Origin: Pseudomonadota bacterium
Lineage (GTDB): Bacteria; Pseudomonadota; Gammaproteobacteria; UBA1113
Direction of reading: 5' to 3'
NCBI GenBank assembly: GCA_021778015.1
Contig: JAJYCX010000007.1
Span: 17,078-81,077 of the forward strand
Length of the DNA: 64,000 bases
In this document: in pieces, positions 1-64,000 of the stretch
How positions within the stretch are numbered: position 1 is the stretch's first letter
Layout: every line of letters starts with the position of its first letter
The notes under the pieces: model-generated
Database searches by the model: none
Told to the model about the DNA's origin: nothing
Seen by the model: the letters and a program-made list of their open reading frames with translations, nothing else
Position numbers and translations under genes: made by a program

Positions 1-1268
1 CCACGGGCGATGGTGGCATAGGCATTGGCTACCTGCAAAGGCGTTGCCGATAAACCATAGCCAAAGGATAAAGTTGCCAAAGTAAAATCAGACCATTTAT
101 GCAAGGGCAAACTACCCTTAACTTCACCCGGAAAACCGCTGCCCGTCAACTGCCCATAACCCATTTTATGCAACAATTCCCATAAACTATTGGGCGGCGT
201 GGTCAAAGTAAGTTTAGCCGTACCGACGTTACTGGATTTGACTAACACCGTTGTCATATTGATAACGCCATCATTGCCTTCGGGATCACGTACCACATGT
301 CCGTTTAACACCATCCAACCCGGATTGGTATCGATTATACTGTCTGGAGTATATTTTCCCTGAGCCAGCACATTCGCTAAACTTATGGCTTTAGTGGTAG
401 AACCCGGTTCAAACGTATCGGTTACACAACGATTACGTAATGAATCTATTCTAGTGTCGACGGTTTGATTTGGGTTATAAGATGGCACATTGGCCATCGC
501 CAATACCTCACCCGTTTTAACATCTAATACGATGACCGAACCTGCAGCTGCATTCACTTGTGTGACGGCATCGGCTAAATATCGATATGCTAAATATTGA
601 ATGCGATGATCTATACTTAATTCTAAATCTTTACCCGGCTCTTCCGCACGCACTATTCCTAATAAAGCGATTACATGCCCTACCCCATCTTTGGAGACTT
701 TCTCTTTGCCCGGTATGCCTTTTAAGCTCTCATTATAGGCCAGTTCCAGCCCTTCTTGACCCTGATTATCGATGTTGGTAAAACCAATGAGCTGTGCGGT
801 TACATCCGCTTCGGGATAATAACGACGGTATTCATTTAGGCTATGTACACCAGGTAAATGCAGCGCCATGACTTTTTTCGATAATTGGGGCGAAAGATGC
901 CGTTTTAAATACACAAATTCTTTACTATTATTTTTTTTCAGGCGCTTTTGTAATACCACAGTGCTATCGCCCAGCAAAGACGATAAAGTGTTAAGATTGT
1001 CGGTGTTAGCAACGAATGCTTGTGGGTCGACCCAAATAGAAGCAACACGCGTAGTAATAGCCAACGGATAATGACCCCTATCGGTTATCATGCCGCGTAA
1101 GGCGGGACGTTCAATCATGCGTTGACTGCGCGCGTCGCCCTGTTTTAATAAAAAAGAGCGGTCGATCACAGTCAGCTGTACAAATCTAAACAGTAATCCT
1201 AAAAAGGCTAAGCTTAAACAAATTAATAATATAACCCATCGCCACGTATGGCGCGTATAAAAACTCAC
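1..1268 (-). CDS. ftsI: Peptidoglycan D,D-transpeptidase FtsI (PBP3), N-terminal part. The gene runs off the window start. The start is probably GTG at 1268.
   Basis: Hand translation of the minus strand gives WRWVILL...GMITDRGH...TFEPGSTTKA (SxxK)...KSSNVG (SxN). It sits downstream of ftsL in the dcw order. There is no in-frame ATG after the upstream stop, so a GTG start is inferred. Confidence 0.75.
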   Translation of the reverse strand, partial: MSFYTRHTWRWVILLICLSLAFLGLLFRFVQLTVIDRSFLLKQGDARSQRMIERPALRGMITDRGHYPLAITTRVASIWVDPQAFVANTDNLNTLSSLLGDSTVVLQKRLKKNNSKEFVYLKRHLSPQLSKKVMALHLPGVHSLNEYRRYYPEADVTAQLIGFTNIDNQGQEGLELAYNESLKGIPGKEKVSKDGVGHVIALLGIVRAEEPGKDLELSIDHRIQYLAYRYLADAVTQVNAAAGSVIVLDVKTGEVLAMANVPSYNPNQTVDTRIDSLRNRCVTDTFEPGSTTKAISLANVLAQGKYTPDSIIDTNPGWMVLNGHVVRDPEGNDGVINMTTVLVKSSNVGTAKLTLTTPPNSLWELLHKMGYGQLTGSGFPGEVKGSLPLHKWSDFTLATLSFGYGLSATPLQVANAYATIAR

Positions 1269-1318
1269 TTAACTACCCGCCCCTTTTTCAAATTTTTGGT
1301 ACTTATAAAGCGATACTA

Positions 1319-1455
1319 TATATGCTCACAGCAGTTGATTTTTAGGCGTGGCGCCGAGCTCGCGAGCACTAGGAATGACGTATTCCGTCATATACTAGTG
1401 CGAGATGGGCGAAGACAAAAAAGCCTAAAAATCGAATGCAAAGAGTATATTATTC
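1319..1455 (-). repeat. MITE-1 family copy A, a ~135 bp non-coding repeat. It is inserted in the ftsL-ftsI spacer and its terminus overlaps the ftsL stop codon.
   Basis: About 80% identical by eye to copies at 14668-14800, 29119-29252 and 58258-58408 (reverse-complement orientation here). Shared termini are tatactcttcgcattt and caactgctatgagtatatta. Confidence 0.7.
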
Positions 1456-1782
1456 CACTGTAATGACATTTTTACTACTAGGCAATTGCATATTTAATTT
1501 AGCTTGGGCAATGTCTTGTATGCGACTTTGTTGCGACCAAGTGGCTTTTTCCAATAATAATTGTGAATGCGTGACCTGCATATCATCGTATTGTTGGCGG
1601 TTATATTGCAGCTCGCTGGTCAATTGTCGTTCATGACCTCTGATGTAGATAATGCCCAACATACTGGCTAACAACAAACACGCTAGAAAGATAGCAAGTA
1701 ATACTTCCCCTTCTAACATAAAATCTTTAATACGTCCTCGTGTAAAATCACTGGATAAAATTGCTCTTGCGACTGCACTCAT
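1450..1782 (-). CDS. ftsL: Cell division protein FtsL
   Basis: 110 aa, a single TM segment followed by a coiled-coil C-terminus (…EKATWSQQSRIQDIAQAKLNMQ…). It lies between rsmH and ftsI. Confidence 0.75.
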   Translation of the reverse strand: MSAVARAILSSDFTRGRIKDFMLEGEVLLAIFLACLLLASMLGIIYIRGHERQLTSELQYNRQQYDDMQVTHSQLLLEKATWSQQSRIQDIAQAKLNMQLPSSKNVITVE

Positions 1783-2729
1783 TTTATTTTCCTCATTATT
1801 CTCAAAACAGCACTGCGTGCGCGTGGATTATGATTTACCTCTTCTACGCTCGCGCGGCTGACTATTCCCTTTTCAATCCCTGGCGCCACCTCGGCACCTC
1901 TAATTGGTAAATCTCTGGGATAAGGATCACCCTTAGCCCCTTCCTGTATAAATCGCTTTACCAAACGATCTTCCAACGAATGAAAACTGATGATAGCCAT
2001 ACAACCGTTGACTGCTAATACAGGCAAAATCTGTTGTAAAAAAGCTTCCAACGCTTCCAACTCATGGTTAATGTAAATTCGTATCGCTTGAAAGATCCGT
2101 GTAGCCGGATGTTTTGTCATGCGCCATTGTTTCCCCTTAGGGACCATTGCACTTACTAAATCCGCCAATTGCTTTGTAGTCTGCAATGGCCTTTCTAGTC
2201 GTTCAGCAATGATGGCACGCGCAATAGCCCGTCCATACGCTTCCTCACCATACTCCTTAAACACTCTAGTCATCTCTTCTTCAGTGGCTACAGCCAACCA
2301 CTGTGCCGCCGTTAATTCTTGCTCCACATCCATACGCATATCCAACGGCCCATCTCTTAAGAACGAAAAGCCGCGTGTAGCATCATCCAACTGCGGTGAA
2401 GACACCCCTAAATCTAATAACACGCCATCCACTTTGCCAAAAATGCCCCAGTGTTTGGCCCATTTTTCTATTTCCGAAAAACTTCCTTTCTGCAGAGTAA
2501 AGCGTTTATCTGTAATCGCTTTACCTGCTGTGATGGCCGCTTCATCCTTATCTAAGGCATATAAACGACCGTCTTCATTCAAATGTTCTAAAATGGCCTG
2601 ACTATGTCCGCCTCGGCCAAAAGTACCATCTATATAGATGCCATCAGCCTTAATATCTAAACCCTGGATCACTTCTTGTAGCAAAACGCTGGTGTGATCC
2701 GCTTTGTCTGTCACTGCTCGCCCCGTCAC
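1779..2729 (-). CDS. rsmH: 16S rRNA (cytosine1402-N4)-methyltransferase RsmH (MraW)
   Basis: 316 aa with HTSVLLQEV…GIYIDGTFGRGGHS…SFHSLEDR motifs. It overlaps mraZ by 4 bp. Confidence 0.9.
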   Translation of the reverse strand: MTGRAVTDKADHTSVLLQEVIQGLDIKADGIYIDGTFGRGGHSQAILEHLNEDGRLYALDKDEAAITAGKAITDKRFTLQKGSFSEIEKWAKHWGIFGKVDGVLLDLGVSSPQLDDATRGFSFLRDGPLDMRMDVEQELTAAQWLAVATEEEMTRVFKEYGEEAYGRAIARAIIAERLERPLQTTKQLADLVSAMVPKGKQWRMTKHPATRIFQAIRIYINHELEALEAFLQQILPVLAVNGCMAIISFHSLEDRLVKRFIQEGAKGDPYPRDLPIRGAEVAPGIEKGIVSRASVEEVNHNPRARSAVLRIMRKIK

Positions 2730-3190
2730 AGCGAAATATGCTGCAATTCTGTAGGTAAGCCTTCAGCATTCATTACCTTGTCTTCTTCTAACCAAATTTC
2801 ACGTTGAGCATCCCACACGGTATCACTCCACAACTCAAACTTTTGTCCTTGCCCTACCACCATGACTCTTTTGTCTAACTTGGCGTAATCGCGTAACAAT
2901 TGGGGGATTAAAATACGCCCCTGATTGTCCATTTCCACTTCACTCGCATGCCCTATTAATAATCTTTGTAGGCGTCGAGTCGCTGGATTAAAACTAGGCA
3001 AAGCCTCTAACTTCCGTTCAATAATTTCCCATTCAGCTATAGGATAAAGCAATAAACAAGCCGATTGGGTATCAATGGTGACCACCAACTGCGCATTATC
3101 GTCTGATTCTAATAGCAAGTCCCGTTGTCGGGCCGGCATAGCCAACCGGCCCTTAACATCGAGACTAACTGCAGTGATGCCACGAAACAC
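2726..3190 (-). CDS. mraZ: Transcriptional regulator MraZ
   Basis: 154 aa starting MFRG…LDVKGRLAMPAR, with a duplicated MraZ fold. It is the first gene of the dcw cluster. Confidence 0.9.
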   Translation of the reverse strand: MFRGITAVSLDVKGRLAMPARQRDLLLESDDNAQLVVTIDTQSACLLLYPIAEWEIIERKLEALPSFNPATRRLQRLLIGHASEVEMDNQGRILIPQLLRDYAKLDKRVMVVGQGQKFELWSDTVWDAQREIWLEEDKVMNAEGLPTELQHISL

Positions 3191-3393
3191 TTAAATATAC
3201 TCCACAATATACCACTTATCCCCACTTTCATACACTATAGCCCACAGAATAGAGAAAAACAAGGGATTATGAGAAGATTTTTGAAATATTTTTTGTAGTA
3301 GATAGTTTTGGTTTTTCGTGTTATTCTTTTTAACATGAATAATAAATTCTTATTTTTGAAGTCGTGTGGCCTGTAATTCCCCCTTATAAAACA

Positions 3394-3416
3394 AATATTG
3401 CATAATTTGCAATATT
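3394..3416. promoter_or_regulatory. Perfect 9-bp inverted repeat AATATTGCA-N5-TGCAATATT. Putative operator of the downstream toxin-antitoxin operon.
   Basis: Seen directly. It lies ~20 nt upstream of the GAGG RBS and ATG of ORF 3438. Confidence 0.5.
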
Positions 3417-3437
3417 CCATAATGAGGTATATACTGT

Positions 3438-3728
3438 ATGTATTGGAATGTGCGATTTACAAATAAAGCGGCAAAGCAAGCACGCCAGTTAGATGCAGAA
3501 TTATTCTTTGTCTTGCAATTGCTAGCAGAAGATTTAAAAATGAAAGGGCCCATACCGGGTAAATTTTGGCATAACTATGGAAAGTTGAGCAGCAAAAATA
3601 ATCAGGATATAAGACATTGTCACTTAGCAAAAGGACATCCAACTTATGTATGCTGTTGGAAAGTGTTTAAGATAGAAAAGGTAGTTGAGGTTTACTATGT
3701 CGGAACACATGAGAAAGCGCCATACTGA
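3438..3728 (+). CDS. RelE/YafQ-superfamily mRNA-interferase toxin (HigB-like operon position, toxin first)
   Basis: 96 aa. The C-terminus …RHCHLAKGHPTYVCCWKV…VEVYYVGTHEKAPY resembles YafQ/RelE (H-x-L…W…Y…TGTH). It is followed by an overlapping HTH-XRE gene. Confidence 0.6.
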   Translation: MYWNVRFTNKAAKQARQLDAELFFVLQLLAEDLKMKGPIPGKFWHNYGKLSSKNNQDIRHCHLAKGHPTYVCCWKVFKIEKVVEVYYVGTHEKAPY

Positions 3729-4056
3729 TATTGCGGAAAAAATAGTCATCATATATTATCGTGGTGATTTATACCAGTTTCCTAAACAAATAGCTGAAAA
3801 ATACCGTGTTAAAAATGATAGTGTCAGCCCAGATGAATTATTTTCGGATATTAATAAAAAGCATACTAAATCAGGTGCTCTGCTCCGCGGATTGCGTGTT
3901 CGTGAGAATTTAACACAATCTCAGCTTGCAGAAAAGATAAAAGTTACTCAGTCCGATATTTCGCAAATGGAAAACGGTACTCGCAACATAGGGCGTATGA
4001 TAGCAAAACGGATTGAGAAATTGTTTGATATTGATTATCGTGTGTTTTTAGAGTAG
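3685..4056 (+). CDS. HTH-XRE antitoxin (HigA-like). The true start is probably at the internal Met 3697 or 3709.
   Basis: C-terminal LRGLRVRENLTQSQLAEKIKVTQSDISQMENGTRNIG is a classic XRE helix-turn-helix. It overlaps the toxin's 3' end. Confidence 0.6.
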   Translation: MRFTMSEHMRKRHTDIAEKIVIIYYRGDLYQFPKQIAEKYRVKNDSVSPDELFSDINKKHTKSGALLRGLRVRENLTQSQLAEKIKVTQSDISQMENGTRNIGRMIAKRIEKLFDIDYRVFLE

Positions 4057-4067
4057 AAGGCGGAACC

Positions 4068-4252
4068 TTGTCATCCTCAACCAGGCCACGAGGCCGCAGT
4101 CGGGGATCCAGTAAAAAACTTAATTTGAAACTGGATTCCCGACTGCGACTAGAGCCTGTCCTCGGTACTCCGGGGAATGACAAAGCTTCGATTAAAATCT
4201 ATAGCATTCATCAAGATCTCGCATCTTCAAGTACGAAGAGTATATAACCGCC
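4068..4252. repeat. REP-2 family composite palindromic element (copy F)
   Basis: gtcatcctcaaccaggccacgaggccgcagtcggggatccag…ctggattcccgactgcgac…ggaatgacaaagcttcgattaaa…atctcgcatcttca. It is shared with copies at 8116, 19234 and 22507. The tail contains cgaagagtatat, which is also the MITE-1 terminus. Confidence 0.65.
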
Positions 4253-4667
4253 GATATAAATAGATCAAAGCATAGGTTGATACCAATCCAATCATGCCAC
4301 CCAGCACAACATTAAGAATACGGTCAAAAGCAATTTGCATAGAACCTTGGTTGACTGCATAAATAACAACACAACCGGAACGTAGCAGATAAGCGACAAA
4401 ATAATCTCTAAACATTTTCAAACTGAGACAAATTAATATAAAAAAAAAATAAGGCACTAAAATCGAATGCGGTAAAACTAAGCCTATCCCTAAACCAGCA
4501 CACACTCCAATTCCACCTGCCATGGCACGGTGTTTAAATTTCAATAATACCGCATCCAGCTCTGGATAAACCACACTCAAACTAGACCAAATAACCCATT
4601 CTGGTATTGCCACGCTGATTATCGGTATCCAACGCCATAATATTGATCCGTGAAAATGAAATTTCAA
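4227..4667 (-). CDS. Hypothetical integral membrane protein (146 aa, ~4 TM)
   Basis: Hydrophobic ORF that overlaps the downstream gene by 4 bp. No recognisable family. Confidence 0.4.
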   Translation of the reverse strand: MKFHFHGSILWRWIPIISVAIPEWVIWSSLSVVYPELDAVLLKFKHRAMAGGIGVCAGLGIGLVLPHSILVPYFFFILICLSLKMFRDYFVAYLLRSGCVVIYAVNQGSMQIAFDRILNVVLGGMIGLVSTYALIYLYRRLYTLRT

Positions 4668-5233
4668 AATTCAAATACCTGACTACTGTCAATCACATCG
4701 GCCATATATGTTAACATTTCCAATGAGGCATCATGACGATCTTTGTGGCTACTGCCGCAGCAATCGCTGATTACAGTTACTTTATAACCACGATCGTGCG
4801 CATCGCGTACAGCCGACTGTACAGCAACCTCCGTTGATACGCCGGCAATATAGATCTCTCCCACTCCATTATTTCTTAATATCTGATCCAGATTCGTTCC
4901 ATAAAAGGGATTGACAGCATTCTTAAAGATGATCAATTCATCTTCTTGATAGTCTAAATCGGAAATAATTTCAGTACCCCAAGTACCTCGTTGCAGCTTT
5001 TTATATTCTTTAGCTTTTGAAAAAATGGGCGATTTTGTATTGGCCTCTAGATAGTTTTTATCAAAGGCCACAATAACCCATATGACCAACCAATTTTCCT
5101 TGCGCGCATGAAAAATCACCTTGTTGAGTTTAGCAACCGATTGATTTTTAGCCAACATGGGATAACAACCAAAGGCACCATCTTTATGACAAATTTCGTT
5201 TATATAATCTATTATGATCAAAGATTTTTTCAT
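4664..5233 (-). CDS. Isochorismatase-family cysteine hydrolase (YcaC/PncA-like)
   Basis: 189 aa. MKKSLIIIDYINE…, …IYIAGVSTEVAVQSAVRDAHDRGYKVTVISDCCGS matches the isochorismatase fold and its catalytic Cys region. Confidence 0.7.
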   Translation of the reverse strand: MKKSLIIIDYINEICHKDGAFGCYPMLAKNQSVAKLNKVIFHARKENWLVIWVIVAFDKNYLEANTKSPIFSKAKEYKKLQRGTWGTEIISDLDYQEDELIIFKNAVNPFYGTNLDQILRNNGVGEIYIAGVSTEVAVQSAVRDAHDRGYKVTVISDCCGSSHKDRHDASLEMLTYMADVIDSSQVFEF

Positions 5234-5265
5234 TCTATTCTCCTGTAATAAGGGTTAAACCTTTG

Positions 5266-5745
5266 TCAATACGGCGTACCATCCTTATGCGTAAAAATCC
5301 AGACACCCTCCTGGAGTACAGCAGCAATATCATCGTCAGGATAAGTCACTTGATCGCCAGCAGTTCGATCACCCACTTCCAAAAAGCACACAGTCTCCTT
5401 GGTTTGATTGATAAGCTGATGTGCTCTACCACTACCGGCCTTAAAACCCGCACACATGCCTGGCGCTAATACCATTTCTTTGTCTCCACTTTTTAAGGTA
5501 GGGCGCCCCACCAACACATAAATGAATTCATCCTGTTTGGAATGTGCATGATACAAAGCGGACACGCCACCGGGTTCTAGTTGCGTCAAATTCACACCAA
5601 AATTGTTTAGACCAAACATATCGCCTAAACGACGTTTCTCACGCCGATCCATCATTGAGGCAAAAGGCTCAGGATAAACGGAACGCGTTTTGTTAGGAGC
5701 CACTTCTGCTGCCAACAAAGCATCGGGATAGTTAGATGCTGTCAT
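5266..5745 (-). CDS. Cupin-domain protein
   Basis: 159 aa with G-x5-H-x-H…G…P-G-x2-H-x3-N-like cupin motifs (LEPGGVSALYHAHSKQDEFIYVLVG… and LAPGMCAGFKAGSGRAHQLIN). Confidence 0.6.
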   Translation of the reverse strand: MTASNYPDALLAAEVAPNKTRSVYPEPFASMMDRREKRRLGDMFGLNNFGVNLTQLEPGGVSALYHAHSKQDEFIYVLVGRPTLKSGDKEMVLAPGMCAGFKAGSGRAHQLINQTKETVCFLEVGDRTAGDQVTYPDDDIAAVLQEGVWIFTHKDGTPY

Positions 5746-5903
5746 AATCTCACCTTTCAGTTTAAAAGATTCATATCACTATTATCTAACATTTTCATTG
5801 GCAATACAAATAAAGTGTATGTTAACAAATATCCTTGATAGAAATATACTACAGAGCACTTTCTGTGATTTTCTTTTCTAGAACATAGCGTCGCATAATA
5901 CAA

Positions 5904-6167
5904 TTACGCCGCTATACTTAAAGTCACATGGATCTTTGCTCGCGCAAGCATAACCACCAACTTATCAATGGTAAATAGTTCAATATGACCAGCGAGTAGC
6001 TTATTAATTCTAGGCTGATCAACCCCCATAATTTTTGCAGCTTGCGCTTGGGTAAGCTTGTTTGTTTTAATGTATTTTTTAATGGCTAGCATAAGTTCAG
6101 CGCGTAGTTTTAAACTACTTGCCTCCGCGGGATCAAATCCAAGATCGTTAAATACATTGTGTGTCAT
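5904..6167 (-). CDS. HigA-family HTH antitoxin
   Basis: 87 aa. NVFNDLGF…LTQAQAAKIMGVDQPRINKLLAGH is typical of HigA-type antidote proteins. It is immediately downstream of, and overlapping, the toxin gene. Confidence 0.7.
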   Translation of the reverse strand: MTHNVFNDLGFDPAEASSLKLRAELMLAIKKYIKTNKLTQAQAAKIMGVDQPRINKLLAGHIELFTIDKLVVMLARAKIHVTLSIAA

Positions 6168-6505
6168 CTTTTTATCTCCTGCATTTTTTTAAACACTCCT
6201 TGATAACGCATTTTTGCAATATCAATATCTTTTTTTGCAGTTTGCTGTGTTTTCTTAACGAATGCATGTAAAACATGAATAGCACTTTCAAATTTAGCCA
6301 CATAAATAACGCGATATTCATTTTCAACATGGATCCTGATTTCTTTTACTCCTAAGCCAATCCCATGCATAGGCTTCCAATCGCTAGGTTCTTCACCTTT
6401 TTGTATATTAGACAACTCATATCCAGCACGGCGTCTAACATCAACAGGAAAATCACATAAATCCTTCCGTGAGGTTCCTTCAAAAACAAGTTTTTTCATT
6501 TTCAC
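6164..6505 (-). CDS. HigB/Gp49-like (RelE-superfamily) toxin
   Basis: 113 aa. …IRIHVENEYRVIYVAKFESAIHVLHAFVKKTQQTAKKDIDIAKMRY resembles the phage Gp49/HigB-like toxin family. The toxin gene precedes the antitoxin. Confidence 0.6.
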   Translation of the reverse strand: MKMKKLVFEGTSRKDLCDFPVDVRRRAGYELSNIQKGEEPSDWKPMHGIGLGVKEIRIHVENEYRVIYVAKFESAIHVLHAFVKKTQQTAKKDIDIAKMRYQGVFKKMQEIKR

Positions 6506-6525
6506 GGTTATACCACCCTAAAATT

Positions 6526-6550
6526 ATGTCATATTTGACATTAAATGTCA
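6526..6550. promoter_or_regulatory. Overlapping palindromes ATGTCA-tatt-TGACAT-taa-ATGTCA. Putative operator/promoter of the 6505-5904 toxin-antitoxin operon.
   Basis: Seen directly, ~20-45 bp upstream of the toxin start on the minus strand. Confidence 0.45.
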
Positions 6551-6738
6551 AGCTCATTAGGGGGATTTTTAGCTGTTAGTGCGTAATTATATGATTTTAT
6601 TGGATAAATATAAAGTAGGCGTCATTTTAAAATGGTACTCTAACGCTTTGATAAGAAGCTTCTCACTATAGCAACACTTGATCTACAAGAAAAATAGCAA
6701 TATACTATTATTATCATATTTAATCATGGTAATATTGA

Positions 6739-7629
6739 ATGATGAAAAACAGCATACATCTAGGCATCCTACTAACTTTATTAAGCGCATTGTCTTACGC
6801 TGTACAAACAGCTATTGTTAAACATTTAGGCGGCACAGTCTCTACCCCGGTCATTGTATTCATTCAAAGCGCGGTCTGTTTTGCGCTCATTTCTGCGGTA
6901 ATCATTTCTCAAGGTAAGCAAAAGGCCGTGCGCTTGATAAAAACAGCCCACCCCGTCATTCATATTTTTAGAACATTCTTTAGCCTAGGTATTAGTTACT
7001 TTCTATTTTATTCAGTTAAATTTATACCCTTAGTCGACGCGGTATTATTAGCCAATACAGCACCACTGATGGTACCTCTTATTATGTTTTTATTTATGTC
7101 TGTAAAGATTAATCATAAACTATGGGTGCCATTATTAATTGGTTTTTCTGGGGTAATATTGATTTTAAATCCAGATCCACAGGTATTTCACAGCGCTTCC
7201 TTGCTAGCATTGGCCGCAGGCGTATGTATGGCCTCTTCTATTATTCTAATTAGAGAAGCCAGAAATGACAGCGGTATAACGAACGCCTTTTACTATTTTC
7301 TATTTTCCCTCCCTATTTCAGGACTTGGTGCTGCATTTTTTTGGACTCCCTTGTCTATTAAAATACTCATCCCGCTGATTATCATCGGGCTATTATTTTT
7401 CATTGTACAGTTTTCTTTGACCTATGCGTTAAAACATGTCAATGCGCAAACTGTCGTTTCGTTGTATTTATCGAATATCATTTTTGCGGCCATTATTGGC
7501 ATGCTCATTTGGTCCACACCAATGACTTGGGGTATTATATCTGGAATATGTTTAACGATTATTGGAGCAATATTCACTATACGTGCGCAAAGTCAAACTA
7601 GAGAGGTTAAGATAGAAAAACATGGATGA
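6739..7629 (+). CDS. DMT-superfamily (EamA-like) transporter
   Basis: 296 aa with 10 predicted TM segments and the duplicated EamA pattern. Confidence 0.65.
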   Translation: MMKNSIHLGILLTLLSALSYAVQTAIVKHLGGTVSTPVIVFIQSAVCFALISAVIISQGKQKAVRLIKTAHPVIHIFRTFFSLGISYFLFYSVKFIPLVDAVLLANTAPLMVPLIMFLFMSVKINHKLWVPLLIGFSGVILILNPDPQVFHSASLLALAAGVCMASSIILIREARNDSGITNAFYYFLFSLPISGLGAAFFWTPLSIKILIPLIIIGLLFFIVQFSLTYALKHVNAQTVVSLYLSNIIFAAIIGMLIWSTPMTWGIISGICLTIIGAIFTIRAQSQTREVKIEKHG

Positions 7630-8056
7630 ACAAGATATTGAGTTTTTGATCTGCGATATCAGTGTATTGTGGCGGCGCGCATTTAGCCTACATACAAAGG
7701 AAATGGGGATTTCTACCATTGAACGTCGCATTATATTGAATGTAGACCGCAGACCGGGTGCAACTCAAGTTGAAATTGCTAATCTTATTGATATAGAACC
7801 ACAGAATTTAACCAAACCCTTAGATCGATTAATTGCGCATAAACTATTAGAAAAACGCTTGGATGATAGTGACCGTCGTGTCAAACGGCTCTATATTACT
7901 CAAAACTGTATGCCTATTATTAAAAAGATATGCCGCATTGCTGAGGACCTTCGACCAATGGTTATGGCCGGCATTAGCGAGAAAGACAAAAAAGCGCTAT
8001 TAAAAAATATTAGCGCTATGAAACATAGTTTAGAAGCAATCTGTCTAAAAAAGTGA
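7622..8056 (+). CDS. MarR-family transcriptional regulator
   Basis: 144 aa with winged HTH …GATQVEIANLIDIEPQNLTKPLDRLIAHKLLEKRLDDSDRRVKRLYIT. It overlaps the DMT gene by 8 bp, so the two are likely co-transcribed. Confidence 0.7.
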   Translation: MDEQDIEFLICDISVLWRRAFSLHTKEMGISTIERRIILNVDRRPGATQVEIANLIDIEPQNLTKPLDRLIAHKLLEKRLDDSDRRVKRLYITQNCMPIIKKICRIAEDLRPMVMAGISEKDKKALLKNISAMKHSLEAICLKK

Positions 8057-8115
8057 TATACCCATTCTACTTCAAGATATGGAGCAATACTTTCTACGAA
8101 CACCATACTAAAACG

Positions 8116-8266
8116 TTGTCATCCTCGACCGAAGGTCGGGGATCTAGTTTTATATTAAGTTTTCCTGGATCCCAGATCGGAACCTGTACTCGGTACTCCG
8201 GGTATCGAGGATGACAAAGCTTCGATTAAAGTTCAATGCGTTTATTCAAATCTCGCATCTTCATTG
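8116..8266. repeat. REP-2 family element (copy G)
   Basis: gtcatcctcgaccgaaggtcggggatctag…ctggatcccagatcgg…gtatcgaggatgacaaagcttcgattaaa…atctcgcatcttca. Confidence 0.65.
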
Positions 8267-8296
8267 GCGATGGAAATATTCAGAGACTTTCTAATT

Positions 8297-28249: not shown

Positions 28250-28999
28250 TTAAAATACCGCTTCTAGGCCTAATAATAATAACTTGGTGACAGGACTACT
28301 CCCACCGTCCTGTATTATATCGGCGGTAGCGCCATAAGAACGTACATATTGGTATTCTAATTGTAGCTGTATGCTGGGAAATAGTTGATAGGCTGGTCCT
28401 ATATTGTATTGCACACTGTTGAAGCCCTGCCCTATTTGTGCATAATCTAAAGTTTTCGTCGCCGCAATCATTTCTACGGAGGTAATAAGGGACAACTTAC
28501 CTATTAACTTTGTATCGCGCAAGAAGGTTCCATCTATCTCACCGCTGCCATCGTGCCAGTAAGCACGAATGTCTGTATCGATATCGAATGGCAAAGTTCC
28601 TTCTACGCCCCCGCCCGGCCGCCAATATGCCGCTGGTAAATAGCTATAATCGGCACCACCCTTAATAGCCCAATTGTCACTGAGCTTGTGCCAACCAAAA
28701 ATATCGAAGTAGGCAAAAGTCAATGTGCCGTTGGTAAATTGTGCTTGGTTGGTAAAAAGCTCTATTTTATTATCATCGGTACCAAACAAGACTCTTGCGG
28801 TGATGAGATCAATATCATCCGGAAAATCGTGGCCATATTGCCAATCATTGCTTAAAGATAAGCCTGATGATGACGGAGGAGCAACAACGGGTGCAGTAAT
28901 ATCGGGAGGATTCTTCGTATCCGCAGTAACATCCGCAAATGCGCTAGAAAGAATACAGTTTAGAACAATAAATAACCAAACTTTATGGGTAATACGCAT
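28250..28999 (-). CDS. Putative outer-membrane beta-barrel protein (MipA/OmpV-like?) co-oriented with the czc operon
   Basis: 249 aa, signal peptide, amphipathic beta-strand pattern, C-terminal aromatic (…GLEAVF). Confidence 0.4.
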   Translation of the reverse strand: MRITHKVWLFIVLNCILSSAFADVTADTKNPPDITAPVVAPPSSSGLSLSNDWQYGHDFPDDIDLITARVLFGTDDNKIELFTNQAQFTNGTLTFAYFDIFGWHKLSDNWAIKGGADYSYLPAAYWRPGGGVEGTLPFDIDTDIRAYWHDGSGEIDGTFLRDTKLIGKLSLITSVEMIAATKTLDYAQIGQGFNSVQYNIGPAYQLFPSIQLQLEYQYVRSYGATADIIQDGGSSPVTKLLLLGLEAVF

Positions 29000-29036
29000 T
29001 TATGCTTCCTTTCAGTGACTGGTATCCTTTTGTTTT

Positions 29037-29113
29037 TGGTGCGCCCGGAGAGATTCGAACTCCCGACCGCCTGGTTCGTAGCCAGGTACTCTATCCAACT
29101 GAGCTACGGGCGC
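29037..29113 (-). tRNA. tRNA-Arg (anticodon ACG)
   Basis: The reverse complement GCGCCCGTAGCTCAGTTGGATAGAGTACCTGGCTACGAACCAGG…CTCTCCGGGCGCACCA is near-identical to E. coli tRNA-Arg(ACG). Confidence 0.9.
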
Positions 29114-29118
29114 ACACC

Positions 29119-29252
29119 ATCCATACTCTTCGCATTTGCTTCTTAGGCTTTGTTGCCTTCGCCCATCTCGCATCAGTCATGTAGGGTACTACACTCCTGA
29201 TGCTCGAGGACTCGGCGCCTCGCCTAAAAACCAACTGCTATGAGCATATCAC
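29119..29252 (+). repeat. MITE-1 family copy C, filling the tRNA-Arg/tRNA-Ser spacer
   Basis: ccatactcttcgcatttgcttcttaggctttgttgccttcgcccatctcgcatcag…caactgctatgagcatatcac. Confidence 0.7.
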
Positions 29253-29260
29253 TCTAAACG

Positions 29261-29353
29261 TGGTGGAGAGAGAGGGATTCGAACCCTCGATGAGGCTATA
29301 AACCCCATACTCCCTTAGCAGGGGAGCGCCTTCGACCACTCGGCCATCTCTCC
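29261..29353 (-). tRNA. tRNA-Ser (anticodon GCU), long variable arm
   Basis: The reverse complement GGAGAGATGGCCGAGTGGTCGAAGGCGCTCCCCTGCTAAGGGAG…GGGTTCGAATCCCTCTCTCTCCACCA. Confidence 0.85.
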
Positions 29354-29418
29354 TCGTGAAGAGGGGGCCAGTATAACATTGTTATTTCATTAATAGAAAG
29401 GGATTTTATGGTGTTTGC

Positions 29419-29446
29419 AAAAAAAAATGCGCCGTACAGACGCATT
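29419..29446 (-). terminator. Rho-independent terminator of csrA
   Basis: On the minus strand: AATGCG-tctgtacgg-CGCATT followed by a 9-T run, 26 bp after the csrA stop. Confidence 0.7.
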
Positions 29447-29471
29447 ATTATTTAATCTAGAAAGATGGCTT

Positions 29472-29672
29472 TTAGTTGTCTAAATCTTCACCTTCATCAG
29501 GGCCTTGTTTTTCTTGTTGGATCCTTAAATAGATCTCTTCACGATGCACAGAAACATCTTTGGGGGCATTGACACCGATCCGCACTTGATTGCCTTTAAC
29601 GCCCAGTACGGTTACAGTGACGTCGTCACCAATGATGAGCGTCTCACCGACGCGTCTCGTTAAAATTAACAT
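29472..29672 (-). CDS. csrA: Carbon storage regulator CsrA. The ORF extends to 29759; the start is taken at MLILTRR.
   Basis: [48 protein letters not shown] is the canonical CsrA. Confidence 0.9.
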
Positions 29673-29889
29673 TCCAGAAACCTCCTTATCCGTGCCTTGC
29701 GGCACATTATACTTTAGAACTCTAATATGTTTATGAAGTATGCCCCATAAACACCCCATTATTATACATGAAAATCCTTAAGATATTCTTAAGAATTTAA
29801 TAATAGCACAAAATTTAATTTTTGCTTTTAAAGCGGTTTTAATGACTTATTTATTAAAATCAATTGCTTATAAAATTTAAGAACTACGC

Positions 29890-31149
29890 CTACATCTTAG
29901 GATCAAATTCCTCATTTGCCTCTTTATCCAAGCCAAATGCGGCATGCAAAGCCCGTACACCCAATTCTAAATATTTTTCATCTACGATAACGGATATTTT
30001 GATTTCCGAAGTGGCAATAAGCTGAATATTGATACCCGCATCGCCTAGAACTTCGAACATTTTTTGAGCAACGCCGGAATGAGAACGCATTCCCACCCCC
30101 ACTAAAGAAATCTTGGCTATTTTAGCATCGCTACTGATGCCCTTCGCACCCAGCGTTTTCGCCACTTGTTCTAATATAACCACCGCTTTTTGATAATCCT
30201 CACGCCCAACTGTAAAAGATAAATCGGTTAAATCATTATTGATCTTGTTCTGTACTATCATATCTACATCGATATTGCCGGCTCCTATAGGACCCAATAT
30301 TTTAGCGGCAATACCCGCTTGATCAGGCACACCGATGATCGACAATTTTGCCTCACTGCGATTAAAAGCAATTCCAGACACCAATGGATGTTCCATAGCA
30401 ACTTCCTCATAAGTTATTAAAGTTCCAGGGCCATCGTGGAAACTAGACAATACGCGCAATGGCACTTTATATTTACCGATTAATTCAACTGAGCGTTTTT
30501 GTAATACCTTGGCACCCAAACTGGCCAACTCTAACATTTCTTCAAAGGTAATATGCGTTAGCTGCCTGGCTTCAGGAACGACACGCGGATCGGCAGTATA
30601 AACGCCATCTACATCGGTATAAATCTGGCATTCATCTGCGGCTAAACTTGCCGCCAAGGCCACTGCTGTTGTGTCTGAACCACCGCGCCCTAAGGTGGTA
30701 ATATTGCCGTAGCTATCCACCCCCTGAAAACCCGCCACAATGGGGATAATGCCTTCTTGTAAAGCTTGTTTTATGGGATGTGTCTCTATACGTTCGATGC
30801 GTGCCTTCATACATTTATTTTCAGTAAAAATTTGCGCTTGCGCACCGGTATAAGAACGGGCTGGAAAACCTTGTGCGCTTAAGCACATCGCTAATAATGC
30901 CATAGACACCATCTCACCAGTAGACACCACCACAGAATATTCACGCGGATCTGGATTATTGTCCACTAAAGATTCTATTAAGCCAACCAGACGATTCGTC
31001 TCGCCGCTCATAGCTGAAACGACTACGACTACATCGTGTCCATTTTGCCGCGTTTCTATGATTTTTTGTGCCACATGGTGAATACGATCTAAACTACCTA
31101 CCGAAGTCCCACCATATTTTTGTACTAACAAACTCATGTAACTACTCAC
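29890..31149 (-). CDS. lysC: Aspartate kinase
   Basis: 419 aa. KYGGTSVGS N-terminal kinase motif and C-terminal ACT domains. Confidence 0.85.
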   Translation of the reverse strand: MSSYMSLLVQKYGGTSVGSLDRIHHVAQKIIETRQNGHDVVVVVSAMSGETNRLVGLIESLVDNNPDPREYSVVVSTGEMVSMALLAMCLSAQGFPARSYTGAQAQIFTENKCMKARIERIETHPIKQALQEGIIPIVAGFQGVDSYGNITTLGRGGSDTTAVALAASLAADECQIYTDVDGVYTADPRVVPEARQLTHITFEEMLELASLGAKVLQKRSVELIGKYKVPLRVLSSFHDGPGTLITYEEVAMEHPLVSGIAFNRSEAKLSIIGVPDQAGIAAKILGPIGAGNIDVDMIVQNKINNDLTDLSFTVGREDYQKAVVILEQVAKTLGAKGISSDAKIAKISLVGVGMRSHSGVAQKMFEVLGDAGINIQLIATSEIKISVIVDEKYLELGVRALHAAFGLDKEANEEFDPKM

Positions 31150-31191
31150 CTATTTTGCGGTACCTGTAGATGGAGAGTATTACACCCTACC

Positions 31192-31947
31192 CTACACTGG
31201 ATTATCTATATCAATAAAATGATGTTTTAATTCGAAGCGTTGTGCCAAATGTTCGCCCAATGCCATTACCCCATAACGCTCCGTTGCATGATGCCCACAA
31301 GCGAAATAATGCACGCCTGTTTCGCGTGCGCTGTGTACAGTGCGTTCTGAGATTTCACCGCTTAAAAAAGCGTCTACACCTAAATCTGCAGCGATATCGA
31401 TACTGTCTTGTGCCGCCCCGGTGCACCAAGCCACCGTAGAAATCAACGGCGATTGACCCGCAATGTGCAACGGTTTTTGACCTAATTTATCCTGCAAAAG
31501 ATGTGTCAATGCCGCTGGGGTACACGGTGACTCTAAATGACCGTGGAAAACTAAACTGCCCGGTGCTACAGGCCCTAAACACGTTATATTTAAGAGCTGT
31601 GCTAAACGCACATTATTACCTAATTCTTCATGCGCATCTAAGGGCAAATGATAGGCCAATAAATTCATATCTTCTTTTAACAATAAGGCCAAACGCCGTT
31701 TCATCATACCCGTAATCACCGGAGTAGCACCGCGCCAAAAATAACCATGATGCACTAAAATCAAATCTGCTTTATGTTCTTTTGCGGCTTCCAATAAGGC
31801 CAAACTGGCGCTGACACCGGACACAATATTGCGAATCGTCTCGCGCCCTTCCACCTGCAAACCATTAGGACAATAATCGTTAAAAGGTCGCGTCAGTAAC
31901 AATTCATTGCAATAGTTCACTAAGATTTGCCGCGATACTCCTATCAT
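31192..31947 (-). CDS. Nif3-family dinuclear metal-centre protein (YqfO/GCH1-type 2)
   Basis: 251 aa, …NGLQVEGRE…ADLILVHHGYFW…. Confidence 0.75.
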   Translation of the reverse strand: MIGVSRQILVNYCNELLLTRPFNDYCPNGLQVEGRETIRNIVSGVSASLALLEAAKEHKADLILVHHGYFWRGATPVITGMMKRRLALLLKEDMNLLAYHLPLDAHEELGNNVRLAQLLNITCLGPVAPGSLVFHGHLESPCTPAALTHLLQDKLGQKPLHIAGQSPLISTVAWCTGAAQDSIDIAADLGVDAFLSGEISERTVHSARETGVHYFACGHHATERYGVMALGEHLAQRFELKHHFIDIDNPV

Positions 31948-33213
<1,266 letters not shown>

Positions 33214-33528
33214 TTAAATACTTTCCTGTGGTAAGTTTAAGATTTTATCCACCCGTGTCAAAGCAGCAATACGCGCTAATTGCGGGGGCACGGAACAAAA
33301 CTGCAACACAATTCCTTTTTTCTTAGCTTTCTTAAAACAATTTATGAGTAAAGCCATGCCTGCACTATTGATATGAGTCACTTGAGACATATCCAAGGAC
33401 AGTGCAGATTGTTTTGTGCGCAAAAAATGATCGAATTGCGTCGCCAAAGACGGCGCATTGTCATAATCCACAGCACCGACTAGACGCAATTGACCTTCAG
33501 CGGCCGAAATTAATTGTGCTTTGCTCAT
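33214..33528 (-). CDS. mlaB: STAS-domain protein MlaB
   Basis: 104 aa STAS fold located between mlaC and murA, as in E. coli. Confidence 0.65.
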   Translation of the reverse strand: MSKAQLISAAEGQLRLVGAVDYDNAPSLATQFDHFLRTKQSALSLDMSQVTHINSAGMALLINCFKKAKKKGIVLQFCSVPPQLARIAALTRVDKILNLPQESI

Positions 33529-34160
33529 TTCTTTAGCTTAGCATTATGCTGATTAAGAGCAGCCAATAACTGGTCCATACCGCCTTGGCTCAACTGACTG
33601 GCAAATTGCGAGCGAAAACTTTGGATAAGGCTAACACCATCTACGGTAATATCGTAGACTTTCCATCCCTCGCCCTGCTGTAGTAAACGATAGTTAACGG
33701 GGATTGGCGGACCGCCATTTTGTAAAATTTCACTTTTAATTTGCACCCGATCACCATTCATATCCCCTGGACGCAAAGGAAAAAATTTCACCGTTTCATC
33801 GGTATAAGCTGAAAATGCGCTGGCATAAGTGCGTATCATGAGGGTGGTAAAAGAATTGGTAAATTCTGCACGTTGTTGGTCAGTAGCATTATTCCAACCA
33901 TCGCGCCCTAAAGCTAATTTGGCCATTAATTCCACGTTGGCTTGCGGTAACAAAATATTTCGCGCTAGGCCTTCTACCATTGCCGGGTTGCTTTTAATGG
34001 CGGCTTTATTGCTTTTTAATGCCGAAATCATCTGATCCGCTGTTTGGCTTAATTGAGCCACTGGATCACTTGCAGCCAGAAGCACTCCCAAAAAGCACAG
34101 CCCTAAAAAAGCAGTAAAACCACACTGAATCCGTTTTGATACCGTCATTTCCCACCTCAT
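33525..34160 (-). CDS. mlaC: Phospholipid-binding periplasmic protein MlaC (Ttg2D)
   Basis: 211 aa with signal peptide, Tol-tolerance family. Confidence 0.7.
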   Translation of the reverse strand: MRWEMTVSKRIQCGFTAFLGLCFLGVLLAASDPVAQLSQTADQMISALKSNKAAIKSNPAMVEGLARNILLPQANVELMAKLALGRDGWNNATDQQRAEFTNSFTTLMIRTYASAFSAYTDETVKFFPLRPGDMNGDRVQIKSEILQNGGPPIPVNYRLLQQGEGWKVYDITVDGVSLIQSFRSQFASQLSQGGMDQLLAALNQHNAKLKK

Positions 34161-34303
34161 TGATTGAACCTATAAATATGCGTCATAGTATGGCATAATT
34201 AAACCATAAAGTCATTATAGCCTCTCTGTAGAATTTTCAGATGACAACAGCCCCAATATATTAAAGAAGAGCTGTTTTTATTCCTAAAAAGGGACGTTTT
34301 GGC

Positions 34304-34768
34304 TTGATTTTTAGGTATATTTTCCTCTATACTGTTCGTTTAAAGGTCAGTCACTCGAACGTCATATTTGGGAAGGCAGAAGATACAGATGAAAGCGTTG
34401 AAATTAAGCAGGGAGATATCCATATGTTTCAAGTAGACAGAGTAGCTGCTGTTGTACGCCCCACAGAAAAAATGATGAATTTCTTAAAAAAACAAGCTGG
34501 ATATCGTGAAACCAGCGGTGTGGGCCCGCAAAAAGATTGCACCATATTGCTGATCCCTCAATTCGAAGGTCCAGGTCAAGCCACGGCCTACATCAAAGGC
34601 ATGGCACAAGCTATTTTCGAAGGCGAACTCGCCTCCTGGGATATAGATCCTAGTCTATGGCCTAAAGATCGCAGTTACGCCACCTTTAGTCAGTGGTTTT
34701 CTGTGGAATACCATTCCTTAATTTACGATTTGGTTTTATTAGAAGCACATTTGGCAGAAATGGGCTAA
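34304..34768 (+). CDS. Hypothetical protein (start possibly at the internal Met near 34424)
   Basis: ORF only. Confidence 0.3.
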   Translation: MIFRYIFLYTVRLKVSHSNVIFGKAEDTDESVEIKQGDIHMFQVDRVAAVVRPTEKMMNFLKKQAGYRETSGVGPQKDCTILLIPQFEGPGQATAYIKGMAQAIFEGELASWDIDPSLWPKDRSYATFSQWFSVEYHSLIYDLVLLEAHLAEMG

Positions 34769-34851
34769 TATTTCAAAAAGACACCCCCTCTTCTCCGCTT
34801 GCATTGCACCGAATAACCCGAATAGAATGAGACCATCTTTTTTGACTATGG

Positions 34852-35985
34852 ATGGTTCTAACATTGAAAACTAAAATCTCCCTTTTTCTGTTAGGCTTAG
34901 GCCTAACGTGTGGTTCAATTTACGCTGCACATGGCGATGAAACACCCCTACCGGTATCCAACGATATTAACGTCACCGCACCAGAACAATCAGGCATATG
35001 GTCTTTTGGCGTAACGGCAGTCCTCATGCAACCCGCCAATACGGGCTACAATTACGCTGATAGAACCAATGCTACTGTTCAATTCGCCGGCGGAAACCCT
35101 GTAGCGGAGCCGAGTAATAGCACAAAACCCCTAGTGCTGGATGAAAGCTATTATTGGTGGTTTGGCGCCGATGTGAGCTATGCTTTTCCCGGCAATGGTA
35201 GAGATGTCACCTTAGCGTATGAAGGCTTACACGGCACTAGCACTGACAGTGCCAGTAATAATTATAATAATGACGTACCTCAGCTTAGTGAATACCATCT
35301 TTTACTGAGTGCAATGACTGTCTATCCAATAACCTCTATCCAAGCTGAAACAGACACGCAATACGATGCGGGCGATCTACTCTTTGGCCAAAAATTAGAT
35401 GTAGGCCAGCGCATTCATCTACATCCCTTCATAGGTCTGCGTTATGCACATATCGATGTAAACAATAGCTTTAAGGATACTCTAGAACCTTTCCCTATTA
35501 CCGATAATGGTTATAATGGTGGCAATGAGAGTGGTGAGATAGACTGCACATTTAATGGCATTGGCCCACGCTTAGGCAGCGATGCTAATGTCACTTTGGG
35601 CAATGGTTTCTCTGTACATGGGCGTTTGGGTTTATCTGCACTGATAGGAAGCCAAAAATACAATGAAAGTTATACGCAAACAATCTTAACCAATAACGCT
35701 TTTACTCCACCAACCGTGACCTATACCAAAAACCAGGATAGCGACGCAGAGACGCGGGTTATTCCTGAAATTGATGGTCGCTTAGGATTGAATTATAGCC
35801 ATAGCACTGATTCCAATATGACCTTAGGTCTAGAAGCTGGTTGGCAAGTGACCGATTATTTTCAAGCAATTGCTAATCCAAGCCTAGTAAATGGCAATGG
35901 CAATTCCTTTACACCAGCCCGCCAAGGAAATACGGATTTCGGCCTACAAGGTCCTTATGCGCGCTTACAGTTAGATCTTGCATAG
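34852..35985 (+). CDS. Legionella-MOMP-family outer-membrane porin, paralog 1
   Basis: Signal peptide. WSFGVTAVLMQP, FNGIGPRLGSD…GNGFSVHGRLGLSALIGS, VIPEIDGRLGLNY and FGLQGPYARLQLDLA align by eye with L. pneumophila MOMP (OmpS). Confidence 0.75.
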   Translation: MVLTLKTKISLFLLGLGLTCGSIYAAHGDETPLPVSNDINVTAPEQSGIWSFGVTAVLMQPANTGYNYADRTNATVQFAGGNPVAEPSNSTKPLVLDESYYWWFGADVSYAFPGNGRDVTLAYEGLHGTSTDSASNNYNNDVPQLSEYHLLLSAMTVYPITSIQAETDTQYDAGDLLFGQKLDVGQRIHLHPFIGLRYAHIDVNNSFKDTLEPFPITDNGYNGGNESGEIDCTFNGIGPRLGSDANVTLGNGFSVHGRLGLSALIGSQKYNESYTQTILTNNAFTPPTVTYTKNQDSDAETRVIPEIDGRLGLNYSHSTDSNMTLGLEAGWQVTDYFQAIANPSLVNGNGNSFTPARQGNTDFGLQGPYARLQLDLA

Positions 35986-36025
35986 CTAGAATGTAACAAT
36001 TTATGAATAGGGATGATTTTTAAAG

Positions 36026-37120
36026 ATGAAAAATAAAATTTATTTAGCGCTATTGTGCGTGGCCTGCAGCTCAGCTTACGCCGCCCATGGTAATGAAGCT
36101 CCCCTACCAGTATCCAATGATGTGAATGTCACCGCACCAGAGCAATCCGGTGCTTGGTCTTTTGGTGTGACGGCCGTGTTGATGCAACCCACTAATAGCG
36201 GCTATGAATACGCAATTACCGATCAATTTAATGCAAACGATCCTATAGATCCTTCGGTTTATGGGGATACGATTAAAACTTCCATTCTGAATGAAAATTA
36301 CTATTGGTGGTTTGGGGCCGACATAACGTACGCTTTTCCAGGCAATAGCCGCGATGTGACTTTAGCATATGAAGGACTACACGGCACTACTACCGACAAT
36401 GCCAGCAATAATTTTAACAATGATGTCGCTCAAAGTTCTATTTACTACTCTTTAGTAAACCCTATTACAAATAACGATGTAGCTTCTATTCAAGCCGAAA
36501 CAGATACGCGCTATGATGCAGGCGATCTGCTGTTTGGCCAAAAACTCACTATAGGACAACGTATCCAGCTACATCCTTTCATCGGTGTGCGCTATACACA
36601 TATTGATGTGCAAGACAGTTTTAAAGATACCATGGAGTCGTTTCCTAGTGAAGGTGCTGAAGGAGGAAATGAGAGTGGTAACTTAGGCAGTACCTTCAAC
36701 GGCATTGGCCCGCGCCTAGGCAGCGATGCGGGTATTATTTTAGGCAAAGGCTTTTCCATACGCGGTCGTTTAGGTTTGTCCGCTTTGATAGGTTCTGAGA
36801 AAAGCAATTATAACTATGTTTCTACCTATTTGTTTTCACCACCCAGCACTATCGTTCCCTTTACACAGACCGTAAATCGCGATATTTCATCAAAGACAAT
36901 GGTCGTTCCTGAACTCGATGGCCGTTTAGGATTAAATTATAAACATAGCTTAAATTCTACTATGGACTTGGGTGTTGAAGCGGGTTGGCAGGCAACCAAT
37001 TATTTTCAAGTGATCAATGATCCGATGCTCAGTTCTCCTGGCGGCACACCAGCCCACGATAAATATTCCGACTTTGGTCTGCAAGGGCCCTACGCACGCG
37101 TACAATTGGATATTGCATAA
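36026..37120 (+). CDS. Legionella-MOMP-family porin, paralog 2
   Basis: Same conserved blocks, divergent surface-loop segments. Confidence 0.75.
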   Translation: MKNKIYLALLCVACSSAYAAHGNEAPLPVSNDVNVTAPEQSGAWSFGVTAVLMQPTNSGYEYAITDQFNANDPIDPSVYGDTIKTSILNENYYWWFGADITYAFPGNSRDVTLAYEGLHGTTTDNASNNFNNDVAQSSIYYSLVNPITNNDVASIQAETDTRYDAGDLLFGQKLTIGQRIQLHPFIGVRYTHIDVQDSFKDTMESFPSEGAEGGNESGNLGSTFNGIGPRLGSDAGIILGKGFSIRGRLGLSALIGSEKSNYNYVSTYLFSPPSTIVPFTQTVNRDISSKTMVVPELDGRLGLNYKHSLNSTMDLGVEAGWQATNYFQVINDPMLSSPGGTPAHDKYSDFGLQGPYARVQLDIA

Positions 37121-37133
37121 ACAATAAATAAGG

Positions 37134-38261
37134 ATGATTTCTAAAATGAAGACGAAACTTTTTGTAACGCTTTTAAGCTTAGGTTTGGTTTGCGGCTCAG
37201 CTTATGCTGCTGCGGGTAACGAAGCGCCCCTACCTATGTCCAACGATGTTAATATGACGGCACCGGATCAATCCGGCAGTTGGTCTTTAGGCGTGACAGG
37301 CGTTTTGATGAAACCCACTAATAGTTCCACTAATTATGCTACCCAATTTGATTACACTGTGGATAGTCATGGCAATCATACTAATACTACCACTACGCCC
37401 GAAACGGTAACAGCTGGCTATTATAAATGGTTTGGTGCCGATATCACCTACGCTTTTCCGGGTCATGGCCGCGATGTAACCTTAGCTTATGAAGGTTTGC
37501 ATGGTAGTTCAGCGGATAGTACCACCAATAATTTTGATAATCAGATTCCGCCCCCTGCTACCTATCATTATTTAACAGGCAATATTACTAGCGCAGATCT
37601 TTCTTACATTAAAGCTACAATCGATACACAATACGATGCAGCAGATCTGGTTTTTGGTCAAAAACTCAATGTAGGACAGCGCGTTCAATTACACCCTTTT
37701 ATGGGTTTACGTTATGCACGCATCGATATAGAACAAAAATTTAATGAAACTTTTGAAGCATTCCCCAACGATGGCAATTTTGGTGGTAATGCGGATGGTA
37801 AAGCTGACTCTACCTTCAGCGGCATCGGACCTCGCTTCGGCAGTGATGCGGGTCTTATACTGGGTCAAGGATTTTCTCTACGCGGTCGTTTAGGCTTGTC
37901 CGCATTGGTAGGTTCTCAACAATACACTGTAGCCTACAATCAAAACGTTATTGATAGAGATGTATTTAACTTACCTCCGACGTCGCATGAGTCCACCAAG
38001 ACACTGGATGATGGCTCAGTCACTCGTATTATTCCAGAAATCGATGCCCGCTTGGGTTTAAATTATACCTATAATTTTGCCTCTAAAACGGCGCTGGGGT
38101 TTGAGGCAGGTTGGCAAGCAACAGATTATTTGCAAGCAGTCAGCAATAATTCAGTTTCCAATACATCTAAAGACGATTTTGGTGTCGAGCCGCCACATTA
38201 TGAATATTCTAACTTTGGATTACAGGGACCCTATGCACGTATACAACTGGATGTGGCATGA
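37134..38261 (+). CDS. Legionella-MOMP-family porin, paralog 3
   Basis: Same conserved blocks, the most divergent of the three. Confidence 0.75.
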   Translation: MISKMKTKLFVTLLSLGLVCGSAYAAAGNEAPLPMSNDVNMTAPDQSGSWSLGVTGVLMKPTNSSTNYATQFDYTVDSHGNHTNTTTTPETVTAGYYKWFGADITYAFPGHGRDVTLAYEGLHGSSADSTTNNFDNQIPPPATYHYLTGNITSADLSYIKATIDTQYDAADLVFGQKLNVGQRVQLHPFMGLRYARIDIEQKFNETFEAFPNDGNFGGNADGKADSTFSGIGPRFGSDAGLILGQGFSLRGRLGLSALVGSQQYTVAYNQNVIDRDVFNLPPTSHESTKTLDDGSVTRIIPEIDARLGLNYTYNFASKTALGFEAGWQATDYLQAVSNNSVSNTSKDDFGVEPPHYEYSNFGLQGPYARIQLDVA

Positions 38262-38269
38262 GAATAAAA

Positions 38270-39949
38270 CTAACGATTACGTAATTCCTTTCGTAAAATC
38301 TTACCCACTGAGGTCTTAGGCAGTTCATCACAAAACTCAATCACGTGAGGTACTTTATAGCGCGTTAAGTTTTTTCTGCAATGCTCAATCACACTTTCCA
38401 CGGTTAAATTCGGATCCTTCTTCACGATAAAGGCTTTCACCTGTTCGCCGCTGCTATCGCTAGGAATACCAATGACACCACTTTCTAAAATACCCGGGTG
38501 CATCGCCAAAACCGCTTCAACTTCATTAGGATACACATTAAAACCCGACACTAAAATCATATCTTTGCTACGGTCCAATATATAAAGTTGCCCTTCTTCA
38601 TCTATTTTGCCAATATCGCCCGTACGCAACCACTCTTCTGGCCAAAAAACCAGGCGTGTCTCCGCTTCATTGTGCCAATAACCTCTCATCACTTGCGGAC
38701 CGCGTACGCACAATTCGCCTATAGCCCCTAAAGGCAATTCATTACCCTTATCATCGCGTACAGATATTTCGGTTGAAGATATGGGTAAACCCACAGAAGT
38801 ATTATAGGCTTTCGCTGTAAGCGGTGTAATCGTCACCGCAGGGGATGTTTCCGTTAAACCATATGCGGCTAATAAGGGCACTCCTGTTTTAGCCACCCAG
38901 CGTTTTGCTACTTCTTCCTGTATGGCCGTCCCCCCCCCTAAACAAAATAGCAATGACGAAAAATCAATTTTTTCAAACCCGGGTGTGTTAATCAATGAGT
39001 TAAATAAGCTGTTAACTCCTGTGATGGCGTGAAATTCTTCTTTTTGCAGCCGTTTAACAAATTCTTTAAAATTTCTAGGATCTAAAATCAGCAAGTTTAC
39101 CCCACCTAAATACATAAACAATAAGCCATTCGCAAGTAACGAAAAAATATGATATAGCGGTATTGCGGTAACGATAGTCTTTAGGGTTTTAGAATCCCGT
39201 TTATCTAAAGCGGGTTGTACCCAAGCCTTTGCCTGTAATAGGTTGGATATTAGATTAAAGTGAGTCAGCTCAGCACCTTTGGATACACCGGTGGTTCCAC
39301 CCGTATATTGTAAAAAAGCCACATCGTATTTGTCGATGTTGACTGTATCCAAGGTTTTATCTTTTCCATAGGCTAAAGCATGTTGTAAACTTACATAATC
39401 CGGCAAATGCCATGTTGGGATTTTGCGCGTTACATATTTTAAAATTATTTGTAATAAGCTTGCTTTCCAAGGAGGGCAAAAATCGCCTAGATGTGCCACC
39501 ATCGCTTTGACCATATGCGCTTCTTGCCAACTATCGGCCAACGTATGCGCGAACATATCTAAAACCAAGACATGGTGACAACCCGCATCTATTAGTTGAT
39601 ATGTTAATTCTCGTTGGGTATATAACGGATTGATATTGACGACTATTAAGCCTGCTCGCAATGCTCCCAACATGGCAATAGGATAAGCCAATAGATTGGG
39701 CAACATAAGACCAAAACGCATGCCTTTCTTTAAGCCCCATTCTTGCTGTAAAAAACAGGCAAAGGCTAAGCTCTTTGCATCTAATTCGGCATAAGTTAAA
39801 TTACCAAACTCGCTTTTAAACGCAATCAAATCCGCATGCTCGCGGCATGAAGCCAATAGCACATCCACCAATGACCCTAGATTACTGGCATCAATCGTTT
39901 CAGGAACTCCTTGCGGGTAATTTTTAAGCCATATTTTTTCCATATGCAT
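38270..39949 (-). CDS. fadD: Long-chain-fatty-acid--CoA ligase (AMP-binding)
   Basis: 559 aa. YTGGTTGVSKGA AMP-binding P-loop and C-terminal GKILRKEL. Confidence 0.8.
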   Translation of the reverse strand: MHMEKIWLKNYPQGVPETIDASNLGSLVDVLLASCREHADLIAFKSEFGNLTYAELDAKSLAFACFLQQEWGLKKGMRFGLMLPNLLAYPIAMLGALRAGLIVVNINPLYTQRELTYQLIDAGCHHVLVLDMFAHTLADSWQEAHMVKAMVAHLGDFCPPWKASLLQIILKYVTRKIPTWHLPDYVSLQHALAYGKDKTLDTVNIDKYDVAFLQYTGGTTGVSKGAELTHFNLISNLLQAKAWVQPALDKRDSKTLKTIVTAIPLYHIFSLLANGLLFMYLGGVNLLILDPRNFKEFVKRLQKEEFHAITGVNSLFNSLINTPGFEKIDFSSLLFCLGGGTAIQEEVAKRWVAKTGVPLLAAYGLTETSPAVTITPLTAKAYNTSVGLPISSTEISVRDDKGNELPLGAIGELCVRGPQVMRGYWHNEAETRLVFWPEEWLRTGDIGKIDEEGQLYILDRSKDMILVSGFNVYPNEVEAVLAMHPGILESGVIGIPSDSSGEQVKAFIVKKDPNLTVESVIEHCRKNLTRYKVPHVIEFCDELPKTSVGKILRKELRNR

Positions 39950-40124
39950 TCTCTCTGATTATAAAGCGGACTGGCTTTCTGCCTTATTTTTTAATACTAT
40001 ACACCATAATATACTAGTGTAGATGATTTTTAGAGCCATATTATGCTTTTGTATTATGAAAAGCCAATTTTGGTAAATAATACAGCTAGTTACGTACAAA
40101 CGACCGCTATTCGAGGAATTCATT

Positions 40125-40847
40125 ATGACCGTAGCCATGCTAGAATCGTTACAATTACGCGCTAGCTTGTTTCCATTGACTATATTGCCGTTAAAAGACA
40201 ATAATTTAAACGCCTTGGAGCTAGCCCTAGATGCTAAGATCAATCAAGCACCACAATTCTTTAATGGCACACCCATTGTATTAGATCTACATTCCTACAC
40301 CCTAGAAGCTTTACCCCCTTTTACGGATATCAAAGCCTTGCTAGATAGGAAGGGCTTAAAATTAGTAGGAGTTGCCACCAGCAACGAACTGTACAAAAAA
40401 GAGGCGTCTAACCAAGGTTTGGCTTTAATGGATCCTAAACAATCCTCTAGCAATACCCAAAATAGCAAAAAAATGGCCCCTAGTGTAGAAAATAATAGCT
40501 CGGCCGCACCCCAGTCCCAACCACCCAGCAAAATGATTCTACAATCCATACGTTCAGGCCAACAAATCTATGCAGAGAACGACTTAATCATCCTAGGCAT
40601 GGTTAGCCCCGGAGCTGAAATCATTGCTGGCGGCAATATTCATGTCTATGGCAAGCTGTCGGGACGCGCATTGGCTGGTATTCAACAGCAATCACAAGCA
40701 CGTATCTTCTGCCGTGAATTCGATGCAGAGCTCATTGCTATCGCGGGGGTCTACCAAGTCAAGGAAGACTTTGATTTGGCTAAATTAACTCGAGGGGCAA
40801 CCCAGATTTATCTAGAAGATAATCACTTAAAAATAGTTCCCCTCTAG
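40125..40847 (+). CDS. minC: Septum site-determining protein MinC
   Basis: The C-terminus IRSGQQIYAENDLIILGMVSPGAEIIAGGNIHVYGKLSGRALAG aligns with E. coli MinC. Confidence 0.75.
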   Translation: MTVAMLESLQLRASLFPLTILPLKDNNLNALELALDAKINQAPQFFNGTPIVLDLHSYTLEALPPFTDIKALLDRKGLKLVGVATSNELYKKEASNQGLALMDPKQSSSNTQNSKKMAPSVENNSSAAPQSQPPSKMILQSIRSGQQIYAENDLIILGMVSPGAEIIAGGNIHVYGKLSGRALAGIQQQSQARIFCREFDAELIAIAGVYQVKEDFDLAKLTRGATQIYLEDNHLKIVPL

Positions 40848-40916
40848 CCAAAAGCTCTTTTTTGCGCTAAAATAGGCCAAGGTAACCCCCATTAAATAGT
40901 ATAGGTCTTTGAATAA

Positions 40917-41882
40917 ATGGAACAAAAATTTCTTGCTGCGGCCAAATTAGTCATTGATTTAGAGTGTCAGTCTATACAAAGGCTAGTTGATTACATAGAC
41001 AAAGACTTTATAACGGCTTGTAAGACCATACTTGCTTGCAAAGGACGTGTAGTCGTGCTCGGCATGGGTAAATCCGGGCATATAGCCGCCAAAATCGCCG
41101 CCACTCTAGCCAGTACCGGCACGCCCGCCTTTTGCGTGCATCCGGGCGATGCAAGCCATGGGGATTTAGGGATGATCACCCCGCAGGATGTGGTTTTGGC
41201 CATTTCTAACTCAGGTGAAACCAGCGAAATTCTAACCTTATTACCACTATTAAAAGAATTACAGGTAAAATTAATCGCCATTTGCGGCCATGATAAATCT
41301 ACTCTAGCGCGTTTTGCCGATGCACTACTCAATACACATATAGATAAAGAAGCTTGTCCGCTAGGTTTAGCACCTACCACCAGCACCACCGCGGCCTTGG
41401 TCATGGGCGATGCCCTGGCTGTAGCCATATTAGAAGCGCGCGGTTTTACCAAAGAAGATTTTGCACGCTCACACCCCAGCGGCTCTTTAGGTCGACGTTT
41501 ATTAACGCGCGTACGAGATATCATGCGCACGGGAGATAGAATTCCGCGCATACACAGCTCTGCCATGGTGAGTGCTGCCTTGTTAGAAATGACGCAAAAG
41601 TTATTAGGTATGACAGCTGCTATCGATAACCAAGGTAAGCTTGTAGGTATTTATACCGATGGCGATTTAAGGCGAACGCTGAATCAGGGCATTTCTATTC
41701 ATGAGACACCACTCCATCAGGTGATGACTACAACGTATAAAACTATCACTCCCGATTTACTGGCCGCCGAAGCGCTGGAAATCATGGAAAATTTTAAAAT
41801 TACATCATTGCTGATAGTCGATGAAGCTGCAACATTAGTAGGCGCCATTAATATCCACGATGTCATGCAGGCCGGACTATAA
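40917..41882 (+). CDS. kdsD: Arabinose-5-phosphate isomerase (SIS + tandem CBS)
   Basis: 321 aa, SIS motif VVLGMGKSGHIA and C-terminal CBS pair. Confidence 0.85.
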   Translation: MEQKFLAAAKLVIDLECQSIQRLVDYIDKDFITACKTILACKGRVVVLGMGKSGHIAAKIAATLASTGTPAFCVHPGDASHGDLGMITPQDVVLAISNSGETSEILTLLPLLKELQVKLIAICGHDKSTLARFADALLNTHIDKEACPLGLAPTTSTTAALVMGDALAVAILEARGFTKEDFARSHPSGSLGRRLLTRVRDIMRTGDRIPRIHSSAMVSAALLEMTQKLLGMTAAIDNQGKLVGIYTDGDLRRTLNQGISIHETPLHQVMTTTYKTITPDLLAAEALEIMENFKITSLLIVDEAATLVGAINIHDVMQAGL

Positions 41883-41902
41883 AATAACAGTAGAGGATTA
41901 TC

Positions 41903-42427
41903 ATGTCAAACACTTTATCAGACAGCGCAAAAAAAATTCGTTTAGCCATCTTTGATATGGATGGCGTGCTAACCGATGGTAAGCTGTATTTATTGGACGA
42001 TGGCCAAAACCTAAAAGCGTTTCATTGCCATGATGGCTTAGGGATTAAATTATTGGCTAGAACCGGCATCATTACGGCCGTTATTACCACCCATCGCTCT
42101 GCGTTAATCGACAAGCGCATGGCACAATTACAAGTAGCGCACGTTTATCAAGGGGTTGAAAATAAAATCACCGCTTATGAAGAATTGATCGCTAAATTGA
42201 ATATACGGGATGAAGAAGTTCTTTATATGGGTGATGATTTACCGGATATCGCTATCATTCGTCGTGTGGGATTGGGTATCGCTGTTGCTAATGCCGTTGA
42301 TATGGTCAAACAATTTGCCCGTTATACTACAAATCGTAATGGAGGCGAAGGTGCGGTGCGCGAAGTATGTGAATTGATTCTACATGCACAAAATACGTTT
42401 AAAGATGTACATGAGGCTTTCTTATGA
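41903..42427 (+). CDS. kdsC: 3-deoxy-D-manno-octulosonate 8-phosphate phosphatase
   Basis: 174 aa, HAD motif RLAIFDMDGVLTDG. Confidence 0.85.
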   Translation: MSNTLSDSAKKIRLAIFDMDGVLTDGKLYLLDDGQNLKAFHCHDGLGIKLLARTGIITAVITTHRSALIDKRMAQLQVAHVYQGVENKITAYEELIAKLNIRDEEVLYMGDDLPDIAIIRRVGLGIAVANAVDMVKQFARYTTNRNGGEGAVREVCELILHAQNTFKDVHEAFL

Positions 42428-43017
42428 TAGCGACTAAAAAATATTATTTTATAAATGCGTTGCTACTGCTGTTAGCCATTGTTTCTTTTTTGGGCTGGTA
42501 TAACTACACAGGCAATCCTGGTAATGCTAAAACAACGGCTAAAATCGATGCTTTTGCCATTGATATAGACGGCATGCAATTTGACGTTTTGGGTCAGAAA
42601 CAAGGTGAATTAAAAAGCCCTAAATTACTGCATTTTGCCAATGATGATTCCAGTCTATTAACGACCCCACGCCTCACTCTGTATTCAAAAGACAATAAAG
42701 CCCCTTGGTCCATTACATCCCAAACAGGAAAAACATTCAATGGTACAGAAAAAGTAGATTTAATAGATAATGTTGTCATTCATCAGCCCACAAGCGCACA
42801 GAATCAAGATACTACCATCAGCACATCTTTATTGCATATTTTTCCAAAACAACAATTGGCAAATACCGATAAATCTGTGACCCTGGTGCAATCTGGAGTT
42901 AAAATAACGTCTATAGGCATGAATGCGTATTTAGACCAAAAACATGTTACCCTATTATCACAAGCACGAGGTTTCTATGATCCAACTAAAGCGCAACCTA
43001 CTCATTCTTTGTCTTAG
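42424..43017 (+). CDS. lptC: LPS export protein LptC
   Basis: 197 aa, N-terminal TM anchor, position between kdsC and lptA. Confidence 0.7.
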   Translation: MIATKKYYFINALLLLLAIVSFLGWYNYTGNPGNAKTTAKIDAFAIDIDGMQFDVLGQKQGELKSPKLLHFANDDSSLLTTPRLTLYSKDNKAPWSITSQTGKTFNGTEKVDLIDNVVIHQPTSAQNQDTTISTSLLHIFPKQQLANTDKSVTLVQSGVKITSIGMNAYLDQKHVTLLSQARGFYDPTKAQPTHSLS

Positions 43018-43507
43018 CTGCCTTATTTCTGTAAGCTATGCTTTAGACAGTGATCAACAGCAACAACTGCTGATTTCTTCAGACACGGCCGATTTAAACA
43101 GCCAAACTGGCGTTGGGGTCTATACGGGTAATGTCACCATCGATCAAGGGACGACTCACGTGCGTGGCGATAAAGTCACTTCCTATAGCGCAAATAATAA
43201 AATCACTCAGGTTGTCGCGGAGGGGGGGCAAAAACAACAGGCACGTTATGAAAGCGTCATCGATCCAAACAAGCCGCCGTTAATCGCTACCGCTGATACC
43301 ATCAAATTTTTTCCTGATAAAAACTATGCCATTTTGTTAGGCCATGCTTATGTGCAGCAAGGAGCAAATAGCATTGCAGGTGAGCATTTAGAATATGATT
43401 TGACTAATAAAATCTTAAAATCAATCACCGCTCCTAGTGCCAAAGCGGTACGTACCCGCATCGTCATTGATCCCAACAACCTACCTAAGATGGACCAAAA
43501 ACCATGA
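42977..43507 (+). CDS. lptA: LPS transport periplasmic protein LptA (start taken at MIQLKRNLL; the ORF begins at 42944)
   Basis: Signal peptide and OstA-N fold …[20 protein letters not shown]…. Confidence 0.75.
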
Positions 43508-44235
43508 CCCAGAAAACATTACGCGCCGTTGCGTTAGAGAAAAGTTACAAGAAACGTACTGTGGTTAAGAATGTTTCTATGGAAATCAACAGCGGTGAAA
43601 TCGTCGGCTTATTAGGTCCAAATGGTGCCGGTAAAACAACCAGTTTTTACATGATCGTCGGTTTAGTAAGGCCTGATCGCGGTCAAATTTTTATAGATGG
43701 AGAAGAAATTACCCATCTGCCTATACATGAACGAGCACATAAGGGTTTAAGCTATCTACCCCAAGAAGCCTCTGTATTTAGAAAACTAACGGTGTCACAA
43801 AATATTTTAGCTATATTAGAATTGCAAAAGCATTTAACAGACGAAGAACGGCAACATCGCCTCAAGGAATTATTGAATGAATTTCACATTTATCACATAC
43901 GCGATAATTTAGGCATTAGCCTATCGGGAGGTGAAAGACGCCGTGTTGAAATTGCCCGTGCACTGGCAACCAGCCCTGCTTTTGTATTATTGGATGAACC
44001 TTTCGCTGGCGTGGATCCCATTTCCGTCGTCGACATTAAACGTATTATCACACATTTATGCAGTAAAAAAATCGGTATTTTAATTACAGATCACAACGTA
44101 CGTGAAACTCTAGATATCTGCGAGCGCGCCTACATAGTCAATGAAGGCGAAATGATTTGCCAAGGCCCACCACAAGTGATTCTATCCGATCAAAAAGTAC
44201 GCGAGGTGTATCTAGGTGATGAGTTTGACTTATAA
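43504..44235 (+). CDS. lptB: LPS export ABC transporter ATPase LptB
   Basis: 243 aa with Walker [10 protein letters not shown], signature LSGGERRR and Walker B VLLDEPF. Confidence 0.9.
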
Positions 44236-44238
44236 AGC

Positions 44239-46533
44239 TTAATCACTGCTATGCTGATTATCAGCACTGGTAATATTGACTGAAATAATAAGTTCTGAAA
44301 GCTTCTTTAGATCTTTATCTAACAGATGAATACAAATATCCATAGCATGCCCCCGTAAGCTTTCTTTTTCCAAGATGCTTTTAGAAACATAAATATAAGG
44401 CGGACATTGCGTATATGGAAAATGAATATTATGATCCCCAAATTTCCACTGAATAAAGGCTACATTTTGCACGGATTTTTTTTCAAGCCATATCTTTAAT
44501 TTTGCTTCCTTTGGCCACGACAGCTCTATTACATTTGCATCTAGCCCATTTTCAGCTATTATAACCATGGGTGGTTCAAGCAAAATATTGGCTAAACCGC
44601 TGCTAAAATAATGATTGAGATTTTTAATCCAACGAACACTATAGTCGCGATAAGATTCATTCTTTTTAATGTCTTGTGGGTAATAGTTTAAGAAGTTCGC
44701 TTTTTCTATAGGTAATGGGGGTAACCAATCTTCTGGATTCTGAGGCCACCCTGCGGCACAATAATAAGCATCCCTAAAGCTGTTTGGCGCAAGAAATTTA
44801 GCGATATTAAAATAACTACTCCATTCATCCAAGCCCATATTTAGACAATAGCTATAAGCAATTTCAACCAGTTTCTTGTTAAAAATCTGCGGCATATGAG
44901 AATTGTAAAGCTTGGTATCATAGCCTGAACTCTTTAAAAAGAGTCTGGTTTTCCAACAACATCTATCATAACTGGTTGGATTGCTATAATCTCCAAACCA
45001 TATGTCTTTAGAATCACAGTGAAAATATCCAGTATGAACCCCATTATTTAAATAAAAAGAAACATCTATATCTTCAATCACAACATAATCATCATCAAAG
45101 GCAATAAAATTTTCCGCTATTATTTCAGAAGCATATAATTTTTGGCGCAGTAAAGAATTTCTTTTAGCATGATCTTGAGGCAAGATTGAATTATTCAATA
45201 GGGCAAGCTCATCCAGAATAGAGACTTTAATAGGCAATGTTTTTAACGTGTTTCGAAAACTCTCTTGCATGTCATTAGGACACGCAACTATTATATGGTC
45301 TATGAATTTCATATGTTCACAAGCGCTTTGGGCCGAAATAAAGCACTTTTCAATATTATTGCTAATATAGACTGCCTGTGTAGGAAGCAACATCATACTA
45401 CTTCTGTCTTCTAACTCAAGAAAATATTTAAGATAACCATTCGCCGCACTATGCCAATTTAAAGCAGAGAAATATGAGATCTTTTCTTTTTCAACTCGAT
45501 ATTTTTCTGGATCACTCAACTCGTCTAAAGCTCGTACAACCGAATCAGCATCCATCTGATCAATAGGATAGTTTTTACTTTGCGAGACCTCTTTGAATAC
45601 CTCAATAGGTGAAGTCACAGATATAGCCCCATAATACAATGACTCTACGATTGGAAGACCAAATCCTTCTTGCAAAGAAAGGTTAATAGTACAAAAGCAA
45701 AGCCTGTATAATGCTTGCAAAGAAACATCATTGGCATTATTAAGCATGAATAATTTTTTATTGAATAATGGATGATTTTTGATTCTTGATATTAAGTTAG
45801 AACTATTCCACCCAACCTTACCGACTATAACCAGGTTTAGATCAGGGATTTTTTCAAGCCATTGTTCAAAAGATTCTAACAGTAATGAAACATTTTTTCT
45901 AGGTTCAACTGTTCCCACAAATAATACAAATTTCCCTAAATGATTTAAAGTATAGGCTTCTTCATTATAGGTCGTGTCATCTATGGCCTCTTTAAAATCG
46001 GCACCTAATGGAAGCACTTCTACAATAGGTCTCTTAACAGCATATTGTTCGGCTAGAGCTAATAGATCTGAGCGCACAGCATGAGTTGTCGTTATCCAAT
46101 AATCGGTATAAATAAGGGATGCCGAAAAGTTTTCATGCCACCGAATAGCAGAGTTAATTTGGCAATATTCCGGGAATTGAGCTGGAATTATGTCATGACA
46201 TAAGCTGATGATTTTTACATTTAAGGATTTTAACTGTTCATATGTTCTTATACTGGAAGTACGATCAGACCATCTGGCATCTATTTCGAAAAAGGAATCG
46301 TTTGGCTGAAAATCGACTTGCCTATTTGATTTAAAATCAGACAGATTAACTTTATTGGCTTCAGAAAAAATGAAAAGTTGTTCCTCATTTAACTCATAGA
46401 ATATACCTTTATGGTTATATATCAGTTTAAAACCTCCATGACGATATAGGTTCAAAGAAATATTACGTACAACACGCTGTATGCCTGTTTTTAGATTAAA
46501 GATAAAAGTATTGCTGACATTAATATAAATCAT
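44239..46533 (-). CDS. Bifunctional glycosyltransferase: N-terminal GT4 (GT1-fold) domain plus a ~380-aa C-terminal domain of unknown family with a DDD(Y) motif
   Basis: 764 aa. The GT4 block is …FVGTVEPRKN…EGFGLPIVESL. The C-terminal half has no family I can name. The gene is AT-rich by eye. Confidence 0.6.
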   Translation of the reverse strand: MIYINVSNTFIFNLKTGIQRVVRNISLNLYRHGGFKLIYNHKGIFYELNEEQLFIFSEANKVNLSDFKSNRQVDFQPNDSFFEIDARWSDRTSSIRTYEQLKSLNVKIISLCHDIIPAQFPEYCQINSAIRWHENFSASLIYTDYWITTTHAVRSDLLALAEQYAVKRPIVEVLPLGADFKEAIDDTTYNEEAYTLNHLGKFVLFVGTVEPRKNVSLLLESFEQWLEKIPDLNLVIVGKVGWNSSNLISRIKNHPLFNKKLFMLNNANDVSLQALYRLCFCTINLSLQEGFGLPIVESLYYGAISVTSPIEVFKEVSQSKNYPIDQMDADSVVRALDELSDPEKYRVEKEKISYFSALNWHSAANGYLKYFLELEDRSSMMLLPTQAVYISNNIEKCFISAQSACEHMKFIDHIIVACPNDMQESFRNTLKTLPIKVSILDELALLNNSILPQDHAKRNSLLRQKLYASEIIAENFIAFDDDYVVIEDIDVSFYLNNGVHTGYFHCDSKDIWFGDYSNPTSYDRCCWKTRLFLKSSGYDTKLYNSHMPQIFNKKLVEIAYSYCLNMGLDEWSSYFNIAKFLAPNSFRDAYYCAAGWPQNPEDWLPPLPIEKANFLNYYPQDIKKNESYRDYSVRWIKNLNHYFSSGLANILLEPPMVIIAENGLDANVIELSWPKEAKLKIWLEKKSVQNVAFIQWKFGDHNIHFPYTQCPPYIYVSKSILEKESLRGHAMDICIHLLDKDLKKLSELIISVNITSADNQHSSD

Positions 46534-47108
46534 AATATTACCTTGATAAAACCGACATTTGAAAACTCAACGCTATTTTTTATCGCTAATATTGCAGGCA
46601 TGTAATTTTTCCTTCTCTTACAAACATAGCCATAAAATCTCATATCTTCATCGCTTGGCAATCGCCTTAAATAAGCATAAAATATACACTTTATATTTTG
46701 ATCTACATCGTCATTCTTATCCCAAGACAAATAATCTGTAGTTCGCAATTGTTCAACCTTTAAAACATCAAGCGAAACATCCATTTTTTTTAACATAGAT
46801 TGAAGAATAGAATTATATAAAGCATCTTGCTCCACTGAAAATACCGTTGAATCTTCTGGTCTTTGCGAGTTATCTATAACAAAGGAATGCCTATCCAAAA
46901 AAGAAACATATTGCTTGAACAAACGATAGTATTTATATACGTTGGGTTGGTCTTTCAACTTCTTATAAAGAAATCCCCCCAATTTTGGATTGACAAAAAT
47001 CAAGCGAACAAATAACCTCTGAAGTCTTAAGGTAAAACGCAAAATAGAAATAATAAAACCTTTAATTTTTGATTTTATCAAGAAAAGTGTTTTCTTTATT
47101 TTACGCAT
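46530..47108 (-). CDS. Hypothetical protein (192 aa) with a basic N-terminus, inside the glycosyltransferase island
   Basis: ORF with 4-bp overlaps to both flanking GT genes. Very AT-rich by eye. Confidence 0.4.
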   Translation of the reverse strand: MRKIKKTLFLIKSKIKGFIISILRFTLRLQRLFVRLIFVNPKLGGFLYKKLKDQPNVYKYYRLFKQYVSFLDRHSFVIDNSQRPEDSTVFSVEQDALYNSILQSMLKKMDVSLDVLKVEQLRTTDYLSWDKNDDVDQNIKCIFYAYLRRLPSDEDMRFYGYVCKRRKNYMPAILAIKNSVEFSNVGFIKVIL

Positions 47109-48222
47109 AATAAGCCCTTATCTTTTTCTTAAAGAGTTCTTCGTAAGCCAGTATCATATCAGAACTTTGAAAATAATCTAAAAACCTTTGTCTGGCCGCT
47201 TTTGAGAAAGCCTCGCATTTTGTAGCATCTTTATCTAAATCTAACATAGCCGAAAGCAGCGCATCAGAATCCCTTGCCGCCACAACCAAGCCCGTCACTC
47301 CAGCATCATTGACAAATGAAGTTCCTGTTCCAAGCTCAGTAGAAATAAGCGCTTTACCTGCACGCAAGCCCTCTACTAACGTTAGACAATATGCCTCTGA
47401 ACGTTCTGATGCCGGAACAACGACTGCTTTACAAAGTGAAAACAAAGCAGTTTTATCTTTTTCACTGACAGAGCCTAGGAAAGTTACATTATGTAAATTA
47501 TGTTGTTCAGCTAATTTCTTTAATTTTTCTTCCTCTGGACCGCTGCCAGCAATTACGATAGGTAACGATGTATTTTTAACCGCTTCTAACAAATAGCTAA
47601 GTCCTTTATAGTAACGAAGCACACCCAAAAACAAGAAAAAATTCTCTCCCACCTTAGCCTTCCAGAAGGTATGCTCTTGTAAACAGTCCTCAAATTTAGC
47701 CCCATCTTGCAATCCCAAAGAGATAACATAGGTCTTATCCAGATAGAGGTTTAAAACCTTACTGGATTGTCGATATTTTTCTGAGGTAGCAATGATTGCC
47801 GTTGCTCGGCGGAAGAAAAGATGCATCAACGGTTTATAAATTTTGTTGAGGTTTTTTTGACGGACAATGTCTGACTGATACGTTATTATATAAGGTTTAT
47901 ATAGACCTACCAAAAGAGAAGTTACGTCGGCCCAAGGCCAAGGGAAATGGAAGTTAATAATATCATGCTCCCTGCTTAATGCTTTAAATTTACGGACAAA
48001 ATCTAAGCTGACAGGGCAAGAGGCAAAATTAGCATTTGCTGGACAGTAATGAATTACCGCTTCGTTCTCTTTACGGGTATATGCTTTTTTAGTGCTTGTC
48101 GTCACCAACAAAGTGCATTGATGTCCCATCTCAATAAGACCTGCCATCAACACACGTATTACTTCCTCCACACCACCGCGAGACTCTGGGTAATAACTCT
48201 TATAAATAAAGAGTATTTTCAT
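47101..48222 (-). CDS. Glycosyltransferase family 4 (GT1 fold)
   Basis: 373 aa, GT4 C-terminal signature …VPASERSEAYCLTLVEGLRAGKALIST…. Confidence 0.7.
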   Translation of the reverse strand: MKILFIYKSYYPESRGGVEEVIRVLMAGLIEMGHQCTLLVTTSTKKAYTRKENEAVIHYCPANANFASCPVSLDFVRKFKALSREHDIINFHFPWPWADVTSLLVGLYKPYIITYQSDIVRQKNLNKIYKPLMHLFFRRATAIIATSEKYRQSSKVLNLYLDKTYVISLGLQDGAKFEDCLQEHTFWKAKVGENFFLFLGVLRYYKGLSYLLEAVKNTSLPIVIAGSGPEEEKLKKLAEQHNLHNVTFLGSVSEKDKTALFSLCKAVVVPASERSEAYCLTLVEGLRAGKALISTELGTGTSFVNDAGVTGLVVAARDSDALLSAMLDLDKDATKCEAFSKAARQRFLDYFQSSDMILAYEELFKKKIRAYYA

Positions 48223-48252
48223 TTATACCTCCATTTCTATTGTAGAAATTTT

Positions 48253-49698
48253 TTAATTTATTTTTTGAAAGCAACGCCCGTACACATCTTCATAACGCGT
48301 AATATCATCTTCACCCAAATAATGCCCTGTTTGTACTTCTACGAGTTCTACTATTTGTTTTGTATTATTGAAAAGTCTATGTTTAGTTTTAGCAGGTATA
48401 TACGTGGACTGGCCTGTTTTTAGCTGCAATATCTGCTTATCATTGAGCACCTGAGCCATCCCTTTGGTAATCACCCAATGTTCTGCCCTGCATTCATGAC
48501 TTTGTAAAGATAGTCTCTGACCAGGATAAACAGTAATACGTTTTACTTTAAACTCTACCGTTTCCATCAATACCTCATAAGTTCCCCATGGGCGTTTCAC
48601 AGTTTTATGATTCAAAACCTCTTCTCGTTTTAAAGATTTTAACTTTGAAACCATTCTTTTAATCTCTTCGCTTTTCTCCTTATTAGCAACCAATACAGCA
48701 TCAGCGGTTTCAATCACTACGCAATTCTCCATCCCGATTGCTACGACTAATCTGTTTTCTGAATGTATGTAAGAATCTCGTACATCGTCCAAAATAGCAT
48801 CGCCAACTTTAACAGTACCATTTACATCCTGTACTTGTACCTTGGCTTTCCAAAGTGATGCCCATGACCCAACATCGCTCCACTGTGTTGAAAGTGGCAC
48901 AACCACTGCTTTTTGTGTATGCTCCATAATTGCATAATCAATAGAATCACTGCGACAAGAATTAAAAATACCTTCTTCAAATCTCAAGAAGTCTTTGTCC
49001 TCCTGTGCACTTTGAAAAGTTTTTTGGCAAGACTCAAAAATATCTGGCGCAAAGCGTTTTAATTCGGCTAAGTACACTTCCGCTTTAAATAGAAAAATGC
49101 CACTATTCCACAGATAGTCTCCACTTTCATAAAATGCTCGTGCGCGCTGAATATCTGGTTTTTCAATAAAGGATTTTATTTGGTAACCCTGCCCTTCCGT
49201 TATCACTTTTCCCAACTCAATGTGTCCATAGGCAGTTTCTGGCTGATGTATAGTGATACCAAAAGTAACTATATGCCCTTTATTCGCAAAAGCTAATCCT
49301 TGTTCAATCGAATGGGCAAAAGCTTCACTATCCTCTAACAGATGATCTGAAGGCAATACAAGCAAAATGGCATCTTCATACTCTCGTTGCGCTGCCAAGG
49401 CAGCCAATGCGATAGCCGGTGCTGTATTTCGTCCTACTGATTCAAGAATAATCTTCTGCGGTTGAATAAACTGTTCTCGCAGCTGCTCCGCAGCCAAAAA
49501 TCGATGTTCCTGGTTGCATACCACAATGGGAGGCAAAATGGATAACGCATTTAAGCGCTGTAAGGTTAGTTGAAAAAGACTGGGATCTGCTTCTATTTGT
49601 AAAAATTGTTTGGGCATTAACTCACGAGACATAGGCCATAAACGGGTGCCACTGCCTCCTGATAATAAAACAGGAACCATAGAACTTGCTTCTTTCAT
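48253..49698 (-). CDS. manC: Mannose-1-phosphate guanylyltransferase / mannose-6-phosphate isomerase (type II PMI, ManC/CpsB)
   Basis: 481 aa. VPVLLSGGSGTRLWPMSR nucleotidyltransferase motif and C-terminal cupin PMI domain. Confidence 0.85.
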   Translation of the reverse strand: MKEASSMVPVLLSGGSGTRLWPMSRELMPKQFLQIEADPSLFQLTLQRLNALSILPPIVVCNQEHRFLAAEQLREQFIQPQKIILESVGRNTAPAIALAALAAQREYEDAILLVLPSDHLLEDSEAFAHSIEQGLAFANKGHIVTFGITIHQPETAYGHIELGKVITEGQGYQIKSFIEKPDIQRARAFYESGDYLWNSGIFLFKAEVYLAELKRFAPDIFESCQKTFQSAQEDKDFLRFEEGIFNSCRSDSIDYAIMEHTQKAVVVPLSTQWSDVGSWASLWKAKVQVQDVNGTVKVGDAILDDVRDSYIHSENRLVVAIGMENCVVIETADAVLVANKEKSEEIKRMVSKLKSLKREEVLNHKTVKRPWGTYEVLMETVEFKVKRITVYPGQRLSLQSHECRAEHWVITKGMAQVLNDKQILQLKTGQSTYIPAKTKHRLFNNTKQIVELVEVQTGHYLGEDDITRYEDVYGRCFQKIN

Positions 49699-49862
49699 AA
49701 TTGAGTTACCTTCAAGAAATTATAATTTTAAATTTAGAGCAAGTATTATACAAAATAGGCTCTTTTTTGTCAATCTTTTTTATAAAAAAAAACCTTTTGG
49801 GGTAATTATGGTCAAATATTGATCAATTTATCGTTGAAATAGGAGGCTTGCTCCCAGAGAAC

Positions 49863-50981
49863 TCAAATGAGTTTGTGGATAATTTTATTAAATTGCTCGG
49901 CCGCATTGCCCCACACAAAAAAGCGCCCCCGTTCTAAGCCCTTTTCCTTTAATTTTTGCCGAATAGACTGATTTTCCAAAAGGGTTTGTAATCCGTCCCT
50001 AATGCTACCCACACTGTAGGGGTCTATTAGACAGGCTGCATCTTGAACTATCTCTGCCATAGCCCCAATATTAGAAGTAATAACAGGTGTTCCCATAGCC
50101 ATGGCCTCAACAAGAGGTAAGCCAAAGCCTTCATATAACGAAGGAAAAGCCAGACAATATGCCGCCTGCAGCAAATAGCTTACAATTTCTTCTGGTAGAT
50201 AATCATAGATTAAAACGAAATTCTCGAGTTTCTTCTCTTGAACAAAAGCTTGCAAATTAACATCCCCCCACCCTTTTTTACCAACAATAACCAATTTAAA
50301 TTGTTCTCGTAATTCAATGGGTAAATTTCCATAGGCTTCAATGAGGCGTCGCTGATTTTTGCGTGGTTCTTGAGTGCCTAGAGACAAAATGAAAGATTTG
50401 TTTTGGTGCAAGTTGCTATACGCAGCGGATACCGTACTGCTAGAATTGATCATATGTACTGGAGCTAAATAGGTAACATGAATTTTATTTTCGGGTACCT
50501 TTAAAAAATGCATAAGATCTTGCTTAGTAGTTTGTGATACACAAATAATAGCATCCGCATTTTTAACTGAATGTGGCATCAACAATTTTTCATGGTAATA
50601 ATTTCTTTTATCCATCGTTTCCGGACAGATTTTCCAAACTAAATCATGTATAGTCAACACATAGGGAATACCTGGGATTTTTGAATACGGTAGTATGTGC
50701 CGAGGTGACCAAAATACATCTAAATCCGTTTTCTGCAATTGTTTTGACAAAAAAAATGTCCGCCATAGATGTGGCCAAAGAGGGAGGTTTTGCATGGCTA
50801 CGGGAGGAAATTTGACCGGAAACGGTAATGAAACAGTGGCCAGCGGTTTAGGTAAAAATCCTACAATGGAGGTTTCAGCTGGTTTCAATGATTCCAGCAT
50901 TTTTTGCGTGTAAAAGCCAATACCCGTCAGTGGTTGCACCAATGAGGAAAGATCAACACCCAATTTAATTTTCGAATGCAT
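49863..50981 (-). CDS. Glycosyltransferase family 4 (mannosyltransferase-like)
   Basis: 372 aa. …LGTQEPRKN…YEGFGLPLVEAMAMGTPVITS… GT4 signature. Confidence 0.7.
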   Translation of the reverse strand: MHSKIKLGVDLSSLVQPLTGIGFYTQKMLESLKPAETSIVGFLPKPLATVSLPFPVKFPPVAMQNLPLWPHLWRTFFLSKQLQKTDLDVFWSPRHILPYSKIPGIPYVLTIHDLVWKICPETMDKRNYYHEKLLMPHSVKNADAIICVSQTTKQDLMHFLKVPENKIHVTYLAPVHMINSSSTVSAAYSNLHQNKSFILSLGTQEPRKNQRRLIEAYGNLPIELREQFKLVIVGKKGWGDVNLQAFVQEKKLENFVLIYDYLPEEIVSYLLQAAYCLAFPSLYEGFGLPLVEAMAMGTPVITSNIGAMAEIVQDAACLIDPYSVGSIRDGLQTLLENQSIRQKLKEKGLERGRFFVWGNAAEQFNKIIHKLI

Positions 50982-51198
50982 AATATAGAACCTTTAATCA
51001 ACAAAATCTCAATAACAGATAAACACAGTGTACACAAAAATAGCTCTATAGTGTTAATTTGGTCATAATTATGGTATTAGCATATCTTCAAAGCGGCTCA
51101 TTCACTGAATGCCTAAATATGAGCATAGGCCCAAACAACTGGCATATTGGTAAAAAAAATGATATATTTAACTTAATATCATTCATTCGGAGGCTATT

Positions 51199-51477
51199 AT
51201 GCAAATCACATTTACTGGCCATCATTTAGACATTACCCCCCCTCTAAAAGACTTTACCATGAAGAAATTGGACCGCTTGGAGCGCCATTTTAGCGACGTT
51301 ATTAGCGTTGCTATCACCTTTAAAGTTGAAAATTTGAACCAAATTGCGGAAGCAACGGTACATGTTCCAGGCACACATATGCATGCCAGTGAAAAAACCG
51401 ATGATATGTACAGTGCTGTAGATGGCTTAATCGATAAATTAATGCGTTTATTAAAAGAACATAAAGAAAGATCTTAG
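51199..51477 (+). CDS. hpf: Ribosome hibernation-promoting factor (short HPF/YfiA type)
   Basis: 92 aa, MQITFTGHHLDITPPLKDF…, in the conserved position after lptB/(rpoN). Confidence 0.85.
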   Translation: MQITFTGHHLDITPPLKDFTMKKLDRLERHFSDVISVAITFKVENLNQIAEATVHVPGTHMHASEKTDDMYSAVDGLIDKLMRLLKEHKERS

Positions 51478-51484
51478 AGAATCA

Positions 51485-51560
51485 GCCCTCCGCTTCCTAA
51501 CGGCCGCGGCTCACTTACAAACGGATGAACCGAGCCGCGACCGTTAGGGAGCGGAGAGGG
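51485..51560. repeat. Long imperfect hairpin (~30-bp arms) after hpf. Possible terminator or REP.
   Basis: ccctccgcttcctaacggccgcggctca…tgaaccgagccgcgaccgttagggagcggagaggg, followed by cgcttttttac. Confidence 0.5.
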
Positions 51561-51595
51561 AAAGTATAGTTACGCTTTTTTACTTTAGGGAATAA

Positions 51596-52447
51596 ATGAA
51601 AGAAATGCGCGTTATTATTGTGACCGGACGGTCTGGATCTGGAAAAAGTATCACCCTACACCTATTAGAAGACCTAGGTTATTACTGCATTGATAATTTA
51701 CCCGCAAGCTTGTTACAAAGCTTGACCGCACATGTGCAGAAAACATACCAAAAAATAGCCATTGGCATTGATGCCAGAAACCCTATTACCGATTTAGAAA
51801 GCTTTCACCATTGGATAGAAAGCTTTAGAACTTCCGGACTACGTTGTGAAATATTGTATCTAGACGCCAGTGATGATGTCTTAATCAAGCGTTTTAATGA
51901 AACTCGTAGGCGTCATCCTTTAAGTTCCGATCATCGCTCATTACAAGAAGCCATCGCTTATGAGAAAAAACTATTAGATCCCTTAGCCCATTTAGCCGAT
52001 CTGGTCATAGATACAAGTTTATTGTCACAACATAAATTGCGGGATATTATTTCCAATCGCGTTGAGCCCAAAGCACATGCATTATCTTTATTGATACAAT
52101 CTTTTGGCTTTAAATTTGGCGTGCCGGTAGACAGTGACTTCGTTTTTGATGTACGAGTACTTCCTAACCCTTATTGGCACAGCGAATTGCGCCCTTATTC
52201 AGGCTTGGAAGAACCTATACAAAAATTTTTAAATGAAAAACCAGAAACCCATGCTTTATTAATGGATATCGAGCATTTTCTAATGAATTGGTTACCCAAA
52301 TTTGAAAACAATAATCGGGCTTACATGACAGTGTCCATAGGCTGCACCGGTGGGCAACATCGCTCTGTCTATATTGCAAAAATGCTGTATGATGCTCTTA
52401 AACAGAAACACGAAATGGTATTACTGCGCCACCGAGAGTTGATCTAG
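51596..52447 (+). CDS. rapZ: RNase adapter protein RapZ (YhbJ)
   Basis: MRVIIVTGRSGSGKS Walker A and RapZ C-terminal domain. The start may be Met 51605. Confidence 0.85.
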   Translation: MKEMRVIIVTGRSGSGKSITLHLLEDLGYYCIDNLPASLLQSLTAHVQKTYQKIAIGIDARNPITDLESFHHWIESFRTSGLRCEILYLDASDDVLIKRFNETRRRHPLSSDHRSLQEAIAYEKKLLDPLAHLADLVIDTSLLSQHKLRDIISNRVEPKAHALSLLIQSFGFKFGVPVDSDFVFDVRVLPNPYWHSELRPYSGLEEPIQKFLNEKPETHALLMDIEHFLMNWLPKFENNNRAYMTVSIGCTGGQHRSVYIAKMLYDALKQKHEMVLLRHRELI

Positions 52448-52449
52448 CC

Positions 52450-52716
52450 ATGCTGATAGAAAATATTACGCTCGGCAATAAGTTAGGTCTACACACTCGA
52501 GCCGCTGCTAAATTGGTTGAATTATCCAGTCGATTTAATAGTCAGATTGAACTCAGTCTAGACTCTAAAAAAGTCAATGCCAAAAGCATTTTAAATGTTA
52601 TGTTATTGTCTGCAGGCAGTGGTTCTCAATTGACAATCACCATAGAAGGTGCCGATGAGAATGAAGCCATGACAGCGTTGAAAGCTTTATTTCACAGTAA
52701 TTTTGGTGAGGAATAG
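52450..52716 (+). CDS. ptsO: Phosphocarrier protein NPr (HPr-like)
   Basis: 88 aa, active-site His region GLHTRAAAKL. Confidence 0.85.
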   Translation: MLIENITLGNKLGLHTRAAAKLVELSSRFNSQIELSLDSKKVNAKSILNVMLLSAGSGSQLTITIEGADENEAMTALKALFHSNFGEE

Positions 52717-52762
52717 TATACTACCGCTTCTGTGAAGTAAGTTCTTCTAGCAAGAAAATAGC

Positions 52763-53008
52763 CGTCCCCGTCATTGCGAGCAAATGAGTGCTGGATACAT
52801 AATAGAAAATATGTACTATAGCAACAGTAGAATGATTAAGTTGCACTAAGCTAAACGAGTGCAGCGCGGCAATCCATCGTTTGAATAATGAAAATGAACG
52901 CTATATACAGTAAAAATCATAAAACACTGTGAGTGTTATAAATTGAATATTTTACTGGATTGCCACGCCTGTTCGCTGCGCTCACTGGCTCGCAATGACG
53001 GACTCCGT
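52763..53008. repeat. ~245 bp nested palindromic element between convergent ptsO and pmbA
   Basis: The outer arms are ccgtcattgcgagc-aaatgagtgc and gcgctcactggctcgcaatgacgg. The inner arms are gagtgcagcgcggcaatcc and ggattgccacgcc…gctgcgctcac. Confidence 0.6.
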
Positions 53009-53021
53009 TGCAAAGAATATA

Positions 53022-54344
53022 CTAATCCTTTCCTGCTACCATCATCTCAGCGACTAACACCGAACCACTTTCTATATAACCACGATCATTCACATCGTTA
53101 CCTATGGCGACAATATTGGCAAACATATCTTTTAAGTTACCGGCAATAGTCACCCCTTCAACGGGATATTGAATTTTGCCATGCTCTACCCAAAAACCAC
53201 TCGCTCCTTGTGAGTAGTCCCCCGTAACTAAATTAACGCCCATGCCCATAACTTCTGTGACCAACAAGCCCCTATCCATTTTCTGCAATAGCGCTTGTTG
53301 ATCTTCGCCGGTAGAATGCACCAAGATATTATGCGGGCCACCTGCATTGCCCGTTGTTTCTAGACCTAAACGACGTGCCGAATAGCTATTTAAAATATAA
53401 CCTTGCAGCACACCTGCTTTTACTAAATCGCGTTTTTGCGTGGCCACCCCTTCTTTATCAAAATAACTGCTGGCCCAACCACGTTTTATATGTGGATTCT
53501 CAACTAGTGTAACGCACTTATTTAAAATGGATTTTCCTATCGTACCTTTTAAAAAAGAAGAATCTCTATATAAATTACCGCCACTAATCGCTGCTAATAA
53601 TTCCCCCCACAGTCCTGACACCATCCGTTGGCTGAAAATAACTGGTATTTTTCCTGTAGAGATACTCTGTGCACCTAATCTTTGCACGGTATATTCAGCA
53701 GCACGTTTAGCAACTTGACTAAAATCATCTAAAGTTTTTGCATCGCGACTGTGTGTATATTCATAATCGCGTTGCATAGCGCCATTTTTATCCGAGGCCA
53801 ATAAAACACAACTAAAAGAATGTGAGGTAGAACGTACTGTACCGCAAAATCCATGTGAATTGGCATAGACGTAATCGGATTGATGTGTATTGAGATTAAC
53901 CCCTTCTGAATTGCTAATACGCTTATCACTGGCTATGGCCACTGCTTCAGCTTCTTTTAATAAGGGGATGGCTTCTTCGGGCGTGATTTGCCAAGGGTGA
54001 TATAAATCCAACTCTATTGCTTTTTCTGCCATGCGTTCTTTAGGCGCTAAGCCTGCGGCGGGATCCTCATCCGTATATTGCGCAATGGCCCATGCTTTAT
54101 CTAAGCACTGATTTAAAGCCGTTTCTGATAAGTCGGAGCTACTGACTACACCTTGCCGTTGGCCGCAATAAACCGTTAAAGTTAAACCTTTATCGCGATT
54201 AAATTCGACGGTATCGACTTCACCTTTACGCACGCTAACCGTAAAGCCTTCGCTAAACGAAGCATTGGCTTCTGCCGCACTAGCACCTTTTTGTTTAGCT
54301 TTATTCAATAAAGCTAAAATCGTAGATTCAATATGATCTCTCAT
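53022..54344 (-). CDS. pmbA: Metalloprotease PmbA (TldE)
   Basis: 440 aa of the TldD/PmbA family. Confidence 0.8.
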   Translation of the reverse strand: MRDHIESTILALLNKAKQKGASAAEANASFSEGFTVSVRKGEVDTVEFNRDKGLTLTVYCGQRQGVVSSSDLSETALNQCLDKAWAIAQYTDEDPAAGLAPKERMAEKAIELDLYHPWQITPEEAIPLLKEAEAVAIASDKRISNSEGVNLNTHQSDYVYANSHGFCGTVRSTSHSFSCVLLASDKNGAMQRDYEYTHSRDAKTLDDFSQVAKRAAEYTVQRLGAQSISTGKIPVIFSQRMVSGLWGELLAAISGGNLYRDSSFLKGTIGKSILNKCVTLVENPHIKRGWASSYFDKEGVATQKRDLVKAGVLQGYILNSYSARRLGLETTGNAGGPHNILVHSTGEDQQALLQKMDRGLLVTEVMGMGVNLVTGDYSQGASGFWVEHGKIQYPVEGVTIAGNLKDMFANIVAIGNDVNDRGYIESGSVLVAEMMVAGKD

Positions 54345-54431
54345 AACCTCTCCAAAGGAAATTTGATCCTAATAAAGCATAAGGGCGGTTCACGAACCGC
54401 CCTACAAAAACCATCTGACAAACGCAATAAC

Positions 54432-56186
54432 TTAGAAATAAGCGTCTAACTGTAAGAAGATACCATTTCCCGAACCGCCGTCCGAGTAAAAGACTACTCC
54501 ATTATTACCGCCAGCCGTATCATTTGAGCTATAGTTGATATAATGTTGCAATTCTAAATTCAGAACTGTGTTTCTCAAAATAGAAGAACTGATTGTGGCC
54601 ATGAATGCCCGTTTTGGCACACCCAAAGCCAAAGCCTGATTACTTTGATCATAGCCTAAACCGAAGGCAGAGGGTCTACTATAAATTTTAAAGTTATAGT
54701 CGCCTTCCAAGTGCGTAGCGGTTGGCTGAGCGCCTTCACCATTGTACATTAAATCCTGCGCACTAAAAGATCGTGTCGCCAGACCATGTTCACCGATAAA
54801 CTCAAAATCATAAGAGGTAACATCGAAACGCAGATCTGCACCGGGTACGGCGTGTTTCAATATTTCAGTTTGAGACGATTCACCAAAACCTTGAAATTGA
54901 TTGCTAGGAAGAGGCGTAGATTGCATACCACTACTATCGGCTATATTGCTTATACCACTCACAGATAAACCAACATTGGTATTGCTACTGAACGCAAAAT
55001 GATATGTTAAATCTCCACCATAGGTGTTTAGAATTACATTATCGTTTGGCATCGTAGTAGTATCATCATCTGATGCGTTAAGATTTACATCTCCTGTTTG
55101 CACCGCTCCATTAAAACCATAAACCGATGCATCTAATCCTGTAGGTTGAGTAGAATTATAACCCAAGATCAAAGCTCTACCTTTAGTACGGAACAAAGTT
55201 TTTGTAAATGGATCGGTGACCCCATACGTTCTGTAAGAACCAAAAGGTACATACAACTGACCTACCGTACCGTAATAATGGGATCTATCAAAATTTCCAA
55301 TATTAATAAAAGCATTGTCTAAAAAAAGATTAGAGTTACTTATTGGATTACCGCCACTAGATGGACCAGAATTATACGCAAACGACATAAAACCGGAAGT
55401 CCATGTGTTAATGCGTGCTTGCATATCTAATTCTGCGTTACTCAAGTTTAGATTCCCCGCACTATTAGGTCCACTTACACGCATACCTAATGCCTCTATA
55501 TTGCCACTTAATTCTAACAATGGATAATTGGGGAGCGCTAAGCCCAGCGAGGTCATCTCATTTACAAAGTTTTTATCTTGCTGCATGATTGCAATGTTCT
55601 TTTTCACACTAGAATAGTTGACTATTAGATCATAGCCACCAAACTGCCGATCTGATTTTATGAATGGAGCGGTAATTACAGCTGTACCACCAATATTGGC
55701 TAAATCACCCCGTCCGCCATAGGGTTCAGCCGCTAAATTAGTACCTGATGGGGGCAATAACGCTTGTTTCGCATCGTCCGAAACTGGGGTCGTTGTCACC
55801 GAGGTTGTACCATCGGCAGCTACGACAGCGTTAACATTAGATTTAGGCGCTGGTTTAGAGGGAGGAGCTGCAAGCGCTGCGGATTTGCTATTCTTAGCTG
55901 TTGAGCTAGAAGAAGATTTTGTAGCAGGCACTGTTGCCGCCACTGGTGTTGCCACAGGAGCCGCTTTTGCAGTTTTTAATTCTGCAATTTGTTGTTGCAA
56001 TTGCTGCACTTGTTGTTGTAACGCTGCAGTTTGTTGGCTTAATAATTCTACTTGTTTGTCTACATTGTCATTTGCAGAGGAAGCGGCCCAAGCATCAGAA
56101 GCCACACTGCCACCTAAGACAACTGCCAGTGCCATACTGATTTTTTTAATGCGCAAAAACTTTACCATAACAACCCCTATATTCAA
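54432..56186 (-). CDS. Secreted protein with an N-terminal coiled coil, a Ser/Ala/Pro-rich linker and a ~380-aa C-terminal predicted beta-barrel. Putative outer-membrane protein.
   Basis: Signal peptide, QQTAALQQQVQQLQQQIAELK heptads, low-complexity linker, alternating-hydrophobic C-terminal region ending …FLQLDAYF. Confidence 0.5.
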   Translation of the reverse strand: MNIGVVMVKFLRIKKISMALAVVLGGSVASDAWAASSANDNVDKQVELLSQQTAALQQQVQQLQQQIAELKTAKAAPVATPVAATVPATKSSSSSTAKNSKSAALAAPPSKPAPKSNVNAVVAADGTTSVTTTPVSDDAKQALLPPSGTNLAAEPYGGRGDLANIGGTAVITAPFIKSDRQFGGYDLIVNYSSVKKNIAIMQQDKNFVNEMTSLGLALPNYPLLELSGNIEALGMRVSGPNSAGNLNLSNAELDMQARINTWTSGFMSFAYNSGPSSGGNPISNSNLFLDNAFINIGNFDRSHYYGTVGQLYVPFGSYRTYGVTDPFTKTLFRTKGRALILGYNSTQPTGLDASVYGFNGAVQTGDVNLNASDDDTTTMPNDNVILNTYGGDLTYHFAFSSNTNVGLSVSGISNIADSSGMQSTPLPSNQFQGFGESSQTEILKHAVPGADLRFDVTSYDFEFIGEHGLATRSFSAQDLMYNGEGAQPTATHLEGDYNFKIYSRPSAFGLGYDQSNQALALGVPKRAFMATISSSILRNTVLNLELQHYINYSSNDTAGGNNGVVFYSDGGSGNGIFLQLDAYF

Positions 56187-56417
56187 ACTTACAGCAGCGA
56201 ATTAGTTTGGCTAAAAATAAGTCAAACTATTATTTTTTTATGATTTAAAAATCGTCGAGGAAAAATCATATCACAGCTACTTTAGGAAATGCCAGTCGTT
56301 TTAGCCTCATTTAAAAAATATTTTTAACTATTGTTAACGACAATGATATTATCCTGATCTGTGAAATCAAAAATGCGCTATAATTGGTTATCAGCGATAC
56401 AACAGGCTATTTTAACA

Positions 56418-57473
56418 ATGCAGACCCTGAATATTATTCGGCCAGACGATTGGCATATACACTTGCGCGATAATGCATCCTTAAAATTAACAGTATCTTT
56501 AGCCGAGCGCACATTTGCGCGCGTATTGGCCATGCCTAATTTAACACCACCCTTAACCACAGTGCAGGCCATCTTGAATTACAGGCAACGTATTTTAGCC
56601 GTTGCTAAAACCGGCTATTTCACACCCTATTTTGCTCTATATTTTACAAATGATTTAAAGGCCAGCACGTTACGCGAGGCCAAAGAATGTCCATGGATCT
56701 TAGGTGTTAAATTATATCCACAAGGTGCAACCACACATTCAGATTGGGGTATAGACGATATCAACAAACAATTTGAAAATTTATCAGTTATGGAAGAGTT
56801 AGCGCTACCGCTGTTGGTGCATGGCGAAGTTACCGACAATGCGATCGATATCTTTGATCGCGAAGCGCGTTTTATCGATACCGTTTTAACGCCATTACAA
56901 CAACGTTTTCCCAAATTACCAATTGTATTAGAACACATTAGCACCACCGAAGCCGTAGATTGGGTACAGAGCATGCCTGCACATATTGCTGCAACCATTA
57001 CCGTGCATCATTTAGCCTTTAATCGTAATCATTTGTTGGCGGGTAGCCTTAGGCCCGATTATTATTGTTTACCTATTTTAAAACAGCACCCGCATCAGCA
57101 AAAATTGCAACAAGCTGTCATAAGTAAAAATCAAAGTAAATTTTTCTTGGGTACAGACAGTGCACCGCATGTGCAAGATAGAAAATACAGCGCCTGTGGT
57201 TGTGCCGGTTGTTTTACCAGTTCGATTGCCCTCCCCTTATTGGCTGAATTATTTGCTGCGCACGAGGCGTTACCTTTATTAGAAAATTTTACCAGCATCA
57301 ATGGCGCACGCTTTTATCAATTGCCTCTCAATACAGAGCGCTTGAGTTTAATACAAAGCCCGTGGGTAGTACCGCAACAATACACTACAGATGATTTAAC
57401 TTTTACTCCGTTATTAGCCGGACAAACCTTATCCTGGCAATGTCAACCTACAGAAGACCAACTCAATGAATGA
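56418..57473 (+). CDS. pyrC: Dihydroorotase (homodimeric E. coli type)
   Basis: MQTLNIIRPDDWHIHLRD metal-binding HxH start. The ORF begins at 56361, but the conserved start is the Met at 56418. Confidence 0.85.
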   Translation: MQTLNIIRPDDWHIHLRDNASLKLTVSLAERTFARVLAMPNLTPPLTTVQAILNYRQRILAVAKTGYFTPYFALYFTNDLKASTLREAKECPWILGVKLYPQGATTHSDWGIDDINKQFENLSVMEELALPLLVHGEVTDNAIDIFDREARFIDTVLTPLQQRFPKLPIVLEHISTTEAVDWVQSMPAHIAATITVHHLAFNRNHLLAGSLRPDYYCLPILKQHPHQQKLQQAVISKNQSKFFLGTDSAPHVQDRKYSACGCAGCFTSSIALPLLAELFAAHEALPLLENFTSINGARFYQLPLNTERLSLIQSPWVVPQQYTTDDLTFTPLLAGQTLSWQCQPTEDQLNE

Positions 57474-58092
57474 CAATATAAACGATTCTTTGGCAAAACG
57501 CTTCCGCGGTTTTTTCCCGGTCATCATCGATGTTGAGACCAGTGGTTTTGATGCCAAAACAAACGCGTTATTAGAAATTGCTGCCGTGACCGTAGAAATG
57601 AATAAACATGGTTTCTTGCAACCCAAACAATCTTTGTTTTACGCTACGCTGCCCTTTGAAGGCGCCAAGCTTGATCCAGCCTCACTGGCTTTTACGGGGA
57701 TTATTCCCGATCACCCTTTTCGCATGGCCATCGATGAAAAGAAAGCATTGACTGAATTGTTTTCGGCCTTAAAAAAAGAGATGAAATTAGCACATTGTAA
57801 GCGCTGCGTCTTAGTTGGTCACAACGCCGCTTTTGATCTGAGTTTTGTAGCGGCTGCTTGCGAACGCAATCACATTAAAAGTGTTTTTCATCCTTTCACT
57901 ACTTTTGATACAGCGGCTTTGAGTGCACTTGCCTTAGGCGAAACAGTGCTGGCCACTGCTTTGGAACGTGCCAATTTAGCTTTTGATAATAAACAAGCTC
58001 ATTCTGCTTTATACGATGCCGAACGCACTGCGGAATTGTTTTGCTTCATTGTGAATCGTTGGCAAGAATTGGGTGGATGGAAAGAGGTATAG
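57466..58092 (+). CDS. rnt: Ribonuclease T
   Basis: 208 aa, DEDDh exonuclease motif FPVIIDVETSGFD, RNase T-specific basic patches. Confidence 0.85.
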   Translation: MNDNINDSLAKRFRGFFPVIIDVETSGFDAKTNALLEIAAVTVEMNKHGFLQPKQSLFYATLPFEGAKLDPASLAFTGIIPDHPFRMAIDEKKALTELFSALKKEMKLAHCKRCVLVGHNAAFDLSFVAAACERNHIKSVFHPFTTFDTAALSALALGETVLATALERANLAFDNKQAHSALYDAERTAELFCFIVNRWQELGGWKEV

Positions 58093-58257
58093 CGGCACGG
58101 TTTTTATTCTGCTCTATACTTTTTATAATTTCTACGTTCGGTTATATCCAGGGCTGTGCCGTTTGAGTTCAATGCTGGCCGGGCCCGGTCACACGACACC
58201 CTGCCATCACTATTGCGCTTTGTCTTAAGTGGTCATATCCATTTTATATTCAGAGCG

Positions 58258-64000: not shown

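Follow-up and report, generated by a model that had tools for sequence, protein, structure and literature searches.

A short repeat occurs several times in the window, by which we mean the whole 64,000-nucleotide stretch of DNA analysed here, and three of its copies touch the stop codon of a neighbouring gene. Does the repeat supply these stops, does it seek out gene ends when it inserts, or does the contact have some other basis?

Copies of the repeat in the window

The five copies listed in the original prediction (c1 to c5) are real: they could be aligned over their whole length, and matches to the terminal 17-mer and 18-mer with up to three mismatches occurred eight and four times in the window, against 0.24 and 0.07 expected. 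We added a sixth, degenerate copy. Throughout, L denotes the end of the element that reads TATACTCTTCGC and R the end that reads TATACTCAYAGC.

1321–1449, minus strand: c1, full length (129 bp), between ftsL and ftsI (nhmmer, 119.9 bits)
9849–9910, minus strand: sixth copy, degenerate and short, absent from the original list
14671–14797, plus strand: c2, 127 bp, R end towards an ArsR/SmtB-like gene (nhmmer, 133.9 bits)
29122–29248, plus strand: c3, 127 bp, between tRNA-Arg (29037–29113) and tRNA-Ser (29261–29353)
58276–58405, minus strand: c4, 130 bp, divergent subfamily, L end towards a peroxiredoxin gene (nhmmer, 111.6 bits)
59026–59090, plus strand: c5, 65-bp internally deleted short form flanked by TG...TG, between the grx stop and the prx start

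These refined limits are close to those first proposed, except that the start of c4 had been placed at 58258, 18 nt too far out. The common termini, evident from the recurrence of the 17-mer and 18-mer, and the long hairpin were both borne out. Each full copy in the window folds as a single long imperfect hairpin, with z-scores of −4.8 for c2 as RNA and −5.1 for c1 as DNA, while a search against Rfam returned only the two tRNAs and no known RNA family for the element. Elements lie in the window at a density of about one per 10 kb, also inside essential operons. Copy c1, whose L end (TATACTCTTTGC) faces ftsL, keeps its position between ftsL and ftsI in a species with flanks 83–87% identical (L041), and the L end of the sixth copy is flush with the TAA stop (9911–9913) of a gene for an AAA_14/DUF4143 ATPase recognized by Pfam. 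No stop codon is involved at c3, which lies 8 and 12 nt from its two tRNA neighbours.

Extent of the family and its hosts

An exact-pattern scan of 185,579 species genomes yielded 70 loci, all in seven MAGs of uncultured Gammaproteobacteria, with zero stray matches. A family profile built on the window copies gave 110 non-overlapping matches, 83 of which are full-length and lie outside duplicate contigs. Together with the filled and empty orthologous sites described below, the 70 loci in seven MAGs uphold the original view of a MITE-like family. BLAST searches for homologues of the element in plasmids and in E. coli found none.

The family consensus is 127 nt long and almost fully palindromic. 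Its limits are marked by a conserved TATACTC...GAGTATA, the termini reading TATACTCNTC...GANGAGTATA. Across the 83 copies TACTC...GAGTA is conserved to at least 95% at every position, mostly to at least 97%, and 127 of 166 ends (77%) have the outer TA. The triplet beyond the terminus varies: TAA precedes the L end in 14 of the 83 copies, TTA follows the R end in 3, and 62 of the 83 L flanks have no stop-like triplet. Since this triplet is variable among copies, the TTA that had been read as the element's last three bases, doubling as a stop codon, is flanking sequence and lies outside the element.

FtsL, Prx and the ArsR-like protein of the window found matches only in metagenome contigs and two NCBI MAGs, on which ground we rejected Coxiella burnetii as the source. 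The major outer-membrane protein of Legionella (PF05150) has three paralogues in tandem at 34852–38261; the domain was confirmed for the first, and the other two are assigned from the repeat structure (segments 65–79% identical). Together with ankyrin and DUF3573 proteins, these Legionella_OMP paralogues suggest a Legionellales-like, host-associated organism.

The window also contains a second repeat family of about 215 bp, here MITE-2, at the following positions.

4069–4248: MITE-2 copy
8082–8263: MITE-2 copy
19272–19324: MITE-2 copy
22444–22657: MITE-2 copy

Its terminal repeats, TATATAC(CCAATACAC/TCTTCGTAC)TTSAAGATGC, agree with the terminal repeat of E. coli ERIC at about 20 of 26 positions and are closer to it than those of the 127-bp family. 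An ORF with a FUSC_2 domain (4227–4667, minus strand) runs 18 nt into a MITE-2 terminus (...RRL|YTLRT*), and the def stop (22440–22442) lies 1 nt from a MITE-2 copy. Between this stop and the 3' end of tRNA-Arg, at about 22443–29036, is a 6.6-kb block encoding CusA-, CusB- and CusC-like efflux proteins and CopB. Only 4 nt separate def from tRNA-Arg in a related MAG (L061), which makes the block a tRNA-adjacent island; a MITE-2 copy marks its border, and it lacks an integrase. Elsewhere a 99-nt inverted repeat (15193–15291 and 17999–18097, 91% complementary) encloses an ankyrin-repeat gene together with an ORF of 656 aa that Pfam did not match.

The stop codons of ftsL, the ArsR-like gene and prx are native

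All three stops lie where the original prediction had placed them, each touching a conserved terminus of the element without a spacer.

1450–1452, minus strand: TAA stop of ftsL (ORF 1450–1782), flush with the L end of c1
14798–14800, minus strand: TAA stop of the ArsR/SmtB-like gene, flush with the R end of c2, in a terminator loop
58406–58408, minus strand: TAA stop of the 1-Cys peroxiredoxin gene (prx), flush with the L end of c4

They do not share one terminus, as had been claimed: ftsL and prx adjoin the L end (tatactcttcgc), and the end reading ...ctatgagtata is adjoined by the ArsR-like gene only. All three are the genes' own stops, against which the element lies flush. Copy c4 is absent 3' of prx in the orthologous loci L053 and L034, where prx ends at the same TAA and is then followed by unrelated terminators; the three C-termini read ...DNADVL* in the window and ...DNADVL* and ...DNVDVL* in the two element-free orthologues. 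Protein profiles for FtsL, ArsR and Prx end within a few residues of the C-termini. The Pfam profile of FtsL (97 positions) matches as far as position 95, at residue 109 of the 110-aa protein, and for the ArsR-like protein (NF033788, E = 1e-14) the profile reached position 74 of 77 near the C-terminus. The same profiles confirmed, or all but confirmed, what the three genes encode.

The flanks of c2, AGCTTCTTTA and TAAAGAAGCT, can base-pair, and a T-run (ATTTTTTTATT) comes directly after them. Folded without the element, the site forms a stem of 10 bp whose 7-nt loop holds the TAA, which indicates that c2 landed in the terminator loop of the ArsR-like gene itself. The T-run is part of this interrupted native terminator; around c2 (14500–15300), the only copy scanned for one, we found no T-run of the element's own. 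Insertion into hairpin loops was considered as a general rule and rejected, complementarity between flanks exceeding chance in only about 5 of 78 copies, c2 included.

As to the other end of the ArsR-like gene, a perfect sigma-70 consensus (TTGACA, 18-nt spacer, TATAAT; 15104–15133, minus strand) lies inside its 132-aa ORF. This placement suggests that the true start is probably Met34, which would give a protein of about 99 aa.

Contact with stop codons across the family

We examined 166 element ends, 58 of which have a converging long ORF that stops within 60 nt. At 14 of these 58 gene-facing ends the stop lies exactly at the element (offset 0), as TAA in nine cases, TGA in three and TAG in two; this is close to the genomic stop usage of 51/23/26% (TAA/TGA/TAG). 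Any other single offset accounts for at most four ORFs, apart from two classes that read into the element, 11 ORFs to a TGA at element positions 16–18 and three to a TAG at positions 9–11. Among 392 element-free long-ORF stops that served as the null, 1.6% of the TA sites within 0–60 nt are at offset 0, and in a more generous null 8.7% of stops directly precede TA. With orthologues collapsed, 12 of 34 ends remain at offset 0 (P = 1.5e-13 against the 1.6% null and 1.7e-5 against the 8.7% null). Flush contact with stops is non-random and family-wide, and the enrichment at stops (14 of 58 ends against about 1.6% expected) holds for the sampled loci, which were chosen for containing the element, come from fragmented MAGs and have ORF-based gene calls. 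The earlier proposal that the element targets stops at gene ends is sustained as to the non-random contact but not as to a stop-like target, all three stop types being used and most L flanks having no stop-like triplet.

Genes with flush stops include rplL, mreB, clpB and genes for a zinc alcohol dehydrogenase (ADH) and a TPP enzyme, and the L7/L12 profile extends to the C-terminus like those of other flush genes. Read-in genes include greA, rimP, trmD, parA, cmk, prmC, dnaX and a histidine kinase gene. Comparison of orthologues at empty and filled sites gives ...AELIKE* against ...AELTHSS* for TrmD and ...ARGHLVAAELLKKA* against ...AKGYTHSS* for RimP; for greA, cmk, parA, prmC and dnaX the C-terminal change is seen as read-in. 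The idea that insertions redefine C-termini accordingly fails for ftsL, the ArsR-like gene and prx, and holds for these seven other genes, from filled and empty sites (trmD, rimP) or from the read-ins themselves. Read-in also has a frame preference, with stops at +18, +11 and +25/31 in a ratio of about 9:3:2 once orthologues are collapsed. At the empty sites of trmD and rimP the change amounts to an insertion or replacement 5' of the stop. We rejected an origin of the +18 read-ins by insertion into the TA of the stop itself, the far-side flanks mostly having no starting A or G.

The two ends behave differently

Flush contact is largely a property of one end. Among L-facing stops, 10 of 23 are at offset 0, compared with 1 of 49 among those facing R (P = 1.9e-5), whereas copies at 9–260 nt from a stop comprise none that are L-facing and 17 that are R-facing (P = 4.5e-4). 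The R end accounts for most read-ins; there ORFs extend 3–8 codons into the element and terminate at a stop that the element encodes. Within tandem gene pairs the R end faces the upstream gene in 34 of 42 copies (34:8; P = 7e-5); the downstream gene starts 1–30 nt from the L end, and many copies fill nearly the whole spacer.

Orientation also sets which RNA strand would be made. The mean RNA MFE is −56.3 kcal/mol for the strand read from R to L and −44.0 kcal/mol for that read from L to R, and the R-to-L strand is the more stable one in 76 of 81 copies. Its 29 consensus pairs are 95.9% paired, 17 of them with changes on both sides, and it contains 231 G·U cells against 24 A·C cells. This is the pattern to be expected if the RNA hairpin were constrained in the usual orientation of transcription. 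Part of the G·U asymmetry goes back to master copies, and a strand-specific mutation bias could contribute as well. Folding and gene order together indicate that the copies are preferentially oriented so that the stabler, G·U-tolerant hairpin strand would be transcribed with the upstream gene. The element lacks the T-run of an intrinsic terminator at either end.

Mobility, target site and short forms

Past movement of the element is evident from filled and empty orthologous sites, tandem and nested copies and recurrent short forms. Tandem copies share a TA or abut at TA, and one gene end has been occupied independently in two lineages, flush in L063 and 3 nt away in the opposite orientation in L047, with an empty site in L039. 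Two filled/empty pairs fit a 2-bp duplication (c5 and L034 against L053, with TG...TG; L008b against L058), and two fit no duplication (L049 against L013; L063 against L039). Flanking repeats are at most 2 bp long, and where the ends are not TA, some vary in the manner of inverted repeats, not of direct ones. Plain TA-targeting is plausible. A 3-bp TNA duplication, an attC-like site and a SECIS-like role were also tried and rejected, on the misfit of flanks, of the polarity of the core-like motif and of stop types.

Several sites scored as empty look like remnants. Leftovers of 8–12 nt (TATAGGTTTA; GCATACCCGAGT) that resemble fused element tips remain at seemingly empty sites (window 59497–59514 against L053 1449–1575; L058 about 2125–2149 against L008 2683–2809), and may be near-complete deletions or excision footprints.

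The fifth copy had been described as internally deleted, and the 65-bp c5 is indeed one of several short forms of 65–67 bp.

Window 59026–59090: short form (c5)
L061 4271–4335: short form
L015 about 2481–2547: short form
L071 about 2732–2795: short form

They share the junction GTTGCCTTCGCC|TAAAAA, a deletion between TCGCC direct repeats of the two arms. The deletions are independent: L061 has a short form where c3 is full, and the short c5 corresponds to a full-length copy in L034 and to an empty site in L053. In the MAG JBIPMB the orthologue of c3 is a 67-bp short form.

Near-identical strains had no insertion polymorphism, spacing being equal in all contigs, from which we infer that activity is not recent. 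The search for a cognate transposase came back empty: about 600 kb of sequence yielded no transposase whose inverted repeats match, and no IS was seen in the window or the 70 loci. Pairs of termini 0.2–4 kb apart were chance pairs only, and no pair enclosing a gene, as an autonomous partner would, was seen. Among the 69 window ORFs that are 100 aa or longer, 50 were scanned with Pfam, and these included no transposase, neither TnpA nor TnpB; of the other such ORFs, two have JGI-precomputed Pfam assignments and the rest are mostly shadow ORFs over longer genes.

Relation to ERIC and other known elements

For comparison with ERIC we used one E. coli copy (L086:80–206), obtained with the ERIC core as query. 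This copy is exactly 127 bp long and bounded by TATACTC...GAGTATA, with length and terminal heptamers identical to the family's. Its global identity to the family consensus is 66% (80/121), in one orientation only; against shuffles that preserve the palindrome and the arm composition the alignment has z = 4.8, with 0 of 1000 shuffles reaching its score, and the other orientation z = 1.0. ERIC and the family have the same basal stem (7 bp, a 3-nt internal loop, 3 bp, a bulge and a long stem), and both have TA flanks, internally deleted short forms, overlaps with the 3' ends of genes and orientation dependence. The strand asymmetry of the E. coli copy as RNA (−52.9 vs −43.2 kcal/mol) matches the family's direction, and the ybhI stop lies 1 nt from its L-equivalent end.

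The ERIC-PCR core (ERIC1R/ERIC2 region) is not conserved, as neither blastn against 5,426 E. coli genomes nor nhmmer gave a match. The range differs too, the family's host being apparently Legionellales-like whereas ERIC is found in Enterobacteriaceae and Vibrionaceae (PMC10969869). ERIC is a TA-flanked, TA-duplicating and co-transcribed MITE that overlaps some gene ends, and its effect on the upstream mRNA is orientation-dependent, an RNase E site being exposed in a ribosome-dependent manner (PMC2759123, PMC2229807, PMC10969869). We would file the family as a divergent ERIC-like element (ERIC/IRU/RU-1) and, because the core is not conserved, not as ERIC proper. ERIC elements have been reported flush against gene stops. 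De Gregorio et al. reportedly found in 2005 that Yersinia ERICs overlapping or adjoining stops favour one orientation and distant ones the other, which is the pattern we see in the family. We still know of no established transposase or origin for ERIC. The kind of element is known; what is new is the lineage and the quantified asymmetry of its ends.

Other small repeats are less close. Correia/NEMIS elements of Neisseria resemble the family as TA-flanked MITEs of about 100–155 bp with long RNA hairpins, and they are co-transcribed with neighbouring genes, affect mRNA processing and carry stops in several frames (PMC2229807). Their processing is by RNase III. To our knowledge, their terminal repeats and IHF site are unrelated to the family's. 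RUP of S. pneumoniae is likewise a MITE; it has a TA target, a length of about 107 bp and stops in all frames, and its mobilization by IS630-Spn1 is the best-supported example of a TA-duplicating transposase at work in trans (PMC2229807). The partner IS of RUP, with matching inverted repeats, is known, whereas none was found for the family in the window and 70 loci. REP/BIME units are palindromes of 20–40 nt with a GTAG or CGTC head, against a family unit of 127 bp in which GTAG is confined to the hairpin tip and to some of the copies.

Explanations for the contact with stops

We consider the repeats to be a non-autonomous 127-bp palindromic MITE, a divergent relative of ERIC/IRU, whose flush contacts with stops would reflect which insertions are retained given their hairpin; we put the probability of this reading, model included, at roughly 0.7. 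The element would have spread in trans by a transposase absent from our data, probably at TA as for ERIC. Persistence of an insertion would then depend on the transcribed hairpin against the terminating ribosome, and for a copy in the disfavoured orientation survival, or an advantage, would require that the ribosome stop directly on it. This persistence model was put forward for Yersinia ERIC, with ribosomes unmasking a site for RNase E.

Random insertion followed by purifying selection alone would give equal offset-0 counts for both orientations, so the spike at the L end needs either positive selection or oriented targeting. The contact of L end and stop might be a selected, ribosome-coupled module, or the product of an insertion mechanism that reads translation stops, although we think this rather unlikely. 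An insertion machinery that places the L end directly 3' of stops, or of some feature coinciding with them, would account for the sharp spike at offset 0 on one end only, for the gene end occupied twice independently (L063 flush, L047 3 nt away and opposite, L039 empty) and for a slight over-representation of TAA ahead of the L end, which persists at sites with no long ORF ending there. We doubt such oriented targeting no less, as the three stop types occur in genome-like proportions, unlike a DNA motif, 62 of 83 L flanks have no stop-like triplet, copies also lie in tRNA spacers, promoter regions and terminator loops, and the terminal seven bases, equal at both ends, offer no obvious basis for orientation. 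Tight gene packing has in its favour that copies nearly fill their spacers, with starts 1–30 nt from the L end and c3 only 8 and 12 nt from its tRNAs, but it predicts a spread of small distances at both ends; the R end has this spread and the L end a one-position spike, which is significant even against the 8.7% null (P = 1.7e-5). That the contact is a by-product of packing, of no significance in itself, is very improbable.

We give almost no credence to an element tip that carries TAA/TTA and supplied new stops and C-termini to ftsL, the ArsR-like gene and prx. Read-ins do exist in the family, and the FUSC_2 ORF runs 18 nt into MITE-2. The adjoining triplet nevertheless varies, TGA and TAG abut the element too, element-free prx orthologues share the stop position, a terminator loop that predates the insertion holds the ArsR stop, and the FtsL, 1-Cys Prx and L7/L12 profiles extend to the C-terminus. 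An IS200/IS605-type, palindrome-associated element inserting as a single strand 3' of a short fixed target such as TAA, as had been suggested, would suit the contact of the L end with particular triplets, the strand-asymmetric behaviour and the two filled/empty pairs with no clear target duplication. Elements derived from IS200/IS605, however, lack terminal inverted repeats and use a fixed 4–5-nt target, whereas the family is a palindrome over its whole length, with identical terminal heptamers rather than subterminal hairpins, has variable L-flank triplets with no constant 4–5-nt target, and includes one copy with a TG...TG duplication; no TnpA or TnpB was found in the 50 Pfam-scanned window ORFs, nor a longer element with these termini in the loci. 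Such an origin is hardly credible. Scarcely more tenable is membership in the QMITEs of Coxiella burnetii, of which the original prediction had been reminded. The likeness is generic: the host appears Legionellales-like (Legionella_OMP, ankyrin, DUF3573) and so of a related order, and QMITE2 likewise sits in 3' UTRs, overlaps gene ends by 1–10 bp and has truncated short forms. Size and repeats differ from the 127-bp, TA-flanked element in both QMITE families, since QMITE1 is 300–400 bp long with 21–28-nt terminal inverted repeats and an IHF site (PMC5896051), and QMITE2 is 150–190 bp long with 7–11-nt direct repeats and a GTAG REP that is the target of IS1111, features of QMITE2 that were not seen in the family. 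In addition, the exact-pattern scan of 185,579 species genomes matched the seven MAGs only, and plasmids had no match.

Implications

For annotation, C-termini reading ...THSS* or ...TLRI* should be taken as element-derived, while stops that merely adjoin the repeat should not. If the flush contact is a ribosome-coupled module, the terminating ribosome would melt the base of the hairpin and set mRNA decay or downstream translation, with ftsL–ftsI, rplL, mreB, clpB and prx as candidate genes. The copies collected here provide clean statistics on the relation between hairpin and stop, in which the L end is the one that lies flush with stops and the R end the one that donates the last residues and the stop. 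Read as a divergent ERIC/IRU relative, the family extends ERIC-type elements to a distant and probably host-associated gammaproteobacterial lineage, and the ribosome/RNase model of Yersinia ERIC could become testable in a second system.

Follow-up and report, generated by a model that had tools for sequence, protein, structure and literature searches.

Four related palindromes recur in the 64-kb stretch of DNA analyzed here (hereafter the window), and they raise the question of what kind of repeat they represent and by what route they came to lie at gene ends. The window belongs to an uncultured Legionella/Berkiella-like (Berkiella/Legionellales-like) lineage, not to Coxiella; its proteins found matches in metagenomes only, and the nearest named relatives were ~55–62% identical. 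Two ENA contigs, ERZ27236853 k141_890009 and ERZ27236847 k141_136548, match the window. The original prediction grouped the palindromes as a family, REP-2, with two hairpin modules per copy (..GGATCCAG / CTGGATCC..), and placed them at 4068–4252, 8116–8266, 19234–19321 and 22507–22643. All four copies (c1 to c4) are indeed there, each with both modules, and the orientation of c3 is opposite to that of c1 and c4, as proposed. That they form a genuine family of composite palindromes is supported by the alignment of their cores (53–86% identity), by the enrichment of GTCATCCTCGAC, which at up to two mismatches occurred 12 times in the window versus 1.78 expected (0/100 shuffles reached 12) with eight of the 12 matches being the paired ends of c1–c4, and by an nhmmer profile built from the full-length copies, which recovered 4/4 (E = 8e-53 to 2e-12). 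A layout-based scan of the 64 kb returned seven hairpin modules, all within REP-2 and none elsewhere. The copies are short (88–227 bp), non-coding apart from short, incidental open reading frames, and multi-copy, with four copies and one divergent copy in 64 kb; the known copy number of 4–5 comes from this window alone. Taken together, REP-2 is a genuine repeat family, made up most probably of non-coding, non-autonomous miniature inverted-repeat elements (MITEs) in varied states of decay.

The name REP had implied bare palindromes, and here our analysis departs from the original prediction. The 12-mers proposed as boundaries are exact in c3, carry 0 and 1 mismatches in c2 and 0 and 2 in c4, and in c1 depart from the consensus by one mismatch at the left end and are degenerate at the right one (GGGGAATGAC). 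The real ends of the elements lie further out, at ~8056–8282 for c2 and ~22444–22657 for c4, while the end of c1 falls at ~4240–4246 rather than at 4252. What had been described as a conserved tail (cttcgattaaa, present in c1 and c2 only, with atctcgcatctt in c1, c2 and c4) forms the right-hand terminal inverted repeat of a MITE of ~215–230 bp, and its left-hand counterpart is present in c2, in c4 and in two other genomes, L064 (a Legionellales metagenome genome) and L231. These same four elements represent the intact unit, and their terminal inverted repeats, ~30 bp long (~25–32 bp), begin with TATA(TA)C; the L064 and L231 elements share the framework in alignment A2. In c2 and c4 the ~30-bp repeats read TATATACCCAATACACTTCAAGATGCGAG, and the left arm, TATACCCA(A/T)T..ACTTCAAGAT, is the inverted complement of the former tail, with matches at 8057, at 22446 and, inverted, at 22655 (3 versus 0.00 expected). 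The terminal repeats pair with each other in the predicted fold of c4. AT-rich linkers of ~35 nt separate them from a GC-rich core in which a single hairpin module occurs twice, the two inverted relative to each other. The module reads 5′-(T/C)GTC-AT[stem]-loop-[stem′]AT-C(C/T)(A/T)G-3′; its loops can contain nested small hairpins, and its stems are kept through compensatory changes.

Both full-length copies in the window show this plan, with approximate ends. Copy c2 (8056–8282, plus strand) starts directly after the TGA stop of a MarR-family gene (8054–8056) and ends 14 nt ahead of the stop of an MFS gene (8297–8299). It comprises a left terminal inverted repeat (8056–8080, plus; ATATACCCATTCTACTTCAAGATAT), a left hairpin arm (8117–8147, plus) that reads TGTC-ATCCTCGAC-CGAAG-GTCGGGGAT-CTAG and is followed by TTTTAT, a right hairpin arm whose loop holds a 26-nt inserted module (8165–8217, minus), and a right terminal inverted repeat (8249–8282, minus; inward, TGAATATTTCCATCGCCAATGAAGATGCGAGATT). 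Copy c4 (22444–22657, plus) fills the gap from the def stop (22440–22442) to acrB, and the TAG stop of acrB (22651–22653, minus strand) lies inside it. Its left terminal inverted repeat (22444–22472, plus; TATATACCCAATACACTTCAAGATGCAAG) precedes a left hairpin arm (22506–22548, plus), TGTC-ATCCTCGAC-[17-nt inner hairpin]-GTCGAGGAT-CCAG, in which 9/9 positions are paired; the right hairpin arm (22566–22594, minus; TGTCATTCTCGCCGAAGGCGGGAATCCAG) shows double compensation at two stem pairs when compared with the other arms, and the right terminal inverted repeat follows at 22626–22657 (minus; inward, TATATAGCGATTACACTTCAAGATGCGAGATC).

The remaining copies are reduced. Copy c1 (4068–4246, plus), whose right end we placed at ~4240–4246 by comparison with the relative L126, retains the core, the right linker and the right terminal inverted repeat, having lost the left terminal-repeat arm. 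Its left hairpin arm (4069–4111, plus) reads TGTC-ATCCTCAAC-[17-nt inner GGCC hairpin]-GTCGGGGAT-CCAG and its right hairpin arm (4131–4184, minus) TGTC-ATTCCCC..-[26-nt inserted module CCGGAGTACCGAGG..]-GTCGGGAAT-CCAG; the local stem of the latter is degraded, yet the arm pairs with the left one. The linker (gcttcgattaaa..) and terminal repeat occupy 4185–4246 (plus), and the repeat, TATATACTCTTCGTACTTGAAGATGCGAGATC inward from the end, is a variant (B) also found in L231. The last codons and the TGA stop (4227–4229) of a truncated minus-strand FUSC_2 ORF come from c1. Copy c3 (19234–19321, minus) is a small form consisting of the core alone, and its palindrome reaches 19226–19329 through GCGCAT/ATGCGC. 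A ~305-bp composite element at 52717–53021 (plus; nhmmer E = 0.006), lying between the stop of an upstream ORF (the HPr gene by synteny with L231) and the PmbA stop, is a probable fifth, divergent relative; it has termini that start with TATAC and arms of the type CGTC-ATTGCGAG..GGCAAT-CCAG. The 14-mer reported inside the coding sequence of a 656-aa ORF (TTGTCATCCTCGAC) is present, at 16894–16907 (plus) rather than 16897–16910, with no complementary arm and no hairpin; we did not count it as a copy, and it may be a relic or a chance match.

We then considered the relation of these elements to their neighboring genes. REP-2 copies directly abut stop codons and also supply adjacent genes with them, and three of the four lie between convergent genes. 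Their reported position at gene 3′ ends is right overall, with the qualification that c3 follows the 3′ end of bioY but precedes the 5′ end of the next gene. The suggested RNA structure prediction bore out the palindromes: the cores folded strongly as RNA (z = −4.8 to −7.6) and as single-stranded DNA (z = −4.1 to −7.1), and no shuffle folded equally well in either case. Rfam, searched at its gathering threshold, returned two tRNAs only. Such stable folds between convergent genes, together with the left arm of c2, which with its T-run scores as a terminator, would fit immobile host regulatory hairpins (two-directional terminators or mRNA stabilizers) conserved for their function. However, the c2 left arm is the only arm that resembles an intrinsic terminator, c1, c3 and c4 have no T-tract, the elements possess terminal inverted repeats, the same element adjoins unrelated genes in L064, and orthologous sites in close relatives lack copies and have other elements in place. 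We therefore consider a purely regulatory, immobile origin quite unlikely.

This last point rests on direct comparison of related genomes (L126, L226–L233), which revealed insertion polymorphism at the c1 site, at the c3 site and at the site just after def. The c1 site has an empty right junction in L126. Just after the def stop, where the window carries REP-2, L226 has a short element, L227 has MITE-1, and L228, L229, L230, L232 and L233 have nothing; L231 carries a REP-2 element with different stems, so that one framework, at one locus, holds CCTCGAC-stem arms in the window versus ATTGC-stem arms in L231. At the intergenic site of c3 we found a 35-nt mini version in L226 and no element in L227, L228 or L230. 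These comparisons show that REP-2 copies are gained and lost even among closely related genomes.

The window and L126 differ at c1 and c2 by whole gene blocks: 3295–4240 and 5759–8287 are insertions in the window relative to L126, each with REP-2 at one edge. The latter block encodes a HigB/HigA-type pair (Gp49 + HTH_37), and the former an HTH_3 gene and a 96-aa ORF without a Pfam match which, judging from their arrangement, may be a toxin-antitoxin-like pair. Inserted blocks of this sort, one of them bearing a HigB/HigA-type pair, would be expected if REP-2 copies were cassette recombination sites akin to integron attC, but neither block has a second REP-2 copy at its opposite edge, no such block adjoins c3 or c4, and there is no cassette array. 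We rejected this very improbable reading on the absence of GTTRRRY/RYYYAAC core sites from the copies and of an integrase from the window. As for the insertion site itself, a TA target-site duplication is compatible with the sequences at c1 (from the empty site in L126), c2 and c4, with no clean filled/empty pair among them: the c4 site lacks ~15 bp of the ancestral sequence, and for it the relatives offered no clean empty counterpart, L226 having another element and L230 only an acrB relic.

The original prediction also held that the c1 tail ends in the terminus of MITE-1, and took this as a hint that the two families share a mobilizing enzyme or recombine with each other. REP-2 and MITE-1 do have a terminus of 13–17 nt in common, and within c1 the first 13 nt of the right terminus match the MITE-1 termini, TATA(TA)CTCTTCGCATTTG. 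The final TATAT of the 12-mer on which the claim was based is, in contrast, host sequence or TA target duplication, since the empty site in L126 reads TATACAACCGCC. The L231 element carries the right terminus of c1 (TATATACTCTTCGTACTTGAAGATGCGAG) at its left end, and a recombinant origin of the c1 terminus from REP-2 and MITE-1 was rejected because in L231 this variant serves as an ordinary REP-2 terminus. The common terminus and the alternate occupancy of the def site lend this idea partial support and make it plausible that one transposase serves both families or that they recombine; against this part of the claim, no transposase (and no Ssn gene) was found in ~214 kb comprising the window and its relatives. 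Pfam searches of the 64-kb window detected no transposase, integrase or Y1 gene, and for a parent autonomous insertion sequence with REP-2 termini we found no transposase in any locus examined and no plasmid match.

We propose that REP-2 copies were spread in trans by a transposase recognizing the TATAC.. termini, probably the same enzyme as for MITE-1 and probably inserting at TA, and that later recombination between copies swapped internal modules. Where convergent genes meet, the main local effect of the copies would be that of stable hairpins working in both directions.

We next asked what the core hairpins themselves resemble. A literature search with core and terminus sequence strings returned nothing relevant; a related string, gtcattcccgc, pointed to a study of Ssn, a GIY-YIG nuclease that cuts single-stranded DNA. 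The targets of Ssn are NTS/SRM motifs, which include Neisseria dRS3 (Chenal 2025, PMC11893778), and the NTS has the layout CGTC-ATTCCCGCG-MAV-GCGGGAAT-CYRG (PMC11893778). The c2 left arm (TGTC-ATCCTCGAC-CGAAG-GTCGGGGAT-CTAG) compares well with this layout; in REP-2, as in the NTS, GTC directly precedes a palindrome that starts with AT and ends with AT, followed by C(Y)(R)G. Mutagenesis indicates that the 3 nt upstream of the palindrome and the C after it matter for Ssn, and that stem sequence matters too, not shape alone (PMC11893778). The corresponding GTC and C are invariant in 8/8 arms of c1–c4, all of which carry (T/C)GTCAT .. ATC(C/T)(A/T)G flanks around the stem and so follow the SRM layout (an oriented hairpin of 20–50 nt with flanks 5′ HGTCWY and 3′ RNCYNB), while REP-2 stems differ between lineages much as NTS and NTSvar do. 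The complete published SRM pattern, HGTCWYN(0-2)YYVSBRHN(0-5)WNVSBRGN(0-2)RNCYNB (PMC11893778), matched once in the whole window (22566–22594, minus, the c4 right arm; 0.09 expected), the other seven arms falling outside it through their CCTCGAC stem or their long loops, which reach 26 nt and hold nested hairpins unlike those of the NTS/SRM. REP-2 also differs in that its arms are inverted doublets inside a MITE with terminal repeats, an arrangement absent from the Ssn paper, in which the words MITE and Correia do not occur (PMC11893778).

In three unrelated phyla, represented by L090, L098 and L109, hairpins identical in GTCATCCTCGAC neighbor GIY-YIG ORFs of ~100 aa at distances of 25–190 bp. 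An ORF scan and Pfam identified no GIY-YIG gene in the 64-kb window, and ~150 kb of DNA from relatives contained no GIY-YIG-type ORF. On the strength of their motif layout, we tentatively suggest, at somewhat less than even confidence, that the arms are Ssn-related motifs that would be bound when single-stranded by a GIY-YIG Ssn-type endonuclease and cut a few nucleotides upstream.

Doublets of short hairpins bring a further alternative to mind. REPINs are REP doublets that form hairpins and are reportedly mobilized by RAYTs (REP-associated tyrosine transposases, IS200/IS605-like), and the REP-2 cores might be REPINs copied by such an enzyme, with the outer repeats incidental. The core is indeed an inverted doublet of short palindromes with a ~20-nt spacer that folds as one long hairpin, c3 is a core-only form, similar doublets occur in other phyla, and the intergenic position of REP-2, often between convergent genes, is likewise REPIN-like. 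RAYT-associated REPs typically carry a GTAG or GTGG tetranucleotide, whereas REP-2 arms begin with GTCA; the window contains neither a RAYT nor any Y1 transposase; and the ~30-bp outer repeats in which the doublet is embedded, for which the RAYT model has no need, are kept across four elements in three genomes. A RAYT-copied origin is thus unlikely. We return instead to a MITE bounded by terminal repeats, and raise the more speculative possibility, to which we give clearly less weight than to the Ssn relationship of the arms, that the TATAC-repeat framework is a vehicle carrying and amplifying lineage-specific Ssn-recognition hairpin doublets. On this proposal REP-2 and MITE-1 have their termini in common, and would therefore also have in common a TA-targeting transposase, although the cargo of MITE-1 is unrelated.

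We also looked for REP-2 beyond the window and its relatives. Scanning a whole genome collection with GTCATCCTCRAC-N(1-30)-TCGRRGATC showed, from the matches listed, that the module is widespread across phyla, with L064 the only true family member among them. A metagenome scan with ACTTCAAGAT-N(30,48)-GTCATCCTCGA yielded no family member among the 79 matches listed, except for a doubtful small element in L209; 64 of the 79 had one fixed 46-nt spacing in high-GC coding sequence, and those inspected presumably represent one conserved gene, possibly GAPDH. Distant-mode blastn of c4 and the L064 element against plasmids gave no match.

How Ssn-related motifs multiply in genomes was left open by the Ssn paper (PMC11893778). 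If the framework does act as a vehicle, it would offer a concrete mechanism for that multiplication, and should the full genome prove to contain an ssn gene together with a matching transposase, the spread of nuclease target sites and the reshaping of gene ends, through donated stop codons and placement at the edges of variable gene blocks, would become directly testable. For annotation, REP-2 copies account for the altered C-termini of FUSC_2 and AcrB and for several spurious short ORFs.

Among known systems, QMITE2 of C. burnetii is close in architecture, being a 150–190-bp MITE in which terminal inverted repeats flank a REP-type palindrome (Wachter 2018, PMC5896051), with a GTAG REP core, direct repeats of 7–11 bp and a role as an IS1111 insertion hot spot (PMC5896051). 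REP-2 likewise has full-size and small (REP-only) versions, lies at gene 3′ ends, overlaps stop codons by a few bases and resides in an intracellular Legionellales-type host. Membership in QMITE2 would nevertheless be extraordinarily improbable, and we rejected it: the host is not Coxiella; blastn (word size 7, E <= 0.1) gave 0 matches between any of the copies and 20 C. burnetii loci; and QMITE2 itself, read in L145 and L139 from real C. burnetii DNA reached via DUF1658 peptides, is unrelated in sequence, the genuine element (Dugway strain, L145) having a GTAGCCCGTATGAAGCG.. core and GGGTGCGATTGAAAGTG terminal repeats (QMITE2 terminal repeats read GGGTGCGATTGAAAG). No IS110-family gene or other insertion sequence was seen in or near any REP-2 copy, nor any insertion sequence in the window, so the suggested parallel with IS1111 insertion into Coxiella palindromes is confined to architecture.

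The Correia elements (CREE/NEMIS) of Neisseria are also small MITEs (100–155 bp), with termini that start with TATAG and insertion at TA; they are abundant beside genes and can end or begin transcripts. The likeness to REP-2 includes the small size and the start of the terminal repeats (TATAG versus TATA(TA)C), whereas the sequences are unrelated, Correia elements have no central GC-rich hairpin doublet, and in REP-2 a TA duplication is only compatible with the data. REP-2 is accordingly another member of already described kinds of repeat rather than a new kind, as REP-palindrome MITEs (QMITE2) and Ssn-related hairpins have both been described. It links the two, with Ssn-type hairpins arranged as inverted doublets inside a terminal-repeat element, and it adds stem swapping between lineages at one locus and termini common to MITE-1.

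All four copies of REP-2, a composite palindromic family (c1–c4), were found where the original prediction had placed them. Allowing up to 2 mismatches, GTCATCCTCGAC matched the window 12 times against 1.78 expected, a count reached in 0/100 shuffles, and 8 of the 12 matches fell, in pairs, at the ends of c1–c4. Core-to-core identities were 53–86% in MAFFT and pairwise alignments, which also showed c3 to be oriented opposite to the other copies, and direct-repeat detection independently linked c1 to both c4 and c2 (families D9, D10, D15 and D18). The cores also folded far more strongly than shuffles, both as DNA (z = -4.1 to -7.1) and as RNA (z = -4.8 to -7.6). From the enrichment, alignments, direct repeats and folds, we concluded that REP-2 is a real family, and that low-complexity chance as its source is ruled out. 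Rfam returned two tRNAs only.

The earlier description of REP-2 as a core with a “tail” was essentially correct but incomplete, having missed the left arms. Arms matching the “tail” lie upstream of c2 at 8057 (TATACCCATTCTACTTCAAGAT) and of c4 at 22446 (TATACCCAATACACTTCAAGAT); the left arm corresponds to the “tail” in inverted complement, and its pattern gave 3 matches against 0.00 expected, one of them inverted, at 22634–22655. In the predicted fold of 22443–22659 the outer arms pair with each other. Based on the matching upstream arms and this pairing, full-length copies span ~8056–8282 (c2) and ~22444–22657 (c4); c1 (4068–4246) comprises the core and right arm only, and c3 (19234–19321) the core only. 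The full-length layout consists of ~30-bp terminal inverted repeats (consensus TATATACCCAATACACTTCAAGATGCGAG), AT-rich linkers and a GC-rich core, in which one hairpin module, (T/C)GTC-AT[7-nt stem]-loop-[stem']AT-C(C/T)(A/T)G, occurs twice, inverted. Module loops are 3–5 nt or hold nested modules, namely a GGCC-GCGA-GGCC hairpin (c1-left, c3-right and c4-left) or CCGGAGTACCGAG (c1-right and c2-right). The c4 right-arm stem, TCTCGCC/GGCGGGA versus the consensus CCTCGAC/GTCGGGG, is doubly compensated at two pairs, a sign that selection acts on the individual local hairpins and not on the long palindrome alone.

The claimed location at gene 3′ ends held for c1, c2 and c4, which lie between convergent genes, and partly for c3, which is 3′ of bioY but also 5′ of a response-regulator gene. 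A MarR-family TGA immediately precedes c2 and the def TAG immediately precedes c4, and REP-2 itself donates stop codons: the acrB TAG (22651–22653) falls inside the c4 right terminal repeat, and the TGA of a FUSC_2 remnant (4227–4229) inside the c1 right arm. This FUSC_2 gene is a 146-aa deletion remnant, compared with 322 aa in L126, the relative (RsmH 90% identical to the window) used for comparison at c1 and c2. The c2 left arm, followed by TTTTAT, is the sole REP-2 arm resembling an intrinsic terminator. The 14-mer reported within a coding sequence is present, but at 16894–16907 and with its partner arm absent; the exact match is improbable by simple expectation (~5e-4), and the 14-mer may be a relic.

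Comparison with relatives revealed presence/absence variation. Copy c1 is absent from L126, where homology picks up again at window position 4241; the right junction reads acgaagag/TATATAACCGCC in the window versus ggtacttt/TATACAACCGCC in L126. Relative to L126, the window has extra blocks at 3295–4240 (a 96-aa ORF without a Pfam match, an HTH_3 gene and c1) and 5759–8287 (a HigB/HigA-like pair (Gp49 + HTH_37), EamA, MarR and c2), with c1 and c2 each at a block edge and the short direct repeat (T)TAGAAAG / CTGAAAG flanking the second block. The def stop is followed by c4 in the window (22440–22660), by a 64-bp element sharing TTATATACCCAA and then a different hairpin in L226 (Def 98%; 3478–3545), by a copy of MITE-1, a second repeat family of the window (CTTATATACTCTTCGCGATTGAGCTTTAGGC..), in L227 (Def 93%; 10511–10645), by nothing in L228 and L229 (Def 88%; L228:10514–10531) or in L230 (Def 83%; 5309–5330), where acrB is a relic only, by a ~190-bp REP-2-type element in L231 (Def 78%; 6514–6712), and by nothing in L232 and L233 (Def 75%; L232:6511–6562). 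The L231 element has REP-2 linkers, terminal-repeat variant B and arms with ATTGC/GCAAT stems. The few bases 3′ of the def stop are an insertion hot spot, with four different states in seven related lineages; the states recorded are REP-2 variant A, REP-2 variant B with other stems, MITE-1, the short element and nothing. The downstream gene also varies (acrB, a GmrSD-domain gene, an NTase/HEPN-like pair, a histidine kinase and others).

In L226 the c3 position is occupied by a 35-nt mini version, 30 nt of whose loop are identical to the c2 right arm; no element was found there in L227, L228 or L230. A near-perfect full-length REP-2 copy (DNA fold z = -16) occurs in unrelated context in L064, a Legionellales metagenome-assembled genome. 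The window also has a probable fifth, divergent relative, a ~305-bp composite at 52717–53021 whose termini begin TATAC and whose arms are of the ATTGCGAG type (CGTC-ATTGCGAG..GGCAAT-CCAG; ~85-nt insertion in the left-arm loop). It takes up the space from the stop codon of the preceding ORF, assigned to HPr by L231 synteny, to that of PmbA. The arm type recurs in L231 and at L126:2715–2826 and L126:8305–8349. We also observed a repeated hairpin, TAGGGCAGGC-loop-GCCTGCCCCTA, at L226:3498–3525 and L228:~7365–7395, a further REP-like family of the relatives with none seen in the window. At ~108–225 in the metagenome contig L209 lies a ~115-bp element with terminal inverted repeats TATAGACTTCAAGAT / ATCTTGAAGTCTATA and one GTCATCCTCGAC lacking a hairpin partner; it may be remotely related to the REP-2 framework.

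MITE-1 (termini TATACTCTTCGCATTTG..CTTAGGC) is present as ~130-bp copies at 1321–1450, 14669–14797 and 29121–29249, an internally deleted ~65-bp form at 59025–59089, and solo ends at 58359–58408 and 9862–9911; relatives carry copies at other sites (L122:4678–4803 and L227:10517–10643). The copy at 29121–29249 lies exactly between tRNA genes (29040–29113 and 29264–29353), and a solo end and the deleted form flank an AhpC-like gene (58406–59011). REP-2 termini occur as variant A (TATACCCAATACACTTCAAGATGCGAG) and variant B (TATATACTCTTCGTACTTGAAGATGCGAG at the c1 right end, GATATATCTTCGCACCTGAAAATGCGAGAT at the L231 left end). The first 13 nt of variant B are common to MITE-1, with partial matches further, to ~17 nt, and the remainder is common to variant A. 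With up to 1 mismatch, CGAAGAGTATAT matched 5 times against 0.31 expected, 4/5 being MITE-1 ends. Together with insertion of both families at one site behind def, these shared termini support the proposed common mobilising enzyme and/or recombination between the families. Domain searches found no transposase, integrase, Y1 or GIY-YIG domain in any window ORF. The ‘tatat’ of the 12-mer on which the proposal was built is, judging by the L126 junction, host sequence or a TA/TATA duplication. In the mechanism we envisage, an unseen transposase would recognise the TATAC termini and mobilise REP-2 in trans, probably into TA; decay would yield the one-armed and core-only forms, and recombination would exchange modules between copies.

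Proteins of the window were matched only in metagenome assemblies (ENA and Logan), with L119 and L120 100% identical to the window. Host RsmH shows at most ~57% identity to named species and Def ~61% to Candidatus Berkiella, and the host carries ankyrin proteins and three tandem Legionella major outer-membrane protein (Legionella_OMP) paralogs (PF05150; 34852–38261; 65–79% DNA identity), which account for repeat families D1–D4. Judged by these sequences, the host is not Coxiella burnetii but an uncultured member of the Gammaproteobacteria close to Legionellales and Berkiella.

A literature query with a related string led to Ssn, a ~94-aa GIY-YIG (cd10448) endonuclease whose target hairpin, NTS (CGTCATTCCCGCGMAVGCGGGAATCYRG), is bound only in single-stranded form, with cleavage a few nt upstream (Chenal et al., 2025, PMC11893778). 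The C right after the palindrome matters most for binding, and the 3 nt preceding the palindrome govern cutting; variants specific to homologs exist, e.g., NTSvar (CGTCATACTCGGG-N5-CCCGAGTATC), and ssn genes are often motif-flanked (PMC11893778). Like NTS, 8/8 REP-2 arms carry GTC, a palindrome AT...AT and then C, in the same register. Of the eight, the c4 right arm is an exact match to the published degenerate pattern (1 match versus 0.09 expected); the others deviate from it in stem sequence or loop length. Among the 137 matches listed in a genome scan, CAG followed GATC in 63, where a plain 1-in-64 chance would give ~2, and 24 had an inverted partner within 130 nt. Across loci L001–L118, the hairpin GTCATCCTCGAC-loop-TCGRGGATCCAG was widespread (e.g., L042, L054, L062, L075, L087, L092, L052, L100 and L025), the matches listed including Nitrospirales, Alphaproteobacteria, Fibrobacter, Patescibacteria and Bacteroidota, with Mesorhizobium and Hyphomicrobium as further genera. 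It often forms a doublet with a different hairpin, CTGGATTCCCG-loop-CGGGAATGAC, a pairing also seen in c4. In L090, L098 and L109, ~100-aa GIY-YIG ORFs (PF01541, E ~1e-16) lie 25–190 bp from such hairpins. Since a regular expression that recovered 3/3 positive controls found no GIY-YIG-type ORF in 214 kb of window and relatives, it is the motif layout that identifies the REP-2 module as a putative Ssn-related motif type. Single-stranded REP-2 arms would then be recognised by an Ssn-type nuclease; that the MITE framework serves as a vehicle spreading Ssn target sites is a speculative and rather improbable extension.

REP-2 was also compared with QMITE2 of C. burnetii, a 150–190-bp element that combines terminal inverted repeats with a GTAG REP core and is known in full and small forms at gene 3′ ends and as an IS1111 target (Wachter et al., 2018, PMC5896051). 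Using C. burnetii DNA obtained via DUF1658 peptides in the PMC5896051 supplement, we located QMITE2 in the Dugway strain (L145; GGGTGCGATTGAAAGTG..GTAGCCCGTATGAAGCGAAGCGGAATACGGG..) and, interrupted by IS1111, in RSA 493 (L139). When every REP-2 copy was compared by blastn with 20 C. burnetii loci, none matched, and membership in QMITE2 was rejected; what stands of the Coxiella/IS1111 analogy is the QMITE2-like architecture. Directly adjoining the QMITE2 / IS1111 site upstream of uvrC, both strains carry a degenerate doublet, TTGTCATCCCGCGCAGGCGGGAATCATCCAG ... CTGGGTTCTCGCCTCTAGGCAATGA (L145:1085–1200 and L139:1098–1215), with the same layout as the REP-2 arms and no match to the strict Ssn-related motif (SRM) pattern, which suggests that Ssn-type hairpins are also present in Coxiella. 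REP-2 is a genuine feature that belongs to known kinds of element, REP-core MITEs and, putatively, Ssn-related hairpins.

Follow-up and report, generated by a model that had tools for sequence, protein, structure and literature searches.

A mosaic mannose-type glycan module at a putative exchangeable slot in the vacated rpoN position of a Legionellales-like bacterium

Results and discussion

In the window (the whole 64-kb stretch of DNA analysed), the position between lptB and hpf that canonically holds rpoN is occupied by a five-gene, GDP-mannose-type glycan island. On balance we favour the explanation that rpoN, ptsN and hprK were lost before the clade diversified, that the junction they left became an exchangeable slot and that the slot is here filled with a 6.9-kb mosaic glycan module. 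In this Legionella-like bacterium, which is uncultured, the junction would then serve as a swap site for genes of the surface or of host interaction, a tidy yet fairly ordinary example of strain-variable surface-sugar genes.

The left flank ends with lptB, the final gene of kdsD-kdsC-lptC-lptA-lptB, and hpf-rapZ-npr (51199-52716, plus strand) forms the conserved right flank. Between lptB and hpf lie five minus-strand genes, encoding in that direction the 764-aa GT4 fusion, a 192-aa ORF (orf192), a GT4 (GT373), ManC and another GT4 (GT372) (Table 1); the ORF coordinates in a preliminary description of this DNA match exactly. As its junctions recur in at least eight independent assemblies, the island is no assembly artefact. 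L007, whose slot is empty, and L054, which carries patatin cargo, have LptB proteins 100% identical to that of the window, and the palindromic repeat downstream of hpf recurs in L007 and L048.

Table 1. Features of the lptB/hpf slot and its flanks (positions in the window)
Feature	Position	Strand	Description	Basis
lptB	43504-44235	+	Left flank of slot, conserved	TIGR04406, 389 bits
Left junction	44236-44238		3 nt between lptB stop codon and stop codon of convergent 764-aa gene	Comparison with L007, L009, L054
764-aa ORF	44239-46533	-	Glycosyltransferase fusion	Pfam Glycos_transf_1, 77 bits, residues 195-346
Residues 656-755	44269-44568	-	C-terminal all-beta domain	AF2 model secondary structure
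Residues 380-652	44578-45396	-	Stealth-like, DUF6492-related GT-A-type domain (predicted)	
Residues 1-375	45409-46533	-	GT-B (GT4) glycosyltransferase domain	
orf192	46530-47108	-	Small basic 192-aa protein	
GT373	47101-48222	-	GT4	Pfam Glycos_transf_1, 112 bits, and Glyco_transf_4
ManC	48253-49698	-	GMP/PMI	TIGR01479 equivalog, 627 bits (cut-off 373)
Putative sigma-70 promoter	49745-49773	-	TTGACA-17-TATAAT	Pattern match, 12/12 consensus positions
GT372	49863-50981	-	GT4, divergent from hpf	Pfam Glycos_transf_1, 123 bits
Right-end spacer	50982-51137		Island-specific	Junction comparison
hpf upstream region	51138-51198	+	Conserved, common to all slot variants	By-eye comparison of window, L007, L054, L008, L010
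hpf	51199-51477	+		Pfam/NCBIfam
Palindromic repeat	51482-51564		Sole content of 118-nt hpf-rapZ spacer	
rapZ	51596-52447	+		Pfam/NCBIfam
npr	52450-52716	+	NPr	Pfam/NCBIfam

Loss of rpoN, ptsN and hprK from the locus

Reading of the ORFs and spacers bears out the earlier claim that rpoN is missing between lptB and hpf and ptsN between hpf and rapZ. With RpoN, PtsN and HprK queries from outgroup loci, tblastn gave no match at E ≤ 10 in the window, and the loci of close relatives held no trace of the three at the same threshold. The broader statement that rpoN and ptsN are both absent thus holds for the locus and the 64-kb window rather than for the genome.

All sampled clade members lack rpoN, ptsN and hprK at this locus. 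In relatives with about 91% flank identity lptB adjoins hpf (66 nt) with no rpoN; the gap is 66 nt in L007 and 241 nt in L009, with rpoN in neither, and in L011 the block is inverted and likewise lacks the gene. The distant relative L014 (57% RapZ identity) has the order lptB-rpoN-hpf-ptsN-hprK-rapZ. Its rpoN encodes a 453-aa product with Sigma54 AID, CBD and DBD domains, and PTS_EIIA_2 and Hpr_kinase_C genes lie downstream of hpf, followed by rapZ. The gap is 1.5-2.1 kb in all outgroup loci holding both lptB and hpf. Because close relatives are rpoN-less and L014 is complete, an ancestral lptB-rpoN-hpf-ptsN-hprK-rapZ-npr locus would have lost rpoN, ptsN and hprK by the time the clade diversified. 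It had been proposed that the island either replaced sigma-54 or entered a lineage from which sigma-54 was already gone; comparison of L007, L009, the clade and the L014 outgroup favours the latter.

Host-associated members of the Legionellales, for example Coxiella burnetii, are not known to have kept sigma-54, and the disappearance of rpoN from its canonical locus in a Legionellales-like lineage resembles such a loss, at the level of the locus only. The sigma factors discussed for C. burnetii are RpoD, RpoS and RpoH only (PMC4064990). Other members of the order keep rpoN, namely Berkiella (PMC9803151), Legionella and L014. The Coxiella-like lineage suggested earlier for the organism was not established: its markers (three Legionella_OMP paralogues and DUF3573) are Legionellales-like, and among named relatives "Legionellales bacterium SAT3" is closest.

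Composition and mosaic structure of the island

At 36.4% GC, against 40.8% for the window, the island is the lowest-GC 6.9-kb stretch in the window, and its genes differ in GC from the other genes (Mann-Whitney p ~0.01). Clearly low values are confined to orf192 (30%) and the 764-aa gene (34%); GT372, ManC and GT373 have 39-40% and the neighbouring hpf and rapZ 38-40%. Per-gene GC and GC3 split the island into two parts. The AT-richness relative to the flanks, previously judged by eye, is real but moderate: three of the five genes look near-native, and composition is weak evidence.

The GT372-ManC-GT373 trio is 60-73% identical at the amino acid level to mannose clusters of relatives, which comprise an MsbA-like ABC gene, manB, manC and GT4 genes (L046-L048, L065). 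L065 and L054 come from the same sample. GT373 is 60-65% identical to the GT4 beside manC in L046, L047 and L048, ManC 68-73% to ManC of L046-L049, and GT372 63-70% to GT4s beside the MsbA-like ABC gene and manB (L046-L048, L065, L066). Since these three genes resemble the relatives' clusters and are near-native in GC, the island is not a single foreign block, and its sequences point to a mosaic of a GT372-ManC-GT373 part and a separate orf192/764-aa module. What stands of the horizontally acquired glycan module described earlier is a GDP-mannose-type module at the canonical rpoN position.

ManC is a predicted bifunctional mannose-1-phosphate guanylyltransferase/mannose-6-phosphate isomerase, which would supply GDP-mannose. 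The putative promoter, within a 164-nt gap upstream of manC, would drive manC-GT373-orf192-GT764, and the promoter of GT372 is presumably within the right-end spacer. As a pathway the island is incomplete: an initiating transferase, flippase, Wzm/Wzt, polymerase and manB are all missing from it, which leaves the acceptor and export route to guesswork.

The 764-aa enzyme and orf192

The best solved relatives of the N-terminal domain of the 764-aa protein are entries for the GDP-mannose-dependent mannosyltransferase PimA (E ~2e-5). The HMM check proposed for the 764-aa and 192-aa proteins returned Glycos_transf_1 for the former, and no Pfam or NCBIfam family for its residues 380-764 or for orf192. 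The C-terminal half ("DDDY" region), said earlier to match no nameable family, can be named: sequence profile and structure model both support a Stealth-like, DUF6492-related fold, nearer DUF6492 than Stealth, with the invariant motifs FDDDY (D480-D482) and SHMPQ (H546).

The Stealth hexose-1-phosphate transferases include GNPTAB, Mycobacterium tuberculosis CpsY and the Neisseria meningitidis serogroup A/X capsule polymerases. Their CR2 acidic motif and CR3 H-x-P motif align in the 764-aa protein, with Lys at the CR3 Arg of GNPTAB (the presumed equivalent of CpsY R419). CR1 (IDVVYTF) and CR4 (CLND) (PMC10668966) do not match and are not recognisable in the domain, and the Pfam Stealth models fall below threshold on this protein; an ordinary GT-A glycosyltransferase domain is another possible reading. 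Characterised Stealth polymerases are described as single-domain (PMC5974469), unlike the domain here, which is fused behind a GT-B domain. The bifunctional capsule polymerases CslB, Cps1B and Cps7D, which have glycosyl- and phosphotransferase domains (PMC5974469), likewise join GT-B and a second catalytic domain in one polypeptide with a predicted phosphodiester link, but their phosphotransferase domain is TagF-like or GT-B-like and they belong to group 2 capsule loci.

The all-beta C-terminal domain is conserved in only the ~25 closest homologues, judged by BLASTP alignment extent. Copies of the 764-aa protein in the window's own population are 99% identical, and no homologue outside its lineage exceeds 37% identity. 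All three homologue contexts examined (Halioglobus, Vibrio parahaemolyticus and Vandammella) contain a Wzm/Wzt(Wzt_C) O-polysaccharide cluster, methyltransferases and GDP-mannose pathway genes (manC and/or GDP-mannose dehydratase-type), and in two a small ORF precedes the homologue.

Overlaps of 4 nt and 8 nt couple orf192 translationally to the genes on either side. The protein has no PADLOC match either, and searches of 5.8 billion sequences and of 1.84 billion representatives gave no homologue but itself. Pairwise BLASTP aligned orf192 with a 198-aa ORF at the equivalent position upstream of the Halioglobus homologue (E=3e-5), and the V. parahaemolyticus ORF at that position is DUF4214 (25.3 bits, gathering threshold 23.2). 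Thus, the 764-aa enzyme probably has in orf192 a DUF4214-like, though very divergent, partner.

The slot as a variable cargo site

The earlier proposal to compare the lptB-hpf interval across relatives was followed, and the slot is empty or differently filled among them: its states include a patatin-like phospholipase, a small palindromic element, a related GT4 and PilY1-like genes. L054 carries a 2-kb cNMP-binding patatin gene in spite of its identical LptB protein and 90-93% flank identity, and L008 has the same type of cargo. L010 (78% flank identity) has a GT372-like gene adjoining hpf and L012 two PilY1-like genes upstream of hpf. Every cargo is antisense to the flanks. These states suggest that the junction is a multi-state hotspot and not the site of a one-off insertion. 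Integrase, tRNA and terminal repeats were looked for at the slot and none was found. Identity to L051 is 97-98% over hpf-rapZ-npr and 99.4-100% over the rest of the region; this less similar patch indicates recombination beside the island.

It is possible, but rather unlikely, that the glycan locus is ancestral at the junction and was inherited vertically with fast divergence; L007 and L009 would then have deleted it, and other cargo would have taken its place in L054, L008 and L012. Such a locus might have been installed at rpoN loss, or even have displaced rpoN. L010, among the more distant of the sampled clade members, has a GT372 homologue in the same position and orientation (N-terminus 72% identical over 43 aa). 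At the right junction, likeness to L054 and L008 restarts near 51122 and to L007 near 51138, leaving ~16 nt common to window, L054 and L008 and missing in L007. From these two observations the empty state of L007 could be a secondary deletion and the glycan locus could be old at the slot, with which the near-native GC of GT372, ManC and GT373 agrees. Against this, the 764-aa protein and orf192 have, outside the window's population, at most 37% identity and no homologue, respectively, and at 90% identity ManC and orf192 cluster with two members each versus 21 for LptB and 24 for RapZ. Furthermore, in a relative with ~91% flank identity the mannose trio lies beside an MsbA-like ABC gene, the GT4 copy there being only 63% identical to GT372, and GT372 of the window is outgroup to all copies in that context. 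Empty and filled states could have arisen in either order.

A conflict/anti-phage or protein-glycosylation system, instead of an LPS/O-polysaccharide module, is improbable. GT372 scores 37 bits with the Pfam GT4-conflict model, above its gathering threshold of 26, but that match overlaps a far stronger generic Glycos_transf_1 match. Defence genes are common in variable hotspots, and the L054 patatin has weak matches to Pycsar and phospholipase effector models; however, PADLOC models match none of the five island proteins, and ManC with several GT4s and the Wzm/Wzt contexts of homologues point to polysaccharide synthesis. Slightly less probable again is a classical mobile island, or phage- or ICE-borne module, site-specific for the lptB 3' end: GC below the surroundings, precise insertion from lptB stop codon to hpf promoter region and presence/absence polymorphism in close relatives would fit, but neither an integrase, transposase or tRNA gene nor direct or inverted repeats at the flanks turned up, unrelated cargoes fill the identical site and three genes are like those of the lineage.

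Under the favoured explanation, an exchangeable slot opened by rpoN loss, content is probably swapped by homologous recombination via the conserved flanks, without a mobile-element integrase. The cargo of this strain would combine the lineage-typical GDP-mannose trio GT4-ManC-GT4 with a low-GC pair, the DUF4214-like small protein and the GT4 mannosyltransferase-type/Stealth-like fusion. ManC would make GDP-mannose, from which the GT4 enzymes may transfer mannose-type residues, on the cytoplasmic side, to an acceptor linked to lipid; this would be lipid A-core or an O-chain on undecaprenyl, with export genes elsewhere in the genome. The Stealth-like domain may add a phosphodiester-linked sugar or terminal cap, so that the LPS or O-polysaccharide would bear an epitope specific to the strain.

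O-antigen and capsule loci that vary by strain lie between conserved genes, as in galF-gnd of Escherichia coli and dexB-aliA of pneumococcus. The slot resembles them in having alternative gene sets at one chromosomal site bounded by core genes, GC below the surroundings, no integrase and evidence of recombination in the flank. In contrast to those loci, it lies in a vacated rpoN position within the lpt/hpf locus, not all of its cargoes are glycan genes (patatin-like phospholipase, PilY1-like) and the island is not self-sufficient, with no initiating transferase, transporter or manB. The E. coli O8/O9a polymannose cluster (manC-manB-wzm-wzt-wbdD-wbdA-wbdB-wbdC) is ABC-transporter-dependent. As in polymannose and D-rhamnan O-polysaccharide clusters, ManC is accompanied by several GT4 transferases, and homologues of the 764-aa protein adjoin wzm, wzt(Wzt_C) and methyltransferases. 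Unlike O8/O9a, the island lacks wzm/wzt, a WbdD-like terminator and manB and, unlike the characterised O8/O9 machinery, its enzyme carries a Stealth-like domain.

Gene order between lptB and npr

The preliminary description had placed five opposite-strand genes between lptB and hpf, the canonical position of rpoN. Its coordinates matched the ORF map exactly, and the five genes were borne out by that map and by Pfam and NCBIfam searches. Downstream, hpf, rapZ and the HPr/NPr gene (npr) keep their canonical order. There is no rpoN directly 3' of lptB, and tblastn with outgroup proteins detected nothing similar to RpoN in the window at E ≤ 10. The 118-nt spacer between hpf and rapZ has no ORF and no similarity to PtsN or HprK; it holds only a palindromic repeat, and there is therefore no ptsN at that position, which in outgroups is occupied by ptsN and hprK. 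Because copies of the palindrome lie at other sites in a relative (9912-9962 in L007, whose lptB-hpf slot is empty; also 4805-4867 and 11617-11646 in L048, a locus with similar mannose genes), it is a dispersed element and not a locus-specific terminator. The sigma-54 promoter pattern TGGCAC-N5-TTGCW matched six times in the window, against 2.9 ± 1.6 expected, which is not significant; the sole exact match lies inside an ORF on the opposite strand. Island structure and junctions are identical in at least eight independent assemblies, and the island is therefore not a mis-assembly. GCA_027456045.1, GCA_027456005.1 and GCA_021809255.1 carry the island, whereas JAJXVU01 (BP5.bin43) has the slot empty.

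Features of the window: the island, its flanks and dispersed elements
Feature	Position	Strand	Description
lptB	43504-44235	+	equivalog-level match; 5' neighbours lptA, lptC, kdsC, kdsD, minC
764-aa gene (GT764)	44239-46533	-	GT4 with C-terminal Stealth-like domain
orf192	46530-47108	-	192 aa
GT373	47101-48222	-	GT4, 373 aa
manC	48253-49698	-	481 aa
Promoter-like site	49773-49745	-	upstream of manC
GT372	49863-50981	-	GT4, 372 aa
hpf	51199-51477	+	Pfam/NCBIfam HPF
Palindromic repeat	51482-51564		fills hpf-rapZ spacer
rapZ	51596-52447	+	NCBIfam/Pfam RapZ, 355 bits
npr	52450-52716	+	HPr family match
Exact sigma-54 promoter match	28025-28040		inside ORF
tRNAs	29040-29353		only tRNAs of the window
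PF05150 paralogues	34852-38261		three in tandem
Inverted repeats	15193-15291, 17999-18097		99 nt, 91% complementary
656-aa ORF	15914-17884		between the inverted repeats
MITE-like repeat	1318-1452, 14670-14798, 29123-29249, 58359-58408	both	~130 nt, intergenic
REP-like element	4069-4117, 19272-19324, 22504-22556		~50 nt, intergenic
AAA_14/DUF4143 ATPase gene	9911-11119		32% GC

Loss of rpoN and the states of the slot

A RapZ scan of 185,579 species genomes returned 39 loci; the proteins of the window were mapped onto these and the junctions read. Neither rpoN nor ptsN nor hprK is found at any locus of the window's clade (RapZ identity at least 85%), and tblastn with outgroup queries detected no remnant of RpoN, PtsN or HprK at E ≤ 10 in the window or any close locus. 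In the outgroup L014 ("Legionellales bacterium SAT3", 57% RapZ identity), by contrast, lptB is followed by the gene of a 453-aa protein that carries the three Sigma-54 domains; then come hpf, a PTS_EIIA_2 gene (PtsN), an Hpr_kinase_C gene and rapZ. All of the Guyparkeria, Halothiobacillus, Woeseiaceae and Ectothiorhodospira loci have an rpoN-sized lptB-hpf gap (1.5 to 2.1 kb). It is clear that rpoN, ptsN and hprK were gone from this locus before the clade diversified. Since then the lptB/hpf junction has been a multi-state cargo slot: when the interval was compared across relatives, its content differed from one to the next, the cargo being antisense to the flanks in every case.

Content of the lptB-hpf slot in the window type and its relatives
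Locus	Flank nucleotide identity	Slot content
Window type (L001-L006, L050-L053, L057-L063)	~100%	6.9-kb glycan island
L054 (LptB protein identical)	90-93%	one antisense 611-aa cNMP-binding patatin-like phospholipase, 2.0 kb, 36% GC
L007	~91%	empty: 66 nt from lptB stop to hpf start
L008	~85%	L054-type patatin (77% aa identity over the 91 aa available); contig without the lptB side
L009	82-85%	241 nt with a palindromic MITE-like element
L010	78%	N-terminus of a GT372 homologue (72% over 43 aa), divergent from hpf; contig ends there
L011	67-76%	hpf-rapZ-npr block inverted; without rpoN
L012	~77% (rapZ only)	two PilY1-like genes of ~1,100 aa upstream of hpf; lptB not within 10 kb

In public data clustered at 90%, LptB has 21 variants and RapZ 24; ManC and orf192 of the island have two. 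L051, the second variant that carries the island, is colinear with the window and differs from it 26 times over 6,963 nt. Its hpf-rapZ-npr block is 97 to 98% identical to that of the window and everything else 99.4 to 100%, and the patch of lower identity marks recombination at the island edge. Homologous recombination through the lptB and hpf flanks would be the simplest means of exchanging slot content. The same data leave room for an older glycan locus at the lptB/hpf junction that was later lost in L007: the GT372-like gene of L010 stands at the same junction as in the window, and about 16 nt of right-junction sequence common to the window, L054 and L008 is absent in L007.

The preliminary description saw in the island a horizontally acquired glycan module that had either replaced sigma-54 or entered a lineage already lacking it. 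The earlier loss of rpoN at this locus, and the glycan nature of the module, stand; a single insertion does not, the slot being multi-state and the island a mosaic. The refined picture is of an old loss of rpoN from the locus, a slot that is a recombination-type hotspot and a mosaic glycan module with a GT4 and Stealth-like fusion. It offers a concrete case, with a dated order of events, of a conserved operon position that became a tolerated site of accessory-gene swapping after loss of a global regulator. The suggested "Coxiella-like" label was not borne out, as the window encodes DUF3573 and three tandem Legionella_OMP paralogues, which are Legionellales-like, and that order has keepers of rpoN, including L014; other members of the Legionellales also keep it (PMC9803151). 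The clearest hint to taxonomy comes from the paralogue trio (Legionella major outer-membrane protein, PF05150), which is 65 to 79% identical in DNA where its repeated segments were compared.

Several slot states have features of their own. The patatin cargo (4361-6196 in L054, 453-872 in L008) gave weak PADLOC matches to phospholipase and Pycsar-type effector models, with no adjacent cyclase, and may be either a stand-alone effector or a phospholipase of the Legionella type. The tandem PilY1-like pair of L012 (2467-9259; 85% RapZ identity) lies directly upstream of hpf and has beta-propellers, one protein with a VWA domain too. In L009 (~5116-5356), hpf-promoter-like sequence right after lptB is followed by a palindromic element of ~170 nt and then by the hpf ribosome-binding site.

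L055 and L063, considered as additional slot variants, were rejected when junction comparison identified them as fragments of the same island. Island contigs break at or near the island edges in several metagenomes (L005, L006, L055, L062, L063 and L064), consistent with island-positive and island-negative strains co-occurring in the same samples. The contig end of L050/L061 (GCA_027456005.1, DAIDVU010000157.1) is an inverted duplication, truncated rapZ followed by reversed hpf (~17079-18168 in L050), which most likely arose in assembly at a breakpoint that varies between strains.

Composition and boundaries of the island

With 36.4% GC against 40.8% for the window, the island is the window's lowest-GC stretch of 6.9 kb, and its genes differ from the other 58 in GC and GC3 (p ~0.01). 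Windowed and per-gene GC upheld the AT-richness earlier judged by eye for the island overall and for the 764-aa gene (34% GC) and orf192 (30%), both clearly low, but not for GT373, manC and GT372 (39 to 40%), which are no different from hpf and rapZ. As in a genomic island, deviant composition coincides with presence that varies among relatives, the slot being empty or holding alternative cargo at 90 to 93% flank identity. The five island ORFs are all biosynthetic or of unknown function, with no integrase, transposase or recombinase. There is no tRNA at the island, and no terminal repeats, att sites or flanking direct repeats were found at its ends. A possible target-site duplication at the junctions (CACTGCTAT and AACTGGCAT, matching at 6/9 positions) was rejected as chance because the right-hand copy belongs to the hpf upstream sequence common to all variants.

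Two modules within the island

The island is a mosaic of module A (GT372, ManC and GT373) and module B (orf192 and the 764-aa gene), the latter having its lowest GC content. Pfam PF00534 scored above its gathering threshold in the 764-aa (77 bits), 373-aa (112) and 372-aa (123) proteins, and ManC matched TIGR01479 over residues 7-475 with 627.5 bits (cut-off 372.95).

Module A is 60 to 73% identical to gene sets with a GT372-like GT4 near manC (L046-L048 and L065). Most such sets also hold manB, an MsbA-like ABC gene and a GT373-like GT4, L049 and L066 being too short for a full set. Since L065 and L054 stem from one low-complexity sample (SRR21360389 contigs _5 and _66), a relative at ~91% flank identity keeps mannose genes beside an MsbA-like ABC gene. 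GT372 is only 63% identical to the copy in that relative; the GT372-like proteins of MsbA-context clusters are 68 to 85% identical among themselves, with that of the window an outgroup to all. Two small intergenic repeat families are common to L048, the window and L007, so the MsbA-context clusters come from the same broad lineage. It is unlikely that L048 is a paralogous second trio from the window's own genome, since its glycosyltransferase cluster has one member on two contigs, only one of them from an island-holding sample, whereas the island is in at least eight assemblies.

Upstream of manC, a perfect TTGACA-17-TATAAT pattern suggests that GT372 is transcribed alone and manC-GT373-orf192-GT764 as a second unit. 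Within the latter, GT373 and orf192 overlap by 8 nt, and orf192 and GT764 by 4 nt.

The 764-aa fusion protein and orf192

Glycos_transf_1 occupies residues 195-346 of the 764-aa protein, and residues 380-764 are covered by no Pfam or NCBIfam family. Beyond the population of the window itself, no match exceeded 37% identity. More than 1,000 database proteins match the 764-aa query; the best 120 are mostly 730 to 850 aa, the C-terminal domain was confirmed in 113 of these 120, and the family members P0030 and P0033 carry fused methyltransferase domains. An alignment of 24 C-terminal sequences has invariant residues within FDDDY (D480 and D482) and SHMPQ (H546). The C-terminal profile matches the GlcNAc-1-phosphotransferase Stealth catalytic domain (E=1.2e-3), with FIAFDDDY of the profile opposite FIYLNDDV, the FDDDY motif (D480-D482) opposite LNDDV of GNPTAB, and SHMPQIINK of the profile, or SHMPQIFNK, opposite AHMPHMIDR of GNPTAB. 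An AlphaFold2 model reached pLDDT 90, and profile and structure together support the Stealth catalytic fold for the domain.

The published definition of Stealth (PMC10668966) includes a CR1 motif, IDVVYTF, and a CR4 motif, CLND/CIND. In CpsY, a characterized Stealth hexose-1-phosphate transferase, N322 and D324 belong to the CR2 N-D-D metal-binding motif recognized by PF11380, and R419 is the essential Arg of CR3, the R419K mutant being inactive. In the window protein the acidic CR2 motif is present as DDD and the CR3 H-x-P motif aligns. PF11380 (Stealth_CR2) did not match it and gave 16 to 28 bits in homologues, under the gathering threshold of 39.4. Opposite the CR3 Arg of GNPTAB, which is presumed to correspond to CpsY R419, the window protein has Lys, and members of the family have either Lys or Arg. 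The CR1 and CR4 motifs are absent, their positions reading QAVYISN (residue 386) and YFNI (residue 574), with no Pfam CR1 or CR4 match. DUF6492 (PF20102, gathering threshold 22.9) matched the equivalent region of the homologues P0003 (26.2 bits) and P0014 (24.1 bits), and did not match the window protein at E ≤ 10. The preliminary description could put no name to this half of the protein with its DDDY region. That holds for Pfam and NCBIfam families, but the profile and the model point to a domain that, because its match to the published definition is mixed, we would call Stealth-like and DUF6492-related rather than a Stealth family member. The likeliest chemistry is sugar-1-phosphate transfer, ordinary GT-A glycosyl transfer being possible. 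Characterized Stealth polymerases are described as single-domain enzymes (PMC5974469); the fusion of GT-B and Stealth-like domains is thus an undescribed architecture, though common in sequence databases.

Three homologue contexts were all Wzm/Wzt(Wzt_C) clusters with GDP-mannose pathway genes and methyltransferases. In Halioglobus (L067) the 746-aa homologue follows a GT4 gene (396 aa) and a 198-aa ORF, and after it come wzm, wzt, the genes of two methyltransferases and that of a WbdA-like triple GT4. In Vibrio parahaemolyticus (L068), manC, manB, wzm, wzt, a methyltransferase gene and a 111-aa DUF4214 ORF precede the 784-aa homologue, which is followed by two genes of the GDP-mannose dehydratase/epimerase family (gmd/rmd-like). 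In Vandammella (L069) the order is manC, wzm, wzt and a 587-aa methyltransferase, then the 726-aa homologue, then a gmd/rmd-like pair. The family, "glycosyltransferase family 1/4" in the databases, probably makes phosphodiester-linked glycans. We flag it as a large enzyme family that is not annotated as such, in which a GT4 is joined to a Stealth-like, DUF6492-related domain and a small ORF often lies 5' (DUF4214 in at least one case).

Searches with orf192 gave no match in Pfam, NCBIfam or PADLOC, none to DUF4214 (PF13946) at E ≤ 10, and only orf192 itself among 5.8 billion proteins (word-index) and 1.84 billion representatives (full HMMER); its single-sequence AF2 model (pLDDT 52) was too poor for a fold search. 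Its C-terminal 91 residues align with the same-position ORF of Halioglobus (pairwise BLASTP E=3e-5), and in V. parahaemolyticus the ORF in that position is DUF4214. Because of these two observations orf192 is treated as a real, very divergent small partner protein of the 764-aa enzyme. In agreement with this, it is coupled to the genes on either side and is intact in the two island variants.

Likely product of the island

From its gene content, the island is predicted to be able to make GDP-mannose and encodes three GT4 domains and one Stealth-like domain. Working at the cytoplasmic face, it would build or extend an oligo- or polysaccharide that contains mannose, carried on a lipid-linked acceptor; the Stealth-like domain would add a terminal cap or a sugar in phosphodiester linkage. 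Among the five island genes there is no wzm/wzt or ABC exporter, initiating transferase, terminator, flippase, polymerase or manB, so the island must rely on genes elsewhere in the genome. The wzm/wzt, initiating transferase and terminator that mark a self-contained ABC-dependent O-polysaccharide cluster are, in contrast, present around the homologues in L067-L069. Our best guess is that the product is an LPS outer-core or O-chain variant, a strain-specific surface epitope. Strain-level LPS/O-antigen variation in uncultured Legionellales-like bacteria bears on host and phage recognition. These are known kinds of system, a variable surface-polysaccharide locus and Stealth and GT4 enzymes, and the finding, well resolved but moderate, does not overturn current understanding.

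A wider reading, which we consider rather unlikely, has two linked parts: the GT4 and Stealth-like fusion with its DUF4214-like partner would be an uncharacterized, widespread module installing a phosphodiester-linked sugar in ABC-dependent O-polysaccharide pathways, and the vacated rpoN site would be a dedicated exchange hotspot. The sugar could then be a chain-terminating cap read by the carbohydrate-binding domain of Wzt, and the hotspot would swap host-interaction cargo (glycan epitopes, patatin-like phospholipase and PilY1-like adhesins) by flank-mediated recombination. If true, the module would be a new way to terminate or decorate O-chains. An anti-phage defence system is not supported, PADLOC families matching 0/5 island proteins.

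Other repeats and accessory stretches

Elsewhere in the window, the 99-nt inverted repeats bracket a 2.7-kb segment that looks like a repeat-bounded inserted unit; its 656-aa ORF matches no Pfam family (GC 36%, GC3 27%). The MITE-like repeat of the window is also present in close relatives (11142-11420 in L007, 2808-2936 in L048), and a GC-rich palindromic REP-like element (TGTCATCCTCGACCAGGCCGCGAGGCCGCAGTCGAGGATCCAG) has at least three intergenic copies. Around the very AT-rich AAA_14/DUF4143 gene, a low-GC stretch at ~3-12 kb encodes an HTH_3 regulator, an EamA transporter and an MFS transporter as well, and may be another accessory region.
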